Shown here: positions 1 to 64,000 of the stretch, piece by piece | Layout of the letters: every line of letters starts with the position of its first letter | How positions within the stretch are numbered: the first letter of the stretch is position 1 | DNA from: a virus | Direction: 5' to 3' (one strand) | Length of the DNA stretch: 64,000 bases | Virus record (IMG/VR): IMGVR_UViG_3300037840_000148 | Span: 32,001 to 96,000 of that record | Notes under the pieces: generated by a model | Databases searched by the model: none | What the model was told of the DNA's origin: nothing | Seen by the model: only the letters and a program-made list of their open reading frames with translations | Made by a program: the position numbers and the translations under genes

Positions 1-2429
1 ACACATTCGTTGCTCATACGGTCAGAATGGATCAAGCCTTTCCGGGCGGGGGCGGTCCTTCATCTCCAGTAGTTTTTAGCGGCCTTACATCTATAGAGGA
101 TAATTGGGATCCGGGATTTGTGACTACAGCAACCAACAATTATGTTCAGTCGTGGACAATCGACAATGTGAACACCGGAGATGCGAATGCTGTCCAATCG
201 CTCATGTACGGTTATGCCGGTTACAGCAACACGATAGCTGGTAACCAGATATTTGTGCATGGGCAGACCTTTGGTTTCTCCAGCCTCATTAGCAGTTCAG
301 CGCAAACGGTAGCAGACACAAAATGCTTTTGGGTTGTCGATAGTGAAAACCAGCCAGGAGCAGGCTTTGAAAGCTTAGGATACTGGGGAAATATTTATAA
401 TGGAACGTATACAGGTTGCGATTATGGAATCACGTTATTGGGGCCGGATGTTCAGACTACCGAAGTATTGACCTCGGGAGGAAACTCCGCTGGCGGAACT
501 GCCGGAGAACAGATGATTGGCCACATCATCCGGCGTCCATCAGTAACGACCAGCGCAAGTTCAGGATCGCTCTCAGCGGCGACCTACTACATCAAAGTCA
601 CCTTCAAAGATGTGGCTGGACGTGAGGGCGGGGCAAGCCCGGAAGTATCGCAGGTAGTAGGCGCATCGGGTTCGGTGGTGGTTACGGCAACCGGAACCAT
701 TTATTTTCCGGCAAGCTGTAATGTTTATTACGGGACATCTGCGGGCGGAGAAGCTAATTATTTCAATTCGACTACCGTTACGAATGGAACCTGTACATAT
801 ACATTAACAACAACTTCCGGGGCGTCGTCAGGAACGCCTCCCCCAGTCGGAAATGCCATGAATACGTGGTTGACGGAAGAAAATAATGCCAACTCGTGTC
901 TATATTGCGGTTTTAGCGGCGGATTAGGGACGGGATTTATCGGGTTTAATCTCAATGCCGCACAATACGCCGCGGTTCCTTCTGGCGTTCAGTTTCCGTT
1001 CAATGGCGGCGTGCATACATATAAATTCTTTTCAGGTTCCGAAACAACCGCACCGACAGGGGCTTCCGGAATAGACCAATTGTGGGCGGATTCTACCGCA
1101 CACGGATGGAAGATTAATCCAAACAATTCCGGTGCTCAGTTACTTGCTGGTTTCGGATCGACTCCGACAAACGGCGATTGTGCAAATATTTCCGTTGTAG
1201 GCGGCGTTGTTAGCTTAGGTGATGCCGGGGCTGCTTGCGGAGCGAGCGGCGGCGGTCTGAATACCAATATGAACAACATGGCAAATCCGACTGCGATGAG
1301 CCAGAGCCTTATTCCTGGTGCTGCGAATAGTATAGCATTAGGTTCACAGGCGTTGCCTTTTACAAATGGGTTTTTCGGGACGGTTGCAAATCAAAGCGGA
1401 TCATTCAATACTGCTAATTTGACAGCCAATCGAGTTATCAACTGGCCGGACGCAACGTCCACGACAGTCCGAGCTTGTGCGTCTGTATCAAATCAGTTCT
1501 TAACTGCGATTGCGGTAGCAACCGGCATTTGCAGTCAAGCACAACCGACGTTAGCAAATATCGCCGCCGGAGCTTCGCCTAGTGGGTTGTTTGATTTCAG
1601 CGGTTCGACGATGAAAATCCCGCAAGCAGCCGGTTTATTTGCCGGATCGGCAAGTAACATCGGTTTAGATACCACGGCGCATTCCGTCCATCTGTACATC
1701 AATAATGCTGATAGTATTGCGTCTGCATTTGCGTCTGCTCCTACCGGCTCGTTGTGTGTCCAGACTAGCGGAACGACAGGATTACTTGTCGAGGCTTCCG
1801 GAGTTTGCGGGACGGTCACGCCGTCAAGTACGAATACCTTTACTAACAAGACGTTAAACGCAGAAAGCACTGGTAATTCTTTGAGCGAACCTATCCGGGC
1901 ATTTTTCCCGGCCGGTGGTTGTAATAATTCGACGGCCGGTAACGGTTGGGATATCGGCGTGACAAATACGCCGACGCCGCAATGCGCCGGTACGACGGTC
2001 AGAAAAGGAACGCTGGCATTTGCGCAAGGAAACGTCGGGTATATAAATTTCCATCTCCCGAGTGATTGGAATTCAAGTGCGTCGACGGATATCGAAATTT
2101 GTTTCACAACGACGGATACAACAAACGGACATGTCACGAGCTTTAATATCCAGACGGGCTTTAATGCCACAAACGGCACCGTGACAGACGATCCTACGTT
2201 GAATACGTTGCAGGCTTTGAGCGTCACAATCGGAGCAAGTCAAGTGTCTGGTGGCGAGTTATGCGGTAAATTGACTGGTATGACCATGACGGGTTCCGCT
2301 GCGGATTATAACTTTGAAATTGTCGTGACAAGAAATAACTCAGGAACGGATACAAATACAGACACCGCGGTCGCTGTTAAGTCGGCTGAATTGATTTATG
2401 GGGTTACTAAGAATGCCACGAATCGTTAA
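1..2429 (+). CDS. Tail fibre / virion appendage-like protein, 5' truncated by window edge
   Basis: Frame is open from base 3 to the Met at 27; Gly/Ser/Thr/Asn-rich, beta-rich 800+ aa at the head of a virion-type operon. Confidence 0.6.
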   Translation, partial: TFVAHTVRMDQAFPGGGGPSSPVVFSGLTSIEDNWDPGFVTTATNNYVQSWTIDNVNTGDANAVQSLMYGYAGYSNTIAGNQIFVHGQTFGFSSLISSSAQTVADTKCFWVVDSENQPGAGFESLGYWGNIYNGTYTGCDYGITLLGPDVQTTEVLTSGGNSAGGTAGEQMIGHIIRRPSVTTSASSGSLSAATYYIKVTFKDVAGREGGASPEVSQVVGASGSVVVTATGTIYFPASCNVYYGTSAGGEANYFNSTTVTNGTCTYTLTTTSGASSGTPPPVGNAMNTWLTEENNANSCLYCGFSGGLGTGFIGFNLNAAQYAAVPSGVQFPFNGGVHTYKFFSGSETTAPTGASGIDQLWADSTAHGWKINPNNSGAQLLAGFGSTPTNGDCANISVVGGVVSLGDAGAACGASGGGLNTNMNNMANPTAMSQSLIPGAANSIALGSQALPFTNGFFGTVANQSGSFNTANLTANRVINWPDATSTTVRACASVSNQFLTAIAVATGICSQAQPTLANIAAGASPSGLFDFSGSTMKIPQAAGLFAGSASNIGLDTTAHSVHLYINNADSIASAFASAPTGSLCVQTSGTTGLLVEASGVCGTVTPSSTNTFTNKTLNAESTGNSLSEPIRAFFPAGGCNNSTAGNGWDIGVTNTPTPQCAGTTVRKGTLAFAQGNVGYINFHLPSDWNSSASTDIEICFTTTDTTNGHVTSFNIQTGFNATNGTVTDDPTLNTLQALSVTIGASQVSGGELCGKLTGMTMTGSAADYNFEIVVTRNNSGTDTNTDTAVAVKSAELIYGVTKNATNR

Positions 2430-4422
2430 GATTTTATTTGTTTTATCTTGTTTGTTATGTTTATTGGTTCCTATAAAAGGCCGTGCGCAAGCGTGGTCTG
2501 GACTTTTAAACCCGACTTTTGGTTCCGGGGCGTGTAATCCGGCGTCAGTATCATCCCCACAAAAGTGTGCTATTGATTGGTCGACTGCCGGAGTAATTGG
2601 GGGCATTCCCTCTGGTTCGTGGACACAATCCGGCTCAACTATAACAGCAACAAGTGGCGACAGAACCGCGACAATCCAAGCGGCATTAAATTCTTGTGGG
2701 ACTAATCATTATATTTTACTCGGGCCTGGCGTTTTTAGTGTTACTCATTTGACGGTTCCATCTAATTGTGAGTTGCGTGGTGCGGGTACGTTGACATCTT
2801 CAGGAACTATCGTCAGTGGTACGGCTACTAGTGGTTCGTTGATATCTATAGGAAGCGGCGGTGGCCCAAATTATACATCACCGGCATCAACAACAATTAC
2901 TTCTGGTGCAACTGCAGGCTCGACAAGTATTGGAGTATCTAGTGCTTCAGGAATTTCGACGGGAACGTTACTCGCAATTTCTGAAATTAATGATCCTGTT
3001 TATGTAACTATCCACGTAATTCAAGGTAATTGCACATTTTGTGACGGCACTGGTGATGGGGGAGTTAGGGCAAGAGGACAGGTTGTTCGGGTTACGAATG
3101 TTTCCGGTACAACGCTAACGATTTCTCCCGGACTTTATACTAATTACGGCAGCGCTACTGGAACTGGTCCGGCGTTGGCTTATTATTATCAACCGGGCGG
3201 TCAGAATGCAGGGGTTTATCTTTTGCAAACATATGCTAATGGGACGGGTTATGCCCAGACGTTTAATTTAAGCGCATGCTATGATTGTTGGATTAAAGGG
3301 GTATTTGATAATTACTCGGATGGCGATCACGTAGATATCTATTGGAGTTTACATTATGAAATTCGAGACAGCTATTTTTCTAATGCTTATTTGCACACTT
3401 CTGGCTCCGCCGATTCGGATATAGATTGTATCAATAAATCATCCGATGGTTTAATTGAAAACAATATTTTAGAACGACTACATGTCGGGATTATGTGGGA
3501 ATGGGGTTGTTCCGGCAATGTATTTGGTTATAATTATAGTTATGGCAATTTCGATCAAGGCAACAATACTGGAAATCCGCCCCCAGTAATCTTGGCTTCC
3601 TTCGGGATGCACGGCGCTCATACACAATTTAATTTATTGGAAGGTAATGTCGGCAACACAATGATTGAAGATAGTTTTTGGGGCACCGGATCAAACGACA
3701 CGACGTTCCGTAATCAGTTTCGCGGGACAGACACGCTGGCTCAACCGCTTATCGCCGGTCGTCAGACAGTCAATTGGTCTAGTACTCAATTTGCTACACA
3801 GCAAATGAACGCCCAAGTTATATCATATCCACACACAAACAACAACTCTATTGGAAACATTTTTGGATCTGCGGATGCCGTAACTGCCGCTACTTCCGGG
3901 TTGTATAATGGTGGGTTGTCGCCGTTTACATCCACCGTGATTCCTTCATCAACCCGAAATTATCAATATTGGTTTTATGCCACGAGTATTGGATATGATA
4001 CCGGCTCAGATACCAACGGTAGTGGAGTAACTACTTTTGCAAGTGGGCCGTCTAACACAGCAGGATATTGGGTTGGGTTGGCATCCGGGACATTTTTCCA
4101 ACACGGTAATTTCGATATAGCCAGTAATTCAATTATTTGGAACGGTGCTGTAACACACACATTACCCACCTCATTTTATCGATCAACCCGACCGTCGTGG
4201 TTTGGTAGCGTTCCGTGGCCCGCAATGGGTCCGGACGTTACTGGTGGTAGCGTAGATACGTCGACATTAGCTGGCCACGTTAATGCTATCCCGGCAGAAG
4301 CTTGCTACAACTCTGAATCTAGAGATGCGACCGGCATTAAACTTTTTGATCCGACAGTTTGTTATTATGGATCTACACCACCAAATCCGCCGTCCGGCCT
4401 TCACGTAATTATAGAAAATTAA
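2413..4422 (+). CDS. Secreted right-handed beta-helix (pectate-lyase/tailspike-like) protein
   Basis: Signal peptide MPRIVKILFVLSCLLCLLVPIKGRAQA; DRTATIQAALNSC..ILLGPGVF start of beta-helix; repeated ENNI/GNVF/NLLEGN rungs. Confidence 0.7.
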   Translation: MPRIVKILFVLSCLLCLLVPIKGRAQAWSGLLNPTFGSGACNPASVSSPQKCAIDWSTAGVIGGIPSGSWTQSGSTITATSGDRTATIQAALNSCGTNHYILLGPGVFSVTHLTVPSNCELRGAGTLTSSGTIVSGTATSGSLISIGSGGGPNYTSPASTTITSGATAGSTSIGVSSASGISTGTLLAISEINDPVYVTIHVIQGNCTFCDGTGDGGVRARGQVVRVTNVSGTTLTISPGLYTNYGSATGTGPALAYYYQPGGQNAGVYLLQTYANGTGYAQTFNLSACYDCWIKGVFDNYSDGDHVDIYWSLHYEIRDSYFSNAYLHTSGSADSDIDCINKSSDGLIENNILERLHVGIMWEWGCSGNVFGYNYSYGNFDQGNNTGNPPPVILASFGMHGAHTQFNLLEGNVGNTMIEDSFWGTGSNDTTFRNQFRGTDTLAQPLIAGRQTVNWSSTQFATQQMNAQVISYPHTNNNSIGNIFGSADAVTAATSGLYNGGLSPFTSTVIPSSTRNYQYWFYATSIGYDTGSDTNGSGVTTFASGPSNTAGYWVGLASGTFFQHGNFDIASNSIIWNGAVTHTLPTSFYRSTRPSWFGSVPWPAMGPDVTGGSVDTSTLAGHVNAIPAEACYNSESRDATGIKLFDPTVCYYGSTPPNPPSGLHVIIEN

Positions 4423-4440
4423 AAGTATTCAGGAGTATTG

Positions 4441-5244
4441 ATGTCATTTCTCTCCACCGTTTTTGGAGGTCCGTCGCAATCTGAAATCAATGCTGCGAAT
4501 CAAGAGTCTAATCTTGCTCAGACGTACAGCAATGCATTTAGTCAGACTTTCGGCGAGCAGCAAGGGATTCTGAATCAAATCAATCAGCAATTGACTCCGA
4601 TTGCGAATCTCGGCCCGAATCAGCAAGGCTTTAGTCCACAAGAATTAGCCGCGATGAATACCGGCGCTATTGATGCCGCGGGTGCTGCGGCAAGAAATGC
4701 GAAACAGGCTGCGGCTACGACGTTGGCAGGAGAGGGCGGCGGTGGTTCATCCGGACTTGTGAGCGGCGTCCAGCAGCAAATTGAAGGCTCGATTGACAGC
4801 CAGGCCGCGAATGAATTAGCAGCGACACAAAATGCAATTACGCAGAAGAACTATGATGTCGGCCGGAGTAATTTTTGGAATTCGTCTAGCGGCGAGCAAA
4901 GTCTAGCTAGTAAATATAATCCGGAAGCATTTGGTAATCTAGCTTCATCTACAGAACAGTCGGCATTTAGTGATCAGAGCAAAGTTTCCGCAGAAAACGG
5001 TAGTTTGTTTGGGGATATCGGAAAGGTTGTCGGAATGGTCGCTCCTTTGATTACTGGTGGTTTGGGTAATCTTGATAGTACAGGATCTTCCAGCACCGGT
5101 GAGCAATTTGGTAATTTCTTTTCAGGCGCTCTTGGTTTAAGTCAACCTGGATCTAGTGGTTCTGGTGGTTCTTCCGGGGGCGGCGGTTTGTCTTCAGATA
5201 CAGGCAATGGCTTGCCCGGTAGCGGTAATAGTAGCGAGTGGTAA
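4441..5244 (+). CDS. Putative internal virion (ejection) protein, small
   Basis: SD AGGAG; Ala/Gln/Gly/Ser-rich helical protein, first of three genes of increasing size as in podovirus ejectosomes. Confidence 0.55.
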   Translation: MSFLSTVFGGPSQSEINAANQESNLAQTYSNAFSQTFGEQQGILNQINQQLTPIANLGPNQQGFSPQELAAMNTGAIDAAGAAARNAKQAAATTLAGEGGGGSSGLVSGVQQQIEGSIDSQAANELAATQNAITQKNYDVGRSNFWNSSSGEQSLASKYNPEAFGNLASSTEQSAFSDQSKVSAENGSLFGDIGKVVGMVAPLITGGLGNLDSTGSSSTGEQFGNFFSGALGLSQPGSSGSGGSSGGGGLSSDTGNGLPGSGNSSEW

Positions 5245-5263
5245 AGAGGACTGATAGATAAAA

Positions 5264-7690
5264 ATGATACAACTTACTCCTGAATTACAGGCCGCCGTAG
5301 CTCCTATCCAACAACTTGCTGCGCAGAATCAACCAACTCCTCCGTCAGCGCCAGCCCCGGCCGGTCAAGATGCGTTAAGTACCGGGATACCTACAGCCAC
5401 GACAGGTTTAGCCGGGCCTTTGCAGAACGCTTTAAGTAACCCAGCGAACGGCGTTCCGCTGTCTTTTAACGACAAACTACACGCTAATGTCAACGATGCG
5501 GCCGATAATACGCCGCCTGCAGCACAAGGAAAGCCTGGTAGTTGGGCGCGTCAGCTTGTTTCTGGCGCGGTATCAAGTCTTTCAACTGGATTAGGCGACG
5601 TAGCTGCCGCAGCACCGGCCAAAGGTATATTGGGCGGAATCGGTGCAGTCCAGAACGCTCGTGCGGACAGAATTCAGAAAGAACGAAAGGCCCAGACGGA
5701 AGAAGATCAAGCGCGGGCTACGATTGCTTTAACTAATGTCCAGAAGATGTATCACCAGACGCAACTTCACCAACTAAGTGATGAAATTAATCATGCCGAC
5801 GTCGCGGAAGGACAAAAAGAATTCCAACATCTTACAAAAGATGTCAGTGATTTAGGTTTTCCGCCCGCCACGATAGTTGCGCAAGATATCAGTGAAGCTC
5901 AGTATCAAGCCGGACTGAAAGACGGAACCATCAACCCTAGTACGATGACGATCATTCCGACTAATACATATACTCCGATTGGAAAGGATGGGAAACCGGC
6001 AGTAGATCCTGATACCGGTTTACCTAATCATGCCAAGATGTATTCTGTCGTTATTGTCCCGAAACAACTCCCGTTATCCGAAGATCAAATTGATACCATA
6101 AATAAATACGGCAATGGCCCGAAATTTACTTACGACAAGGATCATCCTATCGTACTACCTGGTGCAACAGCTTTGAATCTCGTCCAGTCAGCCAGAGACG
6201 CACAAACCGTCCAAGCTAAGGCTGAATCTGACCGTAAAGCCGCCCAAATTGCCGACTTAACTCAAGATCAAAAATTAGCACAAGCACAAGCATTGAAGAA
6301 TCTCGGCCCGCAGTTCCCTGGAATTTCAGCACAATCAGAAAGTCTCGATAAAACCATGAAGTTCATTACCGGTCAGCATATGATCCAGCAACCGGAGATG
6401 GGCGCTGACGGCAAGCCGACAGGAAAAGTCAACACGGTAGTCGACCCCCGTAGCGCGGCGTTCGCTCAAGCACACCCGACGGCTGCGGAAGATTTCATGA
6501 ATCTTAACGGCGGTTATGTCGATTATGTCAAGTCTCGTGACACTGAGACAGAAAAGCTAAAAGATCAAGCAAACGCTCCGCTGGATAAGATAGAAAAAGA
6601 TCTCCCGGAAATGGAGCCAACCAAGCTGCCGTCTACGATTTCGTTTCTTCAACAAAAATTGAAAGATCCTAATGCGGATAAGCCGCAGGTAACGAATTTA
6701 CTAGTCCAAGCGCAACAAGCGTTGGTAGGGTCACAACGCGCCAAGCTTAAGGAAGAGGAAGACAAAAATAGTCTAGATAATCCTCCGACTTCTAATGCGC
6801 CGTTGACGCCGGAACTTCAATCTCAAATTAATAGTCTCCCGGCCCCGCAAAAAGCCGTCTTATCTGCATATGATCCGAACACCCAGAGCGCTTTGATGTC
6901 AATCGCGTTCGGTAACGGCGAACAGGACTTAGAAAAGAACTTCCCGAGTCGTTTGACTAAAGGTGCTCCAGGTCTTAATACCCAACAAGCGTTAGGGGTT
7001 CTTCACCAATTGAATCCCCAGTGGAGTGAACAAAGTTACGGCGTGAAGCATGACGCTTATAAGAGCGCTACGAGCGGGAAGCTTGCCGACCAACGAGACA
7101 GCCTGAATAACTTCATCGGGCACGCCGCGGAAGCCAAGAGAATTTCAGATACCTTCTGGAATTCAGATCCGCGTCTTTTCAAGAGTACGATTAATAAATT
7201 ATCGACTCTTGGATATGGGACAAGCGCTAACGCCCTACGAGAAGCTTTGGAAATAGTCAACTCGGAAGCTCTGACGATGATCAAGAGCGGCTATGCCGCG
7301 ACTGCGGATGAAATCAAAGCCCAGAATGAAATAAACAGTGCCGACGCTACTGTTGGTCAGATTGATGCCGATTTGAAGGTCTTGGCACGTATGGGTACCG
7401 TCCGAGCCAACACGATGAACGGTCATTATAAAACAGCAACCGGTGATAATTTCCCGAACTTGATTGATACCGAGAATCAAAACGACGCTAGGTATCTCGG
7501 CATCCCGGTTGAGAAGTTTTATACTGGCGGAAGAATCGGTGGTTCAGGCAACGCGCCACAACAACAGGTAACGCAGACCGGTGCGCCGGGACAATCGGCC
7601 GGAGCCGCGGCAGCGACGCCTAACGCCGCACCAGTCGAAGGGACACAACCGAGCGACTTCTTCGGTCAGTTCGGCGGGAAACCGAGATAA
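5264..7690 (+). CDS. Putative internal virion (ejection) protein, medium
   Basis: 808 aa, Ala/Gln/Pro-rich and helical; stop overlaps next start (TAATG). Confidence 0.55.
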   Translation: MIQLTPELQAAVAPIQQLAAQNQPTPPSAPAPAGQDALSTGIPTATTGLAGPLQNALSNPANGVPLSFNDKLHANVNDAADNTPPAAQGKPGSWARQLVSGAVSSLSTGLGDVAAAAPAKGILGGIGAVQNARADRIQKERKAQTEEDQARATIALTNVQKMYHQTQLHQLSDEINHADVAEGQKEFQHLTKDVSDLGFPPATIVAQDISEAQYQAGLKDGTINPSTMTIIPTNTYTPIGKDGKPAVDPDTGLPNHAKMYSVVIVPKQLPLSEDQIDTINKYGNGPKFTYDKDHPIVLPGATALNLVQSARDAQTVQAKAESDRKAAQIADLTQDQKLAQAQALKNLGPQFPGISAQSESLDKTMKFITGQHMIQQPEMGADGKPTGKVNTVVDPRSAAFAQAHPTAAEDFMNLNGGYVDYVKSRDTETEKLKDQANAPLDKIEKDLPEMEPTKLPSTISFLQQKLKDPNADKPQVTNLLVQAQQALVGSQRAKLKEEEDKNSLDNPPTSNAPLTPELQSQINSLPAPQKAVLSAYDPNTQSALMSIAFGNGEQDLEKNFPSRLTKGAPGLNTQQALGVLHQLNPQWSEQSYGVKHDAYKSATSGKLADQRDSLNNFIGHAAEAKRISDTFWNSDPRLFKSTINKLSTLGYGTSANALREALEIVNSEALTMIKSGYAATADEIKAQNEINSADATVGQIDADLKVLARMGTVRANTMNGHYKTATGDNFPNLIDTENQNDARYLGIPVEKFYTGGRIGGSGNAPQQQVTQTGAPGQSAGAAAATPNAAPVEGTQPSDFFGQFGGKPR

Positions 7691-10600
7691 TGGCTACAGG
7701 AAACGACGTAAATCAGACAATCCCGATAGATTTGAATCCGTCCGGCGTCAATGATGTCTCGACACCGGGGATGATCTCAATCGATCAAAACCCAGTTGCG
7801 CCCGAACCTCAGTTAGCCGCTCCTCAAAATATCCCGAACCAGCAGACACCGAGAAACATCCCCAAGACGGCAGACAAGCCGCCTATTATTTCTCCGACTC
7901 AGACAGTCCCGATGTTTTCACCTAACGGCGATCTCGGTGATATCCCGACCGAACGTGTCCATGACGCCATTAAAGCTGGCGGAATAATTGGTACTCCGGT
8001 TGTTGCGCCTGACGGTAGTCACGGCGTTGTTCCGGCTAGCCGGTTGCATGAAGCGTTGAAAGCCGGGGGAAAAATTGATCCGGACGGTTGGGCTCCGATG
8101 CACCACACACCCGGTATACTTGAAAAAGTAACCGGTTTGCCGATCACGGCAACGGGACCGGGCACGATTGGCGCAGACGTTACTAACAGATGGAACGCAG
8201 CAACACCTAAAAACCCCGACTTAAACGCCCCGTATCAATCTACCGGACAACTTCCTGCGCCGAGCGTAATTACCCCGCCGGAAGCGCATGAAGAATTATC
8301 AAAGGGCGTTGTTGCGAATGCCATGACACCGTATGAACGTCAACAACACCCGTTCTTAGCGGCCGGATTAGATTTTGCGGGCGGGATGACATCGCCGGAA
8401 AACTTCGCAATCATGGTTGGGTCAGGCGGATTAGGTAAACTGCCCGGTCCTGCGGGTCAGATTATCGCGAAAGCCTTGTCGTCCGGCTTTGGTTTAATGT
8501 CCGTTTATGCCGCGGTGAAGGAATCGCCGCAGTTTATGGACGCTTTAGCTAAAGGCGATGAGCCGGGCGCTAAAGAAGCCTTGATGAAGATAGTTTTGAA
8601 TATCGCGGCCGGTGAAATGGCTGCCGAGCACGTAATACCAGGCTTCAAGCCGACATTAGGCGCTGTCGGCGAATCAGCAGAGGCCGGAACGCAAGCTTTA
8701 GGCGCTGCAGCGACAGAATACGGCGGTAAGGCCGTCGATGCAGTCAAGAAAGCCGGAGAAGTGGCCGGTGCAGTAGGCGGCGTAGTCAAGGGTGCTGGTC
8801 AAAAGGCCGCGGAAACAGTCACGCAACCGGTCAAGATGATGAACGAAGGGTCGGAAGAAAGGCTTATTCGGTCTATGTCCGGCAGCGCGGGTGTTAATGA
8901 ACGTGACTTAAAAGAAAACGCAACTAGAATGTTGCCTTATCTTGTTGAACAGAATAAAACAAGTAAAGTTTCGACTCCGGAAGATCTTGCCGAGGCTATG
9001 CATGACCAAAAGACAAAACTTTGGAATGATAAACTCGGCGGTAAACATCCTGGAGAAACAATCGACGGGGATAAAATCGCTCAGGATATTAAAGACGGTA
9101 TCAATACCTCGACCCGTCGTCATTTTCCGGAAGTCACGGAAGCATTAGAAAAGTGGGCGGATACTTTTAAAGGTCCGTATCAGCTTGACGAAGCGATGCA
9201 AGCCATTACTGACTTTAATAGCAAGCTGCGAAACTTCTACAAGCAATCACCGAGCGAACAATACAGAATGGCCGCGGCAGATCCCAAATTAGGGATATTA
9301 CAGGACGCTGCAGATTCTTTGCGAGATCACGCCTTTGATAAGCTTTCCGAATTAGGTGAAAAGAACATCCCGGAACTGCGAAAGGATTATGGCGCACTGA
9401 ATCAATGGCAGCGTGTCGCTGAAAAACGTGCCGTGGTTTATGGCCGTCAAGCACCGGTTGACTTCAAACAGAGTATGGGCGCTGTCGCTGCGGTAGCAAG
9501 CGGTCATCCATTAGCTGCGGCGATTCCGTTTGTTACAAAGTACCTCAACTCTCCTGAGCACTTGATTGAATCCGCCATCAAGAAGGCCAGTAAGACGACA
9601 ACTGCGACACCGCCTGAAACTCCAACCGAGCAACCAAACCCTACAAAGGCTACCGCGGGGCCGGGCCTCGGTAGCAAGATTGACCTACCGGCCTATAATC
9701 TCCCGACCGAACCTGCCCAAAATGTCCCGGCTGACAGACGCGCTGAAGGTACTTTACCTGCGGATGTCCACAAACATGAGTGGGGACACATTACAAATGC
9801 AGCAATCGAAGACTTCGGGACGGAAGGCATCAAGAGTGATTCGCATCCAGACTTAGCCGGTCAGAAAAAGACTGCCGCCGCGACAATTATTTTTCACGGT
9901 GTCGACTTTGATGACCCAGAGTCCGTTGCAAGGAATTCCGGCCGTATCCTGTCGACAATTCTAGGCGGCGCTGCTGCGGACGAACTGCACAGCCAAATAC
10001 CGTTCGAAATCAATAGAATGGCTGGCGGCGATGTTAAATTATTGAAAGACATATTCAAAAAAGTAGGCTTCTCGGATGACGAAATAGATGGCGCTATTAG
10101 ATACGGTTTAGATAGAGCAAAAAGAAACTTGACAAAACCCGGAATCGGTGATATATTACAGGCTAATGCTAAAGTCCGAGAGGCTGACTTGCACCCTGAT
10201 TATCACGCTAGCCCGGAAAGAACCGAAGCTTACGCTAATGAAGTAAGGAGAATCCGCGATGAAAACAACAGAGCAGGAAAAACAGCCGTTCAAGGGAACG
10301 ACGAAGCAAATGCTGGAGAACCTGGAAATAAATCTCCAAAAGTGGACGCCGGAACAGAAGGCGAAATTTCGGGAGAAGGTACTAAGCGAAGTCTCCCAGC
10401 CACAGCAGTCGTAACCCCTGACGAAGAAGAAAGTAAAGAACCGGTCACGGCTCGTGACGCGTTCGAAAATATCAAGAAAAAGTATGGTGAATCATCGAAT
10501 GCCGCAAAGACTGGCGAGGGTGCGTCATTCATTACACCGGAAGGTAAGTTTGTCCACCTCGGCACGGATGACCATCCGCAGGTAATCAAGAAAGCCGGTT

Positions 10601-12897
10601 ATGAAAGTGACAGTCAAGATACCCGGGTGCCGTTTATTAATGAATCCGGCGCTATCAGGTCGAATTTCACGACAGGTCGTGCTGGTAGGACGTTGTCATT
10701 CAGCGTTCCGAAAGACGGTGTCAATCCGGAACAAATTGATGCCATGAAGGCCGCCGTCCATCAAGGACTCGGCCGAAACGGTCAGTTGCGTATCGAGACC
10801 GCCGACTCGCCGACGAACCTTAAGAATTCAATCAAGGATTTTGCTACTGCTAATAATGTAGAACCAATGCTTCGGGAGATTGGTGTCCACCCAGAGCAGT
10901 CTAAAAAACTGGATTTACACGCCGAAAAAGAAGAATACAAAGAGTCGCCTGGTTGGACTGAAAAAGCCATCCGGATGGCTAAAGATCAAGGCGGGGCGTT
11001 CTCGATAGACACCAAATCGGGCGAAGCGCCAAAAACCGGCTATATGGTTGAAGCTCGGCCGGAATCTAGAATTTATCTAAATCACGAAGCTACTCCGGAA
11101 GATCTGCAAAAATTCCACGATGATAACCGAGAGTACCTAGCCGAACACCCTGATTTGCATGTCGGGGGTTGGTACGACGCCGATAAAGGTAAGAACGAAT
11201 TAAATATCTCGGCGCGAACTGAAGACAAAAATCGAGCTATCGATTTAGCTAAAAAGTTAGATCAAGTTGCCATCTACGATTTGAATAAAGGCGAGCCAAT
11301 CGAGACTGGCGGAAAAAGCGAGCAAATTGAGTTTCCTGATTATCCTTTAAATCAGCGGATGGCAAACCTGCGCGGCGAAAGTAAGCCTTACGATGAGAAG
11401 ACTAGTCAACGTATTAGTTCAAGATTCCCTACTGCCGTTAGTGCGTCTGAAGACCCGATGGGCCATAATTTAACACTAGACGTTAATAAGATCCTTGAGC
11501 GCCCGAAGGTAGCACAAGCTTTATCAGAAAAGATTCTGAAACAGAATAAAAGCATGGTCTTTACGCCGGAAGAAAAAGCCAACCCGAAAGATTTATTTGA
11601 TTCATTTATCAGGCAGGCTAAAGATAATATAAAATATGTTTACAACCAGGCCCGGGCTTCAGGGAATCATATCGCCGACCGTATCTGGTATGACGGCGCA
11701 CACAATTTCGGAACGCGGGACGCGGAAGTTTACGGTTTAGAGCCGAGACAAAACTTTGCGACTATAGCAACCCAATCTCCTCAGAAAGATTGGAACCAAA
11801 ACGTATCTTTATATGAACGCTTGACGGACGCCGTCCTCAATAAACCGGATGTTAAGTTCACACCGGAAATGAACACGAAGGCAAATCAGTTTATTCGCGA
11901 GATTGCTAAAACTAATAGCAAGCGAGCCGCGCAAGGAAAATCACAGATCGATCCTTGGGTCGACCGAAAACTGATTAATAAGCTGAAAGGCAAGTCTCTG
12001 GATGATTTGAGTAATCCTGTAGAGAAAGCTGCCTGGGTTCGTTTGTACGACGAGGCACACAACCCCCGGGAATTTCATGAAATAGCCCCGGATGGAACTA
12101 AGAAGGGCATCGTGATGCTGAAGGGCACCAACACCCCTGAAAAAGTGGCTTGGGGCGGTCTAGACAGCATCGCGAAAGGAATTTCTGTCCTGCAAGACGG
12201 TTCTTTGGAAAACATCAGCAGAAATCTCGGCGAAGCCCATAAAGTAAGAAGCTTTTATAACAACATCGCCGAGCCAAACAGCCCGCACGAAGATGTCACG
12301 GCGGATACTCACCACGTTGGCTTGAGTTTGATGCGGCCGGTTGCTGGGTCTGATGCTGAACCGGCATTAAATTTCGGCGGTAACGGTTCGACGATAACAG
12401 GGACTCATGGAACGTATCCGTTGTATGTCGAAGCAACTAGACAAGCTATGCGTGAACTGAATGCCGAACATCCTGATGATCCACCGATGCAGTATCCTCG
12501 TCAACTTCAATCTGTTGCTTGGGTTGAATGGCGAAAAATGTTTCCACCGGAATCTAGGACTGAAGCAACTAAAAATAGTGTAAACTCAATATGGAAGGAA
12601 CACCTTGATGGAAAAATCACAGCCGACGAAGCAAGACAACAAGTCTCAGAATTCGCACGTCGATTACGTTCTGGACTGGATGAGGGAGAACAACGTCCCG
12701 CTGACGAAGGAAAACTACCTGCACATCAATTACATGGGGCAGGAAGTTCCACCGGAAGCGGAACAGGATCTTCCGCCGGAACTGAAGTACCGGCAAGAGC
12801 AGTAAAAATCAACCCGAAGAAACAAGCCGCCGCTAACGGCTGGCTCGGCATGATGCAGTCAACGAAAACCGGACAGAAGAGTCTAGGAACAAAATAA
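7690..12897 (+). CDS. Large multidomain internal virion protein with zincin (M41-like) peptidase and C-terminal HhH-glycosylase-like domain
   Basis: 1735 aa; HEWGH..LGGAAADE..GGD; C-terminal WYDGAH..ATQSPQKDWNQN..KVRSFYNNI..VTADTH..LQSVAW. Confidence 0.65.
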   Translation: MATGNDVNQTIPIDLNPSGVNDVSTPGMISIDQNPVAPEPQLAAPQNIPNQQTPRNIPKTADKPPIISPTQTVPMFSPNGDLGDIPTERVHDAIKAGGIIGTPVVAPDGSHGVVPASRLHEALKAGGKIDPDGWAPMHHTPGILEKVTGLPITATGPGTIGADVTNRWNAATPKNPDLNAPYQSTGQLPAPSVITPPEAHEELSKGVVANAMTPYERQQHPFLAAGLDFAGGMTSPENFAIMVGSGGLGKLPGPAGQIIAKALSSGFGLMSVYAAVKESPQFMDALAKGDEPGAKEALMKIVLNIAAGEMAAEHVIPGFKPTLGAVGESAEAGTQALGAAATEYGGKAVDAVKKAGEVAGAVGGVVKGAGQKAAETVTQPVKMMNEGSEERLIRSMSGSAGVNERDLKENATRMLPYLVEQNKTSKVSTPEDLAEAMHDQKTKLWNDKLGGKHPGETIDGDKIAQDIKDGINTSTRRHFPEVTEALEKWADTFKGPYQLDEAMQAITDFNSKLRNFYKQSPSEQYRMAAADPKLGILQDAADSLRDHAFDKLSELGEKNIPELRKDYGALNQWQRVAEKRAVVYGRQAPVDFKQSMGAVAAVASGHPLAAAIPFVTKYLNSPEHLIESAIKKASKTTTATPPETPTEQPNPTKATAGPGLGSKIDLPAYNLPTEPAQNVPADRRAEGTLPADVHKHEWGHITNAAIEDFGTEGIKSDSHPDLAGQKKTAAATIIFHGVDFDDPESVARNSGRILSTILGGAAADELHSQIPFEINRMAGGDVKLLKDIFKKVGFSDDEIDGAIRYGLDRAKRNLTKPGIGDILQANAKVREADLHPDYHASPERTEAYANEVRRIRDENNRAGKTAVQGNDEANAGEPGNKSPKVDAGTEGEISGEGTKRSLPATAVVTPDEEESKEPVTARDAFENIKKKYGESSNAAKTGEGASFITPEGKFVHLGTDDHPQVIKKAGYESDSQDTRVPFINESGAIRSNFTTGRAGRTLSFSVPKDGVNPEQIDAMKAAVHQGLGRNGQLRIETADSPTNLKNSIKDFATANNVEPMLREIGVHPEQSKKLDLHAEKEEYKESPGWTEKAIRMAKDQGGAFSIDTKSGEAPKTGYMVEARPESRIYLNHEATPEDLQKFHDDNREYLAEHPDLHVGGWYDADKGKNELNISARTEDKNRAIDLAKKLDQVAIYDLNKGEPIETGGKSEQIEFPDYPLNQRMANLRGESKPYDEKTSQRISSRFPTAVSASEDPMGHNLTLDVNKILERPKVAQALSEKILKQNKSMVFTPEEKANPKDLFDSFIRQAKDNIKYVYNQARASGNHIADRIWYDGAHNFGTRDAEVYGLEPRQNFATIATQSPQKDWNQNVSLYERLTDAVLNKPDVKFTPEMNTKANQFIREIAKTNSKRAAQGKSQIDPWVDRKLINKLKGKSLDDLSNPVEKAAWVRLYDEAHNPREFHEIAPDGTKKGIVMLKGTNTPEKVAWGGLDSIAKGISVLQDGSLENISRNLGEAHKVRSFYNNIAEPNSPHEDVTADTHHVGLSLMRPVAGSDAEPALNFGGNGSTITGTHGTYPLYVEATRQAMRELNAEHPDDPPMQYPRQLQSVAWVEWRKMFPPESRTEATKNSVNSIWKEHLDGKITADEARQQVSEFARRLRSGLDEGEQRPADEGKLPAHQLHGAGSSTGSGTGSSAGTEVPARAVKINPKKQAAANGWLGMMQSTKTGQKSLGTK
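10129..10157 (+). promoter_or_regulatory. Internal sigma70 promoter inside the 1735-aa gene
   Basis: TTGACA (10129-10134), 17-nt spacer ending in TGa, TATATT (10152-10157). Confidence 0.7.
10259..10414 (+). CDS. Nested overprinted 51-aa protein (+1 frame)
   Basis: MKTTEQEKQPFKGTTKQMLENLEINLQKWTPEQKAKFREKVLSEVSQPQQS; SD TAAGGAG 8 nt upstream; promoter about 100 nt upstream; below the ORF-track cutoff. Confidence 0.65.
   Translation: MKTTEQEKQPFKGTTKQMLENLEINLQKWTPEQKAKFREKVLSEVSQPQQS
12608..12805 (+). CDS. Nested overprinted 65-aa protein (+1 frame)
   Basis: SD AAGGA 8 nt before ATG; globular-looking DYVLDWMRENNVPLTKENYLHINY..EAEQDLPPEL while the host frame turns low-complexity. Confidence 0.65.
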   Translation: MEKSQPTKQDNKSQNSHVDYVLDWMRENNVPLTKENYLHINYMGQEVPPEAEQDLPPELKYRQEQ

Positions 12898-12909
12898 TAG
12901 GAGGATAAT

Positions 12910-13128
12910 ATGCGACAAGAAAACGGCGGAGGCGACAAACTCGCTTCCGGAGCAGCGCGGGCGTCATTTAGAACTTCAAATTCTAAAGTTACAGCCGAGA
13001 AATGGGCGGCTATCTGGGATGACTATGAACCAGAATCAAAAATCCGTAGTAGTGATTCCAACGCTCCGTCGACCGGAGATGTTAGCTCTGACGCTACAGC
13101 ATCTGTCCCAGACGCGACAGGCTTCTAG
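12910..13128 (+). CDS. Small hypothetical protein overlapping the next gene
   Basis: Strong SD AGGAGG; 72 aa. Confidence 0.6.
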   Translation: MRQENGGGDKLASGAARASFRTSNSKVTAEKWAAIWDDYEPESKIRSSDSNAPSTGDVSSDATASVPDATGF

Positions 13129-13795
13129 TCTAGACGTCCGGATCTACGTCGATCATACGACGGAACAAAGACTTGATGAAGTAGAATACGTCCGAGATAC
13201 GTTCTTCCCGACGGCGGATATTTTTCACGCCGCGACACACGTCTTGTGCCCGGGCGGGACGTGGAACATCCTGCAATCCCTGAAATCCGGATATGAAACT
13301 GGTGTGGAATTTATTTTCTTCGTTGAGGAAGACGTCTTTGTCCGGCCGGAATTCTTCGATAGGCATCTAGAGATGCAGGCGAGCGGCGATTACTTCGTGA
13401 CATGCGGCAGAAAGCTACCGAATAGAGATGAGTTTTACTATTCCAACCCCGGGACGTGTTACCGCCGCGAGAAGTTGGCTTTAGTCATTCCACATATCAA
13501 CGATAGATACTTTGCGGATCAAGCTGGATACGTCGAGGAACATTTTCCTAATATGCAGGACGCTGGAACTAACGATGACGGTTTGATTCGGCGCGTGATG
13601 CAATCCGTTGGCGGAAAAGCTTTATGCGCCGTCCCGCCAACTGCCTACCATCAAGGGTTTCACTATTACAACCGGATGCCGCAATTCACGGTCGAGGGAA
13701 CACTACCAGAGAAGATTGAACAACTAAAGGTTTTGTTACAGAAGGTTAATCCGAAAGATCGATATTCATCCGACTTCGAGCCATTTAATGGCTGA
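13019..13795 (+). CDS. GT-A glycosyltransferase, GT13/POMGNT1-like
   Basis: VVVIPTLRRPEML..IYVD..FVEEDVFVRPEFF, compare POMGNT1 NRPNYL..VFID..LEEDLDIAVDFF. Confidence 0.7.
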   Translation: MTMNQNQKSVVVIPTLRRPEMLALTLQHLSQTRQASSLDVRIYVDHTTEQRLDEVEYVRDTFFPTADIFHAATHVLCPGGTWNILQSLKSGYETGVEFIFFVEEDVFVRPEFFDRHLEMQASGDYFVTCGRKLPNRDEFYYSNPGTCYRREKLALVIPHINDRYFADQAGYVEEHFPNMQDAGTNDDGLIRRVMQSVGGKALCAVPPTAYHQGFHYYNRMPQFTVEGTLPEKIEQLKVLLQKVNPKDRYSSDFEPFNG

Positions 13796-14231
13796 ATAAT
13801 TTAGCCGTAAGCCACAGACAGACGAAGTGCATCGTGTTGTCATTCAGGATATAGACGGGCGCGGCGAAGGCGACCTTCCAGACATTCTGTTGTAATTCGT
13901 TAGGTGTAGGCCGGGCGCAAAGCGGGGCTTCCTTCCAAACTTCATGCATCGTATATCCGTTTTTCCACTTCAGGATATACGTCGCTAATGACCAGCGATC
14001 AATCAACCAATGTGGAATCGCAATTAACGCCAAAAACGGCAACGACCATATTCCAGAAAAAAGCGCGACAGCCAACGTGTACAAAAAGACGTGAATCGTG
14101 CAAGCAATATGCCCCCTCTTCCCCGGTTGACTCTTCTCGGTAGCCATCCATTGATTTTGAAGTAAATAATCTCCTACAAAATGTCCTAACATCGCATTGA
14201 TAAAGATTATGGAAGGCGTCATCGGCTCCAT
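13785..14231 (-). CDS. DUF3307-like membrane protein
   Basis: GHFVGDYLLQNQWMA..H..HWLID..DNTMH with hydrophobic helices. Confidence 0.75.
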   Translation of the reverse strand: MEPMTPSIIFINAMLGHFVGDYLLQNQWMATEKSQPGKRGHIACTIHVFLYTLAVALFSGIWSLPFLALIAIPHWLIDRWSLATYILKWKNGYTMHEVWKEAPLCARPTPNELQQNVWKVAFAAPVYILNDNTMHFVCLWLTAKLFSH

Positions 14232-14273
14232 TCCTTAATCTTCTTATTAAATTTCTGCTTCGGCCGTGCGGCA

Positions 14274-14582
14274 TTAGTTTCCTGCCTCAACTTCTCGTAA
14301 GCTTCCCTCGATTTCGGATTCTTTCTCTCGCGATGTCCGATTGTCCCTTTCATATTTCCTCCGCTCATCTTCGATTTTAAATATCTCTCGATTTATAGCT
14401 TCTTCCTCGGCCCATGTTCCGTACTTCCTTACTTGACTGCGCTTCAAAATCAAACTGATCGCTTTCTCGTGGAAGCCGTCGACGATTTTCTGTTGTTCTT
14501 TTGTCATTAGAACTTTATCCCATAAACAATCGCGTAATAAATTACATAAACCCAACCGCAAATCGCGTGCAGGATTGCCCAA
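14274..14582 (-). CDS. Hypothetical protein (start may be 14507)
   Basis: Charged helical ORF in co-oriented run. Confidence 0.45.
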   Translation of the reverse strand: MGNPARDLRLGLCNLLRDCLWDKVLMTKEQQKIVDGFHEKAISLILKRSQVRKYGTWAEEEAINREIFKIEDERRKYERDNRTSREKESEIEGSLREVEAGN

Positions 14583-14673
14583 CCTACGCTATGCCACTTT
14601 AACCATGACAAAATTCCCGATACAATACATCCTAGTGTTGCAAAAGAACTCGACTCATTCGACATAACGTCTC

Positions 14674-14841
14674 CTATGTGCGCCAAAATTTATCTTTTCT
14701 ATATTCTTTCCGTTCCAGATGTAGTTCTCGCTTCAGTCTTTCAAATTGCCCTGTTTCAAGATAACAGCCGTAGTTTCCCTTCCGGCAATAACAACCGGTT
14801 AATGAGCTAACAATTAAAATAGCAGTAATAATTTTTATCAT
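14674..14841 (-). CDS. Small lipoprotein
   Basis: MIKIITAILIVSSLTG-C lipobox; TAATG coupling to upstream gene. Confidence 0.55.
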   Translation of the reverse strand: MIKIITAILIVSSLTGCYCRKGNYGCYLETGQFERLKRELHLERKEYRKDKFWRT

Positions 14842-15131
14842 TATTGTCTCGATAGCATGATATCGCCGACAGCATAAGTAACTGACCCGCATTTCAAAAG
14901 ATTTGTTCTCTTGTCGCCTTCACCGACGCTTGGTATCGCTTCGCACTTCAAGATGACGTCATCCGGTTCATCACCGGCAATCCTCGTGACCTTGATCTTC
15001 GCCGGGATTAGCGGCTCTAGGACGGCTTGCTCGCCCTTATGGCGAATTAAATGGAACGCGATTAATCCGCTGTCGGCATTTAGCGTCGTTCCTAATATCA
15101 AGATTAAGGTCACGAGGATGGCGAATTTCAT
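14841..15131 (-). CDS. Hypothetical exported protein
   Basis: N-terminal signal MKFAILVTLILILGTTLNA. Confidence 0.6.
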   Translation of the reverse strand: MKFAILVTLILILGTTLNADSGLIAFHLIRHKGEQAVLEPLIPAKIKVTRIAGDEPDDVILKCEAIPSVGEGDKRTNLLKCGSVTYAVGDIMLSRQ

Positions 15132-15553
15132 TATTTTTTGCCTTTTGTCTTAATAAAATGTTCAATTCTACGGATCGCAACCCGAACCCGTTGTCTTGGT
15201 GTTTTTGCTTTATCGTATGCTTCAGCATATCTCTCTGGCCAATAATCATCCGTATCAGACGAGTGCTGCGTTTTTATCAAGAACAACCTATCCGCCTGTT
15301 TTTCTGTGATATTTAAAGCTTCGATAGCATTACAGCGAACATCGCCCCAATATTTGTCATCACCACAAAGTGTTTTTTCGATGTTGTTATGCAAAATATA
15401 GGCCGCGCCAGCCAGACAACAGACGGTTCCGCACGGCGGGGTTTGTAAAACAGAACCTATTGTATCGGCCGGTTTAACACCTTCGGTCATATCGAAACGT
15501 CGTGGTTCTCGAAGCAAAAACCTTTCAATCCTGCGAAGTAATTTAGTATTCAT
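15131..15553 (-). CDS. Hypothetical phage protein
   Basis: 140 aa with CGTVCCLAG motif; SD AAGGA. Confidence 0.65.
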   Translation of the reverse strand: MNTKLLRRIERFLLREPRRFDMTEGVKPADTIGSVLQTPPCGTVCCLAGAAYILHNNIEKTLCGDDKYWGDVRCNAIEALNITEKQADRLFLIKTQHSSDTDDYWPERYAEAYDKAKTPRQRVRVAIRRIEHFIKTKGKK

Positions 15554-15570
15554 GTCTTTCCTTTCTAATT

Positions 15571-16563
15571 TTAGTTTGTTGGAATTTTAAATCCATATCC
15601 CGCCTTTAATGCGTATTCTTTTCTTGTTGTTAAATCTTGACCAATTTTTATATATCTATCTGTAATATCGGCATTGCTTGAATGCCCCATCCAATACCGC
15701 ATCAAACTCCTCGGGATATTCTGGCTTTCAAGGTGAGTCGCCCTGAACCGCCGGAAAGCGTGAAAACCCTCCGTAATCCCGACGTCTTCTAGTTGATCGT
15801 AGGCCGTTTCAACCCTGACGTGACCGCCAAGGCTATTTTGGAACAAAAAGCCCGTCTCGGGGAGTTTCGCATCGATTAAATACTGGTTTACGTCCGAGTG
15901 GAGGTCAACTTCCCTGTTCCCGGCTTCCGTCTTGGGTTGTGGCTCGATACGGCCGCGGACTAGTGTACTCTTTACCACCACGACGGCTTTTAGGGGGTTC
16001 CAATACGAGAAGCCATAAGTGCCTCCTAGAGGGATTTTTTCCGGTATTATGCCGCAGCCCGGAACAGTAGATCCATAAGTCGTTGTATGGTGCCCTTGTA
16101 AAGCTAAGGCTTCCCCTACACGAAGACCTGACGCCGCAAGTAGTATCAGAAGACTCCTAACCTGCTTTGGTGCCTGTAATAGGCTCGTATCGATTTGTTC
16201 CGGGGTTACAATAGGCGCGTCGACTTCCTGCTGATTCACGATAGGCAGGTCGATAAAGTCATGATTCCACTTCCGTGGGTATAACTCGTTGCCATTCAAA
16301 TCAGTAGCAGACGAAATTACAGCCTTCACGACGTTGAAAATCTGATTGATTGTCGAGGCGGCTAAACCGACGTTATTCAACTCCGCTATAAAAGCCTTCA
16401 TTTTGCCGTTATCGACATACTCAAGATCCGCGTCGCCTAATCTCGGCAAAATGTGATTGTTCAAATATGAATCATAGATTCGGACGGTCGCTGGCCGGAC
16501 AGGCGAACGACGACGCGTTTGAATCCATTCGATGTATTTCACGGCTTGTTGTTCGAATTTCAT
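15571..16563 (-). CDS. Tyrosine recombinase / integrase
   Basis: SAM-like N-domain (HILPRLG, LAASTIN); SGLRVGEALAL, KT, HAFRR, MGH, Y catalytic set. Confidence 0.9.
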   Translation of the reverse strand: MKFEQQAVKYIEWIQTRRRSPVRPATVRIYDSYLNNHILPRLGDADLEYVDNGKMKAFIAELNNVGLAASTINQIFNVVKAVISSATDLNGNELYPRKWNHDFIDLPIVNQQEVDAPIVTPEQIDTSLLQAPKQVRSLLILLAASGLRVGEALALQGHHTTTYGSTVPGCGIIPEKIPLGGTYGFSYWNPLKAVVVVKSTLVRGRIEPQPKTEAGNREVDLHSDVNQYLIDAKLPETGFLFQNSLGGHVRVETAYDQLEDVGITEGFHAFRRFRATHLESQNIPRSLMRYWMGHSSNADITDRYIKIGQDLTTRKEYALKAGYGFKIPTN

Positions 16564-16569
16564 AATTCA

Positions 16570-16598
16570 ACGGTATCACAACTCAAAACGGTTGTCAA
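16570..16598 (-). promoter_or_regulatory. sigma70 promoter, likely leaderless integrase mRNA
   Basis: TTGACA-N17-TACCGT with TGn; ATG 6 nt after the -10; no SD. Confidence 0.55.
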
Positions 16599-16837
16599 GT
16601 CTTTTTATTTTTATTACGTTTTTCAAATCTCTTATTGATTGCTTTTTCTTCGCCCCAATGTTTCTCACACAACCAAGCGCCGTTTTCTTTCCTATGAAAG
16701 CCTTCCTTGCCACAAATTTCATATTGTGCGCCACCCATTAAGTTACCGGGATCATAAACAGACGGCGCGGTTCCTGGTCGAGCGGAGCCCTCGATATAAA
16801 TGCTCCTACGGCACGGATGGATATTTTCAGTCTTCAT
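16595..16837 (-). CDS. Hypothetical protein (Cys/His)
   Basis: 80 aa ending in WLCEKH; SD AAGGA. Confidence 0.55.
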   Translation of the reverse strand: MKTENIHPCRRSIYIEGSARPGTAPSVYDPGNLMGGAQYEICGKEGFHRKENGAWLCEKHWGEEKAINKRFEKRNKNKKT

Positions 16838-16857
16838 TCCTTCACTCCTTCATTCCT

Positions 16858-17901
16858 TCACTCCTTCTTTCCTTCATCATATCCGATTGAAAAACCCAAC
16901 CGCGTTGAGTTCTTTTTCAGCGTCTTTAATTTGAAATTCTTCTGGAGTCGTTCTAGTGTTTCATCGACAGGTATATCAAGGCAGAGATACGTCGAGGCAA
17001 TTTCACGGAGATACGCTAGACTCAAGCCTTCCGTTTTATCGACAAGATGTTTCAAATCTTCTTCAGAAATTTGATCCTGCGTGACGTATTTCAAATACGC
17101 CGCCCGCGTTTCTGCTTCCGGGGCGTGGATTCCGATGACGAGATCGAAACGTCCCGGCCGCTTGATGAAACGATCCGCTAGAAGTTCCGGCTGGTTGGTG
17201 GTCGCCAGATGAGTGATGTTATTAACTTGATTTTGACCGTCAAGAAGTGACAGCGCCGCCTTGACTTCCCGGTTACCTTGGTCCCCCGAGAATGTCCCCT
17301 CGATATCTTCCATTACGGTCATGATCGGTCTAGACGGTTCGATCTGCCGGAAGTGTTGGATGCAGATATTCGCGGTATCAAAGTCATCAATCAGAAAGAT
17401 CACGCCGCCAATTTTAATTAGGTCTCTGCTAAGAAGACTAATGATGCTGGTCTTGCCGCACCCTGGCTCGCCGTATAAAAGGACGCCTCTCTTTTGCAGT
17501 AGATGGTATTTTTCATACCGATCAGCCCGAGACCAAAATAGTCGAATTTGATCCATCAAGTACTTCGACGGCAAGCCAGGCAAATCAACGGCTTCGTCCG
17601 CCGGTGCCGTGACCGGCGAATAGACTTTATGACCGTCTTCGACGTCAAGCGTATAAAGCCCGGGCGGCAGGACTCGTCGGACGTCATCAACGCTTCTATA
17701 CGATCCGTTACCTAACGCCCAACCGTGCTTTTTATTTTGACTAGTTTCTTTTTTCAACGGTAACCATCCTTTTTCTTCTCTATTATAAAGTTTTGCAAAT
17801 TTCTTCATTACATCATCTAAACTACTTAATGAAGACACAAAAGAACCAGGACTTTTAGATTTAGCCGGTTTTGCGGGTGATATTCCTGATTTTCTCGCCA
17901 T
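16858..17901 (-). CDS. AAA+ ATPase
   Basis: Walker A GEPGCGKT, Walker B VMEDIE, ATTN, RPGRFD. Confidence 0.9.
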   Translation of the reverse strand: MARKSGISPAKPAKSKSPGSFVSSLSSLDDVMKKFAKLYNREEKGWLPLKKETSQNKKHGWALGNGSYRSVDDVRRVLPPGLYTLDVEDGHKVYSPVTAPADEAVDLPGLPSKYLMDQIRLFWSRADRYEKYHLLQKRGVLLYGEPGCGKTSIISLLSRDLIKIGGVIFLIDDFDTANICIQHFRQIEPSRPIMTVMEDIEGTFSGDQGNREVKAALSLLDGQNQVNNITHLATTNQPELLADRFIKRPGRFDLVIGIHAPEAETRAAYLKYVTQDQISEEDLKHLVDKTEGLSLAYLREIASTYLCLDIPVDETLERLQKNFKLKTLKKNSTRLGFSIGYDEGKKE

Positions 17902-18125
17902 CAGGATCTCGGATACGCTAGACTCCACGTACTACGGTAAACAGGCCGAAGTTCGTACGGTCCATCGAATTGACCCGGCCTGCGGTATATTCTCATCTCG
18001 CCGATTTTTTCACAACCACTAAAACGGATGACTTGCTTTTCTAATTCATCGCCGTGTCTCCGAAGATCTTCATACATTTGATCGCGTTTATCTTTATCCG
18101 GCGTTGTAATGACTTCTATATTCAT
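17901..18125 (-). CDS. Hypothetical protein
   Basis: 74 aa; SD GAGGAG; coupled to ATPase start. Confidence 0.6.
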   Translation of the reverse strand: MNIEVITTPDKDKRDQMYEDLRRHGDELEKQVIRFSGCEKIGEMRIYRRPGQFDGPYELRPVYRSTWSLAYPRS

Positions 18126-18194
18126 ACGACTAACTCCTCGATGATTCCAATGACTTCCGACAAGACTAAAATCCCTACTGTGATTCCCATTCCT

Positions 18195-18479
18195 TCAAAC
18201 ATCAAAAGACTGAGATACCCGCCGATTCTTAATCCGGACTTCATGAAACTGACTTTTGTATGCCAAATCATCTATTCTCCCGTGTTCTCTTATATATTGA
18301 CCGCGTTTTACCCGCCAGTAAGACTCTAAGCAATCCTTTGAACAAAAATAAATATCAAGCTTTTCATCCCAGACAAAACCCCGTTTTTCTATTCGCCAGC
18401 CCGCTGAAAGAAACCAACCAGGCGGTTCATTTCTGGGTTTATCTGAACCACAACGTTTACAAATATGGCTTTCTTTCAT
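18195..18479 (-). CDS. FCS/TRASH-type zinc-finger protein
   Basis: CKRCG...FCSKDC. Confidence 0.5.
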   Translation of the reverse strand: MKESHICKRCGSDKPRNEPPGWFLSAGWRIEKRGFVWDEKLDIYFCSKDCLESYWRVKRGQYIREHGRIDDLAYKSQFHEVRIKNRRVSQSFDV

Positions 18480-18638
18480 AAATCTTTTTTATATTTTCGT
18501 TTAAGATAGCGATCTTTACAATCAAAAGAACAAAAATATTCACCTCTCTCCGCACTTGCCCACCAATGCTCGCCTTTCGGTTCTTTCGCGCCACATCGTT
18601 TGCAATGAGGTTTATGTTTACCATCCCAAATGCCCTCA

Positions 18639-18851
18639 TTACCGGGATGCATTTAATCTTTTTCCTTTAGCAATAAAATTAGCTTTATATGCTTCTAGAC
18701 ACTCTTTAGAACAAAAACTAAAAGTCGGATTGGTAAAATCAGCACACCAAAATGCTGGAACTACCTTGATATCTTCGCCACACCGCTTACAACGTATCGG
18801 CTTTTTCTTACGCGGTAACGTAACTGTCAGATGGTACGGATAAAATTTCAC
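18639..18851 (-). CDS. FCS/TRASH-type zinc-finger protein
   Basis: CKRCG...FCSKEC. Confidence 0.5.
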   Translation of the reverse strand: MKFYPYHLTVTLPRKKKPIRCKRCGEDIKVVPAFWCADFTNPTFSFCSKECLEAYKANFIAKGKRLNASR

Positions 18852-19348
18852 TTCATCCCCGCTAAAGCCGCGACCTTCGCGGCATAAATTTCGGCATCTA
18901 ATCCTGAGCCGTTGTAATGCCGGATGCCTTGCTTCAATCCGTATTGCTGGACATTCCGAGCTAAAATTTCGACGCCGACATCCATGCTGTCTTCGGCTTT
19001 CAAAAGATTCTTATCACGGAAATTGTCATATTGACTCGCCCAGACTCGCGGCATGACTTGCAGGAGTCCAACGCCGCCATCCCGGCTGACAGCCAACGGA
19101 TCACAATTTGATTCGACGGCGATTACGGCTGCGATGACTTTAGCCGGAAGCCCCGATCTAATTGAGCTTCTAGCCGTCGATTCTGCCAACTGGAAGTCAC
19201 CGCAGCCTGCCCGACCGTACACACGGGCCGCATCGAACAAAGCTTCACGAAATTCCGGCCGGTCATAATCGGTTAAATTGACGGCCGGTTTTGAAAATAA
19301 AGATAACGATAAAGCGGATACTAGAATTGAAATCGTCTTGATATTCAT
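18848..19348 (-). CDS. Lytic transglycosylase (SLT domain) with N-terminal signal/SAR segment
   Basis: AVIAVES (catalytic Glu), AVS..GGVGLLQVMP, HYNG. Confidence 0.85.
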   Translation of the reverse strand: MNIKTISILVSALSLSLFSKPAVNLTDYDRPEFREALFDAARVYGRAGCGDFQLAESTARSSIRSGLPAKVIAAVIAVESNCDPLAVSRDGGVGLLQVMPRVWASQYDNFRDKNLLKAEDSMDVGVEILARNVQQYGLKQGIRHYNGSGLDAEIYAAKVAALAGMK

Positions 19349-19405
19349 TTATCCTCCTTTAAATTTAACATCCGGCCACCAGCAGCAAAAGTACAATCGT
19401 TCGCT

Positions 19406-19717
19406 TCATCGAGTCGGCTCCCCGGCCTCGGGTACAGCTTCGTATGTGGCCTCGAAAATGTCGGGCTTGCAGGGATAGAACTCGCCTTTAACACCCTTGA
19501 TGATCCAATCACCCGGAGAAGCCGTCATTGTTCCCTCAAGTGTCGGAATGTAGACATTGCCATCGGGAGGCGTGAATCCGATGCCAGTTACTATGTGCGG
19601 ATCGTCTGGTGCGTGCGGCAATTCGCCCATGAACAGGAACAGTTTCGCAATGCTGGACTCTCGACCATCCCATCGAATTGCTTCGATCACAACTGGCTTC
19701 TTTCGATACTTGCTCAT
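19406..19717 (-). CDS. Conserved phage protein (RKKPVVIEA..TLEG..PGDWII..YPCKPDIF family)
   Basis: Characteristic motif string. Confidence 0.8.
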   Translation of the reverse strand: MSKYRKKPVVIEAIRWDGRESSIAKLFLFMGELPHAPDDPHIVTGIGFTPPDGNVYIPTLEGTMTASPGDWIIKGVKGEFYPCKPDIFEATYEAVPEAGEPTR

Positions 19718-20133
19718 TTTCGACCCTCCTCTGCTCGCAACGCGGCGATTCTTTCCAATATCTCTTTTGGGCCATCATGGTGAACATATGCCCATTGCAA
19801 CGCTTCGAGTTTGGCCTTACGCTCAACCTCTGCCAGCGCGTCGGTTGGGGCGAGGGCAATAATTTCATTTGCTAATTGGTTAGCTAAACTTCGAGAATCT
19901 AAACGGTTTGATTTCAACCAGACCTGTACAGTGTCAGCCGCTATCCTTGCCATCGCCGCACCCGCCTCGGTTCTGGCTTGGGCTAGGTCGACTTTAAGGG
20001 CCTCTATCTCAGCGTCTCTAGCGTGCCAAGCAAGAGAAGCGGCTCCACGTTGCCCCTCGAAGTTCTCTTCCAGTTTCGGATCGGCCCAATCCATGTCTTT
20101 GATCCACTCCTCGAATGTCTTAGCCACGTTCAT
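19714..20133 (-). CDS. Hypothetical protein
   Basis: Coupled ORF, AWHARDAEIEAL. Confidence 0.6.
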   Translation of the reverse strand: MNVAKTFEEWIKDMDWADPKLEENFEGQRGAASLAWHARDAEIEALKVDLAQARTEAGAAMARIAADTVQVWLKSNRLDSRSLANQLANEIIALAPTDALAEVERKAKLEALQWAYVHHDGPKEILERIAALRAEEGRK

Positions 20134-20326
20134 CCTCCTGTCTCGCTCGCTTCCCGGCTTCCCCTTGTCGCAACTTGTTTAGAGCCTCGATCTCCATAGC
20201 GATGACTTCAAAGGTGTCGGCGATCAACTGCTTATCCTGATTGGTTACGCCGCTACGTAACGCCAGTGCATTTTCTCGAATCACTTCAACTCCGTCTTTC
20301 ATGGTTTCTCCTTTTTGGCTTCCCAT
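20120..20326 (-). CDS. Hypothetical protein
   Basis: Coupled small ORF; SD AGGAG before MKDG. Confidence 0.5.
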   Translation of the reverse strand: MGSQKGETMKDGVEVIRENALALRSGVTNQDKQLIADTFEVIAMEIEALNKLRQGEAGKRARQEDERG

Positions 20327-20466
20327 TGCCGTCGCAACTCCGCTCTTGGACTGCGAATTTCTGCACTGTCACATTTCGTGCAAATCCAAACAGACATCGT
20401 GTGAAACTGATCGTCATGATTCCAGTACCAGGAATGTCGGCAGAATAGCTGCTTTAGTCGTTTCAT
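20299..20466 (-). CDS. Small zinc-ribbon protein (LFCRHSW..CTKC)
   Basis: MKRLKQLFCRH pattern; ATGA coupling. Confidence 0.6.
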   Translation of the reverse strand: MKRLKQLFCRHSWYWNHDDQFHTMSVWICTKCDSAEIRSPRAELRRQWEAKKEKP

Positions 20467-21173
20467 TTCCGCACCACCAATCGAGCCAACTCCAATACTG
20501 GACATCCCGCAACATGCGGATGTGTGTTTAAGGACTCTGGTCGCGCTCCGCAAGGGCAATGCATCTCAATCTCGGCCACCAACTCTCTGATCGGCCTGAG
20601 CAATTCAGCCTTTTGTCTTAAGGTTGCAATTTCCTGATTCCTCGACGCTAAAACTTCCGCCAGTTCTTGCGTAATCTCTCGTCGCAACTCCGCATCGTGT
20701 TCTTCGAGTGAGACTTGCTTCGAGCCGATGAGGGCGAGGATGGCAGACTTGAGCGACTCAGCTTCGTCTCCCGCTGCCGATAGCACAGCATCTTGCTCCG
20801 GAGTGACATACTTCCCAGAGGCCATCAATCTGTTCTGTTTGGCATATTCGGCGCACAATTCAGCCGCCTCCCTCAGAGCCAAAGCCTGAGCCGCTTCGAT
20901 GTCGCGCTCCAATTTCTCAATGTAGGCGAGGATATCTTGTCGGCCCATATTGTTTAGGCTCTCGGCCATCTGCTTCCTCTGCAACTGCGTAATCGGAGCT
21001 CCTTCGATGTCGCGCTCGATCTGCGGGATGAGGGATTCGATATCATCAGCCCGATTGAGATAATTCCCTGCAAGCAACGAGCATGACGAAAGATGCGTTC
21101 CATCGTCTATCGCGTCCGCCATCTTCTTCCACTTCTCGACCAGTTTTCTCAGTGGTTGCGTAATAGGATTCAT
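20463..21173 (-). CDS. Hypothetical coiled-coil protein
   Basis: Helical, ALREAAELC; C-terminal CPCG..H..C. Confidence 0.6.
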   Translation of the reverse strand: MNPITQPLRKLVEKWKKMADAIDDGTHLSSCSLLAGNYLNRADDIESLIPQIERDIEGAPITQLQRKQMAESLNNMGRQDILAYIEKLERDIEAAQALALREAAELCAEYAKQNRLMASGKYVTPEQDAVLSAAGDEAESLKSAILALIGSKQVSLEEHDAELRREITQELAEVLASRNQEIATLRQKAELLRPIRELVAEIEMHCPCGARPESLNTHPHVAGCPVLELARLVVRK

Positions 21174-21236
21174 CGACCTCTCCCGACACAAGAATGCTGT
21201 GTCAACGCTACGATTCCAAGATCCTCTTTCTAATTC

Positions 21237-21265
21237 AGACTAACACAAAACCAATTTATTGTCAA
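21237..21265 (-). promoter_or_regulatory. sigma70 promoter
   Basis: TTGACA-N17-TAGTCT with TGn. Confidence 0.55.
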
Positions 21266-21273
21266 TAGTTATT

Positions 21274-21795
21274 TTAAAATTCTTTAGGACACTCGCAATC
21301 AAGACAAAGCGCGATAGGTTCGTGTTGCTCATAGAAATAAATTGGCGTCCGGCAGACTGAACACAATTCAGTAGGCAATGGCGGCGGGATAAATTTAGTC
21401 TTTTCACTCCAAATTGTCGACTCGCCGGGGTCAATGACGGCCCAACCGTCTTTGTCATATTGAAAACTTGTTGAGCCGGATTCTTCAATTTGTTTTTCCT
21501 TCTGGGCCTTCTTGGCTTCCTTTAATTGTTTCTTGACTGCGGCATTTGCTTCTTCTTGTGCTAATAATCGGTTATAATTTTCTAAAGCCTCCGAAGTAAT
21601 TGTTAAACCGGACAACGGCTTTGATTTCTTTAAAGCAATCAGTGGCTTGACTCGTTGAGTCAACCAAACCCAATTTGGTGGACCCTCCGTCCGGAATCCG
21701 GCCTTTTTCGCGGCTTGCTGGTCGTTGGACCAGTGCTCACCAGCCGTTAATTGCGCCTCGAACTGCTTGAATTGTTCGTTCCATATGATTTTCAT
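21274..21795 (-). CDS. Hypothetical protein with C-terminal zinc finger
   Basis: AKKAGFR..W; CSVC..CLDC. Confidence 0.65.
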   Translation of the reverse strand: MKIIWNEQFKQFEAQLTAGEHWSNDQQAAKKAGFRTEGPPNWVWLTQRVKPLIALKKSKPLSGLTITSEALENYNRLLAQEEANAAVKKQLKEAKKAQKEKQIEESGSTSFQYDKDGWAVIDPGESTIWSEKTKFIPPPLPTELCSVCRTPIYFYEQHEPIALCLDCECPKEF

Positions 21796-21832
21796 AAATT
21801 CGGATAACTAATACTTATCCATCTGTCAAGCA

Positions 21833-22024
21833 CTATTTTATGGCCATCAATCGCCGCATGGCGGCTTCGTATTGCTCGACCCCGTCTTGCCGCCCTGATT
21901 TACAGCACCACAAGTAATTCGTGCGTAATCTATTGCGCTCATGGACAGACGCGCCCGTTGTCGAGGTTTCGTATTGCGCTAGAAGAGCTTGATCCGGTTG
22001 TATTTTAAAGTCTTCGTAGGTCAT
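21833..22024 (-). CDS. Hypothetical protein
   Basis: 63 aa; SD AAGGAG. Confidence 0.6.
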   Translation of the reverse strand: MTYEDFKIQPDQALLAQYETSTTGASVHERNRLRTNYLWCCKSGRQDGVEQYEAAMRRLMAIK

Positions 22025-22149
22025 TAAAACTCCTTGTTTAGCATTCTTTTTATACCTTCTTCATCAATTTCACCAGTTATAAACTCTGCTAAAAGCAGCA
22101 TTAGAGTGAAGAAAACAATAAAACCACCGAATACAACCACGAATCCCAT
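22024..22149 (-). CDS. 41-aa single-pass membrane protein
   Basis: MGFVVVFGGFIVFFTLMLLLAEFITGEIDEEGIKRMLNKEF; SD GGAGG; TAATG coupling on both sides. Confidence 0.55.
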   Translation of the reverse strand: MGFVVVFGGFIVFFTLMLLLAEFITGEIDEEGIKRMLNKEF

Positions 22150-22196
22150 TAATCTACCTCCTCCGGTTGTATTTTGAAGTCTTCGTAAGCCTTCAT
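22149..22196 (-). CDS. 15-aa minigene duplicating the start of the 21833-22024 gene
   Basis: MKAYEDFKIQPEEVD vs MTYEDFKIQPDQ; SD AGGAG. Confidence 0.45.
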   Translation of the reverse strand: MKAYEDFKIQPEEVD

Positions 22197-22372
22197 GATT
22201 GTCTCCTAATTTCAGCCACCGAACGATAGCTGCCGGTGCACGGCACCCTAAGTCCCTCCGGGCCGGGTTGAAGATGCCAAGACAAAATTGGTTCGTTGTC
22301 CAAATTAACAGCGCCTAATTGATCGAACTCAATGATTCTTCCGCACTTTGGGCATTTACGTTTGGTCTTCAT
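22193..22372 (-). CDS. 59-aa zinc-ribbon protein
   Basis: MKTKRKCPKCG..WH..PCTGS; follows promoter directly. Confidence 0.55.
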   Translation of the reverse strand: MKTKRKCPKCGRIIEFDQLGAVNLDNEPILSWHLQPGPEGLRVPCTGSYRSVAEIRRQS

Positions 22373-22378
22373 AAACGT

Positions 22379-22407
22379 ATAATAGTATATTATCCGCCAA
22401 ATGTCAA
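22379..22407 (-). promoter_or_regulatory. sigma70 promoter, leaderless transcript
   Basis: TTGACA-N17-TATTAT; ATG 6 nt downstream. Confidence 0.65.
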
Positions 22408-22410
22408 GAG

Positions 22411-22749
22411 TTATTCTAGTCTCTTTTTCCTAGCCTTACTCTCCAAATACAGCCGTTGTGCTTCCACGAGTCCCGGCCGAATTAGCGCGGCTTGATACAT
22501 CTGGTAGCATAAATTGCAGACGTCGCCATACAAAACGACCCGGAAGTTCTCCGTGGTATCGCGGATCGGGTATCCGCAGCCGGGTGCGCTGCAGCGATTC
22601 GGCAGTTGTTCGAATATCCTGTCATACCCACGGACGTTTGATTGCAAAAGCCACGTATCAAGGTCTCTAGGAAACTTCTTCTCGGCGTCCTTGAACTTAA
22701 TTTCTAGTTCAAATACCCAACGTATGAAATCTTTTTCTCGGTCATTCAA
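22411..22749 (-). CDS. Hypothetical protein with zinc finger
   Basis: CSAPGC..CNLC. Confidence 0.55.
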   Translation of the reverse strand: MNDREKDFIRWVFELEIKFKDAEKKFPRDLDTWLLQSNVRGYDRIFEQLPNRCSAPGCGYPIRDTTENFRVVLYGDVCNLCYQMYQAALIRPGLVEAQRLYLESKARKKRLE

Positions 22750-22760
22750 ATGGCCCCCAA

Positions 22761-23270
22761 TTAACTGTTAATTCGTCTTACCCAATCACTGAAAAACGGC
22801 CTATCTTCCGGCTTCGCGGCAATGATGTTAATAACGTGTTGAACCATATTAGCTTTATAGTATGTCAACAATGATACCGGCTCGGCGGCGTTCAACGTTT
22901 CAAGCGTCACCGGCCCGAATATTGTGTCAGACGCAATCCCGAGAGAAAATTGCAGGACTTTGACAGCCGTTCCGACACCAAATAAAATACCGAGGTCGAA
23001 CAATTTGTTTGCGATAAACTGGTCTTTTATCTGGGAATATAAAGGCTTCCAGTACCCCTCTAAATAAATCTCAGCCGCTCTGTCAGTCGTGAGATTCTTG
23101 ATGTCTTCGTTAGGAAATTCCGCGGCGCTGATACCATACTTCGTGCCCTTTAATTCGCCGACGCCGACCTTTCCGCCGGTCCAGTTGCCGGAATCGTCGT
23201 GGAGGCATTGATAGCCGCCCTCGTGCGTGTCATCGATGGTTATGAGAAATGCGGTTTTAAAATCTGACAT
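22761..23270 (-). CDS. Endolysin, glycoside hydrolase 108 with peptidoglycan-binding domain
   Basis: HEGGY..D.G..TKYGIS..YW; DTIFGPVT; W..R. Confidence 0.9.
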   Translation of the reverse strand: MSDFKTAFLITIDDTHEGGYQCLHDDSGNWTGGKVGVGELKGTKYGISAAEFPNEDIKNLTTDRAAEIYLEGYWKPLYSQIKDQFIANKLFDLGILFGVGTAVKVLQFSLGIASDTIFGPVTLETLNAAEPVSLLTYYKANMVQHVINIIAAKPEDRPFFSDWVRRINS

Positions 23271-23378
23271 TTACTTAAAAACCCCCAATTTATAAAGCAT
23301 AAAACAAACACCAATCCATATTACGTCTGTTCCAAAAACAACAGGAATTATAAATTTCCAAAAATCTTTATTGCTCAT
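23271..23378 (-). CDS. 35-aa membrane peptide directly upstream of endolysin
   Basis: MSNKDFWKFIIPVVFGTDVIWIGVCFMLYKLGVFK; SD GAGGG. Confidence 0.5.
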   Translation of the reverse strand: MSNKDFWKFIIPVVFGTDVIWIGVCFMLYKLGVFK

Positions 23379-23401
23379 TTTAATACCCTCAATGAATGGC
23401 T

Positions 23402-23695
23402 TTATTTAAGCCTTTTCACAATTTCTCTTAAAACATCCGCCCGCTCTTCCCAAAACGAACCACCATGAAATTTATCATCAATCATTTGTAGTAACTCTTC
23501 ATTTGTCTTTGGAGAATCCGGCCGCTCGTGTTTGCAGCGTTGCTCCTCTGGTATTTGCATTAAAGCTAGATATCTTCTAGCCGTATAAAAATCCAAATCA
23601 ATATTATAGTCTTTATCAAGATGCAGTCCACACCTTATACACCAGCGGGCAGGTTTTCCATTGACGTACACATGATCGACCACCGTTTTTGCCAT
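23402..23695 (-). CDS. Hypothetical protein
   Basis: SD AGGAG before MAKTVV; CIRC. Confidence 0.55.
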   Translation of the reverse strand: MAKTVVDHVYVNGKPARWCIRCGLHLDKDYNIDLDFYTARRYLALMQIPEEQRCKHERPDSPKTNEELLQMIDDKFHGGSFWEERADVLREIVKRLK

Positions 23696-23702
23696 ATTGC
23701 TC

Positions 23703-23933
23703 CTAACTTTGCGCTCTGATTTCCATCTGTTCATCAATAAACTCAGCAATTTCCTTGAGGCACGCGGAATCATAGATATTGCTAAATTGATCATAAAATG
23801 CATACCGCCGCCATGCTGAATACCACTTTATCTGACCTAACAAGATATCCGTGTGGACTGACCGGACTTCCCAAATTTGTGTCAATCCAGTTTGACTCCG
23901 GCCAATCAAAATGAAGCTAAGATTTTGCATCAA
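23703..23933 (-). CDS. Conserved hypothetical phage protein
   Basis: LGQIKWYSAWRRYAF..CLKEIAEF. Confidence 0.65.
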   Translation of the reverse strand: MMQNLSFILIGRSQTGLTQIWEVRSVHTDILLGQIKWYSAWRRYAFYDQFSNIYDSACLKEIAEFIDEQMEIRAQS

Positions 23934-24180
23934 TAGTTGTTACTTCATTAAATTTAACAACAAACGGCTTTCCGGCAAAAACCTGTTTTGAAATTGAATC
24001 AAATTGGAAAAAATACCTTCTCTTTAATTTCACGGCTGTTGCGGACCACCCAGAAACTACGACATCTTTGAACCCGCTGCTTTTTAGAGCCTTAGCAAGC
24101 GGACAGTCAATGTTGCTTGAAAAATCGGCATCCTTTAGATGCCTCGCTGTAACCTTGATGCTCTTGATTTTTGCCATCAT
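23917..24180 (-). CDS. Hypothetical protein
   Basis: SD GAGGAGG; CPLAKAL. Confidence 0.6.
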   Translation of the reverse strand: MMAKIKSIKVTARHLKDADFSSNIDCPLAKALKSSGFKDVVVSGWSATAVKLKRRYFFQFDSISKQVFAGKPFVVKFNEVTTIDAKS

Positions 24181-24294
24181 TCCTCCTCTGGTTTGTTTTC
24201 TCCGTGATAGATTCCGTAATGACTCCTGACGAGACAGAAAGCGCACCACGGTTCACAAAAGCCTAGTTTATGCCTGACTGCTTGTACGAAGAAC

Positions 24295-24322
24295 AGTATA
24301 CATGAAATTAGCATTTTGTCAA
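24295..24322 (-). promoter_or_regulatory. sigma70 promoter
   Basis: TTGACA-N16-TATACT. Confidence 0.55.
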
Positions 24323-24432
24323 GTCTTTTCTTAGAAGTTTTTCCAATCGTCGAATCCGACTGATCGGAATCTTATAAATCTCAGCTAACTGCCTCGCAGT
24401 CGGGAATGGCGTCGTGATCATGATCGGTTTCT

Positions 24433-25002
24433 TCATAACGCTTTCTTTGGCCCACGGGCTTGATATTTATCCGGTTTCGCAACGAAACTTTCAAAATCCA
24501 CCGGAGCGTAATTTGTGTACTCGATAGCGAACAACCGCTGCCACGGATTATTTAACCGCTCGTGTTTCATGACATCATTGGCCGAAAAATCTCCATATTT
24601 TGGGTCATTAGGATGAAAACCGTGCCAGATATTGTGTAGATGCCCGTGCAAATTAAGCTCTGCCCCTTCCGGTAAAGACTTAGCGGGCTCGTGTGTCAAC
24701 CAACAGTTTCTAAACATCAAGCCGTCACATGCGAAATCAAATCCGGCTTTCATCCAACGGAGATTCGACCATTGCCGGTCGTGATTACCGCGAACAAGGA
24801 TCTTTTTGCCTGGTAATGCCGGTATAATCCAATCACTTTTCTTCCCGATTTGAACGTCTCCGAGATGGATTATCAAATCGTCCGGTTTCACGATTTGATT
24901 CCAATTCTTGATGATTCGCTCCGTGAAGTCCGTCGGGCGGTCGCAGTATGTCGTGATATTTTGATGATTAAAGTGGGTATCCGAGCAAATAAAAGTCTTC
25001 AT
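24433..25002 (-). CDS. Calcineurin-like metallophosphoesterase
   Basis: SDTHFNH, HLGD, GNHD, THEP, HGHLH. Confidence 0.9.
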   Translation of the reverse strand: MKTFICSDTHFNHQNITTYCDRPTDFTERIIKNWNQIVKPDDLIIHLGDVQIGKKSDWIIPALPGKKILVRGNHDRQWSNLRWMKAGFDFACDGLMFRNCWLTHEPAKSLPEGAELNLHGHLHNIWHGFHPNDPKYGDFSANDVMKHERLNNPWQRLFAIEYTNYAPVDFESFVAKPDKYQARGPKKAL

Positions 25003-25039
25003 GTCTTCGTCCTCTTCTGGAAACCAATTATCATGCCAA

Positions 25040-25171
25040 TCAACTATCTTTATCATAAGGTAGCGCTGCTGCTAATACCAAGACTGCCAAGACTAGAAAT
25101 ATCCATAATATCCATAAAATCCACCGGTCAGGAATCGATTGAAGAAAATACAAAAAGCTATAATAGCCCAT
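25040..25171 (-). CDS. 43-aa membrane peptide
   Basis: WILWILWIFLVLAVLVLAAAL fills the intergenic gap. Confidence 0.4.
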   Translation of the reverse strand: MGYYSFLYFLQSIPDRWILWILWIFLVLAVLVLAAALPYDKDS

Positions 25172-25511
25172 CTAGTGCTCCGATGCGGTAAAGGCGGTCT
25201 AGTTCGACTTGAAACCGCATCCCGTGGCCGCCATCTACAGGATAGCCTTTATAATCCTGTAAATCAAGATATGCGTGAGCCATTTCATGTAAAAGAACCA
25301 AGCTAGTAAGATTTTCATAACCCCTTAAACCGGAGTCAATCAAAATATACTTTTTATCGCTATTATAAACCCCGTCGGCATGCTTCATTCTGACCGTATT
25401 AGAAAAACCTACATAAGTCAGCATTATCTTGCTTTGAAAAAATTGAAAATTAAGTCGATCAAACTCTTTTTGGAGTTTCTTGTCCGTCATCTTTTTCATC
25501 TTTATTATCAA
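25158..25511 (-). CDS. SprT-like zinc metalloprotease
   Basis: FDRLNFQFF..LLHEMAH..HG..F. Confidence 0.8.
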   Translation of the reverse strand: MIIKMKKMTDKKLQKEFDRLNFQFFQSKIMLTYVGFSNTVRMKHADGVYNSDKKYILIDSGLRGYENLTSLVLLHEMAHAYLDLQDYKGYPVDGGHGMRFQVELDRLYRIGALDGLL

Positions 25512-26136
25512 TCCTCAATTCATATGTCCCGAGTTCAGCGACACATGTAAATAGCGTCCGGTCCCACTCAAGTTGTTTATCTACGTAATAATGCCCAAAA
25601 CACCACTCTTTCGGTTGATGGATATCAAACATCGCCTGTAAAGCTTCGGCTGTTCTGGACATCGAGCACTCCATCTTAGCCGTGAAATACGGCCCGACTA
25701 AAGTCATAAGAAGCATTTTAGCTATTTTAGACGGCGCTTCGTGCGACAAAACAAACTTCGGCTTGACAGTTTCATAAAAATCAATAGCTTTTTGAAGCTC
25801 TTCGTAACTCAATTCTTCATCCGGCCACCATGAAACGCCTGTTTGGCGCACCATTCTGTCAATTGAAAATGCCCCGGCGAGCCAGAATAGTTCATACTCA
25901 GGTAGGTATCCCCAATCACCGAGATAATTCGGGTGCTTTCGGCACTTCTCCGGATTATCGTGATTCCCCCGGAACCATTTATGGTCCTGGGACATATTAT
26001 GGACGACTACACCAGAAAAGCCGACGCCCATATCGCCAACTTGGATGCTTTTTTGACCATCCGGAAGATTACGAACTAAACGCTTATAGTCTCCAGTCTT
26101 CCCGTGGACATCTCCAATAACGACAATTTTAGTCAT
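25459..26136 (-). CDS. Calcineurin-like metallophosphoesterase
   Basis: GDVHG, GDMG, GNHD, GAFSIDR, SHEAP, FGH. Confidence 0.9.
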   Translation of the reverse strand: MTKIVVIGDVHGKTGDYKRLVRNLPDGQKSIQVGDMGVGFSGVVVHNMSQDHKWFRGNHDNPEKCRKHPNYLGDWGYLPEYELFWLAGAFSIDRMVRQTGVSWWPDEELSYEELQKAIDFYETVKPKFVLSHEAPSKIAKMLLMTLVGPYFTAKMECSMSRTAEALQAMFDIHQPKEWCFGHYYVDKQLEWDRTLFTCVAELGTYELRIDNKDEKDDGQETPKRV

Positions 26137-27058
26137 GTTGATCTCGATACCAATCGATTGTACGCCTTAAACCCGTCATTATATCAGTCTTTGGCTGGAA
26201 GTCAAGTAATTTCTTTGATCTAGATGTATCTAGACACCGCCTTGGTTGACCGTCTGGCTTATCTCGGTGAGTAAAAAATGGCCACTTATAACCAATAATT
26301 TCAGCTATTCTTTCTGCTATCCCAAAAATCGAAATTTCTTCACCGCTGCCGAGGTTAATTGGATCAGGCTCATTATAGATTTCCATCGCTTTGACAATCG
26401 CTTCGGCACAATCTTCAACATAAAGAAAGTCGCGTGTTGTAAGACCGGAACCCCACATATCAACAAACTTCTCATTATTCTTGACTGCGAAATCAATTTT
26501 CTTAATCAATGCCGGAATAACGTGACTTGTTTCAGAATCGAAGTTATCCCCCGGCCCGTAAAGATTTGTCGGGATCAAATAGATTGAATTAAAAAGATAT
26601 TGCTGACGTAATGCCTGACTATACGTCAATAATAGCTTCTTAGCCAGACCGTATGGCGCGTTTGTTTCCTCCGGATAGCCATTATGGATGTCTTCTTCCT
26701 TGAACGGCACCGACGTCATTTTAGGGTAGGAACAAACAGTCCCGACAGTCACGAGTTTCTCGATGTCGAAGTCTTTCGCGGCTCTCATTATTTCCAAACC
26801 CATCACGGCATTATCATATAGAAAGTCAGCCGGACTAGTTTGATTCGCACCGATTCCACCGACGTTAGCGGCTAAATGGATTACTATTTCCGGACCTTCT
26901 ATCGAAAACATCCCGTCAACGTCTGTTTGATTTGTAAGATCATACCGTTCGTGTGACGGAACAATGACGTCTGAATACCCCCGTTCCCACAGCTTCTGAC
27001 AGACGTGCTTGCCGAGAAAGCCGTGACCGCCGGTGACTAAAATACGTTTACTTAGCAT
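26129..27058 (-). CDS. fcl: GDP-L-fucose synthase
   Basis: [57 protein letters not shown]. Confidence 0.95.
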
Positions 27059-28001
27059 ATATTTCCGAGTTCACCATGATTTTTACTAATTCTTTGAACT
27101 TCACTTTTGGCGTCCAACCGAGTTTTTCCTTTGCGTAAGAGGCGTCTCCTAACAAGTTTTCAACTTCCGTCGGACGATAATACTTCGGGTCAACTTCGAC
27201 ATAATCTTCCCAATCTAGTCCAAGATATGTAAACGCCTCATAACAGAATTCACGGACTGAATGTGATTCACCGGTTGCTAGGACATAATCATCCGGAATA
27301 TCTCGCTGAAGCATCCGCCACATCCCTTCAACAAATTCCGGCGCGTATCCCCAATCTCTCGTGGCCGACAAATTACCGAGTCTCAGAACGCCGCGCAGAC
27401 CGCGATAAATCTCGACAGCACCTTTGACAATCTTCTGAGTTACGAATGTCTCGCCTCGCCGCGGTGATTCGTGGTTGAACAAAATCCCGTTTGAAACGTG
27501 CATCTTATATCCTTCTCGATAATTCCTTGCCATCCAATATCCATACAATTTAGAAATGCCGTACGGGCTGCGAGGCGCAAATTTTGTATATTCATTCTGA
27601 GGAACGCAAGTAGTATTACCAAACATTTCGCTACTCGATGCCTGATAAAACCTTGATTCAGGCACGATATCTCGAACGGCTTCTAATAAACGTAATGTTC
27701 CAATAGCATCAGCGTTAGTTGTGTATTCCGGGATATCAAAACTACTCCGAACGTGTGATTGTGCCCCCAATGCGTAAATTTCATCTGGTTTTGAATCATA
27801 TACTAGTTTTCGGATTGATCCGGTATCCGTTAAATCGGCATAAATCAAATTTAACTTATCAAAAATATGGTCGATTCTTCTAGTATTAAAACTAGACGAT
27901 CTACGTAAAGAACCGTAGACAGAATAACCCTTCTGCAATAAAAGTTCGGCGAGATAAGAACCGTCCTGGCCCGTAATTCCAGTGATCAAAGCACGCTTCA
28001 T
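27048..28001 (-). CDS. gmd: GDP-mannose 4,6-dehydratase
   Basis: [45 protein letters not shown]. Confidence 0.97.
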
Positions 28002-29716
28002 CGACGGCCTCGTTGCGAATCCCGCTGCTCTCTGAACTTCCTGGCGCTTTCAATCCTGTCCTGTCGTTCTTTATCGTTTGATTTCGGTGTAATTCGGCCG
28101 TTATCCAAAACGCGGTCTGCCCAATCCGCGCCGGGGTATATGTTGCTGAGATACGGCGGATGTAAACCGCGAATTTCGTCGAGTTTCTTGCCATTCCGTT
28201 CGATAAATAGCGAACACCCAGCATAGAAATGCGGGAATTCCGGTTCGTTAGCTAGAAACATTGCTGGTTCTTTTGTCAAGGACATTTTCAAATTGTAGCA
28301 AATCCAGCTTGCCGCGCTTTGGTCATGCCTGTGTCCGAGAACATCAGGATTGCTTGATGCTTGAAGTTTTTCGTTTGTCCACGGACCTCGGAAGACGCCA
28401 AGTTTAGCCAACCGCTTATATTCTTCAAAGAATTGAACCGCGGTGGGGTTCAGGAAATTCAAAGCAAAAGCCGTACAGATTACCTGCGGAACCTTCTTCA
28501 TTTCATTCCGCTGACGGTCGATTAGTTTCAAAGCCTCGTCAGAGATCCACTCGTAATTAGTATTAGGTCCGTTAATCGAGATCCAATAACCTTGCTTCTC
28601 GACTAAATTCCAGATTGTTTCAAGACTCCTGACCGCGATAACGGATGAATCCGCCCACAGAATCTTAGTATAGCCTAGCCGCCGGGCTTCCTCGATAGCG
28701 TGGATCTTGAATTCATATGGACTGTCTTCGTGTGTCGGTGAGCCGACCGGCAGGACATCCTTGAACGTCATGATTTTCGCGCCTGGGCTATTGACTTGCA
28801 TCTGATGAACGAACCGGTCGAGGTTATCCGAGAAAGGCTTCCCGATCAGTTCTTCTTCATTCTGTTTCCCTGTATACTCACGTTTTCCTACCGCGACTGT
28901 CACGATTGTTTTATCCGTGCTGAGACTACCCATAAGCTGCCACCTCCGTGGAATCATATCTCTTGAATCTAGATGTTCGACTACAAACCACTTCCGTGGG
29001 GCGCAGACGATCCTGTCAGCTTTATTATCCCCCAAAAATGCCGCCCACCAACCGTAGCTGGAATTCGAAATTACTGCGTGCTGACATTGACTCATTAAGT
29101 GCATATCCCAAAAACGGTCGCCAGTTGAAATTATTTCGCCTTCGATGTTTTCATGGCACCAATCCGGATCATCGCTAAAAATGAAAGGCTTCGCGTGCGG
29201 ATACTTTTGCCTGATACTATTAATACAATTTTGATAATACGCTATCGGCATCAAGCCATGATAATCCTGTAAACTGACATAATCGCCACGACGAACATGG
29301 ACGCCAACTGAATCACTTGTGTTTAGTATTTTATTCAACAATTCGCTGACGTCTTTTTTAGGAAAGTTCTTTGGAACAAACTCCTTTCGAAGCTCATCAG
29401 CGACACACTCAATATACCGTTCGCTTTGCCAATGCCCCGTCAATGTGCAGTTTCGTGGTGGATCGTAGATGTCCGGCCGGAATGTCATATTAGAGTCTGT
29501 GATTTCAGGACCATCAGAGTCACCGAAAACAATCTTCGTCTTGAAGCCGTCAAGGCCGTATTGTGGCTTATTCAAAGCATGCGGCTCATTAGACGCAGGC
29601 AGAAGGTCACGTTTTTTAAATACGACTTCGTAGCCACGTTTTTGTAAACTTCGGCCCATCGCGTATTGAAAAAGTTGGTTCCCGAGACCGCCCATCAGCG
29701 CGATTGCGATTGGCAT
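27998..29716 (-). CDS. alpha-1,2-fucosyltransferase (GT11) fused to a second putative GT-A domain
   Basis: [41 protein letters not shown]; C-half ILWADSS..HRHDQS. Confidence 0.9.
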
Positions 29717-30252
29717 TCAATCTCCTTCTTTTCCATCCACTCAAGCACTTTTCTAACTTGTTCAGTCGTTGCTTTTGATTTTATCGCGTTAGCTAAATAT
29801 GATATAACCGAACAATTTTCTTTTGTGTATCCTAACTCTGGTATAAATCTATCCAAACTTGCAGACGTATCAGTTTGTGTAAAATGCGATAAATTAAATG
29901 GTGTACCAAAAACAGGACATTTACCATTTCCGATTAGCTCCAAAAGATCCTCTTTCGTAATACTTATTGGTAAATTCATCTTTTTAGCTCTTTGTTTCGC
30001 AGATGTTAGCATTTGTTGAGCCACAGCAGGAAATCCTATACACATTTTACACTGGTGTCTAATTCGACCGTGCCCGCAAATCTGATGACCGCCACAATCA
30101 GGACATCTTGATTTTCTACGACTATGTATGCAAAACTGATTTCCTGTTCCACATTTACTACATTGAATGGGAACATTTCCGTGTTTACAAAAAGGCCCTA
30201 TATTGCACTCTTTACAACAATTCTTTCTTCTGCCATGTTTACAATTACTCAT
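29695..30252 (-). CDS. HNH-type homing endonuclease with N-terminal Cys/His repeats
   Basis: CxH..CxxC repeats; CPVFG..SLDRFIPELGYTKEN..AN..K; AT-rich. Confidence 0.75.
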   Translation of the reverse strand: MSNCKHGRRKNCCKECNIGPFCKHGNVPIQCSKCGTGNQFCIHSRRKSRCPDCGGHQICGHGRIRHQCKMCIGFPAVAQQMLTSAKQRAKKMNLPISITKEDLLELIGNGKCPVFGTPFNLSHFTQTDTSASLDRFIPELGYTKENCSVISYLANAIKSKATTEQVRKVLEWMEKKEIECQSQSR

Positions 30253-30935
30253 TTATTTTTTAAAAAATCAGGATGAAACCTTCTTATTTTCTCTGTATAC
30301 TCTTCTTTTTTATTCCATCCAACAGATGCAAACTGATTTTCTCTTCTCCTATACCAAAAAAGAGGCTCATTAATAGAAGCCATTTTCCAATTTCTAGCTA
30401 ATATCTCGATCCACAAAAACCAATCTTCCCAACTATCAATATCTGTTCTATAACCTCCTGCCTGCAGAAACGCTTCCCGGTCAATCAAAGACGTCACGGG
30501 GATTTCATTACTCTGCAATTGCTCTTCATACGTTCTGTTCTTAATCGGAATAACGCCGTTTTCAATCCCGAAATACATCATCTCCGTCGAGACAATCCCG
30601 ATTCCGGCAGTCATCAACGGCAAAGTCTTCTTGATGAAGTCCGGACGAATCATGTCGTCGGCATCTAACGGCAGAATGTAATCACCACATGACAAGCTGA
30701 CGGCGTGATTCCTAGCTGCCGCAGGTCCGGCATTTTTCTGCCGAACGAGCTTAATCAAATTTCCTTCATTGATAAATTTCTCGACGGTCGCGTAACTCGT
30801 ATCCGTCGAGCCATCATCCACGACAATTATCTCCCGTTTGACACCCTCGACTGGGTGTTGATTGATAGCCGAAAATACACTGCTTTCAATCGTCGCGGCG
30901 GCATTAAACATCGGGATAATTATGCTGACAATCAT
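30249..30935 (-). CDS. Glycosyltransferase family 2
   Basis: VSIIIPMFN, VVDDGSTD, NAGPAAARN, LDADD, EDW. Confidence 0.92.
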   Translation of the reverse strand: MIVSIIIPMFNAAATIESSVFSAINQHPVEGVKREIIVVDDGSTDTSYATVEKFINEGNLIKLVRQKNAGPAAARNHAVSLSCGDYILPLDADDMIRPDFIKKTLPLMTAGIGIVSTEMMYFGIENGVIPIKNRTYEEQLQSNEIPVTSLIDREAFLQAGGYRTDIDSWEDWFLWIEILARNWKMASINEPLFWYRRRENQFASVGWNKKEEYTEKIRRFHPDFLKNK

Positions 30936-30938
30936 AAT

Positions 30939-31085
30939 TTACTCAAACTTAAACGGCCAAAATTTTAAACGTTCCCATATAGACATCACTATATAGATAA
31001 TTGCTATCCCAAGAGCCATACCCATAAAAGCTATAAAATACCCAACTATAGCGGCATAAAGAACCATCATTACGAATGTCTTCAT
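30939..31085 (-). CDS. 48-aa hydrophobic membrane peptide
   Basis: MKTFVMMVLYAAIVGYFIAFMGMALGIAIIYIVMSIWERLKFWPFKFE; ATGA coupling. Confidence 0.5.
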   Translation of the reverse strand: MKTFVMMVLYAAIVGYFIAFMGMALGIAIIYIVMSIWERLKFWPFKFE

Positions 31086-31777
31086 TTCTGAAAGCCCTTT
31101 TCACGCGCAACTAAAATTGGCTGATACTTCGCTCGGACTGAATCGTACCCCGGTCCTGCTGTTGGCTCTGGATAACAATACGCCGGTGTCAGGATTTTCG
31201 CGGGCGGGTTATAGTGTAAATAGTGGTTCAAGTGACTTTCATCATTATGGATTGCGATACAACCCCACTCTAGATCTTTATCGATGTTGTCTCGTAACGT
31301 TCTAGCCATTTTGAGATACGCTTGGGCATTACCACCATTAAAGCCGCCGCAGAAATAATACTTATTGCCTACAAGATAGGCGGTCGATTGCGGTCTTGTG
31401 CTTTCAGGAACTCCCGGGCCACCTTCCGGATAGCCGGGATGTAACGTCGCCGTGATGCCTTGACTGTAAATATTTCCGACTGGCGCGACGAATTCCATAT
31501 CAGCATCGACCCAGAAGATTTGATCATACGTTTCTAATTCTTTTTCAAGTATCAACATCGTATGATACCTGAAAAGCGTTTCTTTCGGGAAGCCTTTCGG
31601 TTCGATAATTACCATTTGTTTTATAATATCAGCAGGATAAGAATCAATAAAACAATCACTAAAAAGGAAAACATCTATCCCCTCCGGATAAAAGAATTTT
31701 TTGGCAGACCTGATCATCGTTTTAGCGAAAGGCCAGTACTGTTCGCCTGTCGCGATACAAATCAAGGCTATTTTCAT
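31082..31777 (-). CDS. Glycosyltransferase family 6 (ABO-like alpha-1,3-GalNAc/Gal transferase)
   Basis: IATGEQY, FSD, DAD, TLHPGY, YFCGGFNGG, NDESHLN, KILTPAY. Confidence 0.9.
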   Translation of the reverse strand: MKIALICIATGEQYWPFAKTMIRSAKKFFYPEGIDVFLFSDCFIDSYPADIIKQMVIIEPKGFPKETLFRYHTMLILEKELETYDQIFWVDADMEFVAPVGNIYSQGITATLHPGYPEGGPGVPESTRPQSTAYLVGNKYYFCGGFNGGNAQAYLKMARTLRDNIDKDLEWGCIAIHNDESHLNHYLHYNPPAKILTPAYCYPEPTAGPGYDSVRAKYQPILVAREKGFQK

Positions 31778-32601
31778 CTTCGGTTCTTCCGTTGCTCTTT
31801 AAACTTCCTACCCGATTCCATTCTAGCACGAGCCTCGTCGTTTGTCAACATCTTTAATTTCGGTTGCTTACTGAGCATCTTCATGACGTCGTATTCTTCG
31901 CTAGCGACTTCTTCGTACCACGGCTCAGGACGGCCGTGACGGTAAATTTCACGGATCATCTCAGGGAAAAATTTATGTTCGAAAACTGCAAACCGCTTGA
32001 CGTGCCATGAAGCGTTGCACTCTAAATCCGGAAGATCTATAGCATGAATCACTTTAGCTCGAATAAACGGCCCGAGTACCTGTCCGACGCCAAGGTCTTC
32101 TGCCCATCCTTGAACTCCCTTCGCGGCGATAATGTTTGCTGCGTGTCTAGAAATCCAATACCCGACCCCCCCAGACGCCCAGGGCTCGCAACGCTCATGA
32201 AGTATCTCGTGACAATCCCGGTAAGTAAAAATCGAGCCTATCGGCGGATCGAGTCCAAACATCCCGGCGTAATCATATTCACGGAATGACGTCCCTAACA
32301 AAGCGTGCGGAATAATGAAAGTATCGTTATCACATAAAAACGTGAAATCATATCCGTTCTGGACTGACCACTCAGCAATCTTGGTCGTTTTGGCAGGCAG
32401 GTCGTCATAGCCGTCTTTGCAGTCCAGTTGAGTTTCGTCCTGCTGGTAGCCGCCGAAACCTGACTGGTGTTCACCACACCCAGTGAAGAAACGAACGTCC
32501 GCTTTACCAGCGAAATCTTTCCCCCACGTAGCGCGTATCGCCTCATGGAAGCCAAGATCTAGATCGCGGCAGCACGTCTTAAGAGCTATGAGTATTTTCA
32601 T
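31774..32601 (-). CDS. GT31-like (beta-1,3-galactosyltransferase/Fringe) glycosyltransferase
   Basis: AIRATWG, DGYDDLPAKT, CDNDTF, SGGVGYWIS, EDLGVG. Confidence 0.8.
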   Translation of the reverse strand: MKILIALKTCCRDLDLGFHEAIRATWGKDFAGKADVRFFTGCGEHQSGFGGYQQDETQLDCKDGYDDLPAKTTKIAEWSVQNGYDFTFLCDNDTFIIPHALLGTSFREYDYAGMFGLDPPIGSIFTYRDCHEILHERCEPWASGGVGYWISRHAANIIAAKGVQGWAEDLGVGQVLGPFIRAKVIHAIDLPDLECNASWHVKRFAVFEHKFFPEMIREIYRHGRPEPWYEEVASEEYDVMKMLSKQPKLKMLTNDEARARMESGRKFKEQRKNRR

Positions 32602-32842
32602 CTTCTTTAATCCACAGGACTAATCGATCATAGTGTTCTTGACACAAAAACGAATTATGATTAGCAAAATGCCAAATCTTTACAGCCTCTCGACGGCAGG
32701 CCGTAGCCCAAGTTTTAGACCATTTAAAGGCTCCAATAAAATCACCTTTTTCATCTATTTTAACGAATTCACAAAGTCTTCCTATCATCTTGTTCTCTTT
32801 GACTCTATAATCATAGCCAAAACCCGACCGATTTGACAACAT
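32579..32842 (-). CDS. Hypothetical protein (probable start MIGRLC)
   Basis: Fills gap; LCQEH. Confidence 0.45.
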   Translation of the reverse strand: MLSNRSGFGYDYRVKENKMIGRLCEFVKIDEKGDFIGAFKWSKTWATACRREAVKIWHFANHNSFLCQEHYDRLVLWIKEDENTHSS

Positions 32843-32922
32843 TCTTGCAAATTTTTAGCATTAAGACACCGCTCGCAAGCCCTAACGTGGTTATTCAAAC
32901 TCTCCTGATCTTTGTCCATTAC

Positions 32923-33882
32923 TTATTTCCAAATTTGACTTACTATCGCATCCAATTTTGCGTTTATTTCAGTTTGTTCTTTAGCGTAATCTCGGCGTCC
33001 AAGAATGGTATCAATCATTTTTCGCGCTTCATCAAGCGGCAGCCTTAGTCCAGCGGCATGTTGGTGCCCGCCGCCGAGAAACTTCTTAGCAATTTCACTG
33101 ACGTCGATATCACCAATCGACCGAAGACTAAATTGTACTTGCCCATCATGTCTCTCGAAGTATGTCAACGAGACGTCGGCGTTCTGTGCCAAAGTATTCC
33201 CGACTTCGCTGCAGTTGACATACGGGCACCCGACGACAAGCGTTGTATACGGTCGGTTATTAACCCACCAGACGCCTTTCTGGGCTTCGGCTGCGACTTC
33301 ACGGACGTATATGTCGATGTATCTCAAGACTGGAATTCCGAATTGCTCGGCTTGTTCGACTTTGATTTTATCAAGATAGTCCCATTCTTCGATTGTGAAT
33401 TTCAACGTCGAAATATAAGCGTTGACAGCTTTTGAGTTCGGTAATGCCCAATTCCATAAATCCCTATCCTCAACATAACTGACATACCACGGTCGTGTTT
33501 GATAAACGAACGGTTTCCCGATTTTTTCACCTTCCCAAATTATTGGTCTGTCTTTTCCAAATAAATAATCCCACGCCAGACCTGCGCCGCTTCGTTTCAT
33601 GTCAAACGTCACGAATGGCAAGCCCTCCAGCCGCTCCTGTGCAGTCCTGTGATGATCGTATATATGAAAACTCTTCGCGAGATCATGTAATTTGATGTTG
33701 TCTTCCCTGACCGGCCAACTGAAATCCAAAACTAATACATCGCGCCCTTTAACCACGTCAAACGGGACGGGCGAGCCGTGGTCTAACGGCATGATTTCAG
33801 CGTCTGGATAACGTTTCTTAGCAATAAAGGCAGCGCACCAACCATCAGGACATTTTGCGTGTGTGATGATAAAATTTATCAT
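32923..33882 (-). CDS. DHH/DHHA1 phosphoesterase
   Basis: H..CPDG, LDFS, DHH, SGA.L.W, EDRDLW, SLRS, GGGHQHAAG. Confidence 0.92.
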   Translation of the reverse strand: MINFIITHAKCPDGWCAAFIAKKRYPDAEIMPLDHGSPVPFDVVKGRDVLVLDFSWPVREDNIKLHDLAKSFHIYDHHRTAQERLEGLPFVTFDMKRSGAGLAWDYLFGKDRPIIWEGEKIGKPFVYQTRPWYVSYVEDRDLWNWALPNSKAVNAYISTLKFTIEEWDYLDKIKVEQAEQFGIPVLRYIDIYVREVAAEAQKGVWWVNNRPYTTLVVGCPYVNCSEVGNTLAQNADVSLTYFERHDGQVQFSLRSIGDIDVSEIAKKFLGGGHQHAAGLRLPLDEARKMIDTILGRRDYAKEQTEINAKLDAIVSQIWK

Positions 33883-34568
33883 TAGTGTTTCCTTTGATTT
33901 AATCTTTGTTCATGTGCTGTTGCCCATTGAACATTTCCAGACTCATAATGCCCGTCATTTTTGATTCTATCTAATGAGTGTTTAGGGCTGGGTTTAGGCC
34001 CTAATTCAGATAAAAATTGTTCAAAATTCGTAAATAAAAATTTAATGCCCCTACCACCGTAATCTTTCCATCTAGGATTAGTTTCATAAGTACAGCGGTG
34101 TTTTGCATCTTTATAAGCACTCCATTCAGGTGTGCCGGACATCCCATGTTTTACAATAGCTGGATTATCAGAAATATTTCTTAATGTTATTGTGTCTTTT
34201 CTTAAACAACTACAACTTTTTGTTAAACCTTTTGTTAAAGAAGTGCCTATCACAATGGTTTCTTTTCCACATTTGCACTCGCATAACCAATAAATACGTT
34301 GCTTACCGGATCTTCTAATTTGATTTTTTACCGTTAATCGCCCAAATACTTTATTATTTAAATTAGCTACTTCGTTTTTTAAACATCCGCAACTTTGAAT
34401 TTTACCGTTTAAAAGTTTACTAGCTAATACAACTTTTTTGTTTCCACAATCACATAAACAAAGCCACCCGCATCTTGATTCAGTTGAGGTAATTATTCTC
34501 ACGTCGCTTTTTTCAATAACCACCAATCGTCCAGAACGGAAACCTTTAATTAATTCAAGTTTCTTCAT
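33882..34568 (-). CDS. HNH homing endonuclease
   Basis: Two GRL.V..WLC.C.CG..SC.C repeats; YGGRGI; SLDRIKNDGHYESGN. Confidence 0.88.
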   Translation of the reverse strand: MKKLELIKGFRSGRLVVIEKSDVRIITSTESRCGWLCLCDCGNKKVVLASKLLNGKIQSCGCLKNEVANLNNKVFGRLTVKNQIRRSGKQRIYWLCECKCGKETIVIGTSLTKGLTKSCSCLRKDTITLRNISDNPAIVKHGMSGTPEWSAYKDAKHRCTYETNPRWKDYGGRGIKFLFTNFEQFLSELGPKPSPKHSLDRIKNDGHYESGNVQWATAHEQRLNQRKH

Positions 34569-35352
34569 AGTCTATCCTACCATCTCCAAGAACGTATTTT
34601 TTAATTTTTCTTTTTATAAAACATGGGCGCTGCGGATCTTGCGCCCGACGCCGATAAAGATTATATCTAGGACTATTTCTAATTTTTTGTTCATTTATAC
34701 CAACTCCCGAAACATAAACTGTTTTTAAGCCTGATTTTTTGCAGTCAAGGAAGAATGCGGCGTGCTCGGCCCCACCTATCTTAGGTTCAGGCACGTCCCA
34801 ACGTATTCCAGCCGCGTTTAAATGATCCATTCTAATCAACGAATAATTGACTGTTAAATCGCAATAAACAAATGGCGATTGCCAATACTCTTCCGCCGAC
34901 AACGGACGTTCATACCATTCGCCGGGCTGTCTTTCAATAAGATGAAATTCATACGGGCTATTATTGACTCGACCACTAGCGATACTAACTGGCGGATATT
35001 CTTCAAGAACCCGTTCGAGCCTTTTGATTCCTTGTCGAACTTCAGTAGGTGCGAAATCAAAATCGTCTGCACCAATCAATAAAAATTTTCTTTTAGTCCT
35101 TTCGACAATTGAGTTGCTCATGACCCCAAATCCACTATCGAAAGGCAAATCAATGTGGATGTGTCCGTCGCGCTCTAACCCCGCGTAATACGAGTCTTTT
35201 TCCTCCGTCATGTCGCCGCAATCCGCGATAATCATCTGCGCTCCGGGCAAATTAGTCCTGATGGCGTGCAGCGTATTAAACAACTGCTCGTCTCTTAAAA
35301 ACGTCTTGATGCCGATACTGAGATTTTCAAACATCAATCTATTTTCCGCCAA
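34555..35352 (-). CDS. GT-A glycosyltransferase, B4GALNT (GT12)-like
   Basis: IKTFLR..IIAD..LPFDSG..DDFDF..D.TVNY..EH..FFLD parallels B4GALNT TKTFLR..IAD..MPFGKG..DDDFVF..D..VNF..H..FFLD. Confidence 0.75.
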   Translation of the reverse strand: MAENRLMFENLSIGIKTFLRDEQLFNTLHAIRTNLPGAQMIIADCGDMTEEKDSYYAGLERDGHIHIDLPFDSGFGVMSNSIVERTKRKFLLIGADDFDFAPTEVRQGIKRLERVLEEYPPVSIASGRVNNSPYEFHLIERQPGEWYERPLSAEEYWQSPFVYCDLTVNYSLIRMDHLNAAGIRWDVPEPKIGGAEHAAFFLDCKKSGLKTVYVSGVGINEQKIRNSPRYNLYRRRAQDPQRPCFIKRKIKKYVLGDGRIDYEET

Positions 35353-35549
35353 CCTTGGAGGTTCAAAGAGATAGCTTCTAATTTTTGCTCCAAAGTGAAG
35401 ATCTCCCGCGTCCTAGCGATATACGCCTGCTCGATGGCTTTAAGATATACCAAAAGCTCCTCGGTGTTGATTTCGCCTTCCGCGCCTAATTTTTCAAGAA
35501 AGCCTTCCAACTTTCCGATGCAGAAACCTACTGTAGGATTATTTTCCAT
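35334..35549 (-). CDS. Hypothetical protein
   Basis: 71 aa coupled ORF. Confidence 0.55.
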   Translation of the reverse strand: MENNPTVGFCIGKLEGFLEKLGAEGEINTEELLVYLKAIEQAYIARTREIFTLEQKLEAISLNLQGWRKID

Positions 35550-35952
35550 TATTTTCTACCTTTTGGATATGATGAATAAATTCGGAACCGCCTCGTTTCC
35601 ACCCTGCGGCATCTTCAAAAGCCTTAAAAATTTCCTTGACATTAAACTGATATCCGGCCTTGTTAGCCTCTCCCACAAATGATTTGTTATTTAGAAGTTT
35701 AAAAATCATAGGAATAGATTTCAAGATCTCTTTATTTGCAGCGGTTTCAAAAGTTTCTGGGGCATATTTCATCGCTCGATATTCTGTCATTATTCCACGT
35801 ACCAAATCTCTGAACCGGTTGCGCCAACTGTTATTTTCACGACGGGCGACTTCTTTTGCAAATTTTTCACTTTTAAAAGCTTCCGTAGTAGGTTTCCAAC
35901 CATCGTTAAGAAGCTTCTGTTCATTATACTCTATAACCCATAATTCGCTCAT
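35539..35952 (-). CDS. Hypothetical protein
   Basis: 137 aa; SD AGGAG. Confidence 0.6.
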   Translation of the reverse strand: MSELWVIEYNEQKLLNDGWKPTTEAFKSEKFAKEVARRENNSWRNRFRDLVRGIMTEYRAMKYAPETFETAANKEILKSIPMIFKLLNNKSFVGEANKAGYQFNVKEIFKAFEDAAGWKRGGSEFIHHIQKVENNGK

Positions 35953-36452
35953 TATCGACTCCTATTAATCCTTCTAGATTTCTTTTGCTGTTTCTGTTTC
36001 GCTCGACTCTTTGTGTGACTCTTCCTACGGAGTATCTGCAGAGCTTCACCTCGGGCTGCCTGCATCGCTTTCTCGGCGTCTGCGATTTGCTTCGGGTAAT
36101 ACTTGTCAAAGATGTCTTGTGTCAACTGGACAAGTTGCAGCATCCTTGCTGAGTGGTGACTTTTAATTCTTTTCTTAGCGAACGCCTGAGCGCCGTAGAT
36201 CCCTTTTCTAGTATTGTGTGGCGCTGGTGTGACAATCCGCTGCTCACACTCATGACTCGACCGGTGCCTTAAACCGCAGACTTTACAATTAATCATCTTG
36301 CCTAATTCGACATTCCGGCCTGCAAAACTCCGCTCAGTAAACTCTTCCCGAAATTTTTTGATGGCTTCCGCAACGTCAACTTGCGGATTTTCATCATTCA
36401 CAATTTCTTTAACTTCGTCCTTAACTTCGTCCATCTTCCCTCTTTTCATCAT
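35952..36452 (-). CDS. Hypothetical basic protein with zinc finger
   Basis: CKVC..H..C; Arg/Lys tail. Confidence 0.6.
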   Translation of the reverse strand: MMKRGKMDEVKDEVKEIVNDENPQVDVAEAIKKFREEFTERSFAGRNVELGKMINCKVCGLRHRSSHECEQRIVTPAPHNTRKGIYGAQAFAKKRIKSHHSARMLQLVQLTQDIFDKYYPKQIADAEKAMQAARGEALQILRRKSHTKSRAKQKQQKKSRRINRSR

Positions 36453-37077
36453 CGGTCATTTTAAAACCTTCCGCGATTCTCTTCCCGACGCCGCCTTGAT
36501 TTGTCCGCTCGTCTGCGATTCTAGCGAATGGCGTCCTGCCCCAATCAAAGTTCCTGCCTGCCCCTGTTGTTGGGTCGTCCGGCGGTTCAGGCTTGATGCC
36601 CATTTCAATCCTAGCTTCCAGAATCATCAAGCCGTAAGCTTCAATCCGTTCTATCTCGTCTTTATTGCCATCGACATAAGCCCGTTCGATATGACTTTTT
36701 TCTACCGTCGCTACCCGTGGCGTTTTCAGTGCCAGAACCGACCGGTATGTCGTCTTGCCATCTTTGCCTTCCGAGCCGACCGAGACTAAAACGATATCGT
36801 CGCCGTGTTTCCGGATTGGATACGTCTTCTCGACTTCCCCGGTTTTACCACAGTGCTGGCAATTCTTCTTTGCCGCGGTATTTAAACACATCGGGCAAGG
36901 TTCTTTACCCGTCAGGTACTTCGTACTCAAAACAATCCATTGTGCTAAACCACGTTCGACTAATTTCGTGGCTTCTAGTAACGGAACCTTTTTACGGCAC
37001 CGGCACGTTCTGGGTTTACTTTCGTTAAGGTGCTGGCTGAAACAATAATGGACCCGGGACAACTTGATGACAGGCAT
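36421..37077 (-). CDS. Hypothetical protein with DnaJ-like zinc finger
   Basis: CPMC..CQHCGKTG; SD AGGAG. Confidence 0.65.
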   Translation of the reverse strand: MPVIKLSRVHYCFSQHLNESKPRTCRCRKKVPLLEATKLVERGLAQWIVLSTKYLTGKEPCPMCLNTAAKKNCQHCGKTGEVEKTYPIRKHGDDIVLVSVGSEGKDGKTTYRSVLALKTPRVATVEKSHIERAYVDGNKDEIERIEAYGLMILEARIEMGIKPEPPDDPTTGAGRNFDWGRTPFARIADERTNQGGVGKRIAEGFKMTDDEKREDGRS

Positions 37078-37136
37078 AAACTCCTAATAGTACTAAATTA
37101 CTGAAAATAATAACTTTAAAAGTGGGCATTTCTTCC

Positions 37137-37168
37137 TCCCAAGGTAGACGGGAGTGCCACACCATTTT
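37137..37168 (-). promoter_or_regulatory. Phage-specific motif, copy 1
   Basis: AAAATGGTGTGGCA-CTCCCGTC-TAC-CT-TGGGA. Confidence 0.65.
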
Positions 37169-37559
37169 ATACCTTGCTAGGCCGTCCACGGCGGCGCAGG
37201 CCGCGTTGTTTCCGGCCGTTAGCCTGTCGACCCCTAGAAACGAGATTAATGCTCCATATCAAGCCCCTAGACGCCGACAGGGTGATTTCTAGTTCCTCGG
37301 CTACCTGCCGATAGGTATATCCTAACCGGAAGTACAAATGAATGACCCGAGCCCACTTAGCCGCCCTAGCCCGCTGCTTCACGTCCGTCTGGAGTTTCGG
37401 GAACAAGTCAAGCAGGATTGCCTTGATTTTCCGGTTATCTCTAGTCCAATCCGGGATAGGCCGTTTTCGTTGATGACGGAGGTTCCCGATTCGAGAACCG
37501 GTCATAAACCCGTCGTTGCCGTCTAGGATTTTCCTAAGCTGTTGGAAGTCTCTGTTCAT
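37167..37559 (-). CDS. Sigma-70 region-4-like HTH protein (candidate activator)
   Basis: VIHLYFRLGYTYRQVAEELEIT; RRRGRP tail. Confidence 0.65.
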   Translation of the reverse strand: MNRDFQQLRKILDGNDGFMTGSRIGNLRHQRKRPIPDWTRDNRKIKAILLDLFPKLQTDVKQRARAAKWARVIHLYFRLGYTYRQVAEELEITLSASRGLIWSINLVSRGRQANGRKQRGLRRRGRPSKV

Positions 37560-37849
37560 GCCGGTTCTTGTTGTTTTTCGGGTTCTGGAATTAATTTTTC
37601 TTTCCTCAAAACGTCTTTAACTATTTTTTCAAGTTTTTCGCGTTCTTGTTTCTCTTTCAAATCGTACTCTAAGCTTTGAATATAAGTTTGAAAAACATAA
37701 AATTCACTACCTCGATGATTATAATTTTTATAAAAAGGTTGATCAATTAAATGAAAAAATCGTCTGGCTAAATCTTCGTAATTTTCTATAGCTTTTTTAC
37801 AATTTACTAATTCTTCTTTCATTGCTCCTATTGAATCTGCGGTATCCAT
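37556..37849 (-). CDS. Hypothetical protein
   Basis: SD AAGGAG; AT-rich. Confidence 0.55.
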   Translation of the reverse strand: MDTADSIGAMKEELVNCKKAIENYEDLARRFFHLIDQPFYKNYNHRGSEFYVFQTYIQSLEYDLKEKQEREKLEKIVKDVLRKEKLIPEPEKQQEPA

Positions 37850-37859
37850 ATCGTCTCCT

Positions 37860-38195
37860 TTAGATTTTTTTCCGAAGTATTTCCAAAATCTCGTTGGCAT
37901 TCTCGTGTCCTTCCAAAGCTTTGACGTTTTTTTCCAGTCGCTTTTTTCTAGCCGACGTGGATTTCACGCCATCTCGATTGACAGTTTTATTCCTGCGTAG
38001 CCTGCCGCCTCGTTCATAAGCTTGCGGGTCTGTCCCGTTCAACGTGTGGTCGAATTGCGCTTCCTGGAATCGGACTTTATCTTCGCCTTTCAATGTGTGG
38101 TTCTTACAGATAAAATTCGTCGCGGCTACGACCTCTTCCGTGCATTCTATAAATGACTGGCACCCTAATGCGATGCAATATAACTTAAGCTTCAA
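37860..38195 (-). CDS. Hypothetical protein
   Basis: TTG start with SD GAGGAGG; C..C..C..H. Confidence 0.5.
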   Translation of the reverse strand: MKLKLYCIALGCQSFIECTEEVVAATNFICKNHTLKGEDKVRFQEAQFDHTLNGTDPQAYERGGRLRRNKTVNRDGVKSTSARKKRLEKNVKALEGHENANEILEILRKKI

Positions 38196-39393
38196 TGTCT
38201 TCCTCCTCTTGGTCAACGAACATGTCGTCAAGTGTCTCGTCGTCTTTCTTTGTGAAGTACTCTTTCTTGAATGCTTCATCTCGGAGAACGAAGGCACGAA
38301 AGTAAGGATCGTTGGTATATCCAAAGCCGGGCCTGTTACTGAATTTATTAATCCAATTTTTAGATTTCCAGGCATTAACAATCTGTTGGATTTGATTACC
38401 GGCTACCAACGCGGCGTTATTTGCCATCTCTTGTGTAATAAAACCACTATTGAATTGAAGCCGCTGCCGCGTCAAAAAATTCTCCGGAACTCTCGTGGCA
38501 TTACTAGCTAACCACGCAAGTTTTCTTTCCGTAGCAGCTTTCGTCGTGTCGAGTTTACCGTCCGCTTTTCGGCCTTGTGCTTCTTCCATCAATGTCACGA
38601 CGAAATCATTCACGACTATCCAGACACCTTCATCGGTTACATGCGCCACGACGGCTTCTTGACCGGCTTTAAAAGGCTCGGCGTTTTCTAGAAGAGTAAC
38701 GCTCGTTCCTTTTTCTAATTTATGTCCAGATTTAGTAAACCAAAGCAGTGCAGCGTCCCTAATACCAGTCAACCATGAATACAAACATAACTGAGGATCG
38801 AATGCCGCGTAACCTGCGTTCTCGTGATAGTTGATTCCGGCCGTTTTGATATCAATAATAAGCGGCCTGAAGGGTCCATATTCCGGTCGCCACTCCAATT
38901 TAGGCAGAAGCGGGTGGTCTGGCTCGGTGTAAGAAATTATATCAATCTTGCCGTATATGGTTATCTCGCCATAATTGGGATCTTCCGGGTAAATCTCCTT
39001 TTCGTAATCACGTTGGAAACTAACGCGACCGCCTAACGGGATAGGAAGGTCCGGTTGTCGGATTTTATAAAGACGAAGCATCTCTGTCCCGATTCTCTGC
39101 AAATTATTCCAATCTTTTTCTTTCTTCGTATATTTCAACTTATCGTTTTCTTTATGCTCGGACCAACGGCGAGAAAAATCTTCCAAAAACCCTTCTGCAT
39201 TGTGGTCATGAAAAAATTGCAGAGATTCCTCGAAAGCTCTGCCGAATTTAAAAGCCGCCTTCAGATCAGATTCCCGCCAACCAAGAACCCTTCGTAAATG
39301 ATACCGGTATGGATTACCATCGAAATCCAAACCCGCGGAATACGAGTGACGCCTCTGCGGCTCACCTTTTGAATTGAGATAAAGAAAGGCCAT
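38185..39393 (-). CDS. PD-(D/E)XK exonuclease (RecB/AddB-like)
   Basis: HSYS, FGRAF, GKID, IIDIKT, QL.LY. Confidence 0.8.
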   Translation of the reverse strand: MAFLYLNSKGEPQRRHSYSAGLDFDGNPYRYHLRRVLGWRESDLKAAFKFGRAFEESLQFFHDHNAEGFLEDFSRRWSEHKENDKLKYTKKEKDWNNLQRIGTEMLRLYKIRQPDLPIPLGGRVSFQRDYEKEIYPEDPNYGEITIYGKIDIISYTEPDHPLLPKLEWRPEYGPFRPLIIDIKTAGINYHENAGYAAFDPQLCLYSWLTGIRDAALLWFTKSGHKLEKGTSVTLLENAEPFKAGQEAVVAHVTDEGVWIVVNDFVVTLMEEAQGRKADGKLDTTKAATERKLAWLASNATRVPENFLTRQRLQFNSGFITQEMANNAALVAGNQIQQIVNAWKSKNWINKFSNRPGFGYTNDPYFRAFVLRDEAFKKEYFTKKDDETLDDMFVDQEEEDIEA

Positions 39394-39593
39394 TACTGCC
39401 AACCTTGCGGGTCTGTGAACGTCAAATTACTACAGTTGACCCGACAATCATCAAAACCTTTCCCGCCGTAGGCATCCTCGTCGCCTTCCATATATTCTAC
39501 CCAACTATAGAAGGCGTTCTCTTCCTCGACGTGAATAACGTAATCGTGGCCGTCGTTGTCACTTACTAATTTAAATCGCATACTCCTCCTCAT
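39393..39593 (-). CDS. Small hypothetical protein
   Basis: DNDGHDYVI. Confidence 0.55.
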   Translation of the reverse strand: MRRSMRFKLVSDNDGHDYVIHVEEENAFYSWVEYMEGDEDAYGGKGFDDCRVNCSNLTFTDPQGWQ

Positions 39594-41985
39594 AGACTTG
39601 TATCCGGTCTATGTAGTTATTTAGAAATTCGCTTCTAGGACCGAAATAACTCAACTCTAGATGCTTGGCTGCTCTGCTCGCCCCGACAAAAAATATTCTT
39701 TTCTCTTCCATAATTTCACCGTTTTTATGTGGAATTTTACCTTGACTACACCCAACTAGAAAAACATAATCGAATTCCAAACCCTTCGCTTTATGCACGG
39801 TGGCTAGAGTTAAACATTTTATTGCTTTCGTGGCGTATGCTAGCCTGCGGAGATAATTTAAAAACTCCGTGACATTACCCTTATTTGCGGACATCCTGAC
39901 GGCATCATTAAGATTCTTAACGGGATCATTCTCGGCATCAGCTAGGTTTCGGTAGATCCAAATCAAATTATGCTTCGTAATCAAATCCGCTAAAACCTCA
40001 TTAGCCGGACGAGTATCATTTGACTCCTTGGCTAATTTCAGAAGCCTTTTGACTTCCGACTGTTGCCAAAAACCATCTTTTCCTAAATATTTATAACGAA
40101 TATTTCTGCTTGTACACGCTTTCTGAAACGCGAACAATTGTCGGTTAGTACGAGCCAAAATCGCTGTATGCTCCGGATCAGTAATTTTTGATAAAACCCG
40201 GTCGGCTTCTTGTAAATCATACGAATATTCAACTACCGTAGGATCGACACCAACTTCATTATCAGTCGTCATGTGGCTTGCAATGCCGTTATCGACGGGC
40301 AAAATTTCCTTGAAAAATTCGACGAGCTTTTTAGTTGATCTGTAGTTTTGTCCAAGATATAAAGTTTTTGCATTTGGAAATCTCTCGTAAAACTTGGATA
40401 AGTTTCCAGCTTGGGCGCTTCTCCACTCATAAATACAATTTCCGACCGGAACATTATCTGCAATATAGGTGTGATCTTTTTCTACATCAAGAGAATAAAC
40501 GGGGCCACAATATTTAATCTTTTTAATTTTTTGAATAAGAGAGCTCTTATATGTTTTCTTTGTTGGTAAATCCATTAATTTTTCCAAAAGATTGGCTGCA
40601 ACCGTTTTAAAATATCCATGAAACTTTGTTCGATGTTTCTTTCTATTCCCCCAAGAAATTAAAGGGTATTCAAAAAGAAGCCCTTTTTCTAAAAGAAGAT
40701 TAAATCCTCCCGCCCAAGACACCGATTTAAAAACTCTTTTAATTTGTTGACCCGTAACCGCTGTTCTATAATTATGAAAAGTTCGTTCAGGTATCTGATA
40801 CTGTAAAGAATATATTTCTTCCCTAGTATGTGCCTCTGTATTGGATTCCACAACATCTAGTATCCACATCTTATCTGCTCGTTCCTGATATCCTCTATGA
40901 GATATTTGATTACCACCGCAGGCAGTTCTTAACGTACTTGTTCCTATTCTGAATCCCCGATCTCTTCTCCACATCAAATATACAAAATGCGTTTTATTTT
41001 GTAACGCTTTTCGGTTAAATTTTGTCCAAACGAAATGGTTTGGTGTGACTTTCGTAGTCTCATTATTCATTTCAATCTGTAAAAGATTTCCATCAAACTG
41101 ACGTACTGCTCTGCGAAAACGACGGCCTTTTCCTAATCGCATTCTTTTTCCATAATGATCCCATGAAACAATCCGGTCGTTTGTTTCGGATAAAAGCTCA
41201 ATTGGAACTTGCTTTACTTTTGCAGCTACTCGACCTTGAACCGGAGAAACCAAAACATCAACTAGAGTGCCGGGAGGCTGACATTGGTTTTCATCTCCAA
41301 CCGCAAACATATTGCCGTCAAATATAAGCTGAAGCAGCCTGAACTGTTTTTCGTCCGTGTCTTGAGCCTCGTCAACCGCTATATACTTCCTTTTCCACCT
41401 TGCTAAAACTTCCAGATTGGTTTCAAATAGCTTTACAACTTCAGTAATGCAAGCATCAAAGTCCAACCAGCCTTCCAAACGCATGCCCTTTTCGTATTGT
41501 TCATAAGCCAATGAATAAACGTACTCTGCGCCTTGGTGTCTAGCTTCTTCCATTGCCGTGGCTGGATCAGTATTTTCACACTTCCACCGAGTAATTTTCT
41601 CTCTGAGCGTCTTGTACTGCAGTTGTGGAAACTGCCGACAAAGCTCGGCCAAAAGCTGATAATCCTGAGCCTTGACGGGGATAATCTCGTCGCACAGTTC
41701 AAACGGCAGGTGCTCTCGTTCCTTCTTTAAGACTTCCAACGCGAAGCTATGAAAAGTCCTAAACGATGACTTCGCGTCCGTCATCCCAATCCGTGTTTGC
41801 ATCTGCTCGGCCGCGGCGTTTGTGAAGGTCAAATTCAGGATGTCCCGAGTGTTGATTCCACGAGTCAGCATCCGGATATACCGCTCTACCAAGACGGTCG
41901 TCTTGCCAGATCCTGGCCCTGCGATAGTTACCCAGACACCATCAATAGCGTTAGCAGCTAGCTCCTGTTGAGGATTAAGAATCAC
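39571..41985 (-). CDS. uvrD: UvrD/Rep/PcrA helicase with intein
   Basis: AGPGSGKT, TFTN, TFH, VDEAQD, GDENQ/CIYEWR, QNYRS, TVHKAKGLEF. Confidence 0.92.
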   Translation of the reverse strand: MILNPQQELAANAIDGVWVTIAGPGSGKTTVLVERYIRMLTRGINTRDILNLTFTNAAAEQMQTRIGMTDAKSSFRTFHSFALEVLKKEREHLPFELCDEIIPVKAQDYQLLAELCRQFPQLQYKTLREKITRWKCENTDPATAMEEARHQGAEYVYSLAYEQYEKGMRLEGWLDFDACITEVVKLFETNLEVLARWKRKYIAVDEAQDTDEKQFRLLQLIFDGNMFAVGDENQCQPPGTLVDVLVSPVQGRVAAKVKQVPIELLSETNDRIVSWDHYGKRMRLGKGRRFRRAVRQFDGNLLQIEMNNETTKVTPNHFVWTKFNRKALQNKTHFVYLMWRRDRGFRIGTSTLRTACGGNQISHRGYQERADKMWILDVVESNTEAHTREEIYSLQYQIPERTFHNYRTAVTGQQIKRVFKSVSWAGGFNLLLEKGLLFEYPLISWGNRKKHRTKFHGYFKTVAANLLEKLMDLPTKKTYKSSLIQKIKKIKYCGPVYSLDVEKDHTYIADNVPVGNCIYEWRSAQAGNLSKFYERFPNAKTLYLGQNYRSTKKLVEFFKEILPVDNGIASHMTTDNEVGVDPTVVEYSYDLQEADRVLSKITDPEHTAILARTNRQLFAFQKACTSRNIRYKYLGKDGFWQQSEVKRLLKLAKESNDTRPANEVLADLITKHNLIWIYRNLADAENDPVKNLNDAVRMSANKGNVTEFLNYLRRLAYATKAIKCLTLATVHKAKGLEFDYVFLVGCSQGKIPHKNGEIMEEKRIFFVGASRAAKHLELSYFGPRSEFLNNYIDRIQVYEEEYAI
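40438..41283 (-). mobile_element. Intein in UvrD (282 aa)
   Basis: Starts CQPPGT, block B TPNH, ends VYSLDV..HTYIADNVPVGN, +1 Cys; interrupts motif III. Confidence 0.88.
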
Positions 41986-42182
41986 ACTTTCTCCGCAATA
42001 TCATTTAATGGTAAAGACATTTGCCGTTTTGATTCTTTTTCGTTATCAAGTATCTGTCGAATAAATTCTTCCTCGGATACGCCTATCGGCATAACTTTAC
42101 TGAGACAGTTTGGACAACCTGTTTGCACTCTCGGCTCTTCCTTTGAAATAAAAATCCGACCACTACAAAATGGGCAACTCAT
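41982..42182 (-). CDS. Zinc-ribbon protein
   Basis: CPFC..CPNC. Confidence 0.55.
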   Translation of the reverse strand: MSCPFCSGRIFISKEEPRVQTGCPNCLSKVMPIGVSEEEFIRQILDNEKESKRQMSLPLNDIAEKV

Positions 42183-43543
42183 GCTTTCTCCGCGACTTCA
42201 TTGATAATCAAAACAAGACCGCCCGGTCCTAATACCTTGACACGTTCATCGAAAGTTGCAAGCAGTTGGTCCCACTGTTTGACGGTTAATTTCAACTTGC
42301 CATTTTCAACGATGGCGTCAGGAAATAGATGCATCGTATACCTCTTGACACGCCAAATAATGCCGTCCGTCATGCCGCCATTTTTCAGAATTTCGTTTGT
42401 ATACACCTTAAGACGGGCACGGTACGCGTCTTCCTGTTCTTTTGTCGGATACTCACTTTCTTGTGCTGCCGCAAATAAAGGCTTCATAGTTTCAGCTAAG
42501 TTTTGAATAATCTCATTTCCGGCTTGTAGTACTTCCGGAGCAATATTGAAAGGCGGTTCAGGATCATAAAGAGGCTGCATAGCAACCTTTAGTTCTTCTT
42601 CTTTGGCTTTTATGTGCTCTGGTCCAAGATATGGCGCATCAAAATCTTCGCTCGCGTTAACGTTATTTCTTGCGGCTTCCATCTCAGCCTTAGTGCGCCG
42701 TCTACGTCGCGGTTTTCCTTCTACCAACTCTTTAACTAAGGCGTCGGCTGCAGCCAAGACGACAGGATCAGTGATGGTTTTTGCTGCTTCTGCCATCGTT
42801 GGGTATTTATTGAATTGTTCGATTTCAACTAACTTTTCTATCGGTTCAACGCCTGGGATTGGTTGTGGAATAATCGAACCGCTTGAAAATGGCTCTGGGG
42901 CAACCATTTTATTGAAGCCGCTCTTACGATTAGGATTAAGTAAAACCGCGTCAGTTATTGAGTCAAGCGCCGTGTTTGGGTCAACCGCCTTCCGGACATC
43001 TTCCGTTACATCTTTACCAGCTTGACTATTCGGTTCGACTTGCGGTTGGGGGGCCGGTAGAGTTGCCATACTTGCTAGACTCGTGCTGGAACGGTTGATG
43101 TCGGTTGTGGTTTCGTTTAATTCGGATTCATCTAGCAAACCGCCGACAAATTGTAAAGTCATCCGACGAGTCCCGCGTGTCTGTGCGAGCATCACGGCGG
43201 TTGCTAACTGTGTGCCTTTCAAGCCTTCCGTTGACGCACTTCCGACAGCCATTTCGGTCCTGCCGGTTGCATCTTTTCCTTCGACAATCCAAGCGACATA
43301 ACCCCGACCTTCGTCTTTTGTCAGCTTCGTCGTAGAGATTTGTTTATTAGCTCGGATGATATCCGTCGCGGCTTTTTTCGCATAAAGCGTCAAGTTGCGT
43401 TTACCGTCGCCCGTTTCCATCCAAATAAATGCCAAGGCGCTCAATTCTGGCGGCAGGCTGTAATGCTGACAGGCGTCAAGGTAGTATTTCTGACGTTGTT
43501 CTTCAGTCAGGCTTTCAAGGTCGTAAATCGGATTAAAAGGCAT
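42179..43543 (-). CDS. Single-strand annealing recombinase (RecT/Bet-like N-domain)
   Basis: LTEEQR..YY..C..LTLYAKK.ATD..M.AQTR..RR.TL; upstream of helicase and exonuclease. Confidence 0.65.
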   Translation of the reverse strand: MPFNPIYDLESLTEEQRQKYYLDACQHYSLPPELSALAFIWMETGDGKRNLTLYAKKAATDIIRANKQISTTKLTKDEGRGYVAWIVEGKDATGRTEMAVGSASTEGLKGTQLATAVMLAQTRGTRRMTLQFVGGLLDESELNETTTDINRSSTSLASMATLPAPQPQVEPNSQAGKDVTEDVRKAVDPNTALDSITDAVLLNPNRKSGFNKMVAPEPFSSGSIIPQPIPGVEPIEKLVEIEQFNKYPTMAEAAKTITDPVVLAAADALVKELVEGKPRRRRRTKAEMEAARNNVNASEDFDAPYLGPEHIKAKEEELKVAMQPLYDPEPPFNIAPEVLQAGNEIIQNLAETMKPLFAAAQESEYPTKEQEDAYRARLKVYTNEILKNGGMTDGIIWRVKRYTMHLFPDAIVENGKLKLTVKQWDQLLATFDERVKVLGPGGLVLIINEVAEKA

Positions 43544-43573
43544 AATTCCTCACGTTTAATTTCATATAGAATG

Positions 43574-43602
43574 ACGGTATCATACTTTTCCTTATTTGTC
43601 AA
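43574..43602 (-). promoter_or_regulatory. sigma70 promoter
   Basis: TTGACA-N17-TACCGT with TGn, same -10 as the integrase promoter. Confidence 0.55.
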
Positions 43603-43741
43603 GCTTTTTATCTCTAAATGTATTTCCTAAATAATCCCGATGCGGACCCGCGTGTCCGGCGTCTTTTATACAATAAAATTTAACATCTTTATCATGTTCA
43701 TCTTTCTTAACTCTGTATTTCATACATTGAGCGGCATACAT
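43592..43741 (-). CDS. Small Cys/His protein
   Basis: C..C....GH.GPH. Confidence 0.5.
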   Translation of the reverse strand: MYAAQCMKYRVKKDEHDKDVKFYCIKDAGHAGPHRDYLGNTFRDKKLDK

Positions 43742-43769
43742 AAAAATTTCTCGCAAAGTATTTTCCTTT

Positions 43770-45956
43770 CTACTTATGGTAATAACTGCCGGAAAAGCCG
43801 TCCGCGCCAAGCAAAAGGCCCGGAGCCCAACTTACCGGCTCTGACAAAATTTGAATCATGTCTTGGACGCCGGGATGAAACGGGCAATCTGGATTCTCAG
43901 CGATGCCCTCGTCGTGCGCGTGACCATCTACTTCTATTCCTATTTCTTCGAATCGCAAAAATTTCACGGCAATCACGTCACGGCTAAAACCTTGATCGAT
44001 GTTTTCAAAAATCTTGCCCCCATGTGACGTAATACTATTAGACCACGCGTGGGTAGTCTGGTTAACTCCTGAGTATGTCAGGGTCGGGCCAAAAACATCG
44101 TTGCCGTCTTCATCTTTCCACGGCTTCTTTAAATTTTGGATAGATGCATCGAGGTAGTGTAAATAGCGACCTGAAGGCAGTTGAATCCTCAGAATGACAC
44201 GTTTGATACCGTCTTGATCTAATGTCAACTTATCAAATTTAATACAGCCGTTAGGTCCGATTTCTCGTTTCGTTCGCTCGCCATTCAAAACATCCGTATA
44301 GGCTTTCTCGATGTCAAACCAGCATTGTTTGATTTCTGAATAAGATTCACGAAAAATTTGAACTATATGATGTGCCTGACTCTGTTCCATCTGGACGCCA
44401 TAACCCTCGGCAAACCCCCAAAGTCCGGTTTTTATAACATCGCCTGTCTTGGGATTCGTTCCCCAATCACCGCCGCCCATTCTGTACACACATCCTAAAA
44501 CCCCCACTTTACCCATCTGCCGATTATCTTTCGCGGCCTTCTTAATCATTTTATCCAATGATTTCAAGTCGGCTTCCATCTTTTCATAACTTGTCCCGAG
44601 AAGCTTGGTCGCACTGAAGTCAATGTATGGGTCGTTACCATTCGGCTTACCCGGTCGCGGCTCGAAGACTTTCATCAACGGTTCACAACCAGCAAGGTAG
44701 GCCGCGGATCTTGTTTCTATGGCATTAAGGTCGGCAACATCAAGCCTTTTTCCTTCCGGCGCAACAAACGCGGTCCTGATAAGGTTCTTGATCGTCAACA
44801 GGACGGAACCAAATTTTTTCTGGATACCGTCGTAGTCCATCCTGCGAACCATACCACGCGCCTCATCGACGACATTTTCATCCTCAAAATTAAAACCGTT
44901 CAAAACACCCGGCCTTGCTAAATTTTGAAGTTGAACAGCATTCCCAGACCAACGACCGCATCTTGCGCTTCCCATATAAAGAAACTGGTTCCTGAGTCTG
45001 TTGTCAGGCGATATCTGCCGCATGATCGCTGCAAGCTTCTTGTATGTCGTACTGGACGCCGCTCGGCGGGCTTCCAAGACTTGTTGACACAATGGCGTCA
45101 TTGTGTCGCTGTGATACTTTAACTGTGACTCGACTGTTGTTTTATTTAATGTGTTCGATTCATAGCCTTGTTCTCTAGCCCATGCAAGCATCTGCTTCGG
45201 GGAGTTGGCATTTTCTAATCCAGTCAACTCATTTTGCTTTTTGACAGCTTCTTCCTTTGAACGAGACGCTAATTCATACATGTTTTTCGCAAACGGCAAA
45301 TCCACGAAAATTCCGCGGTCATTGACTTTCTGGTCGAATATCCAAATCTTCCGTTCTAGTTCAGGCAGCGGGAAGACTTTCAACAACATTTCTTTCCGCA
45401 TGATTTCACGTTCCGACCGAACGTCTTGACAGCAATAGTCGACAAACTCCTGCCACTCTTTTGGATGCGTATTCCAATCATTAAAGTACTGCCGTTGAGT
45501 CTCGCCCTTCTTCTTTCTAGTCAAATGTGGTTCACTGAAAAGTTTGATTAAATCTTCGCCGCGTTTGTCTTTCTGGAATTCCGGCTTCAACGCTAGGATA
45601 TCTCCGACTTTATCTAGCGCCCCGGGAAGACTTAAATACCTAGCTGAAGCTTGGGGATCGTACCATCTTTCAATCGGCAAATCGATACCTAACTTGTAAA
45701 GAAAGCCATACCGCTCGAAGGTTGAATGCCACGCCGCAAGCGGTTGTTCCGGATCTTCCAAGCCTCGACGTAAATCATCCGGCATCCCGGTCAGGTGGAT
45801 TTGCCACGGCTTCGGCTCGGCTTCCCCATATGCATAGGCCAAAATAAGTGGTTGCGTTAATTTATCCAACCAGTAATTATGGAGACCAACGCTTTCGCTG
45901 CCGTGAAGTTCTACAACGCCACGGGATTCCCAATCGAGATGAAGAAACGGTTTCAA
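43770..45956 (-). CDS. polA: DNA polymerase family A with 3'-5' exonuclease
   Basis: LDWESR, YC.QDV, GRWSG..QLQNL, DLNAIE.R, RQMGK...L...Y, HDE. Confidence 0.93.
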   Translation of the reverse strand: MKPFLHLDWESRGVVELHGSESVGLHNYWLDKLTQPLILAYAYGEAEPKPWQIHLTGMPDDLRRGLEDPEQPLAAWHSTFERYGFLYKLGIDLPIERWYDPQASARYLSLPGALDKVGDILALKPEFQKDKRGEDLIKLFSEPHLTRKKKGETQRQYFNDWNTHPKEWQEFVDYCCQDVRSEREIMRKEMLLKVFPLPELERKIWIFDQKVNDRGIFVDLPFAKNMYELASRSKEEAVKKQNELTGLENANSPKQMLAWAREQGYESNTLNKTTVESQLKYHSDTMTPLCQQVLEARRAASSTTYKKLAAIMRQISPDNRLRNQFLYMGSARCGRWSGNAVQLQNLARPGVLNGFNFEDENVVDEARGMVRRMDYDGIQKKFGSVLLTIKNLIRTAFVAPEGKRLDVADLNAIETRSAAYLAGCEPLMKVFEPRPGKPNGNDPYIDFSATKLLGTSYEKMEADLKSLDKMIKKAAKDNRQMGKVGVLGCVYRMGGGDWGTNPKTGDVIKTGLWGFAEGYGVQMEQSQAHHIVQIFRESYSEIKQCWFDIEKAYTDVLNGERTKREIGPNGCIKFDKLTLDQDGIKRVILRIQLPSGRYLHYLDASIQNLKKPWKDEDGNDVFGPTLTYSGVNQTTHAWSNSITSHGGKIFENIDQGFSRDVIAVKFLRFEEIGIEVDGHAHDEGIAENPDCPFHPGVQDMIQILSEPVSWAPGLLLGADGFSGSYYHK

Positions 45957-46303
45957 TACTTCTTACCCCCCGGCAGTACGCGGTTCTCGTGCTTGTGGTC
46001 GGCTCGGTGTGCGTTATAATGCCGCTTCTCTTGATACGCGCCCTCAAGATCATATCCAAATCCTTGGGCAAGATCGAAGATACGAATCAAGCAGTCTGTT
46101 AACTCGACTTCAACCATTTTACGATTAGGTAATTTATCGTCTTGTAAATCCTTCCTGTGGCCTTCCAACGCCTCAGAAAGTTCACTGTGGCATAGAGCGA
46201 TCAACTCACCGAAATTACGGGTGAGTGGTTCACCTGTCTTGATATCTCGCCACCACTTAAGGTTATCATCGTGGCATTGCTTTGCGTAATCATTTAGATT
46301 CAT
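45953..46303 (-). CDS. MazG-like NTP pyrophosphohydrolase
   Basis: LCHSELSEALEG.RK..ELTD..IRIFD. Confidence 0.85.
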   Translation of the reverse strand: MNLNDYAKQCHDDNLKWWRDIKTGEPLTRNFGELIALCHSELSEALEGHRKDLQDDKLPNRKMVEVELTDCLIRIFDLAQGFGYDLEGAYQEKRHYNAHRADHKHENRVLPGGKKY

Positions 46304-46315
46304 TTTCTTCTCCTT

Positions 46316-49135
46316 TTATTTTACGGGACAAATCCCGCCCTCACATTCCAAACCGTCTAGTCCGTCGCCTTCATCAATCCTGTCAATGTCGATAGGCTTG
46401 ATTTTTTCTGACAACTGCTCGAATTGTTCTTTGGTAATTTTTTCCTTTGGAGCCTGTGCAAAACCGTGATCATTATGACATAGAAAGCTGATAGATTTAA
46501 CTTCCTTTAAGTTATCTTGAACCCAATCCTTGATTTTATTAATTTCATTTTTATTATAGTAAACAGAAACAGATACACTTTGGTCGCTCCAATGCTTCTG
46601 TGCCATCTTATAGATATCCAACTGCTTCCACGTATCCCAGTCCTCGTCTGCGACTGGTGAGCCGTCAGGAGCTTTGACATAAAAATCAACTACAAGCGTC
46701 CCGTGATCTAACGTACCGTCGAGTTTCTTGACTGGCTCAATGCGGTGCCCGGCATTTCTCAGAAGCGGAATCAGGCTGTCATTCGCAGCAAACCTGATAC
46801 GTTGAATAATATATCGACTGTATGCCGCGTGGATACCCTCATAGCCATTCATATCAAGAACCTTCGACACCGTGCCTGACGGCTTAATGACTGTCGTTCG
46901 AATACTCTTCGGTATTCCGAGTTCTTTCGAGTATTTTACATTCTCTTTCTGGATAGCTTCATAAGCCCGGTCCAAAATATCCGGGGTGAACAGCGATGAA
47001 GCAAGGCAGCCAGTAATACCAGTCCCGACACGCCTGTTACGATCAATGACTTCTTGGATTTCTTCATGATGATATTTCTCCATCGTGACGCGCTTACCGT
47101 ACCTATGCATCAAAACGGCAGCGCGAATAAACTCTTCTTCTGATTCCAAATTAGGCAAAGCTATTTCCTGCAAATTACAAGGCTCGTTAGGCTCAAGCGT
47201 GGCTTCGCCACATTGGCCAGTTACCACGCCGTTAAAACAACCTAAATGACGTAAGGGCTCATTAAAGCAATAAACAAAATCGGCTATTCCGGCGTCAGAT
47301 ATCTGAACAACTTGATTAAATCTAGAAGCATTACGATTAGGTTTAAAGTTAAGTATTTTAAGTCTTTCACAAACTAACCCGATTTTAATAAGGTTCTGAA
47401 CATCCTCAGAACAAATCATCAATCGATATAAATCCTGACAGTAATAATCTTTGTATCCTCCACAACCATCCGGCAAACTACGCATACCTTCACGCTCATC
47501 TTTATTTATCTTCGTCATTATCCCACAAGTCGTCAACATCATTTGTAACTCTAATAAAAACTTCTTATTAATAGATGATACTTGAACGCCGCCTTCTAGA
47601 GTAACAGTACCATCGCCGTCCATCAATCCGGCCAACCAATCCAATCGACTTTTAAGGCCCCACTCAAAGGGCACGAAAGATTTAGGTAGTTTATCAAAAT
47701 TGGGATAAAGGGCAACTCTGCCGGAAGCATCGGCTTTACGAATGTTTCTATAGCCTAATCGATCTAAACACCCCGATTTTTCAGGATAGACATAAAAATA
47801 ATTATAATCATCCATTCCTTCGGCCGATATGAATCCTTGTGTATACGCCCAACTAACAATTTTTTCATTATCCAAAATCGGGAAATTTGTCTTAATTAAT
47901 TTCATACCAATTTTCAAATTTTCAGCTTTGACTTTTTTGGTGCCCCCTTTATAATCTGTAGAAACTACAAAAACATGATGGGGAGTGCAAGTCAACGACT
48001 GTCCAGAACTAAAATTTATTGCCAACAACGGCTGTTGTTCACCTGTAATTTTAGGTCGAACCTTAGACCACTCAAACCCATTCCACACCATTATTTCTTT
48101 ATCAATCAAACTTTCTATTGATAAATATCCTTTTGATGTTAAAACTAACGTATCGCCCGACACGCAAGGATTTACTCCTTCCGCCGAGTCTGATTTAGAT
48201 TCTCCCATCCGACCAAATTTCTGGATTGCCTTCCGGTTGATTATTCCGAATGCCTCGCCTTGCTCAAACGTCTTCCAAAATAACGGATGCAAATCATCAT
48301 AATCATCACAAACGACAGAATAATTAGCGCATGAACGATAGCTAGGCAGAAGCCCGAGATCCCAACGCTTCGCCTTTAGATACTCTTTATCCCAACAATC
48401 ACCAAGGATTATGATAGCCGACCTACGGACGTTGCCGGATACAACCATTTCGCCTGTACACGTAACGATATCCGCGGCGTCTATCGGACGGATATGATTA
48501 CCCGCCCGGTCATTCAAAATACTAGATAAATTACTGACAAATTGGATTAATGGAATCGGGCCTGATGCCAAACCACCAAAACCTTTGATTAATTCCCCCG
48601 AGCCTCTGAGACAATATGTTGAATAACAAAAAGATTTCCCTGTGACAAAATATGATTCCATGACGCGTCGAGTCAGTTCACACCAACCCTCACGGGAGTC
48701 AGGAACAATAAAGTCAGCGTCTTTCGTGTGCTTATGAGTAATTTTGACGTCCTTCTTGACCTTTGGAAGTTTACTCGTAAACCGATGCTCGACACTCATA
48801 CCGACGCCGCCGCCTAACATCAATAAATCTTGAGCACGAACGAAATTTTCCCAGCGAATTGAATTGAGATACCAACAATTATTTAAAGCCACGCCACCGA
48901 TAGCCGCATGCGCCGGACTACCAGAAAACCACAAACCTCGGCCTGCCGGAATAGCCTTCCGCTCAATTCCAAAACGCAGGAGATCTTTGACTTCCTGTTC
49001 TGGGACATTATGACCTTTGACGTTTCCCATAATCGTCCGCTCGATTATTTCCTGCCAATTTTCTAATTTGCCTGTATCTTTTCTGGCGTATGTCCGACGC
49101 GTAACAATCGCTGCTAGATTACTCCAATCCGTCAT
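46316..49135 (-). CDS. nrdJ: Class II (B12-dependent) ribonucleotide reductase with intein
   Basis: RTYAR, PAGRGLW, NC, LMLGGGVG, DSREGW, GNVRRSA, NP/CGE, KPSGT, C-terminal CEGGICP. Confidence 0.93.
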   Translation of the reverse strand: MTDWSNLAAIVTRRTYARKDTGKLENWQEIIERTIMGNVKGHNVPEQEVKDLLRFGIERKAIPAGRGLWFSGSPAHAAIGGVALNNCWYLNSIRWENFVRAQDLLMLGGGVGMSVEHRFTSKLPKVKKDVKITHKHTKDADFIVPDSREGWCELTRRVMESYFVTGKSFCYSTYCLRGSGELIKGFGGLASGPIPLIQFVSNLSSILNDRAGNHIRPIDAADIVTCTGEMVVSGNVRRSAIIILGDCWDKEYLKAKRWDLGLLPSYRSCANYSVVCDDYDDLHPLFWKTFEQGEAFGIINRKAIQKFGRMGESKSDSAEGVNPCVSGDTLVLTSKGYLSIESLIDKEIMVWNGFEWSKVRPKITGEQQPLLAINFSSGQSLTCTPHHVFVVSTDYKGGTKKVKAENLKIGMKLIKTNFPILDNEKIVSWAYTQGFISAEGMDDYNYFYVYPEKSGCLDRLGYRNIRKADASGRVALYPNFDKLPKSFVPFEWGLKSRLDWLAGLMDGDGTVTLEGGVQVSSINKKFLLELQMMLTTCGIMTKINKDEREGMRSLPDGCGGYKDYYCQDLYRLMICSEDVQNLIKIGLVCERLKILNFKPNRNASRFNQVVQISDAGIADFVYCFNEPLRHLGCFNGVVTGQCGEATLEPNEPCNLQEIALPNLESEEEFIRAAVLMHRYGKRVTMEKYHHEEIQEVIDRNRRVGTGITGCLASSLFTPDILDRAYEAIQKENVKYSKELGIPKSIRTTVIKPSGTVSKVLDMNGYEGIHAAYSRYIIQRIRFAANDSLIPLLRNAGHRIEPVKKLDGTLDHGTLVVDFYVKAPDGSPVADEDWDTWKQLDIYKMAQKHWSDQSVSVSVYYNKNEINKIKDWVQDNLKEVKSISFLCHNDHGFAQAPKEKITKEQFEQLSEKIKPIDIDRIDEGDGLDGLECEGGICPVK
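47213..48166 (-). mobile_element. Intein in RNR (318 aa) with LAGLIDADG endonuclease
   Basis: Starts CVSGDT, TPHH, LAGLMDGDG, ends FNGVVTGQ before catalytic Cys. Confidence 0.92.
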
Positions 49136-49803
49136 CGTGGCTTCCTCAGATTATCAATTTGTCGTGCGTTCGGTTCTATATCGTCATACAAAATCGGTAT
49201 TCTTTCTTTAAATTCGGCTAACAACGGAATCGTGACTCGACGAAAATCGGGGTGTGTTTCTTTGCTGGTTCTCATTAGAAGAAAATGATGCCAGTTTCTT
49301 AAATTCCCCGTCACGGCAATCGTGCTTGCAAGACTGTTAGGTAAAACAGATCTGGCTTCTTGCGGTCTGACACCCGCGTCTAATAAACGAAAATATTCGT
49401 GCTCACAACTTTGACATGCGTTATGCCAGACAATTTTTATTCCGCCGTTTTCACTATTTTTTATTTCCTCTGGCTCAATAAACTCCAAACCGTCCGGATA
49501 GCTTTTCCTGCCGTTTACAAATCGCGTCGACTCTTGTGTAAAACTAAACAATCTATGCCTAACTAGCTCGTGTGTTATTCCGCGGTCGACACGAAACAGA
49601 ACGGTTGCAGACTCATGCTCAACAACTGACCAATCTCCGTGCTCCATCACGACTGCCGGAATAAAACGTTTCCAAGAATCTAGTGTTTGTTTGTCTTCCG
49701 ACCTGTGACTAATCCTAGCCATCAATTCTATAAACTGTAATTGTCCGATCCCTTCGTCTGGACCGGGATGGACTATTTCTGCGCTCGGTTCTATTATTTT
49801 CAT
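49132..49803 (-). CDS. thyX: FAD-dependent thymidylate synthase
   Basis: EH, THELVRHR..SFTQESTRF, ARSVLP, NLRNW. Confidence 0.95.
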   Translation of the reverse strand: MKIIEPSAEIVHPGPDEGIGQLQFIELMARISHRSEDKQTLDSWKRFIPAVVMEHGDWSVVEHESATVLFRVDRGITHELVRHRLFSFTQESTRFVNGRKSYPDGLEFIEPEEIKNSENGGIKIVWHNACQSCEHEYFRLLDAGVRPQEARSVLPNSLASTIAVTGNLRNWHHFLLMRTSKETHPDFRRVTIPLLAEFKERIPILYDDIEPNARQIDNLRKPR

Positions 49804-51833
49804 TAATCATCCCCCTCTTCCGGAGCCTGCAATAAAGTCACAACCTTTGGGTCTGTCTTCGTGCCTTTCCCCGTAACTACAATCTGACCTGCTGTAATGA
49901 GACCTTTAAACGACGTACCCCACAAACTAGTTCCGTAACGCTCCGGATGGAGATGCCTTTTTATATCTCGGTGCGTCGACATCCCGCCCGGTTGACTCAA
50001 TAAGTAATCGACTATTTCGTTTTGAATTCCGGCTTCTCTTGTTATCGACTCATTTGGACGGAGTTTTTTCTTGACGGCTTGCTCATATTCAACTAAAGCT
50101 AATCCGCGTTCGATACACTCCTCGTCAATCTCATCCCGGCCGAGGTCTACCGCGAAATACAAAGCAAATTTCTCTGCCCTGATTTCCTGTCTGTTTTCTA
50201 GTGCGTTCGGACCTGTCATCCTGTCTGCCAACGGTGACGAATCTGTGATTTTATAAACACCTTTCTGGATGGCGCGATCTATCAATTTTCTTGTTTCCAT
50301 TGCACCCTCCTGTGTATTAACCGCGACTGGCGGCGTGACGTCCTTCAACTTTTCTGGTTGATAAAGAAAAAACATCCTGTCGTTCAGACCACTCGTGACG
50401 CCGGACATTTTGCCCCACAATGTTTTGAAGTTCCTGTCAGTACAGCAGGCAATCAGGCTCGTGCAATACGTCCCGGGGTCAAGTGAATACGTTTCCTTCC
50501 GTGATTTAATCATATTAGAAAACTTATCGCCTTCATACAACGTCAAAAGATTTGAAACGAGCGTACTGCCTTCAATCCCGGCTTTATTCGTCAGGACTGA
50601 AAGTTCGTCGTAAAATAGCACGAAGTTTTTACAGTTGACACGTTGAGCCTCAATACCTAATCCCTCGGGACTACCCGCTGTGAATATCAACGTCTTGCCT
50701 TCCGCATTACGGATTGTCGGGCCGCCGTGTTCAAGCAATCCCATGAACGTAAAGTACCGCATTGCGTCCTTGACACTCGACGACTTAATTACTCGGCCCT
50801 TCTGCCCAATCAAGACAATGAACAGGCTTGGGTTAATTTCTTTTCCCTCAATTCGGACTCTCGTGCCGAGATAATTTAACATTAAAGTTATAGCTGGCAT
50901 CGCCATAAATTCTTCATATCGACTATTCTTTTCACAAAATGGACGAACCAAACCATTATATATCGACGTGCCTTGTAACGTCCAAATAGGAAAGCGAGGG
51001 TAAGGCGGAATAATAAATTCCTGCTTCTCTTCCGCTTCCTCGACAGCGATTTCTTCCTGCTGACCGCCGACCAAAACGATATTATTCTTGACTTCATATT
51101 TCCCGACAGACTTCGCCATTGCGCGGACTTTATCGTCGTCAATCGGACCTTGGCAATTTTCATGTACCTTGCGAAGCAGGACAGTTTCTATTTCATCGAC
51201 TTCCAGACCTAATGCACGGAGTTTTCCGGCTTCGGTCAACATGTATGAGTGAATCATTCCATGTTGAATTAGTCCGGTTGGTTTCGGCTCTTCTTTTGTT
51301 TCTATCTTGTCTGATTTTTGGGCACGCAACCAATCAAGAAGCCAAATTGGCGCTTCCGCGATATCCGCAGTAGAAACAACTTCGTATGGAAGTCCGGTTG
51401 CTGGATGCAAAGAATTCGCGGCGACTACATATTGGTTCTCAACGCGAAGACTGAAATCGGCATTCTTGACATTTCCTTGAGCTAAGTTGCCGAGTTGTAA
51501 ACTTTCTATTCGTTGTTTGAAGTAGGCGTGTCCACGCCCGACGCGACTTCGAATTCGATATGTCTTAGGAAATTTCTGGCCTGTTTCGGCTTCGATTCGA
51601 GGAATAACGGATGGATCATCTACTTCAAGAAAGAATACACCACCTAATTGCGGAAGCGCGACTGCGGCGCAATTAGCGTCTGGTGTTTCTTCATTCCATT
51701 TCTTGATAATTTCTAAATCCGTCGTGGCGAGCGCAGGCCAATTATTATCCATTGCGACCTTTGAGTTAGGATGCAGACGTATAACTGGGACTCCACGGGC
51801 AATAGTAACGGCGGCTTTTTCCAAAAAATTCAA
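49803..51833 (-). CDS. Bifunctional primase-polymerase fused to helicase-like domain
   Basis: ATTD..I..W, EVD, GHAYF, YVVA..SLHP.TG..Y; C-terminal FYDEL. Confidence 0.8.
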   Translation of the reverse strand: MNFLEKAAVTIARGVPVIRLHPNSKVAMDNNWPALATTDLEIIKKWNEETPDANCAAVALPQLGGVFFLEVDDPSVIPRIEAETGQKFPKTYRIRSRVGRGHAYFKQRIESLQLGNLAQGNVKNADFSLRVENQYVVAANSLHPATGLPYEVVSTADIAEAPIWLLDWLRAQKSDKIETKEEPKPTGLIQHGMIHSYMLTEAGKLRALGLEVDEIETVLLRKVHENCQGPIDDDKVRAMAKSVGKYEVKNNIVLVGGQQEEIAVEEAEEKQEFIIPPYPRFPIWTLQGTSIYNGLVRPFCEKNSRYEEFMAMPAITLMLNYLGTRVRIEGKEINPSLFIVLIGQKGRVIKSSSVKDAMRYFTFMGLLEHGGPTIRNAEGKTLIFTAGSPEGLGIEAQRVNCKNFVLFYDELSVLTNKAGIEGSTLVSNLLTLYEGDKFSNMIKSRKETYSLDPGTYCTSLIACCTDRNFKTLWGKMSGVTSGLNDRMFFLYQPEKLKDVTPPVAVNTQEGAMETRKLIDRAIQKGVYKITDSSPLADRMTGPNALENRQEIRAEKFALYFAVDLGRDEIDEECIERGLALVEYEQAVKKKLRPNESITREAGIQNEIVDYLLSQPGGMSTHRDIKRHLHPERYGTSLWGTSFKGLITAGQIVVTGKGTKTDPKVVTLLQAPEEGDD

Positions 51834-52381
51834 AGATTATTCTCTTTTCTCAAAACCCAAATAAGCCATCGAGAAACATTAAACTTCTTAGACGTTTCCG
51901 AAATTGTATGCTTAATAGAAAACCTAAAAATTTTCTTACGAAATAATAAAGAATATTTTAATGGTGCTTTAAAAGGAGGAATGTTAAATTCTCTCTGCCA
52001 ACGAGTTAATGATTCTACGTTTACCATAAATTTTAGGCGGGCTTTACGTCGGCCAACTTTAGAAGCGTATTTGGCAGCTTTTAATCGGAACTTTTCAGGA
52101 TATCTAAAAAGTTCTTGACACAAAGAAATCATTCTCTGATTACATAATGTACAAAGAGGTATATACTTATTTTTAGGATTTTTCATCCGAAGCACTTTAA
52201 AATAAAGACTACGACCCCTAAATTTATCTTTCTTTAAATGTCCTATTTGAATATCTCCGATTGATAAAAATTTTTTACTTATTGGACAAGGTTTTCCTCC
52301 TAATTTTTTCAAACCCTCGCAATATAAAAATCTACCACAAAGACGCCAAACAGCCTCTTCTCTAAAATAAGACGTATCCAT
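51830..52381 (-). CDS. Putative HNH-like endonuclease / DNA-binding protein
   Basis: IGH..LCTLCN; very AT-rich and basic; own promoter. Confidence 0.5.
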   Translation of the reverse strand: MDTSYFREEAVWRLCGRFLYCEGLKKLGGKPCPISKKFLSIGDIQIGHLKKDKFRGRSLYFKVLRMKNPKNKYIPLCTLCNQRMISLCQELFRYPEKFRLKAAKYASKVGRRKARLKFMVNVESLTRWQREFNIPPFKAPLKYSLLFRKKIFRFSIKHTISETSKKFNVSRWLIWVLRKENNL

Positions 52382-52395
52382 TATTCACCTTAAGG

Positions 52396-52424
52396 ATTAT
52401 ACTTCAGTCTCTCCTGAAAGTCAA
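52396..52424 (-). promoter_or_regulatory. sigma70 promoter
   Basis: TTGACT-N17-TATAAT. Confidence 0.7.
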
Positions 52425-52453
52425 GTCTTATTTAGGTGACTTTCCCTTTATAC

Positions 52454-53005
52454 TTAAAAAGGTATTTCAGAATCGTCTACTGCAACCGCGGCAGATGCAG
52501 CATGCGTCTGAGTCTGTACCGCTGTACCACCTACCTTTGCTGCAGCCCGTGCGGCAATCTTCTTCGGGTCATCTTTGTCACGAATGAACCCTGCGGGTGC
52601 TGTCGGTGGCGTCTTACCGGCTGGCACCGGCATGAAGCCCTTGATATTTGTGAACTCGCCTTCTTTAGCAAGGAATAGCGCGTTGCTACGTCCGACGAGA
52701 TCTTCCGTGTTGAAAGGCACAGGAGGTGCGCCTTGGAAAACGCCTTCACAGATTTCGTAAAGACGGCTTTTCTTTGTATTGCCGCCGCCGTCACTCAACT
52801 TCGCGGTCGGTTGTTCGATGATGCGGTACGGATGTCCTTCTGAATCGTTCCGATCCAAAACCCACACAATCCTGACGCGAACTTGCGGGTCAGGAAACTT
52901 CGGGTTCTTGGATGCGACGAGTCCTAATTCAACTACGTCGATGATTGTCCCGAGAAATACTCCTGCGTCCGGCTTTTCAAATTTACGTCCCTTGTCGATA
53001 ATCAT
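52454..53005 (-). CDS. Single-stranded DNA-binding protein-like
   Basis: OB-fold-like pattern, acidic tail DDSEIPF, next to primase. Confidence 0.7.
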   Translation of the reverse strand: MIIDKGRKFEKPDAGVFLGTIIDVVELGLVASKNPKFPDPQVRVRIVWVLDRNDSEGHPYRIIEQPTAKLSDGGGNTKKSRLYEICEGVFQGAPPVPFNTEDLVGRSNALFLAKEGEFTNIKGFMPVPAGKTPPTAPAGFIRDKDDPKKIAARAAAKVGGTAVQTQTHAASAAVAVDDSEIPF

Positions 53006-53047
53006 AACTCTCCTTGTTTGCGCTGTGCGCTCTGAGTTTTTACTACT

Positions 53048-53743
53048 TTACTTACTTTCAACAGTTGTTGAAACTGTCGAATCTGGTGAAACTTCCTGCT
53101 TAGCCTTAATTCGATCCTCGGCTGTAAAATTAACCGCACAAGGATCAAAACTTGATGGAGCATACTTCCATACATCCGTTAATGCCGCGACACTTCCCGT
53201 TGCTGATCGCATACCTTTCGCGCCGACATACGACAATGAATGACCGGCATTGATGTTATACGAACTTCCAGTCAAAACGGCGTCTTGATTAGCTGCTAGG
53301 AATACAAATAACCACTTGTATGTTTCTGTCTGTTGTTTAATCAGCGCGGCGACAGATTCATGATTAAATTCCCGGCTTGAGTTTTCCTCGCCGTCCGTAA
53401 GAATCACAACGATAACTTTACCCGGCCGTTCTGCTTCCGGAAGTTTAGCTAGCCGTGTACCAAGTTCTGTCACGGTCCAGCCGATTGCGTCATGCAGCGG
53501 TGTTCCGCCACGAGGGACGTAATTGTATGGACTGATATAAACCGCGTCCTTAATTTTTCCATCTGACACAACATCGTGCGGGCCTTCTGTGTCAAATTGA
53601 ACGAACAGAAGATTGATATCATCGCCCGAATCTTGTTGCTGCTTGATGTAACCGTTGAAAGCCTCAATTGTGGCTTCGCGGACGGTTGCCATCGAGCCTG
53701 ACCTGTCTAAAACGATTGCGATTTGTGTTAAGTTTTCTTTCAT
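53048..53743 (-). CDS. vWA domain protein
   Basis: LDRSGSM (MIDAS), TPLHDAIG, TDGEENSS. Confidence 0.9.
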   Translation of the reverse strand: MKENLTQIAIVLDRSGSMATVREATIEAFNGYIKQQQDSGDDINLLFVQFDTEGPHDVVSDGKIKDAVYISPYNYVPRGGTPLHDAIGWTVTELGTRLAKLPEAERPGKVIVVILTDGEENSSREFNHESVAALIKQQTETYKWLFVFLAANQDAVLTGSSYNINAGHSLSYVGAKGMRSATGSVAALTDVWKYAPSSFDPCAVNFTAEDRIKAKQEVSPDSTVSTTVESK

Positions 53744-53752
53744 TTCTTCTCC

Positions 53753-54493
53753 TTATAAGTCTTGAAATTCCTCGATATTTTCCCTGTGAACCGAGACATC
53801 AAACGGTAAATCCTTAACAAAATTTTCTAAATCAATTTCTTTGCACCACTTCCACCACACGGTTCGAGACGGATACCACCTGAATCGCGCCTTCTTCGCT
53901 AATTCATTTTCATGCCGTGCTTGATGGGCTTGAACGACTACCATCGGGGATTTGGCACGCTCGATGATTTTATTCAAATCATATTTCTCAATTAATTTCA
54001 ACGCCGTTTGGCAATCCGCCAACGCCGAATGTGCCCAATAATTTAAAAATCCGGCATTCGCAGCCATCAGCGTCAACTTACCGGGCTCATTTTCATTTCC
54101 AAATTCATCCATCTTAGGGAGGTCAGTGTACGTATCACACCACAGCTTCTCTGGTAATTCCACACCTTCACGAGCCGCCCACGCTTTAGTCATCCGTTTA
54201 TCAAATCGGACAACGTTGTGTCCTAAAACTAAATCCGCCGCAGACATCATGTCTGTCACGATTGCTAACGAATCACTACTATCAAAACCAAAACCGTCGA
54301 TGGCTGATTGATGTATGCCTGTCAACTTCGTGATCTCTGCCGATACTGGGACGTCTGCCTTGACTAGAAAACCTTGTGACTCAAGGCATTTCTTTTGACC
54401 TGTACTGTACAACACGGCCCCGACTTCTATTGGCCTGTCATTGACAAAGTCGAGGCCGGTTGTCTCAAGGTCGTAAGAAAAAATTATGCTCAA
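53753..54493 (-). CDS. DEDDh 3'-5' exonuclease (DnaQ-like)
   Basis: DLETTG, GHN..FD, HSALAD. Confidence 0.9.
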   Translation of the reverse strand: MSIIFSYDLETTGLDFVNDRPIEVGAVLYSTGQKKCLESQGFLVKADVPVSAEITKLTGIHQSAIDGFGFDSSDSLAIVTDMMSAADLVLGHNVVRFDKRMTKAWAAREGVELPEKLWCDTYTDLPKMDEFGNENEPGKLTLMAANAGFLNYWAHSALADCQTALKLIEKYDLNKIIERAKSPMVVVQAHQARHENELAKKARFRWYPSRTVWWKWCKEIDLENFVKDLPFDVSVHRENIEEFQDL

Positions 54494-54843
54494 TTTGGTT
54501 TCACCAAAGTCCCGTTAATTAGTTGTGCCGTGCCATCAACGCCGACTGTCGGAATCTCTCCGATAATTTCCTTCGTCTTCGTGGATATGTGGCTCAGCAT
54601 GTGCAACGGGACCAAAATTCGGCTGTCTAGGGTCGGCTTTCCCGGGACTTCAACGCCGCCGGGGTCGCGGGGACAAATCATGCAGTGCTGGCCAACGAAG
54701 ACCTTACTCATTTCGTTGATGTTGTAGCGAAGCTCGTCTTCGTCTTTGACGTTCCAGATGAAATCGGCGAAGATTTCCTTCGGGAAATTCTCTGGACGAA
54801 TCTCTTCATTGACATGCCCGGTAAAACGAACGTAGTAAAACAC
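54490..54843 (-). CDS. Hypothetical protein
   Basis: 117 aa coupled ORF. Confidence 0.6.
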   Translation of the reverse strand: MFYYVRFTGHVNEEIRPENFPKEIFADFIWNVKDEDELRYNINEMSKVFVGQHCMICPRDPGGVEVPGKPTLDSRILVPLHMLSHISTKTKEIIGEIPTVGVDGTAQLINGTLVKPN

Positions 54844-54852
54844 TCAGCCCCC

Positions 54853-55137
54853 TTACTTCAATCGTCCTAGGATATCTTCTTCGCGAAGAATCAACAGCTT
54901 CTCTCCATCCAGTTCAATCTCCGTACCGCTGTACTTCCCGAATAACACTTTGTCACCAAATTTGACATCCAACGGCACGAACAGGTTATTAAGAACCTTC
55001 CCGGGGCCGACTGCGATAACGAGCCCTTGTTGAGGTTTCTCTTTGCCTGTCTCAGGAATAAACAGGCCGCCCGGCGTGACTTCGTCCGGATCAATTCGGC
55101 TTACAACTACGCGGTCTCCTAACGGATCTATCTGCAT
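54853..55137 (-). CDS. groES: Co-chaperonin GroES
   Basis: PLGDRVVV, TPGGLFIP, KEKPQQG.V.AVGPG, KYSGTE, EEDILG. Confidence 0.97.
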   Translation of the reverse strand: MQIDPLGDRVVVSRIDPDEVTPGGLFIPETGKEKPQQGLVIAVGPGKVLNNLFVPLDVKFGDKVLFGKYSGTEIELDGEKLLILREEDILGRLK

Positions 55138-55367
55138 TTTTCCTCCACAAATTTATTTATAAACTTCCTAGACATAAATTCATGACCTTTTAATTTTAAA
55201 ATTTTATATGCTATTTCTAGTGTCTGAAAAGTCCAATCTAATCCATTCACATCAATTACATCATACATAGCAAGAGCATCAATTTCATTAGGGACATACT
55301 CAGGGTGCTTTTTCATCCATTTCTGCGCCACCATTCGCTGACGTGTTTCTTCTATCGTTGTTCGCAT
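55128..55367 (-). CDS. Hypothetical protein
   Basis: 79 aa coupled ORF. Confidence 0.55.
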   Translation of the reverse strand: MRTTIEETRQRMVAQKWMKKHPEYVPNEIDALAMYDVIDVNGLDWTFQTLEIAYKILKLKGHEFMSRKFINKFVEEKCR

Positions 55368-55550
55368 TATTCTCTGGTTTGGCTTCCGAGATATTCAATT
55401 CCGTTTCTAACCTCGTCATCCGTCATGATTACAATAACGTCGTTGCCAAAAGCATTTTTTACCTCCATAATTTGAATATTAGCTTTTCTAGAAACAACCA
55501 ATACTGCTACTTCCGTTGGTTTCTTTTCTTTATTTTTAAAAAACATATCA

Positions 55551-55910
55551 TTATCCTAGATGCACCTTAGCAGGTGCTCCTTCCTTCATAGCCTTAGTTG
55601 CTTCTTCTCGCGCTTTGGCTGCTGCCGCGGCTGCCTCAATCTGGGCTTTAGCACTACCTTGCGCTAGATCGACCTTTGGTGCTTCCGGGATATTGTGCTG
55701 CTTTGTTTCAATCCCGGCTATCTCACAAAGATCACTGCAGTACCCAAACGTCACACCATCGCCTCGCAGGACAGGACGATACGACTTAATCCACGGATTT
55801 TCGTCGATGATTGTCTGTGGTAAATTACGATTCGGGATGACTTCAAACGTCACAGTCTTTTTACAGATGTCGCACGTCAAAGTGGTAAATTGTGTATCTA
55901 TTCTCGCCAT
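55551..55910 (-). CDS. Hypothetical zinc-finger protein
   Basis: CDIC..YCSDLC; SD AGGAG. Confidence 0.6.
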   Translation of the reverse strand: MARIDTQFTTLTCDICKKTVTFEVIPNRNLPQTIIDENPWIKSYRPVLRGDGVTFGYCSDLCEIAGIETKQHNIPEAPKVDLAQGSAKAQIEAAAAAAKAREEATKAMKEGAPAKVHLG

Positions 55911-55925
55911 TACTGTATTCTCCTA

Positions 55926-56324
55926 TTAGATATTATTTAAAAAATCCAAAGCTTCGTCCCAATTACTAACGTGATTCACTTCCGGCAAATGATGAAAGAT
56001 GTTTTCTTCTGGTCCTACTACTAGGATATTCTTACCCTTTGCTAAGGCATATCCAAACTCAACGTGCCTACCGCCTCGGACTGTCGGGATGGTCGGCTCG
56101 ACGGAATGAAAAACAAACCAATCCGCCAAATCGATATCACGAAGATCGTTATTGGCATAATCTGTCAGAGTATCAACGTGTATCTCGCTCATCTCTGTCC
56201 CGGGGTGATGCGTTTCTTCTAGCCACGTTGATGTCACGCCGATTCCGTTATTTCGGAAAATCTCGGCCTGCTCGGAGATTTCAAGCTTCTCGCTGTATCT
56301 GGCCGCTAGATATACTTTACACAT
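55926..56324 (-). CDS. Nucleoside 2-deoxyribosyltransferase-like protein
   Basis: VYLA, DLRDI..AD, G..VEFGYALA.GK. Confidence 0.75.
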   Translation of the reverse strand: MCKVYLAARYSEKLEISEQAEIFRNNGIGVTSTWLEETHHPGTEMSEIHVDTLTDYANNDLRDIDLADWFVFHSVEPTIPTVRGGRHVEFGYALAKGKNILVVGPEENIFHHLPEVNHVSNWDEALDFLNNI

Positions 56325-56868
56325 GCAAACCCCTTATGTACTCAACAATCGTGATAGCGATCTCGCCTGTCAAAACAGGATTCTTTGATACGATCTCGAA
56401 GTCGAAGTTATAATCGTCTAAATCTATTTCACTCGGATGATCTGCCGGTCTATCAGGCGCAACGTATCGTGTGCCATCTTGATTCAGACGAGTCATCCTG
56501 ATAAGATACCCGCCCTTCGCTTTAATGATGTCGCCTTCATTCTTATATCGGACATCCGGAATCACGACAATATCAGTTCCCTGCGGAATTGCCGCAAAAA
56601 CCTTTTTGATCCAATACTCAGGATCTTCTTGTCTTCGCGCATGACCGACTTTCTGAAGTAACGGTGCATCCTTGTCAGTCATGCCGTGCAATTCTCGGCA
56701 CTCACGATACAAAGCGTCCGCAAACCCAATCTTGACTACCTTCGGGCCGACGTATCGCAGGCCGTGTTTATACATCGCCTGCGAATGCGTCAAGTAGTAA
56801 TTAAGAATAGCTTCGGCTGCTGTATCTTTACCTTGCCTCGCTTTTGAACCGATGCCTACGATTATCAT
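56317..56868 (-). CDS. Deoxynucleoside monophosphate kinase
   Basis: G.KARQGKDTAA, FADAL, LLQ..G, DVRY.NE, H.SE. Confidence 0.88.
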   Translation of the reverse strand: MIIVGIGSKARQGKDTAAEAILNYYLTHSQAMYKHGLRYVGPKVVKIGFADALYRECRELHGMTDKDAPLLQKVGHARRQEDPEYWIKKVFAAIPQGTDIVVIPDVRYKNEGDIIKAKGGYLIRMTRLNQDGTRYVAPDRPADHPSEIDLDDYNFDFEIVSKNPVLTGEIAITIVEYIRGLHV

Positions 56869-57641
56869 CGAAAGCTCTCCGCAGTCCTTGCGCTGCCTTC
56901 AAACCACCCGTTGCACGTCTTACAGACATATCGTTGCTTCTGCCTTAGTGCTGTATAACTAAACCCGCGCTTCTGGATATCTTTCGAACTACACCGTGGG
57001 CATGCTTCCATCTGACCTTGATTGACGTTCGGATGGCCGGGTGCCCATGCTTGCATTAGATAATAAATCTGCTCTAGTAATTCAACGTCATGAGCGTTGT
57101 ACTGTTTCATCTGCGCCCATGCTTTCTTATCACCGAGCATGCAACCGCGCCACAAATGAAAACCTGTCGTTGGTAATTTACGGCCGATACCCAAGTAATG
57201 ACCGAGGTCATCTAATTTATTACTATCAAAACGAAATATTTTTCTTGCAATTTTCACTGTGTCTATGGTTTTATAAGGAGAAGGAGGGGCAAGTTTGTGT
57301 AAAATGAAACGAGTATTTGATTTTTTAATATCAAAATCGTCCCCATTATGTCCAACAATAATATCCGCATTATCAAATACCGTCCATAAATCTGCAATCA
57401 GTTTTCCGTCATTTTCCGGATCTTTTAGATATCCTGAATAATCAATCAACCCCTTCACATGAACCTTGTTTTGTCCTGCTATTTTATATGCGAAACTCAG
57501 CATATACCAATCTCGATCAAAATCGATTATTGTTTGATCATATTTACCCCAACAAAAACCTAAGCTGGGGGCTGTCTCCACATCTAAAAATACTATGCGG
57601 GCTGCTGAGGACTGTTGTGATTTATTAATCTTTTTATCCAA
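56865..57641 (-). CDS. RNase H-like / DnaQ-superfamily exonuclease with zinc ribbon
   Basis: LDVETAP, GHNGDDFD, SNKLD, YNAHDV; CPRC..CKTC. Confidence 0.85.
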   Translation of the reverse strand: MDKKINKSQQSSAARIVFLDVETAPSLGFCWGKYDQTIIDFDRDWYMLSFAYKIAGQNKVHVKGLIDYSGYLKDPENDGKLIADLWTVFDNADIIVGHNGDDFDIKKSNTRFILHKLAPPSPYKTIDTVKIARKIFRFDSNKLDDLGHYLGIGRKLPTTGFHLWRGCMLGDKKAWAQMKQYNAHDVELLEQIYYLMQAWAPGHPNVNQGQMEACPRCSSKDIQKRGFSYTALRQKQRYVCKTCNGWFEGSARTAESFR

Positions 57642-58306
57642 TTTTTAAACCCCTCTAATGACTGACTACTTTTAGCCCTATTACAAGGAGAACAACAGGG
57701 TACGCAGTTATCTAAGATATAGCCGATTTTATTATCAACCCGATCTATGCCGTTATAAACGTATGTACCGCTTGCGACTGATTTGGAAACTCCTTGAGGC
57801 TCTACACCACAATAGCGACAATTGCTTGATGTTAGAAATCTAAGCTCTTCCCTTGATAATTTAAAAACCAGACCTCTTTTATTATTCTTATAACTATAAA
57901 ACACCGCATTAAAAGCAGCATCTTTATTAAGGCGGGAGCATCCACAAGTTTTAATTTTCTTACTTCTAAGAGAATGGCTTCTAACTTCTACTTCTCGTCC
58001 ACAATCACACCTAACTTTCCAAAATACAACTCTATGTTTAGCATCTCCTCTTACCTCGCTCTCAGAAAGAACTACTAATTTTCCAAATCTTTTTCCTATT
58101 GGAATATTAATTCTTCTTTTCGCTCCATACTTTAAACAGCCACAACTAGAGGTTTTACCCGTACTTAATAACCAACTCCCAACTATTTTAGTTCCACCGC
58201 ACGAACACTTACATAACCACCAAACTTTATATTTAACTTTTCGCACTTTCTCGACAACTGTTAATCTTCCAAAAACTTTTCCAGTTAAATCTTTTAATTT
58301 AGCCAC
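57593..58306 (-). CDS. HNH homing endonuclease
   Basis: FGRLTV..WLCKCSCG repeats; CRYCG..NGIDRVDN..GY..NCVPCC..CN..K. Confidence 0.9.
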   Translation of the reverse strand: MAKLKDLTGKVFGRLTVVEKVRKVKYKVWWLCKCSCGGTKIVGSWLLSTGKTSSCGCLKYGAKRRINIPIGKRFGKLVVLSESEVRGDAKHRVVFWKVRCDCGREVEVRSHSLRSKKIKTCGCSRLNKDAAFNAVFYSYKNNKRGLVFKLSREELRFLTSSNCRYCGVEPQGVSKSVASGTYVYNGIDRVDNKIGYILDNCVPCCSPCNRAKSSQSLEGFKNWIKRLINHNSPQQPA

Positions 58307-58318
58307 CTCTTTCTTCTC

Positions 58319-58350
58319 TCCCAAAGTACTCTGCTATGCCACACCATTTA
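58319..58350 (-). promoter_or_regulatory. Phage-specific motif, copy 2
   Basis: TAAATGGTGTGGCA-TAGCAGAG-TAC-TT-TGGGA. Confidence 0.65.
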
Positions 58351-58536
58351 AATTTCTTTCCAAAAAGCAATCGGGATAATGATGGCCGCCGCTACCGCTA
58401 CATAAATCATGGCTGCGGTTATTAATTTATCCTCTAAACCACGAGATTGATGAAACATCGACGTGAAAGCAGCAGATAAAATAAGAAATGGTGCGTCTAC
58501 CGCCGATATAACAAAGATCTTATAGATTGTCTTCAT
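58348..58536 (-). CDS. Small two-helix membrane protein
   Basis: Two hydrophobic segments. Confidence 0.55.
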   Translation of the reverse strand: MKTIYKIFVISAVDAPFLILSAAFTSMFHQSRGLEDKLITAAMIYVAVAAAIIIPIAFWKEI

Positions 58537-58931
58537 AAAACTTTTTGATCCTTAAGATATTTCCTGTGTCGTTTAGTCCCAAACCGACCCGGAAACGTGA
58601 ATATCTCTCTACCTAATGCCTTGACCGCGGGCGGGTCAGTCAGGAACTCGGCCATCCTAGTTAACATCAACGCAACGTCTGTGCCTTTCGGCCACGTTCG
58701 TTCCATCCTGCCTATCGCTCTATTGCACGTCGAACACAGAAGCCCGCGAAAAATTCCTGTCCGGTGGCTGTGATCTGTAGCAAGACGCTTACCAGATTTC
58801 TGAGGTTTATGGCAAACGAAGCAAACGCCAAGCTGATACGATAATACGACATCCCACAGTTCCATCGTGAGGTTGAAAAATTTCTTTAACCGCTGCTCGC
58901 GTGCCCTTTCTTTCGACTTTTGATTTGCCAT
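58533..58931 (-). CDS. Recombination endonuclease VII-like
   Basis: Q.G.CFVC..LATDHSH.TG..RGLLC..CN..IG. Confidence 0.9.
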   Translation of the reverse strand: MANQKSKERAREQRLKKFFNLTMELWDVVLSYQLGVCFVCHKPQKSGKRLATDHSHRTGIFRGLLCSTCNRAIGRMERTWPKGTDVALMLTRMAEFLTDPPAVKALGREIFTFPGRFGTKRHRKYLKDQKVL

Positions 58932-58962
58932 CCCACGGTAGGAGGGAATGCCACACCATTTT
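58931..58962 (-). promoter_or_regulatory. Phage-specific motif, copy 3
   Basis: AAAATGGTGTGGCA-TTCCCTCC-TAC-CG-TGGGA; final A is the Endo VII start codon. Confidence 0.65.
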
Positions 58963-59047
58963 AGCCGTCTGGGAGGGGGACAAATTCACATCAGGTGTCT
59001 ACAACTTTTCCGACGATTTTGGCTAGCCGGAAATTCAGTTTAGAGGT

Positions 59048-59072
59048 AAAAATACCCCAAAATGGGTAAAAA
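59048..59072 (-). terminator. Possible intrinsic terminator at end of early gene run
   Basis: TACCC-6nt-GGGTA followed by T5 just after the stop at 59075; stem is short. Confidence 0.3.
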
Positions 59073-59074
59073 TG

Positions 59075-59356
59075 TTACAACACGGCTTCTCCGCGTGTAT
59101 CACCATAGAACTGCGTCACGGACCTGCTTGTATCTACACCGATAGCGTGCTTCCGGGCGCATCCAGAGCAATAATATGCCTTCGGGGTGTTTTGATCCAT
59201 ATCGGCGTAAACTTCGTCACAGCGGCCTTCTAATAGCCCTGTACTGGCACTCCTGTAAGGCAAGGAGCCTGCCAGCTTGTATTCCTGACAGCCTGAGCAA
59301 ATGACTGAGAATGATTCGCCTTCGACTAGTTGGAATGACATCACGCCACCATCCAA
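59075..59356 (-). CDS. Hypothetical zinc-binding protein
   Basis: CSGC..CSGC. Confidence 0.55.
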   Translation of the reverse strand: MDGGVMSFQLVEGESFSVICSGCQEYKLAGSLPYRSASTGLLEGRCDEVYADMDQNTPKAYYCSGCARKHAIGVDTSRSVTQFYGDTRGEAVL

Positions 59357-59802
59357 TCAGGGACTTTGACAAACCGTCGAAAGAACCAACGATCAGGAGA
59401 CATTATTTTTGGGGTTCGATGATGGACAGACTTATTTCGAATCAAAAGAACGTCGCCGGGAACGGCATTCAAGATTGTATCATCAGGGAGTTTTATTTCG
59501 GTTTGTTCACGATTAGACCACAAGACCATTCCGAGACTCGGGTCATTATCGATTGGCATATCTTGGTGCCATTGCGGAAAACCTGCATAGCCTTTTGTGT
59601 AATTTTCTGGTGATCTGACTTCCGCATCTATGCCGTCATGCCAATCAGCGGACGGCCATGAACCTTTTTTAAAACCTATGAGATTTTGGTCGATAGTAAT
59701 TTTAACAAGATGTCCGGCTATCTTTTTACTATCAAGTTTTCGCGGATTATACTTCCCAATAACCGCGACTCCTGGTGCAAGCATTTTAGGATAGGACTTC
59801 AT
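59341..59802 (-). CDS. Putative 2OG-Fe(II) dioxygenase-fold protein
   Basis: WHQD..PGDVLL..HHRTP..RWF (HxD..H..R). Confidence 0.6.
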   Translation of the reverse strand: MKSYPKMLAPGVAVIGKYNPRKLDSKKIAGHLVKITIDQNLIGFKKGSWPSADWHDGIDAEVRSPENYTKGYAGFPQWHQDMPIDNDPSLGMVLWSNREQTEIKLPDDTILNAVPGDVLLIRNKSVHHRTPKIMSPDRWFFRRFVKVPDWMVA

Positions 59803-60047
59803 TATTTGCCCGCCTTTCTTCGCGCTGACGCTTGCCGCACGGCCTTGATGTGGTCGCAATTCCTTCGCCGTCCGGTCTCGATGAATAGCTGCGCTTCACA
59901 ATCACACAGCCACCTTTCCATCCCGGCCTTGCGGATATAAATAACGTTGTGTTCTTTCTCTGGTGTACTACGTGACTCGACTTTTGCGTACAGCCTGACG
60001 CCGTGACGCTGATGGTTCTTTTCAGGGTGAAACATTTTGATTTTCAT
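59802..60047 (-). CDS. SWIM zinc-finger protein
   Basis: WLCDC..CDHIKAV. Confidence 0.75.
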   Translation of the reverse strand: MKIKMFHPEKNHQRHGVRLYAKVESRSTPEKEHNVIYIRKAGMERWLCDCEAQLFIETGRRRNCDHIKAVRQASARRKAGK

Positions 60048-60066
60048 TTTATCCTCCTGATTTTAT

Positions 60067-60564
60067 TTATTCAGATTTTGGAAAAATAGTCTTACCATCC
60101 CACGGACACCCCTCATGACATACCTTCGCATGAACTAATGTTGCTAAGTCCGCGTACGCCTTCTGCCAGTCCGCGTACGCCTTCTGCCAGTCCGCGTACG
60201 CCTTCTGCCAGTCCGCGTCCGCCTTCTGCCAGTCCGCGTACGCCTTCTGCCAGTCCGCGTACGCCTTCTGCCAGTCCGCGTCCGCCTTCTGCCTGTCCGC
60301 GTACGCCTTCTTATGTTTTCTTAATTGTGCGTCTGAAACTGGACGAAATAAACGAAGACGTAAGGCTTGTTCGTGTTGTGACTTTGAAGACAAAATATAA
60401 CTAATACGATTCTCGGCGTCTTCTTGGAGTGGTTCTCCTAAAACTTCATGGTGACAATGCAAAACAAGTGCGCCAATTTTGGTTTTTGCAAAAGCCTTTC
60501 GGCAAGCTTTTGCTTCTTCTTCGATTGATTTCAATTTTAACTTCTTTGTCTTTTTGAGTTTCAT
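60067..60564 (-). CDS. Phage protein with ADWQKAY heptad repeats
   Basis: HCHHE..E..RLRL..H..C..CPWDG frame around repeat. Confidence 0.7.
   Translation of the reverse strand: MKLKKTKKLKLKSIEEEAKACRKAFAKTKIGALVLHCHHEVLGEPLQEDAENRISYILSSKSQHEQALRLRLFRPVSDAQLRKHKKAYADRQKADADWQKAYADWQKAYADWQKADADWQKAYADWQKAYADWQKAYADLATLVHAKVCHEGCPWDGKTIFPKSE
60147..60310. repeat. 21-bp tandem repeat, about 8 copies
   Basis: Unit agtccgcgt(a/c)cgccttctgcc. Confidence 0.95.
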
Positions 60565-60580
60565 TTTAATTTCCTTTTCA

Positions 60581-60787
60581 CTAGATTTTAACAATCTTGA
60601 CCTGAGTGTGTCGTTTGACGCTGACGGGCTCCTTCCGGCGGTCCCGTAGCTGTTCACTCCCGCCGCTTGTGTCACGCTGGACTGTGACGAAACGGAATGG
60701 GTGCTTCGGGCAGATGAATGTCTTCAAGCCGTCGCCGCGGCCTTTCAATGCTTCTCCGCAAGTAGCGCAAGTATATTGTTTTGCCAT
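60581..60787 (-). CDS. Small zinc-ribbon protein
   Basis: CATC..CPKH; SD AAGGAG. Confidence 0.6.
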   Translation of the reverse strand: MAKQYTCATCGEALKGRGDGLKTFICPKHPFRFVTVQRDTSGGSEQLRDRRKEPVSVKRHTQVKIVKI

Positions 60788-60788
60788 A

Positions 60789-60983
60789 TTATTTCTCCTT
60801 TCTTGAAATTAAATCGACTGCCGCACCGGCGGAAAATTCTATGACGGTTTGTTGCCAATATTCAATCGTGTCTTCGTCTAACGGCTGACCAAAGTGGAAA
60901 CTGATTGTGACTTCCTCGCATCCCGGCAACAAGCCTGCGGATTGGTCGCCGTGCCAACGGGCTTCGAATTTTAGTTCAGTCAT
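60789..60983 (-). CDS. Hypothetical protein
   Basis: 64 aa, GDQSAGL. Confidence 0.6.
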   Translation of the reverse strand: MTELKFEARWHGDQSAGLLPGCEEVTISFHFGQPLDEDTIEYWQQTVIEFSAGAAVDLISRKEK

Positions 60984-61182
60984 CGTTCTCTAACTCCTCT
61001 GTTTCGATGATTTCCGTTTCTTCCAGATTGTGATCGTAATAGTTGAATTCTATTTCTTCATTGTGTGCCATCACGAGAGCCTTTTCTTCTGCTTCATTCA
61101 GACTCGTGGCTTCGACGTTGATGTATGCATACAAACGTGTCGGGATGTTCAGTTCGACTTTGTATATTCGTTGTTGTGTCAT
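60976..61182 (-). CDS. Hypothetical acidic protein
   Basis: VEATSLNEAEEKA; SD AAGGAG. Confidence 0.65.
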   Translation of the reverse strand: MTQQRIYKVELNIPTRLYAYINVEATSLNEAEEKALVMAHNEEIEFNYYDHNLEETEIIETEELENDD

Positions 61183-61209
61183 GTTTCTCCTTTTTAATAA
61201 TTTAGTAAT

Positions 61210-61800
61210 CTAGTAATCAATTGCTTCCTGCCGCGTGATAAAGAAATGAATCCCAGGCGAGCACTCGACACGCGGATCGTTGTCCCATTCATCAGGAACA
61301 ACTAACGCGCCCGGTTTGTATTCAAACTCAGGATTGTGTTGACTGAAACCTTGGCCTTCCACTACGATTGCCTTGGACGCCCTGCACTTTCGTCCTGTGT
61401 ATCCGCCGACACGCTCGGCATCCTCTGGGATATAGAGTTTCACGATTGTTTTATCGTATAATTTCTTGAAACCTATGAATGAACCTTCTTCGGGCACAAT
61501 GGAATAAATGCCTGTCGCGCCGCTGAGGTTCGCGCTGCGGAGGTTCGCGCTGCGGAGGTCCGCGCTGCGGAGGTCCGCGCCGCGGAGGTTCGCGCCGCTG
61601 AGGTCCGCAGCGCGGAGGTCCGCGCCGCGGAGGTCCGCGCCGCTGAGGTTCGCGCTGCGGAGGTTCGCGCTGCGGAGGTCCGCGCTGCGGAGGTCCGCGC
61701 CGCTTTTGATAGCGGCGAGAATCAAAGCACGGAAACTCTCTGCTTCATCTTGATAAATTACGGCTCCGGTCCATCGATTCTTGATTTCAGATTTTGGCAT
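61210..61800 (-). CDS. Pentapeptide-repeat protein with DUF5758-like C-domain
   Basis: IKNRWTG, A(D/N)L(R/S)x repeats, [23 protein letters not shown]. Confidence 0.9.
61516..61702. repeat. 15-bp tandem repeat encoding pentapeptides
   Basis: cgcgctgcggaggt(t/c) and variants, about 12 copies. Confidence 0.9.
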
Positions 61801-62143
61801 TGTCGTTTCCTTTCGATTTGATTACTTTAATTGGGTACGCTTCCGTGTCTAATACCATACCATCAAAATACATATCCCGCTCGGCGGGGAGGCCAAAATT
61901 GCCTCTTGCTTCCTGCAATTCAGACAGCCTGAAATAGCCTAATTCTGATTCCAAACCCTCGACGAGCCCGAAGAATTCCCAATCACCGTTTTCTAATTTG
62001 TCGCCTTCTGTTACATACCACGTCCAACTTGAATCAGGCGTGAAAAATTTGACAATCACTTTCGGGTATTTTGCGCCGTCGTATGAACCTAACGGAGATT
62101 TTTCGAGTTGTTTGATAATCGCGCTTGTTAAAAGTTTCATCAT
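61787..62143 (-). CDS. DUF2958-like protein
   Basis: VKFFTP..WTWY.TE..FGLV.G.E.ELGYF.L.EL..ERD.YF. Confidence 0.85.
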
Positions 62144-62358
62144 TTCACCGCCTTCTGGTATTCACGATACCGGACAAGAATGTTACCGTGTCCGAATTTA
62201 AAATGGTTTCTATTAACCCAATCAAGAAATGAGTAGGCTGTTTTGTATTCCACTCCGGTCATTTGTTCCTCGACCAGATACAAAGTTTCATTTGGATTGT
62301 AGCTGCCTGTCGTGCTGACAGCCACTAAAAGCAATGAGGCGAGTCTGGGTGTCATCAC
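62140..62358 (-). CDS. Hypothetical protein
   Basis: 72 aa, FGHGNI. Confidence 0.55.
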   Translation of the reverse strand: MMTPRLASLLLVAVSTTGSYNPNETLYLVEEQMTGVEYKTAYSFLDWVNRNHFKFGHGNILVRYREYQKAVK

Positions 62359-62552
62359 TTCACCTTCGCAATCTTGCCGTCAACCATCGTGACTTCCGCG
62401 AACCACTTCCGCTCGTAAGGTGACGGCCCGACGACACAGAACTTCCCCGTTTCTTTGTACTCTGGGCCGAATGCGCTTGTCTCGATGAAACGCAACGGCT
62501 GACCGACTGCGGCTTTCAAGTCTTTCTTTGTCTTGTAGCTGGCTCCCATCAT
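62355..62552 (-). CDS. Conserved small phage protein
   Basis: YKTKKDLKAAVG..ETS.FG.E..KWFA.V. Confidence 0.7.
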   Translation of the reverse strand: MMGASYKTKKDLKAAVGQPLRFIETSAFGPEYKETGKFCVVGPSPYERKWFAEVTMVDGKIAKVK

Positions 62553-62572
62553 TGGCGTTTCCTCCTATTGAG

Positions 62573-62601
62573 AGATTAACAAAGATTGAAAATCATGTCA
62601 A
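62573..62601 (-). promoter_or_regulatory. Early sigma70 promoter
   Basis: TTGACA-N17-TAATCT with TGn. Confidence 0.65.
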
Positions 62602-62927
62602 GACATTTCTGAGAATATTTCAATAATCTTTTCGATACCTTTGTCGAATGATCCTGCTTCCTTTTGCCAGCCGTATGTTCCGTTATCTCGCAATGCGCCA
62701 GTAATGTAGACTTGCGGGAAACCTGCGGTCTCGCCATTACTGGCTCGTGAAATATCATACCGGATATTGAAACTACCAATTTTCTGACTACCCTCGACTT
62801 CATTACGGCACAGGCTATGATTGCCGTAGAAAACACTGACGCCACGTTGTTCTAATTGGCGTTTGATCGTTTGCAGCCTGTTATAGATTCGGCTGTTGAT
62901 TTGTTTCTGTGATAGTCCGGCTCCCAT
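62598..62927 (-). CDS. Hypothetical protein
   Basis: SD AGGAGG. Confidence 0.6.
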   Translation of the reverse strand: MGAGLSQKQINSRIYNRLQTIKRQLEQRGVSVFYGNHSLCRNEVEGSQKIGSFNIRYDISRASNGETAGFPQVYITGALRDNGTYGWQKEAGSFDKGIEKIIEIFSEMS

Positions 62928-62947
62928 CGGTGTTTCCTCCTATCAAG

Positions 62948-62976
62948 AGTATCGCAAATTCCGGTTTCGGTGTCAA
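62948..62976 (-). promoter_or_regulatory. Early sigma70 promoter
   Basis: TTGACA-N17-GATACT. Confidence 0.6.
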
Positions 62977-62995
62977 GGACTTTCTTAAATTATTT

Positions 62996-63313
62996 TTACC
63001 AAGGGTCCGTGTCTTGTTTACAAGCTTGTTTGATAGCCAGATCAAATTCTCGTGACTTATCTGAGCCCGGTTCTAGAACATGGTTTAATATTGAATAGAT
63101 TTGTCCGACATTGACGTTTCGTTCCAGCAATGGTTCATTCAATGGAATGTACCGTTTGTAGACTGTCCAGCCCGACACTGTATCCGCAGAAATACGGTGT
63201 GCCTCGACGTTCCAATTTTCGTTAGCGTATTTATTCAACTGCAGGACTAGCTCTTGATGGTCGCGCCACTCGACACCGATAAATTCGTACCGCGTTTTAC
63301 GTTCATAGCTCAT
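62996..63313 (-). CDS. Hypothetical protein
   Basis: SD GAGGAG. Confidence 0.6.
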   Translation of the reverse strand: MSYERKTRYEFIGVEWRDHQELVLQLNKYANENWNVEAHRISADTVSGWTVYKRYIPLNEPLLERNVNVGQIYSILNHVLEPGSDKSREFDLAIKQACKQDTDPW

Positions 63314-63450
63314 TTGTTTTTCTCCTCTCGTTCCTGTTCAAGAATCCACTTGACTGCTTCGCGCTTTAAATTGAAACGCCGGATAAATTCGTTAAGCAGA
63401 TAAACGTCCCACCACTTACCGTGAGTCTGCCGGATGATTTTGTATTTCAT
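63310..63450 (-). CDS. 46-aa hypothetical protein
   Basis: MKYKIIRQTHGKWWDVY...; ATGA coupling on both sides. Confidence 0.5.
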   Translation of the reverse strand: MKYKIIRQTHGKWWDVYLLNEFIRRFNLKREAVKWILEQEREEKNK

Positions 63451-63638
63451 CGCGTTGTCATTTTTCCTGATTCATCCTCGACTTCAATTATAAAATCAAA
63501 TTGCGGCTGCAGAATTTTTAATCTTTCGAGTGCCGCCAATGCGTTTGCTTCAAAACCAAATGGGCCTTCCCACGTTATGCGGCAATGACTCTGTTTGCCA
63601 TAATCAATGTCTTGGATGACGTAATAAATTTTTGACAT
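63447..63638 (-). CDS. Hypothetical protein
   Basis: SD GGAGG; TAATG coupling. Confidence 0.55.
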   Translation of the reverse strand: MSKIYYVIQDIDYGKQSHCRITWEGPFGFEANALAALERLKILQPQFDFIIEVEDESGKMTTR

Positions 63639-63970
63639 TAGCGTGCCTCCAATCGATTCAGACGTTCCCAAAGTTCATTTATTTGTCCCTGTGTAATCGC
63701 GGGCTTCTCCGGTTGTTGTTCCGGTATTTCCAGCTTGTATACTAAACGGACGAGGCTTCGCGGTCCTGAAATTGAGCCTGCGTCATGGATTACGCCGTCG
63801 ATTAAAGCTTGTGCGTGGCTTCTGGTAATCAGGATGTAACGGCCTTGTTTAAACTTAAACAGAATATCCTGCAGTGTCGGATAAAGCTTCCGGTAAGTCC
63901 GGCTGGTGATGTCAAACGTCCTGATAAATTCAAACTTCGCGCCGACTGCAGGAATGGCCTTGTCCAGCAT
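63638..63970 (-). CDS. Hypothetical protein (frame open to window edge)
   Basis: H..A..DG.IHD motif. Confidence 0.55.
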   Translation of the reverse strand: MLDKAIPAVGAKFEFIRTFDITSRTYRKLYPTLQDILFKFKQGRYILITRSHAQALIDGVIHDAGSISGPRSLVRLVYKLEIPEQQPEKPAITQGQINELWERLNRLEAR

Positions 63971-64000
63971 AAATGTCTTCGAGCCTTTACGGTCCCGACG

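What the first reader, a model, noticed from the sequence alone, without database searches (positions are those of the whole stretch)
7690..12897. Injected polyvalent protein whose enzyme domains are each followed by a nested gene
Seen: HEWGH..GGAAADE..GGD (from 9775, FtsH/M41-like zincin pattern), two further compact domains (about 10440-11330), and a C-terminal SPQ..W..N/KVRSFYNNI/VTADTH domain resembling HhH DNA glycosylases. Established: phage polyvalent proteins string together host-attack domains delivered with the DNA. Inference: each of the two predicted enzymes is followed by a small +1-frame gene, like effector-immunity pairs compressed into one ORF. This would protect the phage or lysogen while the protein is made.
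Basis: partly seen in the sequence, partly recalled or inferred. Interest (0 to 1): 0.8.

Follow-up and report, generated by a model that had tools for sequence, protein, structure and literature searches.

The report
Two hidden genes inside phage polyvalent gene
A 1735-residue multi-enzyme phage protein gene carries two small, conserved genes in a second reading frame, each just behind an enzyme domain; this supports a compact enzyme-plus-partner cassette that current annotation misses.

Summary
ORF 7690-12897 (1735 aa) is a modular polyvalent protein at the end of the virion operon of a complete 110.8-kb phage. The HEWGH module folds like the FtsH/M41 protease domain (Z up to 12.6). The C-terminal DUF7178 module folds like HhH-GPD DNA glycosylases (Z 9.1; all 19 best hits belong to that superfamily).

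Counting +1-frame ORFs alone shows nothing: a codon shuffle gives as many. Comparison with relatives does show that two of them are real genes.
- nE (12608-12805, 65 aa) has peptide homologues at the 3' end of the DUF7178 domain in 79 of 84 viral loci and 22 of 41 prokaryote-genome loci. It is a free-standing downstream gene, partly overlapping, or fully nested. Its codon-position pattern shows selection on the nested frame.
- nB (10259-10414, 51 aa) recurs in the +1 frame, with SD and ATG, in all seven other lineages with DNA. It lies over a disordered linker.

Profiles built without the window hit only these two ORFs in the whole genome (E 3e-14 and 7.5e-9).

This scan earlier noted nested genes in polyvalent-protein linkers on other DNA (TnpV in ICEs; one gut phage). 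I found no publication describing it.

The parts
7690..12897 (+). Polyvalent protein gene, 1735 aa (P0001). It is the second-to-last gene of the + strand virion operon.
   Evidence: ORF; modular relatives carry ART-PolyVal, LPD38 and KTSC; terminase, portal, capsid and tail-fibre genes lie upstream.
7690..9684 (+). Module A (aa 1-665): conserved N-terminal module with Gly/Ala-rich hydrophobic stretches. Possibly the virion-incorporation or ejection part.
   Evidence: 38-55% identity in P0002, P0005, P0006, P0007 and P0009. No Pfam, PHROG or NCBIfam match. An Atlas feature lead points to P22 gp16 clusters (score 0.94), but hhalign to P22 gp16 is negative.
9694..10293 (+). Module B (aa 669-868): zincin metallopeptidase with the FtsH/M41 protease-domain fold. 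HEWGH is at 9775-9789, GGAAADE at 9964-9984 and GGD at 10024-10032.
   Evidence: pLDDT above 90. VIA: the top 8 hits are FtsH/FtsHi/Ycf2, Z 9.5-12.6, 137-167 residues aligned. Foldseek lists FtsH first, prob 0.99-1.0. H696, E697, H700, E765 and D781 are invariant across 8 sequences; H696, H700 and D781 are also invariant across 19.
10129..10157 (+). Sigma-70-like promoter match TTGACA-17-TATATT (11 of 12, TG before the -10), 130 nt upstream of the nB start.
   Evidence: P = 0.027 for any site at 11/12 or better in the codon-shuffled gene. Matches of 10/12 sit at the same distance in L092, L001 and L067. However, the hexamers are the conserved codons NLT and GDIL, so this is ambiguous.
10244..10250 (+). 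Shine-Dalgarno TAAGGAG, 8 nt before ATG 10259.
   Evidence: GAGG/AGGAG-type motifs lie 6-9 nt before the ATG in all seven nB loci examined, five independent lineages besides the window.
10259..10414 (+). nB: nested gene, +1 frame, 51 aa (MKTTEQEK...TPEQKAKFREKV...).
   Evidence: +1-frame homologues in L002, L001, L092, L093, L094/95, L097-101 and L067; family members are called as free small proteins (P0244-P0248); an HMM built without the window hits only this ORF in the six-frame genome (E 7.5e-9; next best 1.7); the main-frame third position is the least variable.
10294..10425 (+). Disordered main-frame linker (aa 869-912, pLDDT below 50) that hosts nB.
   Evidence: The main frame here is low-complexity and barely alignable between relatives.
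10426..10905 (+). Module C (aa 913-1072): compact alpha/beta domain, function unknown.
   Evidence: pLDDT above 90. It is widespread in large polyvalent proteins. The only structural resemblance is a weak one to gelsolin-like folds, Z 5.6 or less.
10936..11385 (+). Module D (aa 1083-1232): compact alpha/beta domain, function unknown.
   Evidence: Weak Pfam match to DUF488-N3i, E 0.039; PHROG 3170, E 1e-4.
11410..12690 (+). Module E (aa 1241-1667): DUF7178, an all-alpha domain with the HhH-GPD glycosylase-like fold. Candidate catalytic Lys1518 is at 12241-12243 and Asp1539 at 12304-12306.
   Evidence: Pfam PF23802, E 9e-15. Model pLDDT 88.5. VIA: all 19 hits at Z 5 or more are HhH-GPD glycosylases or QNG1, best 3n0u at Z 9.1. 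K and D are invariant in 47 sequences. The motif was compared by eye with E. coli Nth.
12592..12598 (+). Shine-Dalgarno-like GGAAGGA, 9 nt before ATG 12608.
   Evidence: An SD-like motif is present in 22 of 30 family members, against a 20% background.
12608..12805 (+). nE: nested gene, +1 frame, 65 aa, acidic. The core is DYVLDWMRENNVPLTKENYLHINY...LPPEL.
   Evidence: family alignment; present in 79 of 84 viral loci, with a spectrum from adjacent to fully nested; present in 22 of 41 genome loci; codon-position mismatch 0.20/0.08/0.39; an HMM built only from free-standing genes hits only this ORF (E 3.4e-14).
12691..12897 (+). Main-frame C-terminal tail (aa 1668-1735). It is disordered and low-complexity over nE, with a short conserved end (MMQS..G..LG.K).
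   Evidence: pLDDT below 50 from aa 1668; tails of the window, L002 and L001 compared.

Best explanation
Gene 7690-12897 encodes a phage polyvalent protein. Its order is a conserved N-terminal module, an FtsH/M41-like zinc peptidase, two unknown compact domains, and a DUF7178 domain with the HhH-GPD DNA-glycosylase fold.

Two real small genes are overprinted in its +1 frame, each with its own ribosome-binding site and ATG. nB lies over the disordered linker behind the peptidase. nE lies over the last helix and disordered tail behind the glycosylase-like domain.

Shown: each small gene travels with its domain as a cassette when domains are shuffled. nE also exists as an ordinary downstream gene in other phages. 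The nested state therefore arose when the large ORF read on through a pre-existing partner gene in another frame.

Inferred: each small protein is the cognate partner of the preceding enzyme domain. Most likely it is a binder that keeps the domain inactive, or escorts it, in the cell where the protein is made, and perhaps in the lysogen. The enzymes would then act only after packaging and delivery. Acidic nE could act as a DNA-mimic-type inhibitor of the glycosylase-like domain.
For: Nested genes are real:
- Peptide conservation of nE in the +1 frame of relatives whose DUF7178 domain is only 33-39% identical.
- nE is present in 79 of 84 viral loci.
- Arrangements form a continuum: separate gene (L014, a 23-nt gap with a stop in its own frame upstream; L011, L012, L015, L022), partial overlap, 44 fully nested, and nested more than 900 nt inside a continuing ORF.
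- In the nE core the nested-frame codon positions mismatch at 0.20/0.08/0.39. In its first 18 codons, which overlap the folded helix, the main frame dominates.
- Profiles built without the window find only these two ORFs among 2543 six-frame pieces of the genome.
- nB recurs in seven further lineages, always in the +1 frame; a conserved SD and ATG were checked in five of them.
- nB relatives are called as free proteins elsewhere.
- Of 168 nested ORFs compared all-against-all, only these two families are conserved across divergent loci.
- Both hosts are disordered main-frame segments.

Cassette behaviour:
- nE follows DUF7178 when that domain is internal (L085, L059, L067, Bradyrhizobium L118/L120/L123).
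- nB follows B in L001 although the domain order differs.

Enzyme folds.

Partner or inhibitor idea: a small gene immediately 3' of an effector domain is the layout of polymorphic and MuF toxin-immunity pairs (PMC3482391, PMC5576092; titles and abstracts seen). nE is acidic, median pI 4.6.
Against:
- nB sits behind module C, not B, in the L097-L101 lineage.
- nE is not detected in 19 of 41 more distant genome loci, nor in Roseobacter phage CRP-738. In L034 it lies 3.6 kb away.
- The small proteins match no known immunity, inhibitor or any other family.
- nB is mostly basic and has no obvious inhibitor feature.
- The glycosylase assignment rests on fold only. Pfam HhH-GPD does not match and hhalign to E. 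coli Nth is negative.
- Packaging and injection of the large protein are inferred from gene position and from the protein class only.
Confidence: 0.45

Rival explanations
1. The small proteins are positive partners rather than inhibitors. They would be subunits, folding or packaging chaperones, or cofactors that the preceding domain needs in order to work or to be loaded into the capsid.
For: The same linkage data fit equally well. nE is kept next to stand-alone DUF7178 genes that sit in the head-morphogenesis region: in CRP-738 the DUF7178 gene lies between portal and coat. No toxicity of the domains is known.
Against: CRP-738 itself shows no nE. A required subunit would be expected in all DUF7178 loci, yet 19 of 41 distant loci lack a detectable one. 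No data either way on binding.
Confidence: 0.25
2. The nested genes are real but functionally unrelated to the neighbouring domains. Unconstrained linkers are simply the only places in a giant ORF where a small gene, such as an early or lysogeny-expressed moron, can be overprinted.
For: Both lie exactly over disordered segments. nB is behind C in one lineage. A strong promoter-like site lies 130 nt upstream of nB. Earlier notes of this scan report unrelated genes (TnpV) nested in polyvalent linkers (AI notes, not checked here).
Against: nE stays directly behind DUF7178 in about 100 loci, including those where it is a separate gene and no linker is involved. nB keeps its place behind B across a change of domain order.
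Confidence: 0.2
3. The small peptides are made by programmed ribosomal frameshifting from the large ORF, as alternative C-termini, not from their own starts.
For: The frame is +1 in most loci.
Against: A stop codon lies just before the Met in the nested frame in L001 and L002. SD and ATG are conserved. nE is a separate gene after the large ORF's stop in L014, L011, L012, L015 and L022, and follows in the same frame after the stop in L111. I saw no slippery site on reading 12540-12620; that is inspection only.
Confidence: 0.04
4. The nested ORFs are chance open frames, or by-products of main-frame conservation.
For: The number and length of +1-frame ORFs in the gene equal the shuffle expectation. 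Six of the eight ORFs of 40 aa or more are indeed not conserved.
Against: The main frame over both ORFs is poorly conserved and low-complexity, while the nested peptides align without gaps. Codon-position pattern, free-standing homologues and HMM E-values of 3e-14 and 7.5e-9 all point the same way.
Confidence: 0.03

Closest known systems
Polyvalent proteins of phages and conjugative elements (Iyer, Burroughs, Anand, de Souza, Aravind 2017, PMC5512222)
   Same: A giant multi-domain protein with shuffled effector modules. A zincin metallopeptidase is the hub domain. Relatives carry ART-PolyVal and LPD38.
   Different: That paper's text has no occurrence of 'glycosylase' or 'overlapping'. The HhH-GPD-like reading of DUF7178 and the nested partner genes are not part of the described class.
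Polymorphic toxin and MuF toxin-immunity cassettes (PMC3482391; Jamet et al. 2017, PMC5576092)
   Same: An effector domain is followed immediately 3' by a small cognate gene, and the two move together as a cassette.
   Different: Here the small gene is mostly inside the effector's own ORF in another frame. The domains can be internal rather than C-terminal. Toxicity and immunity are unproven, and no MuF domain was detected.
Phage lambda Rz/Rz1 spanin genes (own knowledge); also comS within srfAB and mobB within mobA of RSF1010
   Same: A complete gene with its own start is embedded in the +1 frame of a larger gene, and the two products are thought to work together.
   Different: The host gene here is a multi-enzyme polyvalent protein and the embedded genes lie over disordered linkers. 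There are two different embedded genes in one ORF, each tied to a domain.
FtsH / peptidase family M41 protease domain
   Same: The fold (Z 9.5-12.6) and the HExxH...GGxAAxE...GD motif pattern.
   Different: There is no AAA+ ATPase module and no membrane anchor. No Pfam family at all, Peptidase_M41 included, matches module B even at E up to 10. It is a stand-alone domain inside a polyvalent protein.
HhH-GPD DNA glycosylases (EndoIII, OGG, MagIII, MutY, AlkA) and QNG1/DUF2419
   Same: The fold (Z 5.5-9.1, all 19 top hits). An invariant Lys...Asp-Thr-His arrangement resembles Nth K120...D138-T-H (by eye).
   Different: There is no sequence-profile match. The domain is about twice as long as Nth, has no Fe-S cluster motif, and its substrate is unknown.

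Membership tests
Polyvalent proteins (Iyer et al. 2017) | Several unrelated effector or enzyme domains in one very large polypeptide of a phage or mobile element, with domains shuffled among relatives | tested here: met
   Five modules are re-ordered or replaced among P0002-P0018. Modules B, C and D together hit 1233 proteins at E up to 0.001; most of the 150 best listed are 800-3000 aa.
Polyvalent proteins (Iyer et al. 2017) | Association with signature domains of the class (zincin MPTase, ART-PolyVal, LPD domains) | tested here: met
   Module B is a zincin. Relatives carry PF18760 ART-PolyVal and PF18857 LPD38.
Polyvalent proteins (Iyer et al. 2017) | Packaged in the virion and delivered with the DNA | not testable with these tools
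   Only gene position at the end of the virion operon and an Atlas feature lead to P22 gp16. hhalign to gp16 was negative.
Peptidase M41 (FtsH) | Protease-domain fold with HExxH and a downstream acidic third zinc ligand | tested here: met
   Z 12.6 to 8xks_B, 11.5 to 7tdo_A and 11.1 to 2di4_B. H696, E697, H700, E765 and D781 are invariant in A4.
Peptidase M41 (FtsH) | Fusion to an AAA+ ATPase module, and a match to the Pfam Peptidase_M41 profile | tested here: not met
   No Pfam family at all on module B at E up to 10, and no AAA domain anywhere in P0001. It is M41-like in fold but not a member of the FtsH family.
HhH-GPD DNA glycosylase superfamily | Two-lobed all-alpha HhH-GPD fold | tested here: met
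   All 19 hits at Z 5 or more are superfamily members or QNG1. The best is 3n0u_A: Z 9.1, rmsd 3.8, 178 of 209 residues. The tool's caution on helical folds applies.
HhH-GPD DNA glycosylase superfamily | Sequence-profile match (Pfam PF00730) | tested here: not met
   No match in the whole genome at E up to 10 while all 14 control genomes matched. hhalign of A2 against E. coli Nth gave probability 0.08. The PDB profile search found nothing.
HhH-GPD DNA glycosylase superfamily | Catalytic Asp after a Gly/Pro-rich loop following the HhH motif (plus Lys in bifunctional enzymes) | tested here: inconclusive
   K1518 and D1539 (in DTH) are invariant in 47 sequences. They can be lined up by eye with Nth K120 and D138 (in DTH). 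No residue-level superposition was available.
Toxin-immunity (effector-partner) cassette | Small gene immediately 3' of the effector domain, inherited together with it | tested here: met
   nE: 79 of 84 viral and 22 of 41 genome loci, always directly behind DUF7178 except in L034. nB: seven other lineages, six of them directly behind B.
Toxin-immunity (effector-partner) cassette | Effector is toxic and the small protein binds and neutralises it | not testable with these tools
No experimental data.
Embedded (nested) genes of the Rz/Rz1 type | Complete ORF with its own RBS and start, wholly inside a larger same-strand ORF in another frame, with both frames kept open by selection | tested here: met
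   (SD and ATG). (selection on the nested frame). The main frame stays open across both in all lineages.

The most novel reading that the evidence does not exclude
Enzyme domains of phage polyvalent proteins are mobile two-gene cassettes. Each domain carries its own cognate inhibitor (immunity) gene hidden out of frame in the linker behind it. Polyvalent proteins would then be strings of compressed effector-immunity pairs. The hidden genes, possibly transcribed from internal promoters in lysogens, would also protect the lysogen against the injected effectors of related superinfecting phages.
Probability: 0.25. Interest if true: 0.85.

Novelty: new variant of a known kind. Interest (0 to 1): 0.72.

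Why it matters
- Polyvalent proteins are thought to be the first weapons a phage or plasmid delivers into a cell, yet how the producer copes with a chain of active enzymes is unknown. Two conserved, unannotated genes placed exactly behind two enzyme domains give a concrete, testable answer: a partner or inhibitor per domain.
- They add about a hundred well-supported cases of long same-strand overlapping genes in phages.
- The spectrum from adjacent to fully nested shows how such nesting arises.
- DUF7178 gains a fold and candidate catalytic residues.
- There is a practical point too. Gene callers miss these genes: in the deposited phage OP947163.1, nE lies unannotated inside a giant 'methyltransferase' CDS.
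- Cultured Bradyrhizobium strains carry the nested pair and could serve for experiments.

Tried and rejected
- Chance test of ORF counts by codon shuffles: no excess. The count argument is rejected and replaced by conservation tests.
- The other +1-frame ORFs (8942-9148, 9566-9856, 10454-10585, 10601-10747, 10880-11008, 12461-12583) carry stops in relatives, or are conserved only where the main frame is; 10880-11008 has no stop in L002, but its peptide is not conserved there. Not genes.
- blastn against deposited phages found nothing. tblastn of nE against deposited phages found nothing.
- Foldseek of the E model against the PDB gave only noise. VIA-wide then gave the glycosylase list.
- PDB, Pfam, PHROG and NCBIfam searches for the small proteins gave nothing credible. 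The Atlas search for nE scored 0.76, not informative.
- hhalign of E against E. coli Nth and of module A against P22 gp16 was negative in both cases.
- A module-B alignment that was too diverse could not seed a locus search. A genome-contig scan for module B found no relative.
- One large alignment failed internally.
As a result there is no DNA for most protein-only relatives, no computed complex and no expression data.
- Programmed frameshifting was considered and rejected (see rivals).
Full report
**Setting.** The window is bases 32001-96000 of a single-contig virus record of 110,831 bp with direct terminal repeats, rated complete. The + strand block begins with terminase, portal, capsid and tail-fibre genes. 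It ends with a run of large ORFs of 674, 268, 808 and 1735 aa, preceded by an ORF that runs in from before the window start, and then a 258-aa glycosyltransferase-like ORF. The strand then switches to an integrase and the replication genes. The finding's ORF, 7690-12897, is open for 1735 codons.

**The large protein.** Pfam sees only DUF7178 (E 9e-15). Full-length and partial relatives show five modules that are kept, dropped or re-ordered independently:
- A, aa 1-665
- B, aa 669-868
- C, aa 913-1072
- D, aa 1083-1232
- E, aa 1241-1667

For example, P0004 has the order C-B-...-E. Some relatives add ART-PolyVal, LPD38 or KTSC domains. Modules B-D alone hit 1233 proteins at E up to 0.001; most of the 150 best listed are 800-3000 aa. 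This is the polyvalent-protein class of Iyer et al. 2017 (PMC5512222). Virion packaging and injection are inferred from the class and from gene position. An Atlas feature lead to P22 gp16 was not confirmed by hhalign.

**Domain folds.** An AlphaFold model of B-D (pLDDT 86.5) has three well-folded domains separated by disordered segments at aa 869-912 and 1073-1082.
- *Module B.* It aligns best to FtsH, FtsHi and Ycf2 protease domains: Z 12.6-9.5 for the top eight, 137-167 residues aligned. Foldseek independently ranks FtsH first. H696, E697, H700, E765 and D781 are invariant. There is no AAA+ module and no Pfam M41 match, so it is M41-like in fold and not an FtsH.
- *Module C.* It has only weak gelsolin-like matches, Z 5.6 or less.
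- *Module D.* It is unassigned.
- *Module E.* The model (pLDDT 88.5; disordered from aa 1668) gave nothing with Foldseek. With VIA-wide, all 19 hits at Z 5 or more are HhH-GPD glycosylases or the related queuine-salvage enzyme (3n0u Z 9.1, 7ugk Z 9.0, MagIII, AGOG, OGG1, EndoIII, ROS1, MutY). Sequence profiles do not see this relationship. By eye, the invariant K1518...D1539-T-H lines up with K120...D138-T-H of E. coli endonuclease III. I therefore call E glycosylase-like in fold, with candidate catalytic residues and an unknown substrate.

**Nested ORFs: chance test.** The gene has eight +1-frame ORFs of 40 aa or more and none that long in the +2 frame (its longest is 30 aa). Synonymous-codon and codon-order shuffles give the same number and longer maxima. 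Open frames by themselves mean nothing here.

**nE (12608-12805).**
- *Close relatives.* Mapping the eight ORFs onto the two closest relatives with DNA showed that six carry stops or are unalignable, and the seventh (10880-11008) has no stop in L002 but a peptide that is not conserved. The eighth, 12608-12805, is 65-69% identical as a peptide, with a stop just before its Met.
- *Wider search.* Eighty further viral loci were retrieved through the DUF7178 domain, which is only 33-39% identical. Most have the same small peptide at the 3' end of the domain. With a profile, 79 of 84 loci are positive.
- *Arrangement.* This is the key. The small gene is separate in L014 (a 23-nt gap), L011, L012, L015 and L022. 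It overlaps by 4-116 nt in about 18 loci. It is fully nested in the +1 frame in 44 loci. Where the big ORF goes on, it lies 900-2900 nt inside it.
- *Prokaryote genomes.* In an independent set of 41 loci, nE is found in 22, including cultured Bradyrhizobium strains. It is undetected in 19 mostly more distant ones.
- *Selection.* In the nE core, mismatches fall at nested-frame positions 1/2/3 as 0.20/0.08/0.39, and as 0.19/0.11/0.43 in another clade. In the first 18 codons, which overlap the last folded helix of E, the main frame sets the pattern.
- *Specificity.* A profile built only from the free-standing genes hits one piece of the six-frame genome, 12584-12802 (E 3.4e-14; next best 2).
- *Signals and composition.* An SD-like GGAAGGA lies 9 nt before the ATG. 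The family is acidic, median pI 4.6.

**nB (10259-10414).**
- *Homologues.* Behind module B, every locus with DNA has a +1-frame ORF of 49-58 aa starting with ATG. It is preceded by GAGG/AGGAG at 6-9 nt and shares the core TTxQLxE..K(S/T)V...(T/S)PE(E/Q)KAK.RE. These loci are L002, L001 (B only 29% identical, different domain order), L092, L093 and L094/95. L097-101 and L067 were found later.
- *Host frame.* The main frame over it is a low-complexity linker that hardly aligns, and the main-frame third codon position is the least variable.
- *Free forms.* Five family members are called as free small proteins in public data.
- *Specificity.* A profile without the window sequence hits only 10247-10411 in the genome (E 7.5e-9; next best 1.7).
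- *Position.* nB covers the end of B's last helix plus the disordered linker, aa 857-908 against disorder at 869-912.
- *Exception.* In L097-101 the order is B-C-nB-D, so nB is not always directly behind B.
- *Other nested ORFs.* An all-against-all comparison of 168 nested ORFs from 17 large genes found no third conserved family.

**Promoter-like site.** TTGACA-17-TATATT lies 130 nt upstream of nB (P 0.027 for the gene). It recurs at 10/12 at the same distance in three lineages. However, its hexamers are conserved codons (NLT, GDIL), so I leave it open.

**Interpretation.** What is shown: two real nested genes, dual coding confined to disordered host segments, and cassette-like linkage of each small gene to a domain. 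The adjacent-to-nested series indicates that nesting arose by extension of the large ORF through the partner gene. What is inferred: the small proteins are cognate partners, most likely inhibitors or escorts, of the M41-like peptidase and the glycosylase-like domain. The layout matches polymorphic and MuF toxin-immunity pairs (PMC3482391, PMC5576092). No expression data could be obtained. Rivals are a positive subunit or chaperone role, unrelated hitchhiker genes using free linkers, frameshift products (contradicted), and chance (contradicted).

**Novelty.** Embedded genes are known: lambda Rz/Rz1 (own knowledge), and comS in srfAB and mobB in mobA as named in this scan's earlier notes. Effector-immunity cassettes are also known. 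My literature searches found no description of partner genes nested in polyvalent-protein linkers, of the nE or nB families, or of a fold for DUF7178. This scan has noted the general phenomenon before on other DNA, namely TnpV nested in ICE polyvalent genes and three hidden genes in a gut-phage giant gene (AI notes, not checked here). The theme is therefore not unique to this window, but these two families and their domain linkage are new to me. In the deposited phage OP947163.1, nE lies unannotated inside a giant CDS.

Noticed in passing
window 12910-13128 and 13019-13795: A 72-aa ORF with a strong AGGAGG SD starts 13 nt after the polyvalent gene's stop. It overlaps by 110 nt, in another frame, the annotated start of the 258-aa glycosyltransferase-like ORF. 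Either the GT starts later or this is a further overlap.
   Followed up: no
L034:8895-9080: In this viral contig the nE homologue lies 3.6 kb downstream of the DUF7178 gene instead of directly behind it. It is the only unlinked case seen.
   Followed up: no
L145 (OP947163.1, Rhodobacteraceae phage LS06-2018-MD07) 2681-2923: The DUF7178 domain sits inside a CDS of about 9.3 kb annotated 'methyltransferase' that runs across the record origin. An nE-family ORF (HMM E 4e-5) is nested behind the domain and is not annotated.
   Followed up: partly
L118, L120, L123 (Bradyrhizobium sp. SRL28, B. elkanii WSM2783, Bradyrhizobium sp. BRP22): Genomes of cultured strains carry DUF7178 inside a large ORF, with nE nested about 1.8 kb before that ORF's stop. 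They are possible experimental systems.
   Followed up: partly
L002, L092, L093, L094, directly after nB: A different conserved domain (..AIKxGGAIPGG...FHDPxTGSTLAL..VTPExV..) replaces module C behind nB in these relatives. It was not identified.
   Followed up: no
P0244 (nB family, 53 aa): JGI names this small protein 'tellurite resistance protein'. Nothing in my searches supports that name.
   Followed up: no
L089 (Roseobacter phage CRP-738) 1678-4185: The DUF7178 protein gp40 (835 aa) lies between portal and coat genes, the place usually held by MuF/gp7-like head proteins. No nE was detected there.
   Followed up: partly
window 12691-12897 (main-frame tail): After the low-complexity stretch over nE, the large protein ends in a short motif shared with L002 (MMQS/MMRQ...G..LG.K). 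This suggests that the read-through across nE serves to attach a C-terminal signal.
   Followed up: no
window 15571-16563 (-): A tyrosine-integrase-like gene (PHROG 1, E 4e-27) lies just past the virion operon, so the phage is probably temperate.
   Followed up: no

Follow-up and report, generated by a model that had tools for sequence, protein, structure and literature searches.

Can a gene that encodes a giant phage protein also carry within its own codons a complete second gene, with a promoter, a ribosome binding site and a start codon of its own? The locus that raises this question lies in a 64,000-nucleotide stretch of viral DNA (the window), in which a plus strand ORF of 1735 residues (P0002; 7690..12897) encodes a multidomain phage protein of the "polyvalent" type. 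The initial annotation had proposed that this host ORF conceals a small transcription unit, and the coordinates it gave for promoter, Shine-Dalgarno sequence (SD), start codon and reading frame were exact. All of the following features are on the plus strand. The -35 hexamer TTGACA (10129-10134) reads as Leu-Thr (TTG ACA) in the host frame; after a 17-nt spacer comes TATATT (10152-10157). With the TG dinucleotide at 10149-10150 this forms an extended -10 element, TG-a-TATATT (10149..10157), spelled by host codons (gg)T GAT ATA TT(a), which encode Gly-Asp-Ile-Leu. From the position of the -10 element transcription is predicted to start near 10161-10165, giving a predicted 5' UTR of ~95 nt (10164..10258). 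The SD, TAAGGAG (10244..10250), lies 8 nt before the ATG at 10259, reads as (g)TA AGG AGa (Val-Arg-Arg) in the host frame and contains a TAA stop codon in the +1 frame. The nested gene, ORF1, encodes 51 residues (P0001; 10259..10414) in frame +1 of the host ORF. Its start is spelled by host codons Asp/Asn (xAT) plus Gxx and its SD by Arg-Arg (AGG AGA).

The window promoter scores 11 of 12 consensus positions plus the TG, the best of 25 matches within the first 20 kb. The predicted 5' UTR matched no Rfam family and its folding was not significant (z=-1.0). Taken in this single genome ORF1 is suggestive only. ATG-initiated +1 frames of at least 40 codons span 17% of the window's host gene and 5-21% of the host genes compared below, and stop codons in the +1 frame require T at the second host codon position, so that this frame is open automatically in linkers that lack hydrophobic residues. 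ORF1 could therefore be a chance product of a Gly/Glu/Ala/Lys-rich linker accompanied by fortuitous promoter and SD look-alikes, and in simulations an 11/12 promoter match about once in 100 kb was within the chance range. As ORF1 alone is not unusual, its more-than-chance status comes from comparative evidence.

Conservation of ORF1 in diverged host genes

We compared 16 distinct host genes: that of the window and those of loci L011, L005, L008, L006, L009, L003, L002, L018-L023, L025 and L026. The 15 loci beyond the window are from uncultured phages, and their host proteins are 27-49% identical in the protease module. All 16 host genes have an ATG-initiated +1 ORF of 40-65 residues at the homologous place; the frame is thus open in every homolog compared. 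In 15 loci ORF1 starts 161-174 residues past the HExxH motif of the peptidase module, whichever domain comes next. The exception is L026, which has a diverged copy at 176 residues and its main copy 381 residues past the motif. L002 carries a tandem ORF1 copy. The motif LTTEQL..MSPEEKAxxR is common to all loci except L006, and it is kept across loci whose host linkers cannot be aligned. An HMM of the ORF1 family, searched against all six reading frames of the whole genome and of about 200 kb of loci, matched only at these sites. Every match was in the +1 frame and followed a peptidase module, including extra copies found after duplicated modules.

Synonymous-site constraint, which the initial annotation had put forward as a check, was seen. 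In the core of the overlap the mean pairwise nucleotide differences at host codon positions 1, 2 and 3 were 0.50, 0.49 and 0.26, whereas those of the adjacent block read in the host frame only were 0.42, 0.32 and 0.65. The wobble position of the host is therefore the most conserved codon position within the ORF1 overlap. Amino-acid identity followed the same pattern, being 43% in the +1 frame versus 28% in the host frame within the overlap and 23% versus 51%, respectively, upstream of it. The translation signals behaved likewise. The ATG is kept in 16/16 loci (synonymous-codon test, P=7e-6) and GGAG or GAGG is found 6-10 nt before it in 16/16, with 26 of 33 Arg codons at the SD being AGR versus 6.6 expected (P=3e-14); these P values are approximate since the loci lack phylogenetic independence, although every pair differs by at least 0.42 at host third positions.

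These comparisons contradict the chance explanation, as do the 201 database matches of the family and the fusion proteins in which the ORF1 domain is read in frame (both described below), and we reject it as highly improbable. Another explanation of the +1 frame is programmed +1 frameshifting at the tandem rare Arg codons AGG-AGA, in which case the ORF1 peptide would be a C-terminal extension of a truncated protein containing the peptidase. Tandem AGG/AGA codons and SD-like elements are known frameshift stimulators in E. coli, and in the window the +1 frame is open from the GGA onward. However, 13 of the 16 loci have a +1 stop codon no more than eight codons upstream of the ATG, and in L009, L003, L002, L020, L022, L023 and L026 a stop lies between the SD and the ATG. 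Moreover, conservation of the ATG in all 16 loci and an SD-ATG spacing of 6-10 nt suit initiation rather than shifting of the RF2 type. The frameshift fusion was therefore rejected, and we give it scarcely any probability. Two in-frame explanations also failed. An internal TTG start of the host protein is preceded by no consistent SD, and a restart of the host protein after ORF1 would have to contend with about 60 host codons that include no ATG, GTG or TTG. There is thus strong support for the claim that the nested gene is real and has an SD and a start of its own. ORF1 is very probably a genuine protein-coding gene and, as the comparison indicates, would be translated from its own ATG and SD, both spelled by host codons.

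A putative promoter spelled by host codons

If ORF1 is translated independently, is it also transcribed independently? The -35 Leu codon is TTG in 13/15 loci versus 3.95 expected (approximate P=1.2e-6, by the test described above) and the -10 Asp codon is GAT in 10/11 loci (approximate P=0.0036). The end of the -10 element lies 101-104 nt before the ATG in 11/15 loci; in L008 this distance is 110 nt. A promoter matching 10-12 of the 12 consensus positions at the fixed distance was found in 9/15 lineages, and L003 and L008 have perfect 12/12 matches with a 17-nt spacer. Across the whole 110.8-kb genome there are 11 matches of at least 11/12 versus 1.95 expected from Markov-1 simulations, a 5.6-fold enrichment; the sigma70 consensus was assumed for the host organism, and the backing for that assumption is this enrichment. 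Given 11 consensus promoters where about two are expected, the polymerase of the host organism probably reads this consensus.

These data can also be read in another way. ORF1 could be a real gene whose only message is the long mRNA of the giant gene, on which its own SD is used, the "promoter" being a by-product of a Leu-Thr...Asp-Ile-Ile peptide that does not fire. The hexamers do coincide with partly conserved host residues (L-T...D-I-I), and the signal specific to a promoter consists of two synonymous choices only. In addition, four lineages (L002, L006, L021 and L026) and the diverged extra copies retain SD, ATG and ORF and have no good promoter, and no terminator-like site was found on the plus strand after the end of ORF1 at 10414. 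A non-firing peptide by-product does not, however, account for the bias to TTG and GAT, for the perfect consensus and spacer of two lineages at a fixed distance from the ATG or for the enrichment of consensus promoters in the genome. Hence, we think exclusive translation from the long mRNA quite unlikely.

The claim that a host-type promoter is hidden in the coding sequence is therefore well backed by the codon choices and the fixed spacing. It is likely, judged from sequence comparison, that ORF1 has its own functional promoter. In most lineages a sigma70-type promoter is strongly indicated, in which host codons for Leu-Thr (TTG ACA) and for Asp-Ile-Ile/Leu (gaT ATa ATn) would serve as the hexamers. 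Given such a promoter, host RNA polymerase could provide for the small protein without reliance on the surrounding operon of large genes, which presumably encode virion proteins.

The ORF1 and ORF2 families and the direction of overprinting

The AlphaFold2 model of the ORF1 product has helices at residues 15-27 and 31-46 (pLDDT 75), a predicted two-helix hairpin. The product would thus be a helical hairpin of about 45 residues belonging to an uncharacterised family. The family motif is TT.Q(L/M)...(T/S)PE(Q/E)KAK(F/L)R, of which the S/T-P-E-E segment is a common helix N-cap. In the leave-one-out test the ORF1 HMM gave 39.2 bits (E=2e-8 at Z=1e6). When 1.84e9 proteins were searched with the family profile, 201 matched at E<=1e-3, and many of these are complete proteins 40-57 residues long. 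The family also occurs outside polyvalent genes, in loci of Acidobacteriota metagenome-assembled genomes (MAGs) and in fusions with Zn-ribbons or a receiver domain. The genomic context of the MAG copies gave no functional clue.

Assignment to known families was unsuccessful. Pfam and PHROGs hits to BESS, DUF7405 and LTXXQ were sub-threshold noise, and these families were rejected. TnpV (PF14198) matched none of 28 ORF1 members at E<=1 and none of the ORF2 proteins and fusion proteins at E<=0.5, and no Pfam family matched the ORF1 or ORF2 members. Nothing was found by Foldseek with the 51-residue model or by an ESM Atlas search. Searches of GenBank phages by blastn with the region and by tblastn with the peptidase module and, separately, with one ORF1 family member also gave nothing, and the same was true of scans of viral contigs with a single protein or with P0110 and of genome contigs with an alignment of the big protein.

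A second nested gene, ORF2 (12608..12805, plus strand; 65 residues), occupies the +1 frame of the disordered C-terminal tail of the host protein. It is preceded by an SD-like GGAAGGA (12593..12599, plus strand) located 8 nt before the start, a motif found in 6/7 nested copies. ORF2 is nested in seven lineages and free-standing immediately after the host stop codon in three others. P0110, P0170 and P0169 are fusion proteins that join an ORF1 domain to an ORF2 domain, and among them both orders occur.

The host ORF reads the ORF1 and ORF2 regions as a disordered linker and a disordered C-terminal tail, respectively. The initial annotation treated ORF1 as a gene overprinted upon a pre-existing host frame, but the direction was probably the reverse. 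As ORF2 stands alone in three lineages and the ORF1 family occurs outside polyvalent genes, the small genes are probably older, the disordered stretches of the host being the newer reading. The giant ORF would have grown across the older ORF1 gene, whose sequence, read in another frame, gives a disordered linker, and would have engulfed ORF2 in the same manner.

The peptidase module and possible roles of ORF1

What might the small protein do? Its most constant neighbor is a putative FtsH/M41-like zinc peptidase module (9640..10263, plus strand; host residues 651-858), and the promoter, 5' UTR and SD of ORF1 fall within the last 45 codons of this module. Its HEWGH motif (9775-9789, plus strand) is conserved among relatives, and the alignment also has a downstream acidic ligand motif, GG.AA(D/E)E. 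The AlphaFold2 model of the module is of high confidence (pLDDT 92.4) and the top Foldseek matches in the PDB were nearly all FtsH-family protease domains (E about 1e-2, probability about 1, TMq about 0.5), a weak fold match to M41; HMM comparison with FtsH was also weak (E 0.24-0.76). No Pfam peptidase family matched the host ORF at E<=0.01, and the only domain recognised in a Pfam search was DUF7178 in the C-terminal part. The host protein is presumably a virion protein, given that its gene is co-oriented with other large genes.

Polyvalent proteins of phages and conjugative elements are giant multidomain proteins in which a zincin (HExxH) peptidase hub is accompanied by shuffled domains (Iyer et al. 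2017, PMC5512222). As judged from its sequence the host ORF is such a protein, being large and multidomain, with an HExxH peptidase of the zincin-like kind and effector domains that are shuffled. Its relatives have the HExxH hub module, variable domain order, peptidase modules duplicated in some, and ART-PolyVal (PF18760), as described for this class (PMC5512222). It differs in that its peptidase is matched by no Pfam model and is FtsH/M41-like by fold. The terms "overlapping" and "internal promoter" are both absent from the text of PMC5512222.

We regard the peptidase as a possible, albeit tentative, partner of ORF1. In this proposal, which is suggested by adjacency, ORF1 would be a module-specific inhibitor ("immunity" protein) or chaperone, forming with the peptidase a cassette that is inherited as a unit and acting with ORF2. 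Of the two roles offered in the initial annotation, inhibition of the upstream metallopeptidase would fit the strict linkage of ORF1 to the peptidase module, whereas no support was found for superinfection immunity. Small amphipathic-helix proteins can inhibit FtsH-type proteases; phage lambda CIII and SpoVM are small helical FtsH inhibitors. In the immunity cassettes of polymorphic toxins a small gene lies directly 3' of the enzymatic module and is inherited with it. By analogy only, ORF1 is similarly placed 3' of an enzymatic module as a cassette. Alternatively, ORF1 could be a factor for early host takeover or for anti-defence, or it could work with ORF2 as a small regulator, in either case having no functional relation to the peptidase and being trapped beside it by the history of gene fusion. 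A sigma70-type promoter would imply expression by unmodified host polymerase, the family is found apart from any peptidase (the Acidobacteriota MAG loci and the Zn-ribbon and receiver-domain fusions), and the Rosetta-stone fusions join ORF1 to ORF2 and not to the peptidase. However, every phage copy found follows a peptidase module, including the diverged copies after duplicated modules, which argues for co-inheritance as a cassette. We consider a role unrelated to the peptidase doubtful.

The arrangement itself has parallels. In the Rz/Rz1 spanin of phage lambda the larger gene contains, entirely within its +1 frame, a small gene that has its own SD and start, and the two functional products cooperate. 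ORF1 is likewise a small phage gene contained in a larger one in the +1 frame, with SD and start of its own. However, Rz1 carries a signal sequence and a Cys and is a lipoprotein, whereas P0001 lacks both a Cys and a hydrophobic N-terminus and hence has no lipobox of the Rz1 type. There is no sequence relation, and the ORF1 host is a 1735-residue multidomain protein with a disordered linker and an apparent promoter for the nested gene. Lambdoid morons are autonomous units of promoter plus gene that lie between genes, usually end in a terminator and are expressed by host polymerase. ORF1 resembles them as a putative promoter plus gene within a block of co-oriented, apparently structural genes, but differs in that it is embedded in a coding sequence, whose codons supply the promoter, and no terminator-like site follows it on the plus strand. 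ORF1 is a previously undescribed gene of an uncharacterised family. Taken together, a nested gene with signals of its own, engulfed by a growing giant ORF and perhaps encoding a partner protein, seems to us the probable explanation of the locus.

The case is unusually clean because promoter, SD and start are all written in host codons and each has a measurable synonymous-codon signature. Gene callers forbid nested genes, and thus two conserved protein families have been effectively invisible in phage annotation. ORF2, caught both free-standing and engulfed, shows how a giant ORF can swallow a neighbor and make a "linker" of it. ORF1 and ORF2 also provide a testable handle on the regulation of polyvalent virion proteins and their peptidase modules. 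A broader and speculative scheme, which we think rather unlikely, is that enzyme modules (the FtsH-like peptidase and DUF7178) were fused across small partner genes, each module keeping its cognate regulator or immunity gene in the +1 frame of the linker or tail that follows. A complex of ORF1 and ORF2, made early from the synonymous-codon promoter, would then set the timing of cleavage or activation of the polyprotein, whether injected or newly made. If this is true, functional genes would be hidden quite generally within the "disordered linkers" of the giant proteins of mobile elements, and the present findings suggest that such linkers merit routine screening for hidden genes.

ORF1 and its signals in the host gene

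The virus record is complete, uncultured and 110,831 bp long with terminal repeats, the window spanning its bases 32001-96000. The host ORF (7690-12897, plus strand) encodes P0002, a protein of 1735 aa in which the only family recognised by Pfam and PHROGs was DUF7178, in the C-terminal part. In architecture it fits the polyvalent proteins described by Iyer et al. 2017 (PMC5512222), a paper in which neither overlapping genes nor internal promoters are mentioned. Within this gene and on the same strand lie a predicted -35 element TTGACA (10129-10134, host codons Leu-Thr), an extended -10 element (TATATT at 10152-10157 after a 17-nt spacer that holds the TG at 10149-10150; host codons Asp-Ile-Ile/Leu), the Shine-Dalgarno (SD) string TAAGGAG (10244-10250) and ORF1, 51 codons in frame +1 of the host ORF from the ATG at 10259 to 10414, which encodes P0001. 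Upon re-checking, all of these coordinates from the initial annotation proved exact.

The initial annotation also held that three aligned signals are unlikely by chance. Judged from this one sequence, the case for ORF1 and its signals being more than chance is weak. At 11/12 plus TG, the promoter ranks first among 25 matches in 20 kb, a total that is the same as in shuffles. Frame +1 ATG ORFs of at least 40 aa cover 17% of the host gene, and genome-wide an SD-like string precedes 7.6% of all ATG trinucleotides. Moreover, a linker that lacks hydrophobic residues cannot give +1 stops. What lifts the unit above chance is comparison across loci, in which codon choice at the start, SD and promoter is biased.

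Conservation of the nested frame and its start

Searches of cultured phages in GenBank (blastn, tblastn) gave no match to the region, the peptidase module or a member of the small-protein family, and protein searches found host-protein relatives of up to 54% identity. Relatives' DNA came from nine viral contigs (L002-L010) and one metagenome contig (L011), to which a scan for the small protein's peptide pattern added L018-L023, L025 and L026-L030; sequences L026 to L030 do not differ from one another near the match. This gave 16 distinct host genes, the window included, with peptidase-module identities of 27-49%. In all 16, an ATG ORF of 40-65 aa was open in the +1 frame at the homologous place. 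Except for L006, a diverged form missed by the family HMM, the products share the consensus LTTEQLxExxxxDVxxMSPEEKA(E/K)(F/L/V)RxxL; read in the host frame, these bases give a Gly/Glu/Ala-rich linker that cannot be aligned. When every locus and the entire genome were translated in six frames, the HMM matched ORF1 sites only, always in +1, and a model built without the window's protein gave it 39 bits.

Which frame is constrained was assessed at 15 loci over a 30-codon overlap core, with a 33-codon host-only block just upstream as control. Mean pairwise nucleotide differences at host positions 1/2/3 were 0.42 / 0.32 / 0.65 in the control, the pattern usual for one coding frame, and 0.50 / 0.49 / 0.26 in the core, where the host wobble base, which is the second codon position of the nested gene, is the most conserved position. 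Amino-acid identity in the core was 43% for +1 versus 28% for the host frame, and in the control 23% versus 51%. Comparison shows that the predicted coding frame of ORF1 is conserved.

The ATG spans two host codons, an Asn, Asp or His codon with T in third position and one that begins with G; the T ending is used at 16 of 16 loci (7.9 expected, P=7e-6). GGAG or GAGG lies 6-10 nt upstream of every one of these ATGs, and host Arg codons at the SD are AGG or AGA in 26 of 33 cases (6.6 expected, P=3e-14). Codon-choice P values assume independence and are approximate, although not badly inflated, since host third positions differ by at least 0.42 in every pair. Comparison of the loci thus shows that ORF1 has its own putative start and SD. 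Frameshift fusion as a conserved mechanism was excluded by a +1 stop no more than eight codons before the ATG, often between SD and ATG, in 13 of 16 loci.

In 15 loci, 161-174 residues separate the HExxH motif from the start of ORF1; in L026 a diverged copy lies 176 residues after the motif and the main copy 381. The domain following ORF1 varies between lineages. L010, a relative lacking the peptidase module, has no ORF1 copy, and L002 has a tandem duplicate (7202-7336 and 7340-7456). Behind duplicated peptidase modules of one and the same giant gene there are diverged +1 ORFs that resemble ORF1, revealed by the HMM in L018 (3270-3467), L019 (3591-3806) and L026 (4374-4535) and by inspection in L003 and L023, downstream of the HExxH motifs at host aa 916 and 859, respectively. 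L006 (4627-4824) and the first peptidase copy of L023 share a diverged 65-aa +1 ORF without the SPEEKA motif, their modules being too closely related for judging selection on it.

A predicted promoter written in host codons

At the fixed place the hexamers scored 12/12 in L003 and L008, 11/12 in the window, L009, L019 and L023, 10/12 in L018, L020 and L025, 9/12 in L022 and 8/12 in L011 and L005; the -10 end lies 101-104 nt from the ATG in 11 loci and 110 nt in L008. A good match was absent at L002, L006, L021 and L026, and mostly absent upstream of the diverged extra copies. The match is in part a consequence of the encoded amino acids. Nevertheless, 13 of 15 loci use TTG for the -35 Leu (3.95 expected, P=1.2e-6), and 10 of 11 use GAT for the -10 Asp (P=0.0036). 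Comparison thus shows that codon choice favours the predicted promoter, and we read these biases as selection for it in most lineages.

The whole genome has 11 sigma70-consensus matches of at least 11/12, versus 1.95 expected. The majority precede putative early genes on the minus strand (e.g., window positions 52424, 31848, 26205, 24322 and 22407), and several fall in intergenic gaps upstream of minus-strand genes. Given this excess and placement, the consensus is probably read by the host polymerase, and the pattern suggests that the phage relies heavily on that enzyme. Host polymerase would transcribe ORF1 from about 10161-10165. The predicted leader gave no Rfam match and no significant structure on folding, and no terminator was found 3' of ORF1.

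ORF2, overprinting and possible roles

ORF2 (12608-12805, plus strand; 65 aa, core ..VLDWMRENNVPLTKENYL..) occupies frame +1 over the disordered C-terminal tail of the host protein and has no Pfam match. It is conserved as a nested gene in seven lineages and is free-standing in three others, where it begins at the host stop codon or directly behind it (L018 about 6586-6741, L008 10716-10889, L003 11794-11970). This argues that ORF2 is older than the host reading of its bases, the giant ORF having grown over it later. From this analogy and the existence of its family elsewhere, we infer that ORF1 is also older and was likewise crossed by the giant ORF.

With E<=1e-3 as the cut-off, a profile search of 1.84 billion representatives found 201 ORF1-family proteins; many measure 40-57 aa and cover the full profile. 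The eight small ones looked up lie on contigs 0.6-10.6 kb long. A short C-terminal motif, e.g., RVN, WIQ or WVN, closes many of the free-standing members. Two Acidobacteriota MAGs carry the domain outside polyvalent genes and among small genes annotated without function, as a 66-77-aa ORF and as the C-terminal portion of an approximately 173-aa protein (L031 5938-6138, L032 5683-6204). Elsewhere it is fused to Zn-ribbon-like segments or a receiver domain. In P0110 and P0170 the ORF1 domain precedes that of ORF2, and in P0169 the order is reversed (hhalign E=1e-13, BLASTP E=7e-8); such Rosetta-stone fusions argue that the two products may act together. Several relatives also have Zn-ribbon-like CxxC pairs together with LTDxDKxFLRExGI, a terminal motif that recurs among them.

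Nested genes are a known kind in phages (Rz/Rz1). New here are two nested genes in one host gene, a putative promoter spelled by host codons and the occurrence of one nested gene, ORF2, both engulfed and free. The papers searched contained no description of such an arrangement, and both families are unnamed.

The module preceding ORF1 (9640-10263, HExGH...GG.AADE...GD) resembles an FtsH/M41 protease domain and is unlike any Pfam polyvalent-peptidase model. Its predicted fold (pLDDT 92) has almost exclusively FtsH-family protease domains as top PDB neighbours, weakly (E about 1e-2, TMq about 0.5), and HMM comparison with FtsH is also weak (E 0.24-0.76). The P0001 model has two helices (residues 15-27 and 31-46, pLDDT 75) and no fold match, and its family matches none in Pfam or PHROGs. 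Tentatively, we see the product of ORF1 as a possible partner of ORF2 and of the neighbouring peptidase module, one that may serve as an inhibitor, an immunity protein or a chaperone. An early function unrelated to the peptidase is a serious rival explanation, only slightly less likely. By analogy only, the pairing would resemble toxin-immunity cassettes, or the ORF1 product would be comparable to lambda CIII and similar small helical proteins that inhibit FtsH.

Follow-up and report, generated by a model that had tools for sequence, protein, structure and literature searches.

A glycosyltransferase and GDP-fucose gene cluster of an uncultured tailed phage, predicted to specify a blood-group-A/H-like sugar chain

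In Escherichia coli O86, a gene cluster comprising WbnH/I/J/K, gmd and fcl builds a blood-group-B-like O-unit on an Und-PP-linked sugar. Its enzymes are soluble and include a GT2 β1,3-galactosyltransferase, a GT11 α1,2-fucosyltransferase and a GT6 α1,3-transferase of the NXN type with a membrane-binding tail; the cluster also contains Wzx and Wzy, and depends on WecA (Yi et al. 2005, cited in PMC3516806). A comparable set of phage genes is the 'LPS gene' cluster of cyanophage P-SSM2 (Sullivan et al. 2005, genome AY939844), in which a GDP-mannose dehydratase, nucleotide-sugar epimerases/reductases, GT2, GT11 and a minimal DXD-type GT6 are co-oriented. Among the relatives of P-SSM2 (S-SCSM1, S-8S55 and S-SSM7), GT11 adjoins GT6 in S-8S55, and S-SCSM1 carries gmd, fcl and an α1,2-fucosyltransferase (PMC9602691); the role of these clusters is assumed to be host-surface modification. 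The eukaryotic giant virus PBCV-1 likewise encodes GDP-fucose synthesis (A118R, GMD; A295L, GMER) and soluble multi-domain glycosyltransferases (A064R, A111/114R), including a fucosyltransferase domain, and its N-linked capsid glycans are proven (PMC9614988). Virion O-glycosylation in mycobacteriophages Che8 and Rita, which have an actinobacterial host, involves two to four phage-encoded soluble glycosyltransferases located away from the structural genes and is described as experimentally proven (Freeman et al. 2023, as cited in PMC11256854).

The locus described here lies in the complete 110,831-bp genome of an uncultured phage (IMG/VR record IMGVR_UViG_3300037840_000148), of which positions 32,001 to 96,000 form the 64,000-nucleotide window to which coordinates refer unless the genome is named. 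The genome encodes a DNA polymerase, RNR, a primase and 32 tRNAs and looks largely lytic; one gene conserved in the clade, whose genomes of ~100-125 kb make strong use of Shine-Dalgarno sequences, encodes an integrase homologue (phrog_1, E 4e-27), and integration is putative. The glycan genes run along the minus strand from 35352 to 26129, among replication and nucleotide-metabolism genes on the replication/lysis strand, in the order GT12-like, GT31-like, GT6, GT2, a GT11 fusion protein with a second GT-A domain (572 aa, 27998-29716, minus strand), Gmd and Fcl. Genes in the co-oriented run are tightly packed, and most neighbours overlap by 4-22 nt. Two further glycosyltransferase genes lie outside it, at 13019-13795 (plus strand) and at genome position 103397-104041. 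The features in the window are:

34555..35352, minus strand: GT12-like GT-A glycosyltransferase, 265 aa, first gene of the glycan set
33882..34568, minus strand: HNH homing endonuclease (phrog_374, E 1.9e-60), inserted in the cluster, not a glycan gene
32923..33882, minus strand: DHH/DHHA1 phosphoesterase (Pfam DHHA1 E 9.7e-10; phrog_4771 E 2.5e-72)
32579..32842, minus strand: 87-aa ORF with no assigned function
31774..32601, minus strand: GT31-like glycosyltransferase, 275 aa, overlapping the GT6 start by 4 nt
31082..31777, minus strand: GT6 retaining α1,3-Gal/GalNAc-transferase homologue, 231 aa, minimal catalytic domain with DXD
30249..30935, minus strand: GT2 inverting glycosyltransferase, 228 aa (PF00535, 102 bits; LDADD motif)
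29695..30252, minus strand: EndoVII/HNH-like endonuclease (phrog_3322, E 9.2e-33), not a glycan gene
28934..29716, minus strand: GT11 α1,2-fucosyltransferase domain, residues 1-261 of the 572-aa fusion (PF01531, 102 bits)
27998..28933, minus strand: second glycosyltransferase domain of the fusion, residues 262-572, unclassified, predicted GT-A fold of the retaining type
27048..28001, minus strand: GDP-mannose 4,6-dehydratase Gmd, 317 aa (TIGR01472, 453.7 bits; cut-off 415)
26129..27058, minus strand: GDP-L-fucose synthase Fcl/GMER, 309 aa, assigned by PDB matches
13019..13795, plus strand: additional GT-A glycosyltransferase, GT2/GnT-I-like, 258 aa, last gene of the virion-module strand

An earlier note on this DNA had named the seven functions of the run and their common orientation; both are borne out, with every family assignment confirmed by Pfam, profiles or PDB matches. 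Its gene list missed the four interspersed genes and the two glycosyltransferase genes outside the run. The HNH endonuclease is missing from the same position in two relatives, and the EndoVII/HNH-like endonuclease, whose homologues are located elsewhere in relatives' genomes, is probably a mobile insert. The phosphoesterase also occurs in relatives devoid of the glycosyltransferases (50-56% identity), which marks it as a gene of the clade backbone rather than of the cluster, and the 87-aa ORF gave no match in the family search and has no homologue among the relatives.

The GT12-like protein, which has a DDFD motif, matches human B4GALNT1 (9h6j) as a single sequence (E 2.9e-5) and TIGR04440 (E 4e-5); a profile of 14 phage homologues matches B4GALNT1 at E 2.7e-21 over positions 7-242 of 258 (236/258), and the gene is syntenic in 13 viral loci. 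For the GT31-like protein, with an invariant D91-x-D93, the Pfam Galactosyl_T score of 19.9 bits lies below the cut-off of 23, and a profile of 17 homologues finds B3GALT5 (6.3e-12), C1GALT1 (7.2e-10), B3GALT6 (5.5e-9) and B3GNT2 (4e-8). Its gene adjoins GT6 upstream in nearly all relatives, and in two of them the two form one fused protein. GT2, soluble to judge from a hydropathy scan that found no hydrophobic segment, is matched by homologues at 27 of the 68 GT6 loci, and some of these are fused to GT6.

The GT11 domain matches phrog_2644 (E 1.3e-45 over residues 8-261) and contains HVRRGDY at residues 140-146. Residues 262-572 have 959 homologues at E<=1e-3, mostly stand-alone proteins of ~225 aa; among the best 150 of these, the fusion to GT11 is unique to the phage protein, and in one relative the homologue is a separate gene directly 3' of GT11. 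An AlphaFold2 model built with an MSA (pLDDT 87, pTM 0.79) resembles UGGT (GT24), LARGE1, α3GalT/GTB and XXT1 in Foldseek (E 4e-6 to 1e-4, TM ~0.4-0.5), and on this model the domain is assigned as a second GT-A fold of the retaining type. Gmd also matches PF16363 (E 7.7e-129), and copies 55-65% identical occur in related phage clusters. The best family for Fcl is NF047922, at 284.8 bits against an equivalog cut-off of 500; GDP-L-fucose synthases account for every one of its top 18 PDB matches (best E 7.5e-70; E. coli GMER ~2e-57), and its Cys, YxxxK and His-containing SHV(I/L)PALI motifs align with theirs. As for the gene at 13019..13795, Pfam Glyco_transf_7N matches below the cut-off (E 4.6e-4), and the nearest ESM Atlas clusters, a lead only, are phage GT2/GnT-I/MGAT2-like proteins (score 0.95-0.97, TM <=0.89). 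By homology searches it co-occurs with the glycan cluster: homologues are present in two cluster-bearing genomes and absent from the cluster-less G003, and in three loci the homologue is located within the cluster itself.

GT6 matches PF03414 (67.4 bits; cut-off 25), NF041524 (E 3.6e-40), BoGT6a (E 2.7e-27) and the human ABO transferases GTA/GTB (~1e-18), and retains D91-A-D93, H113, G115, Y141, C143-G-G145, E180 and K227. It belongs with clade 1 of the family, which includes the P-SSM2 enzyme, marine metagenome homologues and PaGT6 of Parachlamydia; like these it is a minimal domain of ~230 aa with a DXD motif (here D-A-D), the catalytic Glu and the acceptor His, and lacks the C-terminal BHB domain. 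PaGT6 transfers GalNAc onto H antigen and needs metal (PMC3516806). Compared with that study, His at A1, Gly at A2 and a small residue at position -3 relative to the C-terminal Lys, all found family-wide, correspond to the fucose-accepting type, and the family-wide Gly at the GTA-268 position is as in GalNAc transferases. The phage enzyme has H177-N178 at a place taken by Trp-His, a pair that contacts acceptor and donor, in every solved GT6 structure and in at least 90% of relatives. Because His-Asn replaces both the acceptor-stacking Trp and the donor-contacting His, the exact acceptor and donor, and with them the terminal step, are less certain, and an A-like cap is not assured; we count this against our overall explanation.

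Judged by comparison with other phages, this gene set is far beyond chance, since related phages repeat both the set and its order at 28-53% protein identity. A survey of viral databases, as the earlier note had proposed, shows a core of five glycosyltransferases with conserved synteny in at least 13 IMG/VR contigs of related phages, in the order GT12-like-(DHH)-GT31-like-GT6-GT2/GT11-...-gmd-(fcl)-lysin. Of 68 viral GT6 loci, 51 have GT11 and 33 have gmd within 10 kb of GT6, and GT31-GT6 and GT6-GT2 fusions occur in relatives. The linkage of GT6 with GT11 and the fusions strengthen the pathway logic set out earlier, which is sound: GDP-fucose from Gmd and Fcl, a β1,3-Gal-type step by GT31, H formation by GT11 and an A-like cap by GT6. 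The best explanation is that a large tailed phage, possibly a temperate one, carries this cluster as a portable cassette for glycan assembly, and by its predicted families the enzyme set is enough for a blood-group-A/H-like sugar chain.

On sequence evidence, GDP-L-fucose is made from the host's GDP-mannose by Gmd and Fcl, and the six soluble glycosyltransferase domains of the run, like the two genes elsewhere, are members of families that lengthen a sugar chain step by step. From family specificities, the inverting GT2, GT12-like and GT31-like enzymes would make a HexNAc/Gal backbone ending in β-Gal, GT11 would add α1,2-fucose to give an H-type epitope, GT6 would cap the Gal with an α1,3-linked sugar, probably GalNAc, to give an A-like epitope, and the extra retaining GT-A domain may add a further α-linked sugar. 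The probable product is thus an oligosaccharide of the H/A type that carries fucose.

This cluster is not new in kind, given the comparable set in P-SSM2 and published soil-phage GT6/GT11 genes; what is new is a member in an undescribed phage clade. P-SSM2 and its relatives are T4-like cyanomyoviruses of 175-250 kb with GT6 identities of 27-34%; by annotation the P-SSM2 record has GT1 and GT25 and no GT12- or GT31-like gene, whereas here the conserved core includes both, and the GT11 protein carries a further GT-A domain. The logic, families and soluble enzymes of O86 are shared, but Wzx, Wzy and WecA are all absent from the phage, and its GT6 is of the DXD, BHB-less clade. A GT-A domain resembling GT34-like folds is another point in common with PBCV-1, whose enzymes show no sequence relationship to those of the phage beyond fold.

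Neither a priming transferase nor a flippase or polymerase was found in the genome; the hydropathy scan detected hydrophobic segments in none of the cluster proteins, and at most four per ORF in the whole 110,831 bp. The absence of anchors and export genes noted earlier therefore extends to the entire genome. The conclusion once drawn from it, that the acceptor is cytoplasmic and consists of virion proteins, is unsupported: bacterial O-antigen/LOS glycosyltransferases such as WbnH/I/J/K are themselves soluble or peripheral and use the host priming transferase, flippase and ligase, so the lack of such genes does not discriminate between acceptors. To our knowledge, all families of the cluster occur in bacteria as soluble enzymes of O-antigen/LOS-type pathways, which speaks for a lipid-linked acceptor of the host. 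Glycosylation of capsid, tail or decoration proteins directly in the cytoplasm, as a coat for stability, adhesion or shielding, is on our analysis rather unlikely, though a serious contender. It has precedents in the capsids of Che8 and Rita, as cited above, and in the GMD, GMER and multi-domain glycosyltransferases serving PBCV-1 capsid glycans, and the phage cluster also has soluble enzymes and multi-domain fusions. The core is conserved across phages of 44-54% GC with unrelated fibre/adhesin genes; an acceptor supplied by the phage would account for this no less well than one specific to the host. The gene at 13019..13795 ends the virion-gene strand, and large virion-module proteins contain 22-26% Ser+Thr; these bear classical signal peptides, however, and would therefore exit the cytoplasm. 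Moreover, no initiating protein-glycosyltransferase family was recognised, no structural protein co-occurs with the cluster among relatives, the cluster lies on the opposite, replication/lysis strand, and, whether or not a relative has the cluster, its major capsid protein is 80-84% identical and its C-terminus unchanged. We found no positive evidence for virion proteins as acceptor.

Glycosylation of hydroxylated pyrimidines against restriction, as in T-even phages, RB69/DLP3 and metagenomic 5mYOX/ThyA-associated clusters, is highly improbable on the same analysis. The cluster does lie among replication genes, LPS-like phage enzymes place mono- to trisaccharides on 5hmC (bioRxiv 10.1101/2023.12.21.572611), and phage sugar-nucleotide genes are used in 5hoC poly-arabinosylation (PMC13326640). 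Published DNA-glycosyltransferase clusters are, however, defined by thymidylate synthase, TET or C5-methyltransferase partners (bioRxiv 10.1101/2023.12.21.572611), and the complete genome has no match to PF00303 or PF00145, profiles that matched in 10 and 9, respectively, of 14 control genomes; nor does it match Tet_JBP, a weak test as its control was also without match. GT6, GT11 and fucose are without precedent on DNA, and 'fucos' occurs 0 times in that preprint. The hypermodification alternative of the earlier note is accordingly disfavoured. Another acceptor is improbable, be it an oligosaccharide that is free or linked to a small molecule, a cytoplasmic protein of the host or a wall polymer of Gram-positive cells such as teichoic acid; it would suit soluble enzymes, and the prophage GT-A enzyme TarP is reported to modify wall teichoic acid (cited in bioRxiv 10.1101/2023.12.21.572611), but it is hard to see why a clade would keep eight glycosyltransferase domains for a diffusible product, and the cluster comes with no gene for a transporter or carrier.

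We tentatively favour a lipid-linked envelope glycan of the host over virion proteins as the acceptor. Lacking its own priming transferase, flippase and polymerase, the phage would rely on those of the host: the chain may be built on a host primer, e.g. Und-PP-HexNAc, at the cytoplasmic membrane face and exported by host flippase and ligase or polymerase, the least certain steps of the proposal. Equivalent cyanophage clusters have been read as host-surface modifiers (PMC9602691; PMC12801897), and the cluster occupies a variable accessory island, where G003, itself a complete genome, has PP2C and Ro60 instead. The largely lytic-looking genome and the glycosyltransferase gene at the end of the virion-gene strand count against this reading; the integrase homologue conserved in the clade allows for lysogenic conversion. 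If a host envelope glycan is indeed the acceptor, the LPS, capsule or glycoprotein surface of the host would be changed during lysogeny or infection, likely resulting in superinfection exclusion or in protection of progeny from re-adsorbing to debris.

The glycan genes form a run of eleven tightly packed ORFs on the minus strand, from 35352 down to 26129. Family profiles, PDB matches and motifs identify all seven functions that the earlier note had named in this run; four interspersed ORFs (the HNH, DHH, 87-aa and EndoVII/HNH-like ones) were absent from its list. Two more glycosyltransferase (GT) genes lie outside the run, and the whole genome thus carries eight GT domains plus GDP-fucose synthesis. 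In the list below and throughout, coordinates marked "genome" refer to the whole 110,831-bp record and all others to the window.

34555-35352, minus strand: GT12-like (B4GALNT1, E 2.9e-5 from the single sequence, 2.7e-21 with a 14-member profile)
33882-34568, minus strand: HNH endonuclease
32923-33882, minus strand: DHH phosphoesterase, a backbone gene of the clade
minus strand, interspersed: 87-aa ORF
31774-32601, minus strand: GT31-like (PF01762 Galactosyl_T, 19.9 bits, under the cut-off of 23)
31082-31777, minus strand: GT6 (PF03414, 67.4 bits against a cut-off of 25; BoGT6a, E 2.7e-27; human GTA/GTB (ABO), about 1e-18)
30249-30935, minus strand: GT2
29695-30252, minus strand: EndoVII/HNH-like endonuclease
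27998-29716, minus strand: GT11 fusion, 572 aa (N-terminal 261 aa GT11; PF01531, 102.2 bits against a cut-off of 23.9)
27048-28001, minus strand: Gmd (TIGR01472, 453.7 bits, over the equivalog cut-off of 415)
26129-27058, minus strand: Fcl (best PDB match E 7.5e-70; top 18 PDB matches all GDP-L-fucose synthases)
13019-13795, plus strand: GT2/GnT-I-like GT-A enzyme
genome 103397-104041, outside the window: GT31 paralogue (PF01762, 33.2 bits, passing the cut-off)

The GT12-like profile matches B4GALNT1 over positions 7-242 of 258, a homology along the length of the GT12 (B4GALNT1/2-like) catalytic domain; the runner-up, chondroitin synthase (6.8e-10), aligns at positions 5-93 only. For the GT31-like protein, the top seven matches of a 17-member profile are all GT31 enzymes, including B3GALT5 (6.3e-12), C1GALT1, B3GALT6 and B3GNT2, with E values from 6e-12 to 5e-8, and D91 and D93 of its DxD motif are invariant. 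The GT11 domain contains the GDP-Fuc motif HxRRxD as HVRRGDY (aa 140-146). The remaining 311 aa, at the C-terminal end of the fusion, fall in a family of 959 matches, mostly stand-alone proteins of about 225 aa; sequence and profile searches of the PDB with this domain gave no matches, and AlphaFold confidence rose from pLDDT 42 with the single sequence to 87 with an alignment. The resulting model predicts a GT-A fold whose nearest structures are the retaining enzymes UGGT, LARGE1, alpha3GalT/GTB and XXT1. The product of 26129-27058 most likely works as Fcl: it scores 284.8 bits against NF047922, under the equivalog cut-off of 500, yet this is its best family by far, and its Cys, YxxxK and His motifs align with those of GDP-L-fucose synthases. 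Between fcl and the lysin gene (GH108, 22761-23270) lie two calcineurin-like metallophosphoesterase genes (25459-26136 and 24433-25056, minus strand), the former overlapping fcl by 8 nt, and a SprT-like metallopeptidase gene; a role in the glycan pathway, e.g. as a sugar-phosphate or pyrophosphate phosphatase, is conceivable.

The GT6 protein retains most of the residues that define its family. The catalytic Glu (E303 in GTA, E192 in BoGT6a) corresponds to E180 in the sequence NDES, and the DXD motif reads D91-A-D93; neither varies among 28 homologues. In the same set the acceptor His (BoGT6a H122) and the Gly at A2 show little or no variation. Three residues ahead of the conserved C-terminal Lys the homologues have a small residue, as fucose-accepting enzymes do, and at the site equivalent to GTA Gly268, a mark of GalNAc donors, they have Gly. 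In the phage protein, H113, G115, the Ala three before K227 and C143-G-G145 would be compatible with the A-type pattern of PMC3516806, where His at A1, Gly or Ser at A2 and a small residue at A7 admit a 2'-fucosylated acceptor and Gly at GTA-268 a GalNAc donor. By sequence, the protein falls in clade 1 as defined there, consisting of a DXD minimal catalytic domain without the BHB membrane-binding tail; its typical members are the enzyme of cyanophage P-SSM2 and Parachlamydia PaGT6, the latter of which moves GalNAc onto H antigen (PMC3516806). One feature departs from the family. At least 90% of its members, and all solved GT6 structures, have Trp-His, in which the Trp (BoGT6a W189, GTA W300) stacks on the acceptor and the His contacts the donor; the phage enzyme and its 63% relative have His177-Asn178. 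The phage protein is a GT6 homologue nonetheless, and its specificity may be different.

The GT6 family residues, together with GT11 and Gmd/Fcl, support a predicted H-then-A-like terminus on a beta-Gal that would be placed by the GT31-like, GT2 or GT12-like enzyme, the linkages following family behaviour. Gmd and Fcl would supply GDP-Fuc, GT11 would build the H structure and GT6 would add an A-like cap. The biochemical proposal of the earlier note, a fucosylated A-like oligosaccharide, is therefore largely sustained, and its GT6 terminal step is weakened by His177-Asn178.

Relatives were found with the DHH protein as anchor. Two of these contigs, G001 (77.8 kb) and G002 (97 kb), carry GT12-like, GT31-like, GT6, GT2 and GT11 genes at the same site, between a PD-(D/E)XK/helicase block and the lysin gene, with identities of 28-48% for the glycan proteins, 66-69% for the portal and 81-84% for the capsid protein. 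G002 has in addition an RmlD-like reductase, a Polysacc_synt_2 dehydratase, a sugar C-methyltransferase and gmd (60% identical), and these genes suggest that its glycan may contain a C-methylated deoxysugar. Its larger island (L016:13692-20811, L028) runs from the RmlD-like and Polysacc_synt_2 (UDP-HexNAc 4,6-dehydratase type) genes through four unknown ORFs to the methyltransferase, which is TylC3-like, and then gmd; a C5 DNA methyltransferase is also carried by G002. A third relative, G003 (complete, 118.8 kb), has no gene of the cluster, and a PP2C phosphatase and a Ro60/TROVE-vWA protein occupy the equivalent site (L034:17474-19846), which indicates that the cluster is the occupant of a variable accessory island. 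To our knowledge, Ro60-like proteins are uncommon in phages.

An IMG/VR scan with the single GT6 sequence gave no match. The alignment-based scan, in which partner genes were counted up to 10 kb from GT6, found 68 loci with a GT6 homologue, accompanied by GT11 in 51, gmd in 33, GT2 in 27, GT31-like in 19 and GT12-like in 13. Of the gene set that the earlier note had wished to see surveyed in viral databases, the five-GT core (GT12-like, GT31-like, GT6, GT2, GT11) is complete, with the same backbone around it, in 13 or more contigs, whose lengths run from 30 to 111 kb and are mostly 75-111 kb. GT31-like and GT6 are fused in two relatives (L072 and L073), as are GT6 and GT2 in another (L062); in L072 the GT11 and GT-A domains that are fused in the present phage are two adjacent genes. 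Fusions of this sort are a classical sign of enzymes that share a pathway, and we would read them so here.

The ends of the record overlap by 127 bp, and its completeness is rated at 100%. It is a tailed phage, with terminase, portal and major head protein on the plus strand, a long minus-strand block of helicase, family-A DNA polymerase, ribonucleotide reductase and primase, and 32 tRNA genes that lie outside the window. It is remote from cultured phages: its DNA polymerase reaches a best identity of about 34%, and a nucleotide search of 50,697 GenBank phages with the cluster found no match. One further gene bears on its life style:

15571-16563, minus strand: tyrosine integrase homologue (phrog_1, E 4e-27; Pfam Phage_int_SAM_3 barely over cut-off)

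Since this homologue is kept in G001, G002 and G003 at 35-42% identity, this phage of about 111 kb, which encodes a DNA polymerase and 32 tRNAs, may be temperate, or the integrase may serve another recombination step.

Several other features of the genome deserve mention. The major capsid gene (genome 12475-13735, L031) is interrupted into 272-aa and 63-aa pieces, and those of G001, G002, G003 and contig C90 (G006, 209 kb) of a Bryobacterales MAG are interrupted elsewhere, sometimes at multiple positions; an invasion of this gene by mobile introns throughout the clade would fit. The 804-aa helicase (39571-41985, minus strand) aligns with relatives at aa 1-241 and 517-801 only, and since the two halves are contiguous in the relatives, the insertion of about 275 aa may be an intein or a homing-endonuclease domain. 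A 551-aa virion-module protein (genome 28170-29825, L032:8170-9825, plus strand) has two CBM5/12 modules (E 3.3e-14) and may be a glycan-binding fibre or decoration protein. Five virion-module proteins (genome 16019-18028, 18013-21984, 22000-22374 and 30575-34429; window 2398-4422, plus strand) begin with signal peptides of the classical kind, four of them with Ala|Gln cleavage sites. Ser and Thr make up 22-26% of all five, the four large ones are Cys-rich (14-22 Cys), and two weak G003 matches are their only homologues in the related phages. For proteins of a virion module, export by a Sec-type route is unusual.

A Bacteroidota host, to which cleavage of the signal peptides before Gln would point, was considered and dismissed. 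The TAnnTTTG promoter motif occurs at 9 of 154 genes, hardly more than the 2.8% background. Shine-Dalgarno sequences are used strongly (50%, with 11% expected by chance), which argues against Bacteroidota or cyanobacteria as host. Among cellular Gmd homologues the closest (57-66%) come from many phyla and identified no host. A portal homologue (67%) lies on C90 (L212-L222), whose first 40 kb or so, at about 48% GC, are syntenic with the phage virion module and truncated where the contig ends. Beyond this part lies an array of 30 tRNA genes (47-50.5 kb), and after it a Mutator-family transposase gene and genes of bacterial appearance at about 60% GC. C90 is either a chimeric assembly or a prophage truncated by the end of the contig. 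This half-phage and an Atlas neighbour cluster are two weak leads to an Acidobacteriota host.

Hydropathy was scanned in every ORF of 40 aa or longer across the 110,831-bp genome. The scan found no priming phosphoglycosyltransferase, flippase or polymerase and no ORF with more than four hydrophobic segments, the sole four-segment ORF (125 aa) having no Pfam or PHROG match; the genome holds no self-sufficient Wzx/Wzy O-antigen or capsule locus. Neither GtrA nor any polytopic protein of a Gtr-type serotype-conversion module (GtrA/GtrB/GtrX) was found in it, and GT2 matches GtrB-like PHROGs only weakly at its N-terminus (2.7e-13, aa 2-117) and has no hydrophobic tail. No GT has a hydrophobic segment, in agreement with the earlier note that none of those in the cluster has a membrane anchor, and the lack of polytopic membrane proteins extends to the whole genome. 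The further step taken there, from missing anchors and flippase to a cytoplasmic acceptor and so to virion proteins, is not supported, because soluble GTs of the same families serve Und-PP-linked sugars. WbnJ, WbnK and WbnI of E. coli O86 are soluble O-antigen GTs that act on Und-PP-linked sugars primed, flipped and ligated by host housekeeping proteins. Since O-antigen GTs are also soluble, we do not think that missing membrane anchors and polytopic proteins discriminate between acceptors.

With these precedents in the same families, we tentatively place a host lipid-linked envelope glycan at somewhat short of an even chance; the accessory-island position of the cluster, the integrase homologue kept across the clade and the standing interpretation of cyanophage clusters point the same way. 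A virion or other phage protein as acceptor is possible but on the unlikely side. It has experimental precedents in mycobacteriophages and chloroviruses, and the GT core is kept across phages of 44-54% GC with unrelated fibres, some GTs are multi-domain, and one GT gene terminates the virion-gene strand; against this, whether or not a phage has the cluster, its capsid protein and the C-terminus of that protein are the same, the cluster is accompanied by no structural gene of its own, and the Ser/Thr-rich virion-module proteins bear signal peptides. These C-termini were also compared for a Ser/Thr tail that only phages with the cluster would have, with a negative result, and a Bacteroidota O-glycosylation motif showed no clear enrichment in virion-module proteins. 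Hypermodification of the phage DNA is very improbable: published DNA-GT clusters are defined by partner genes that provide hydroxylated pyrimidines, and the complete genome has neither a thymidylate-synthase (ThyA) homologue (PF00303) nor a C5-methyltransferase (PF00145), the positive controls for both giving signals; PF12851 (Tet_JBP) had no match either, a weak test because its control was silent. Some other acceptor has a small probability, and something outside all these options a slightly larger one.

Phage clusters of this kind are already known. P-SSM2 (genome published 2005) has in one run a GDP-mannose dehydratase, three nucleotide-sugar epimerases, two GT2, GT1, GT11, GT6 and GT25; GT11 and GT6 are adjacent in other cyanomyoviruses, and S-SCSM1 has gmd, fcl and an alpha1,2-fucosyltransferase. 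By 2012 a description of the phage/DXD clade of GT6 was in print (PMC3516806), and a 2025 soil-virome paper lists GT6 and GT11 among phage AMGs. New here are the lineage, a clade not described before in which at least 13 IMG/VR contigs bear the cluster, the GT12-like and GT31-like members kept in its core, the fusions and the size of the toolkit, which by family assignment combines the "animal-type" families GT6, GT11, GT12-like and GT31-like with GT2 and an unclassified GT-A. The likeness to histo-blood-group antigens is purely chemical and links the phage to no animal. "LPS-like" phage GT clusters have been catalogued for 20 years, and we know of no functional test of any example.

This clade offers a compact cluster with a coherent pathway prediction, whose enzymes could be expressed and assayed. 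The identity of the acceptor would settle between host-surface remodelling, a virion coat and other roles, and bears on phage host range, superinfection exclusion and the reading of virome "AMG" lists. The DXD-type minimal GT6 and the phage versions of GT12 and GT31 bear on the proposed prokaryote or phage origin of vertebrate ABO-type enzymes. We consider it rather unlikely that this widespread clade (about 100-125 kb, probably of soil or freshwater) uses its eight-domain GT toolkit and its own GDP-fucose to coat its virion proteins with an H/A-blood-group-like fucosylated glycan; if it does, no virion glycan that is both complex and fucosylated would have come before it except in actinobacteriophages and giant viruses, and the finding would point to phages as the main environmental reservoir of GT6 and GT11.
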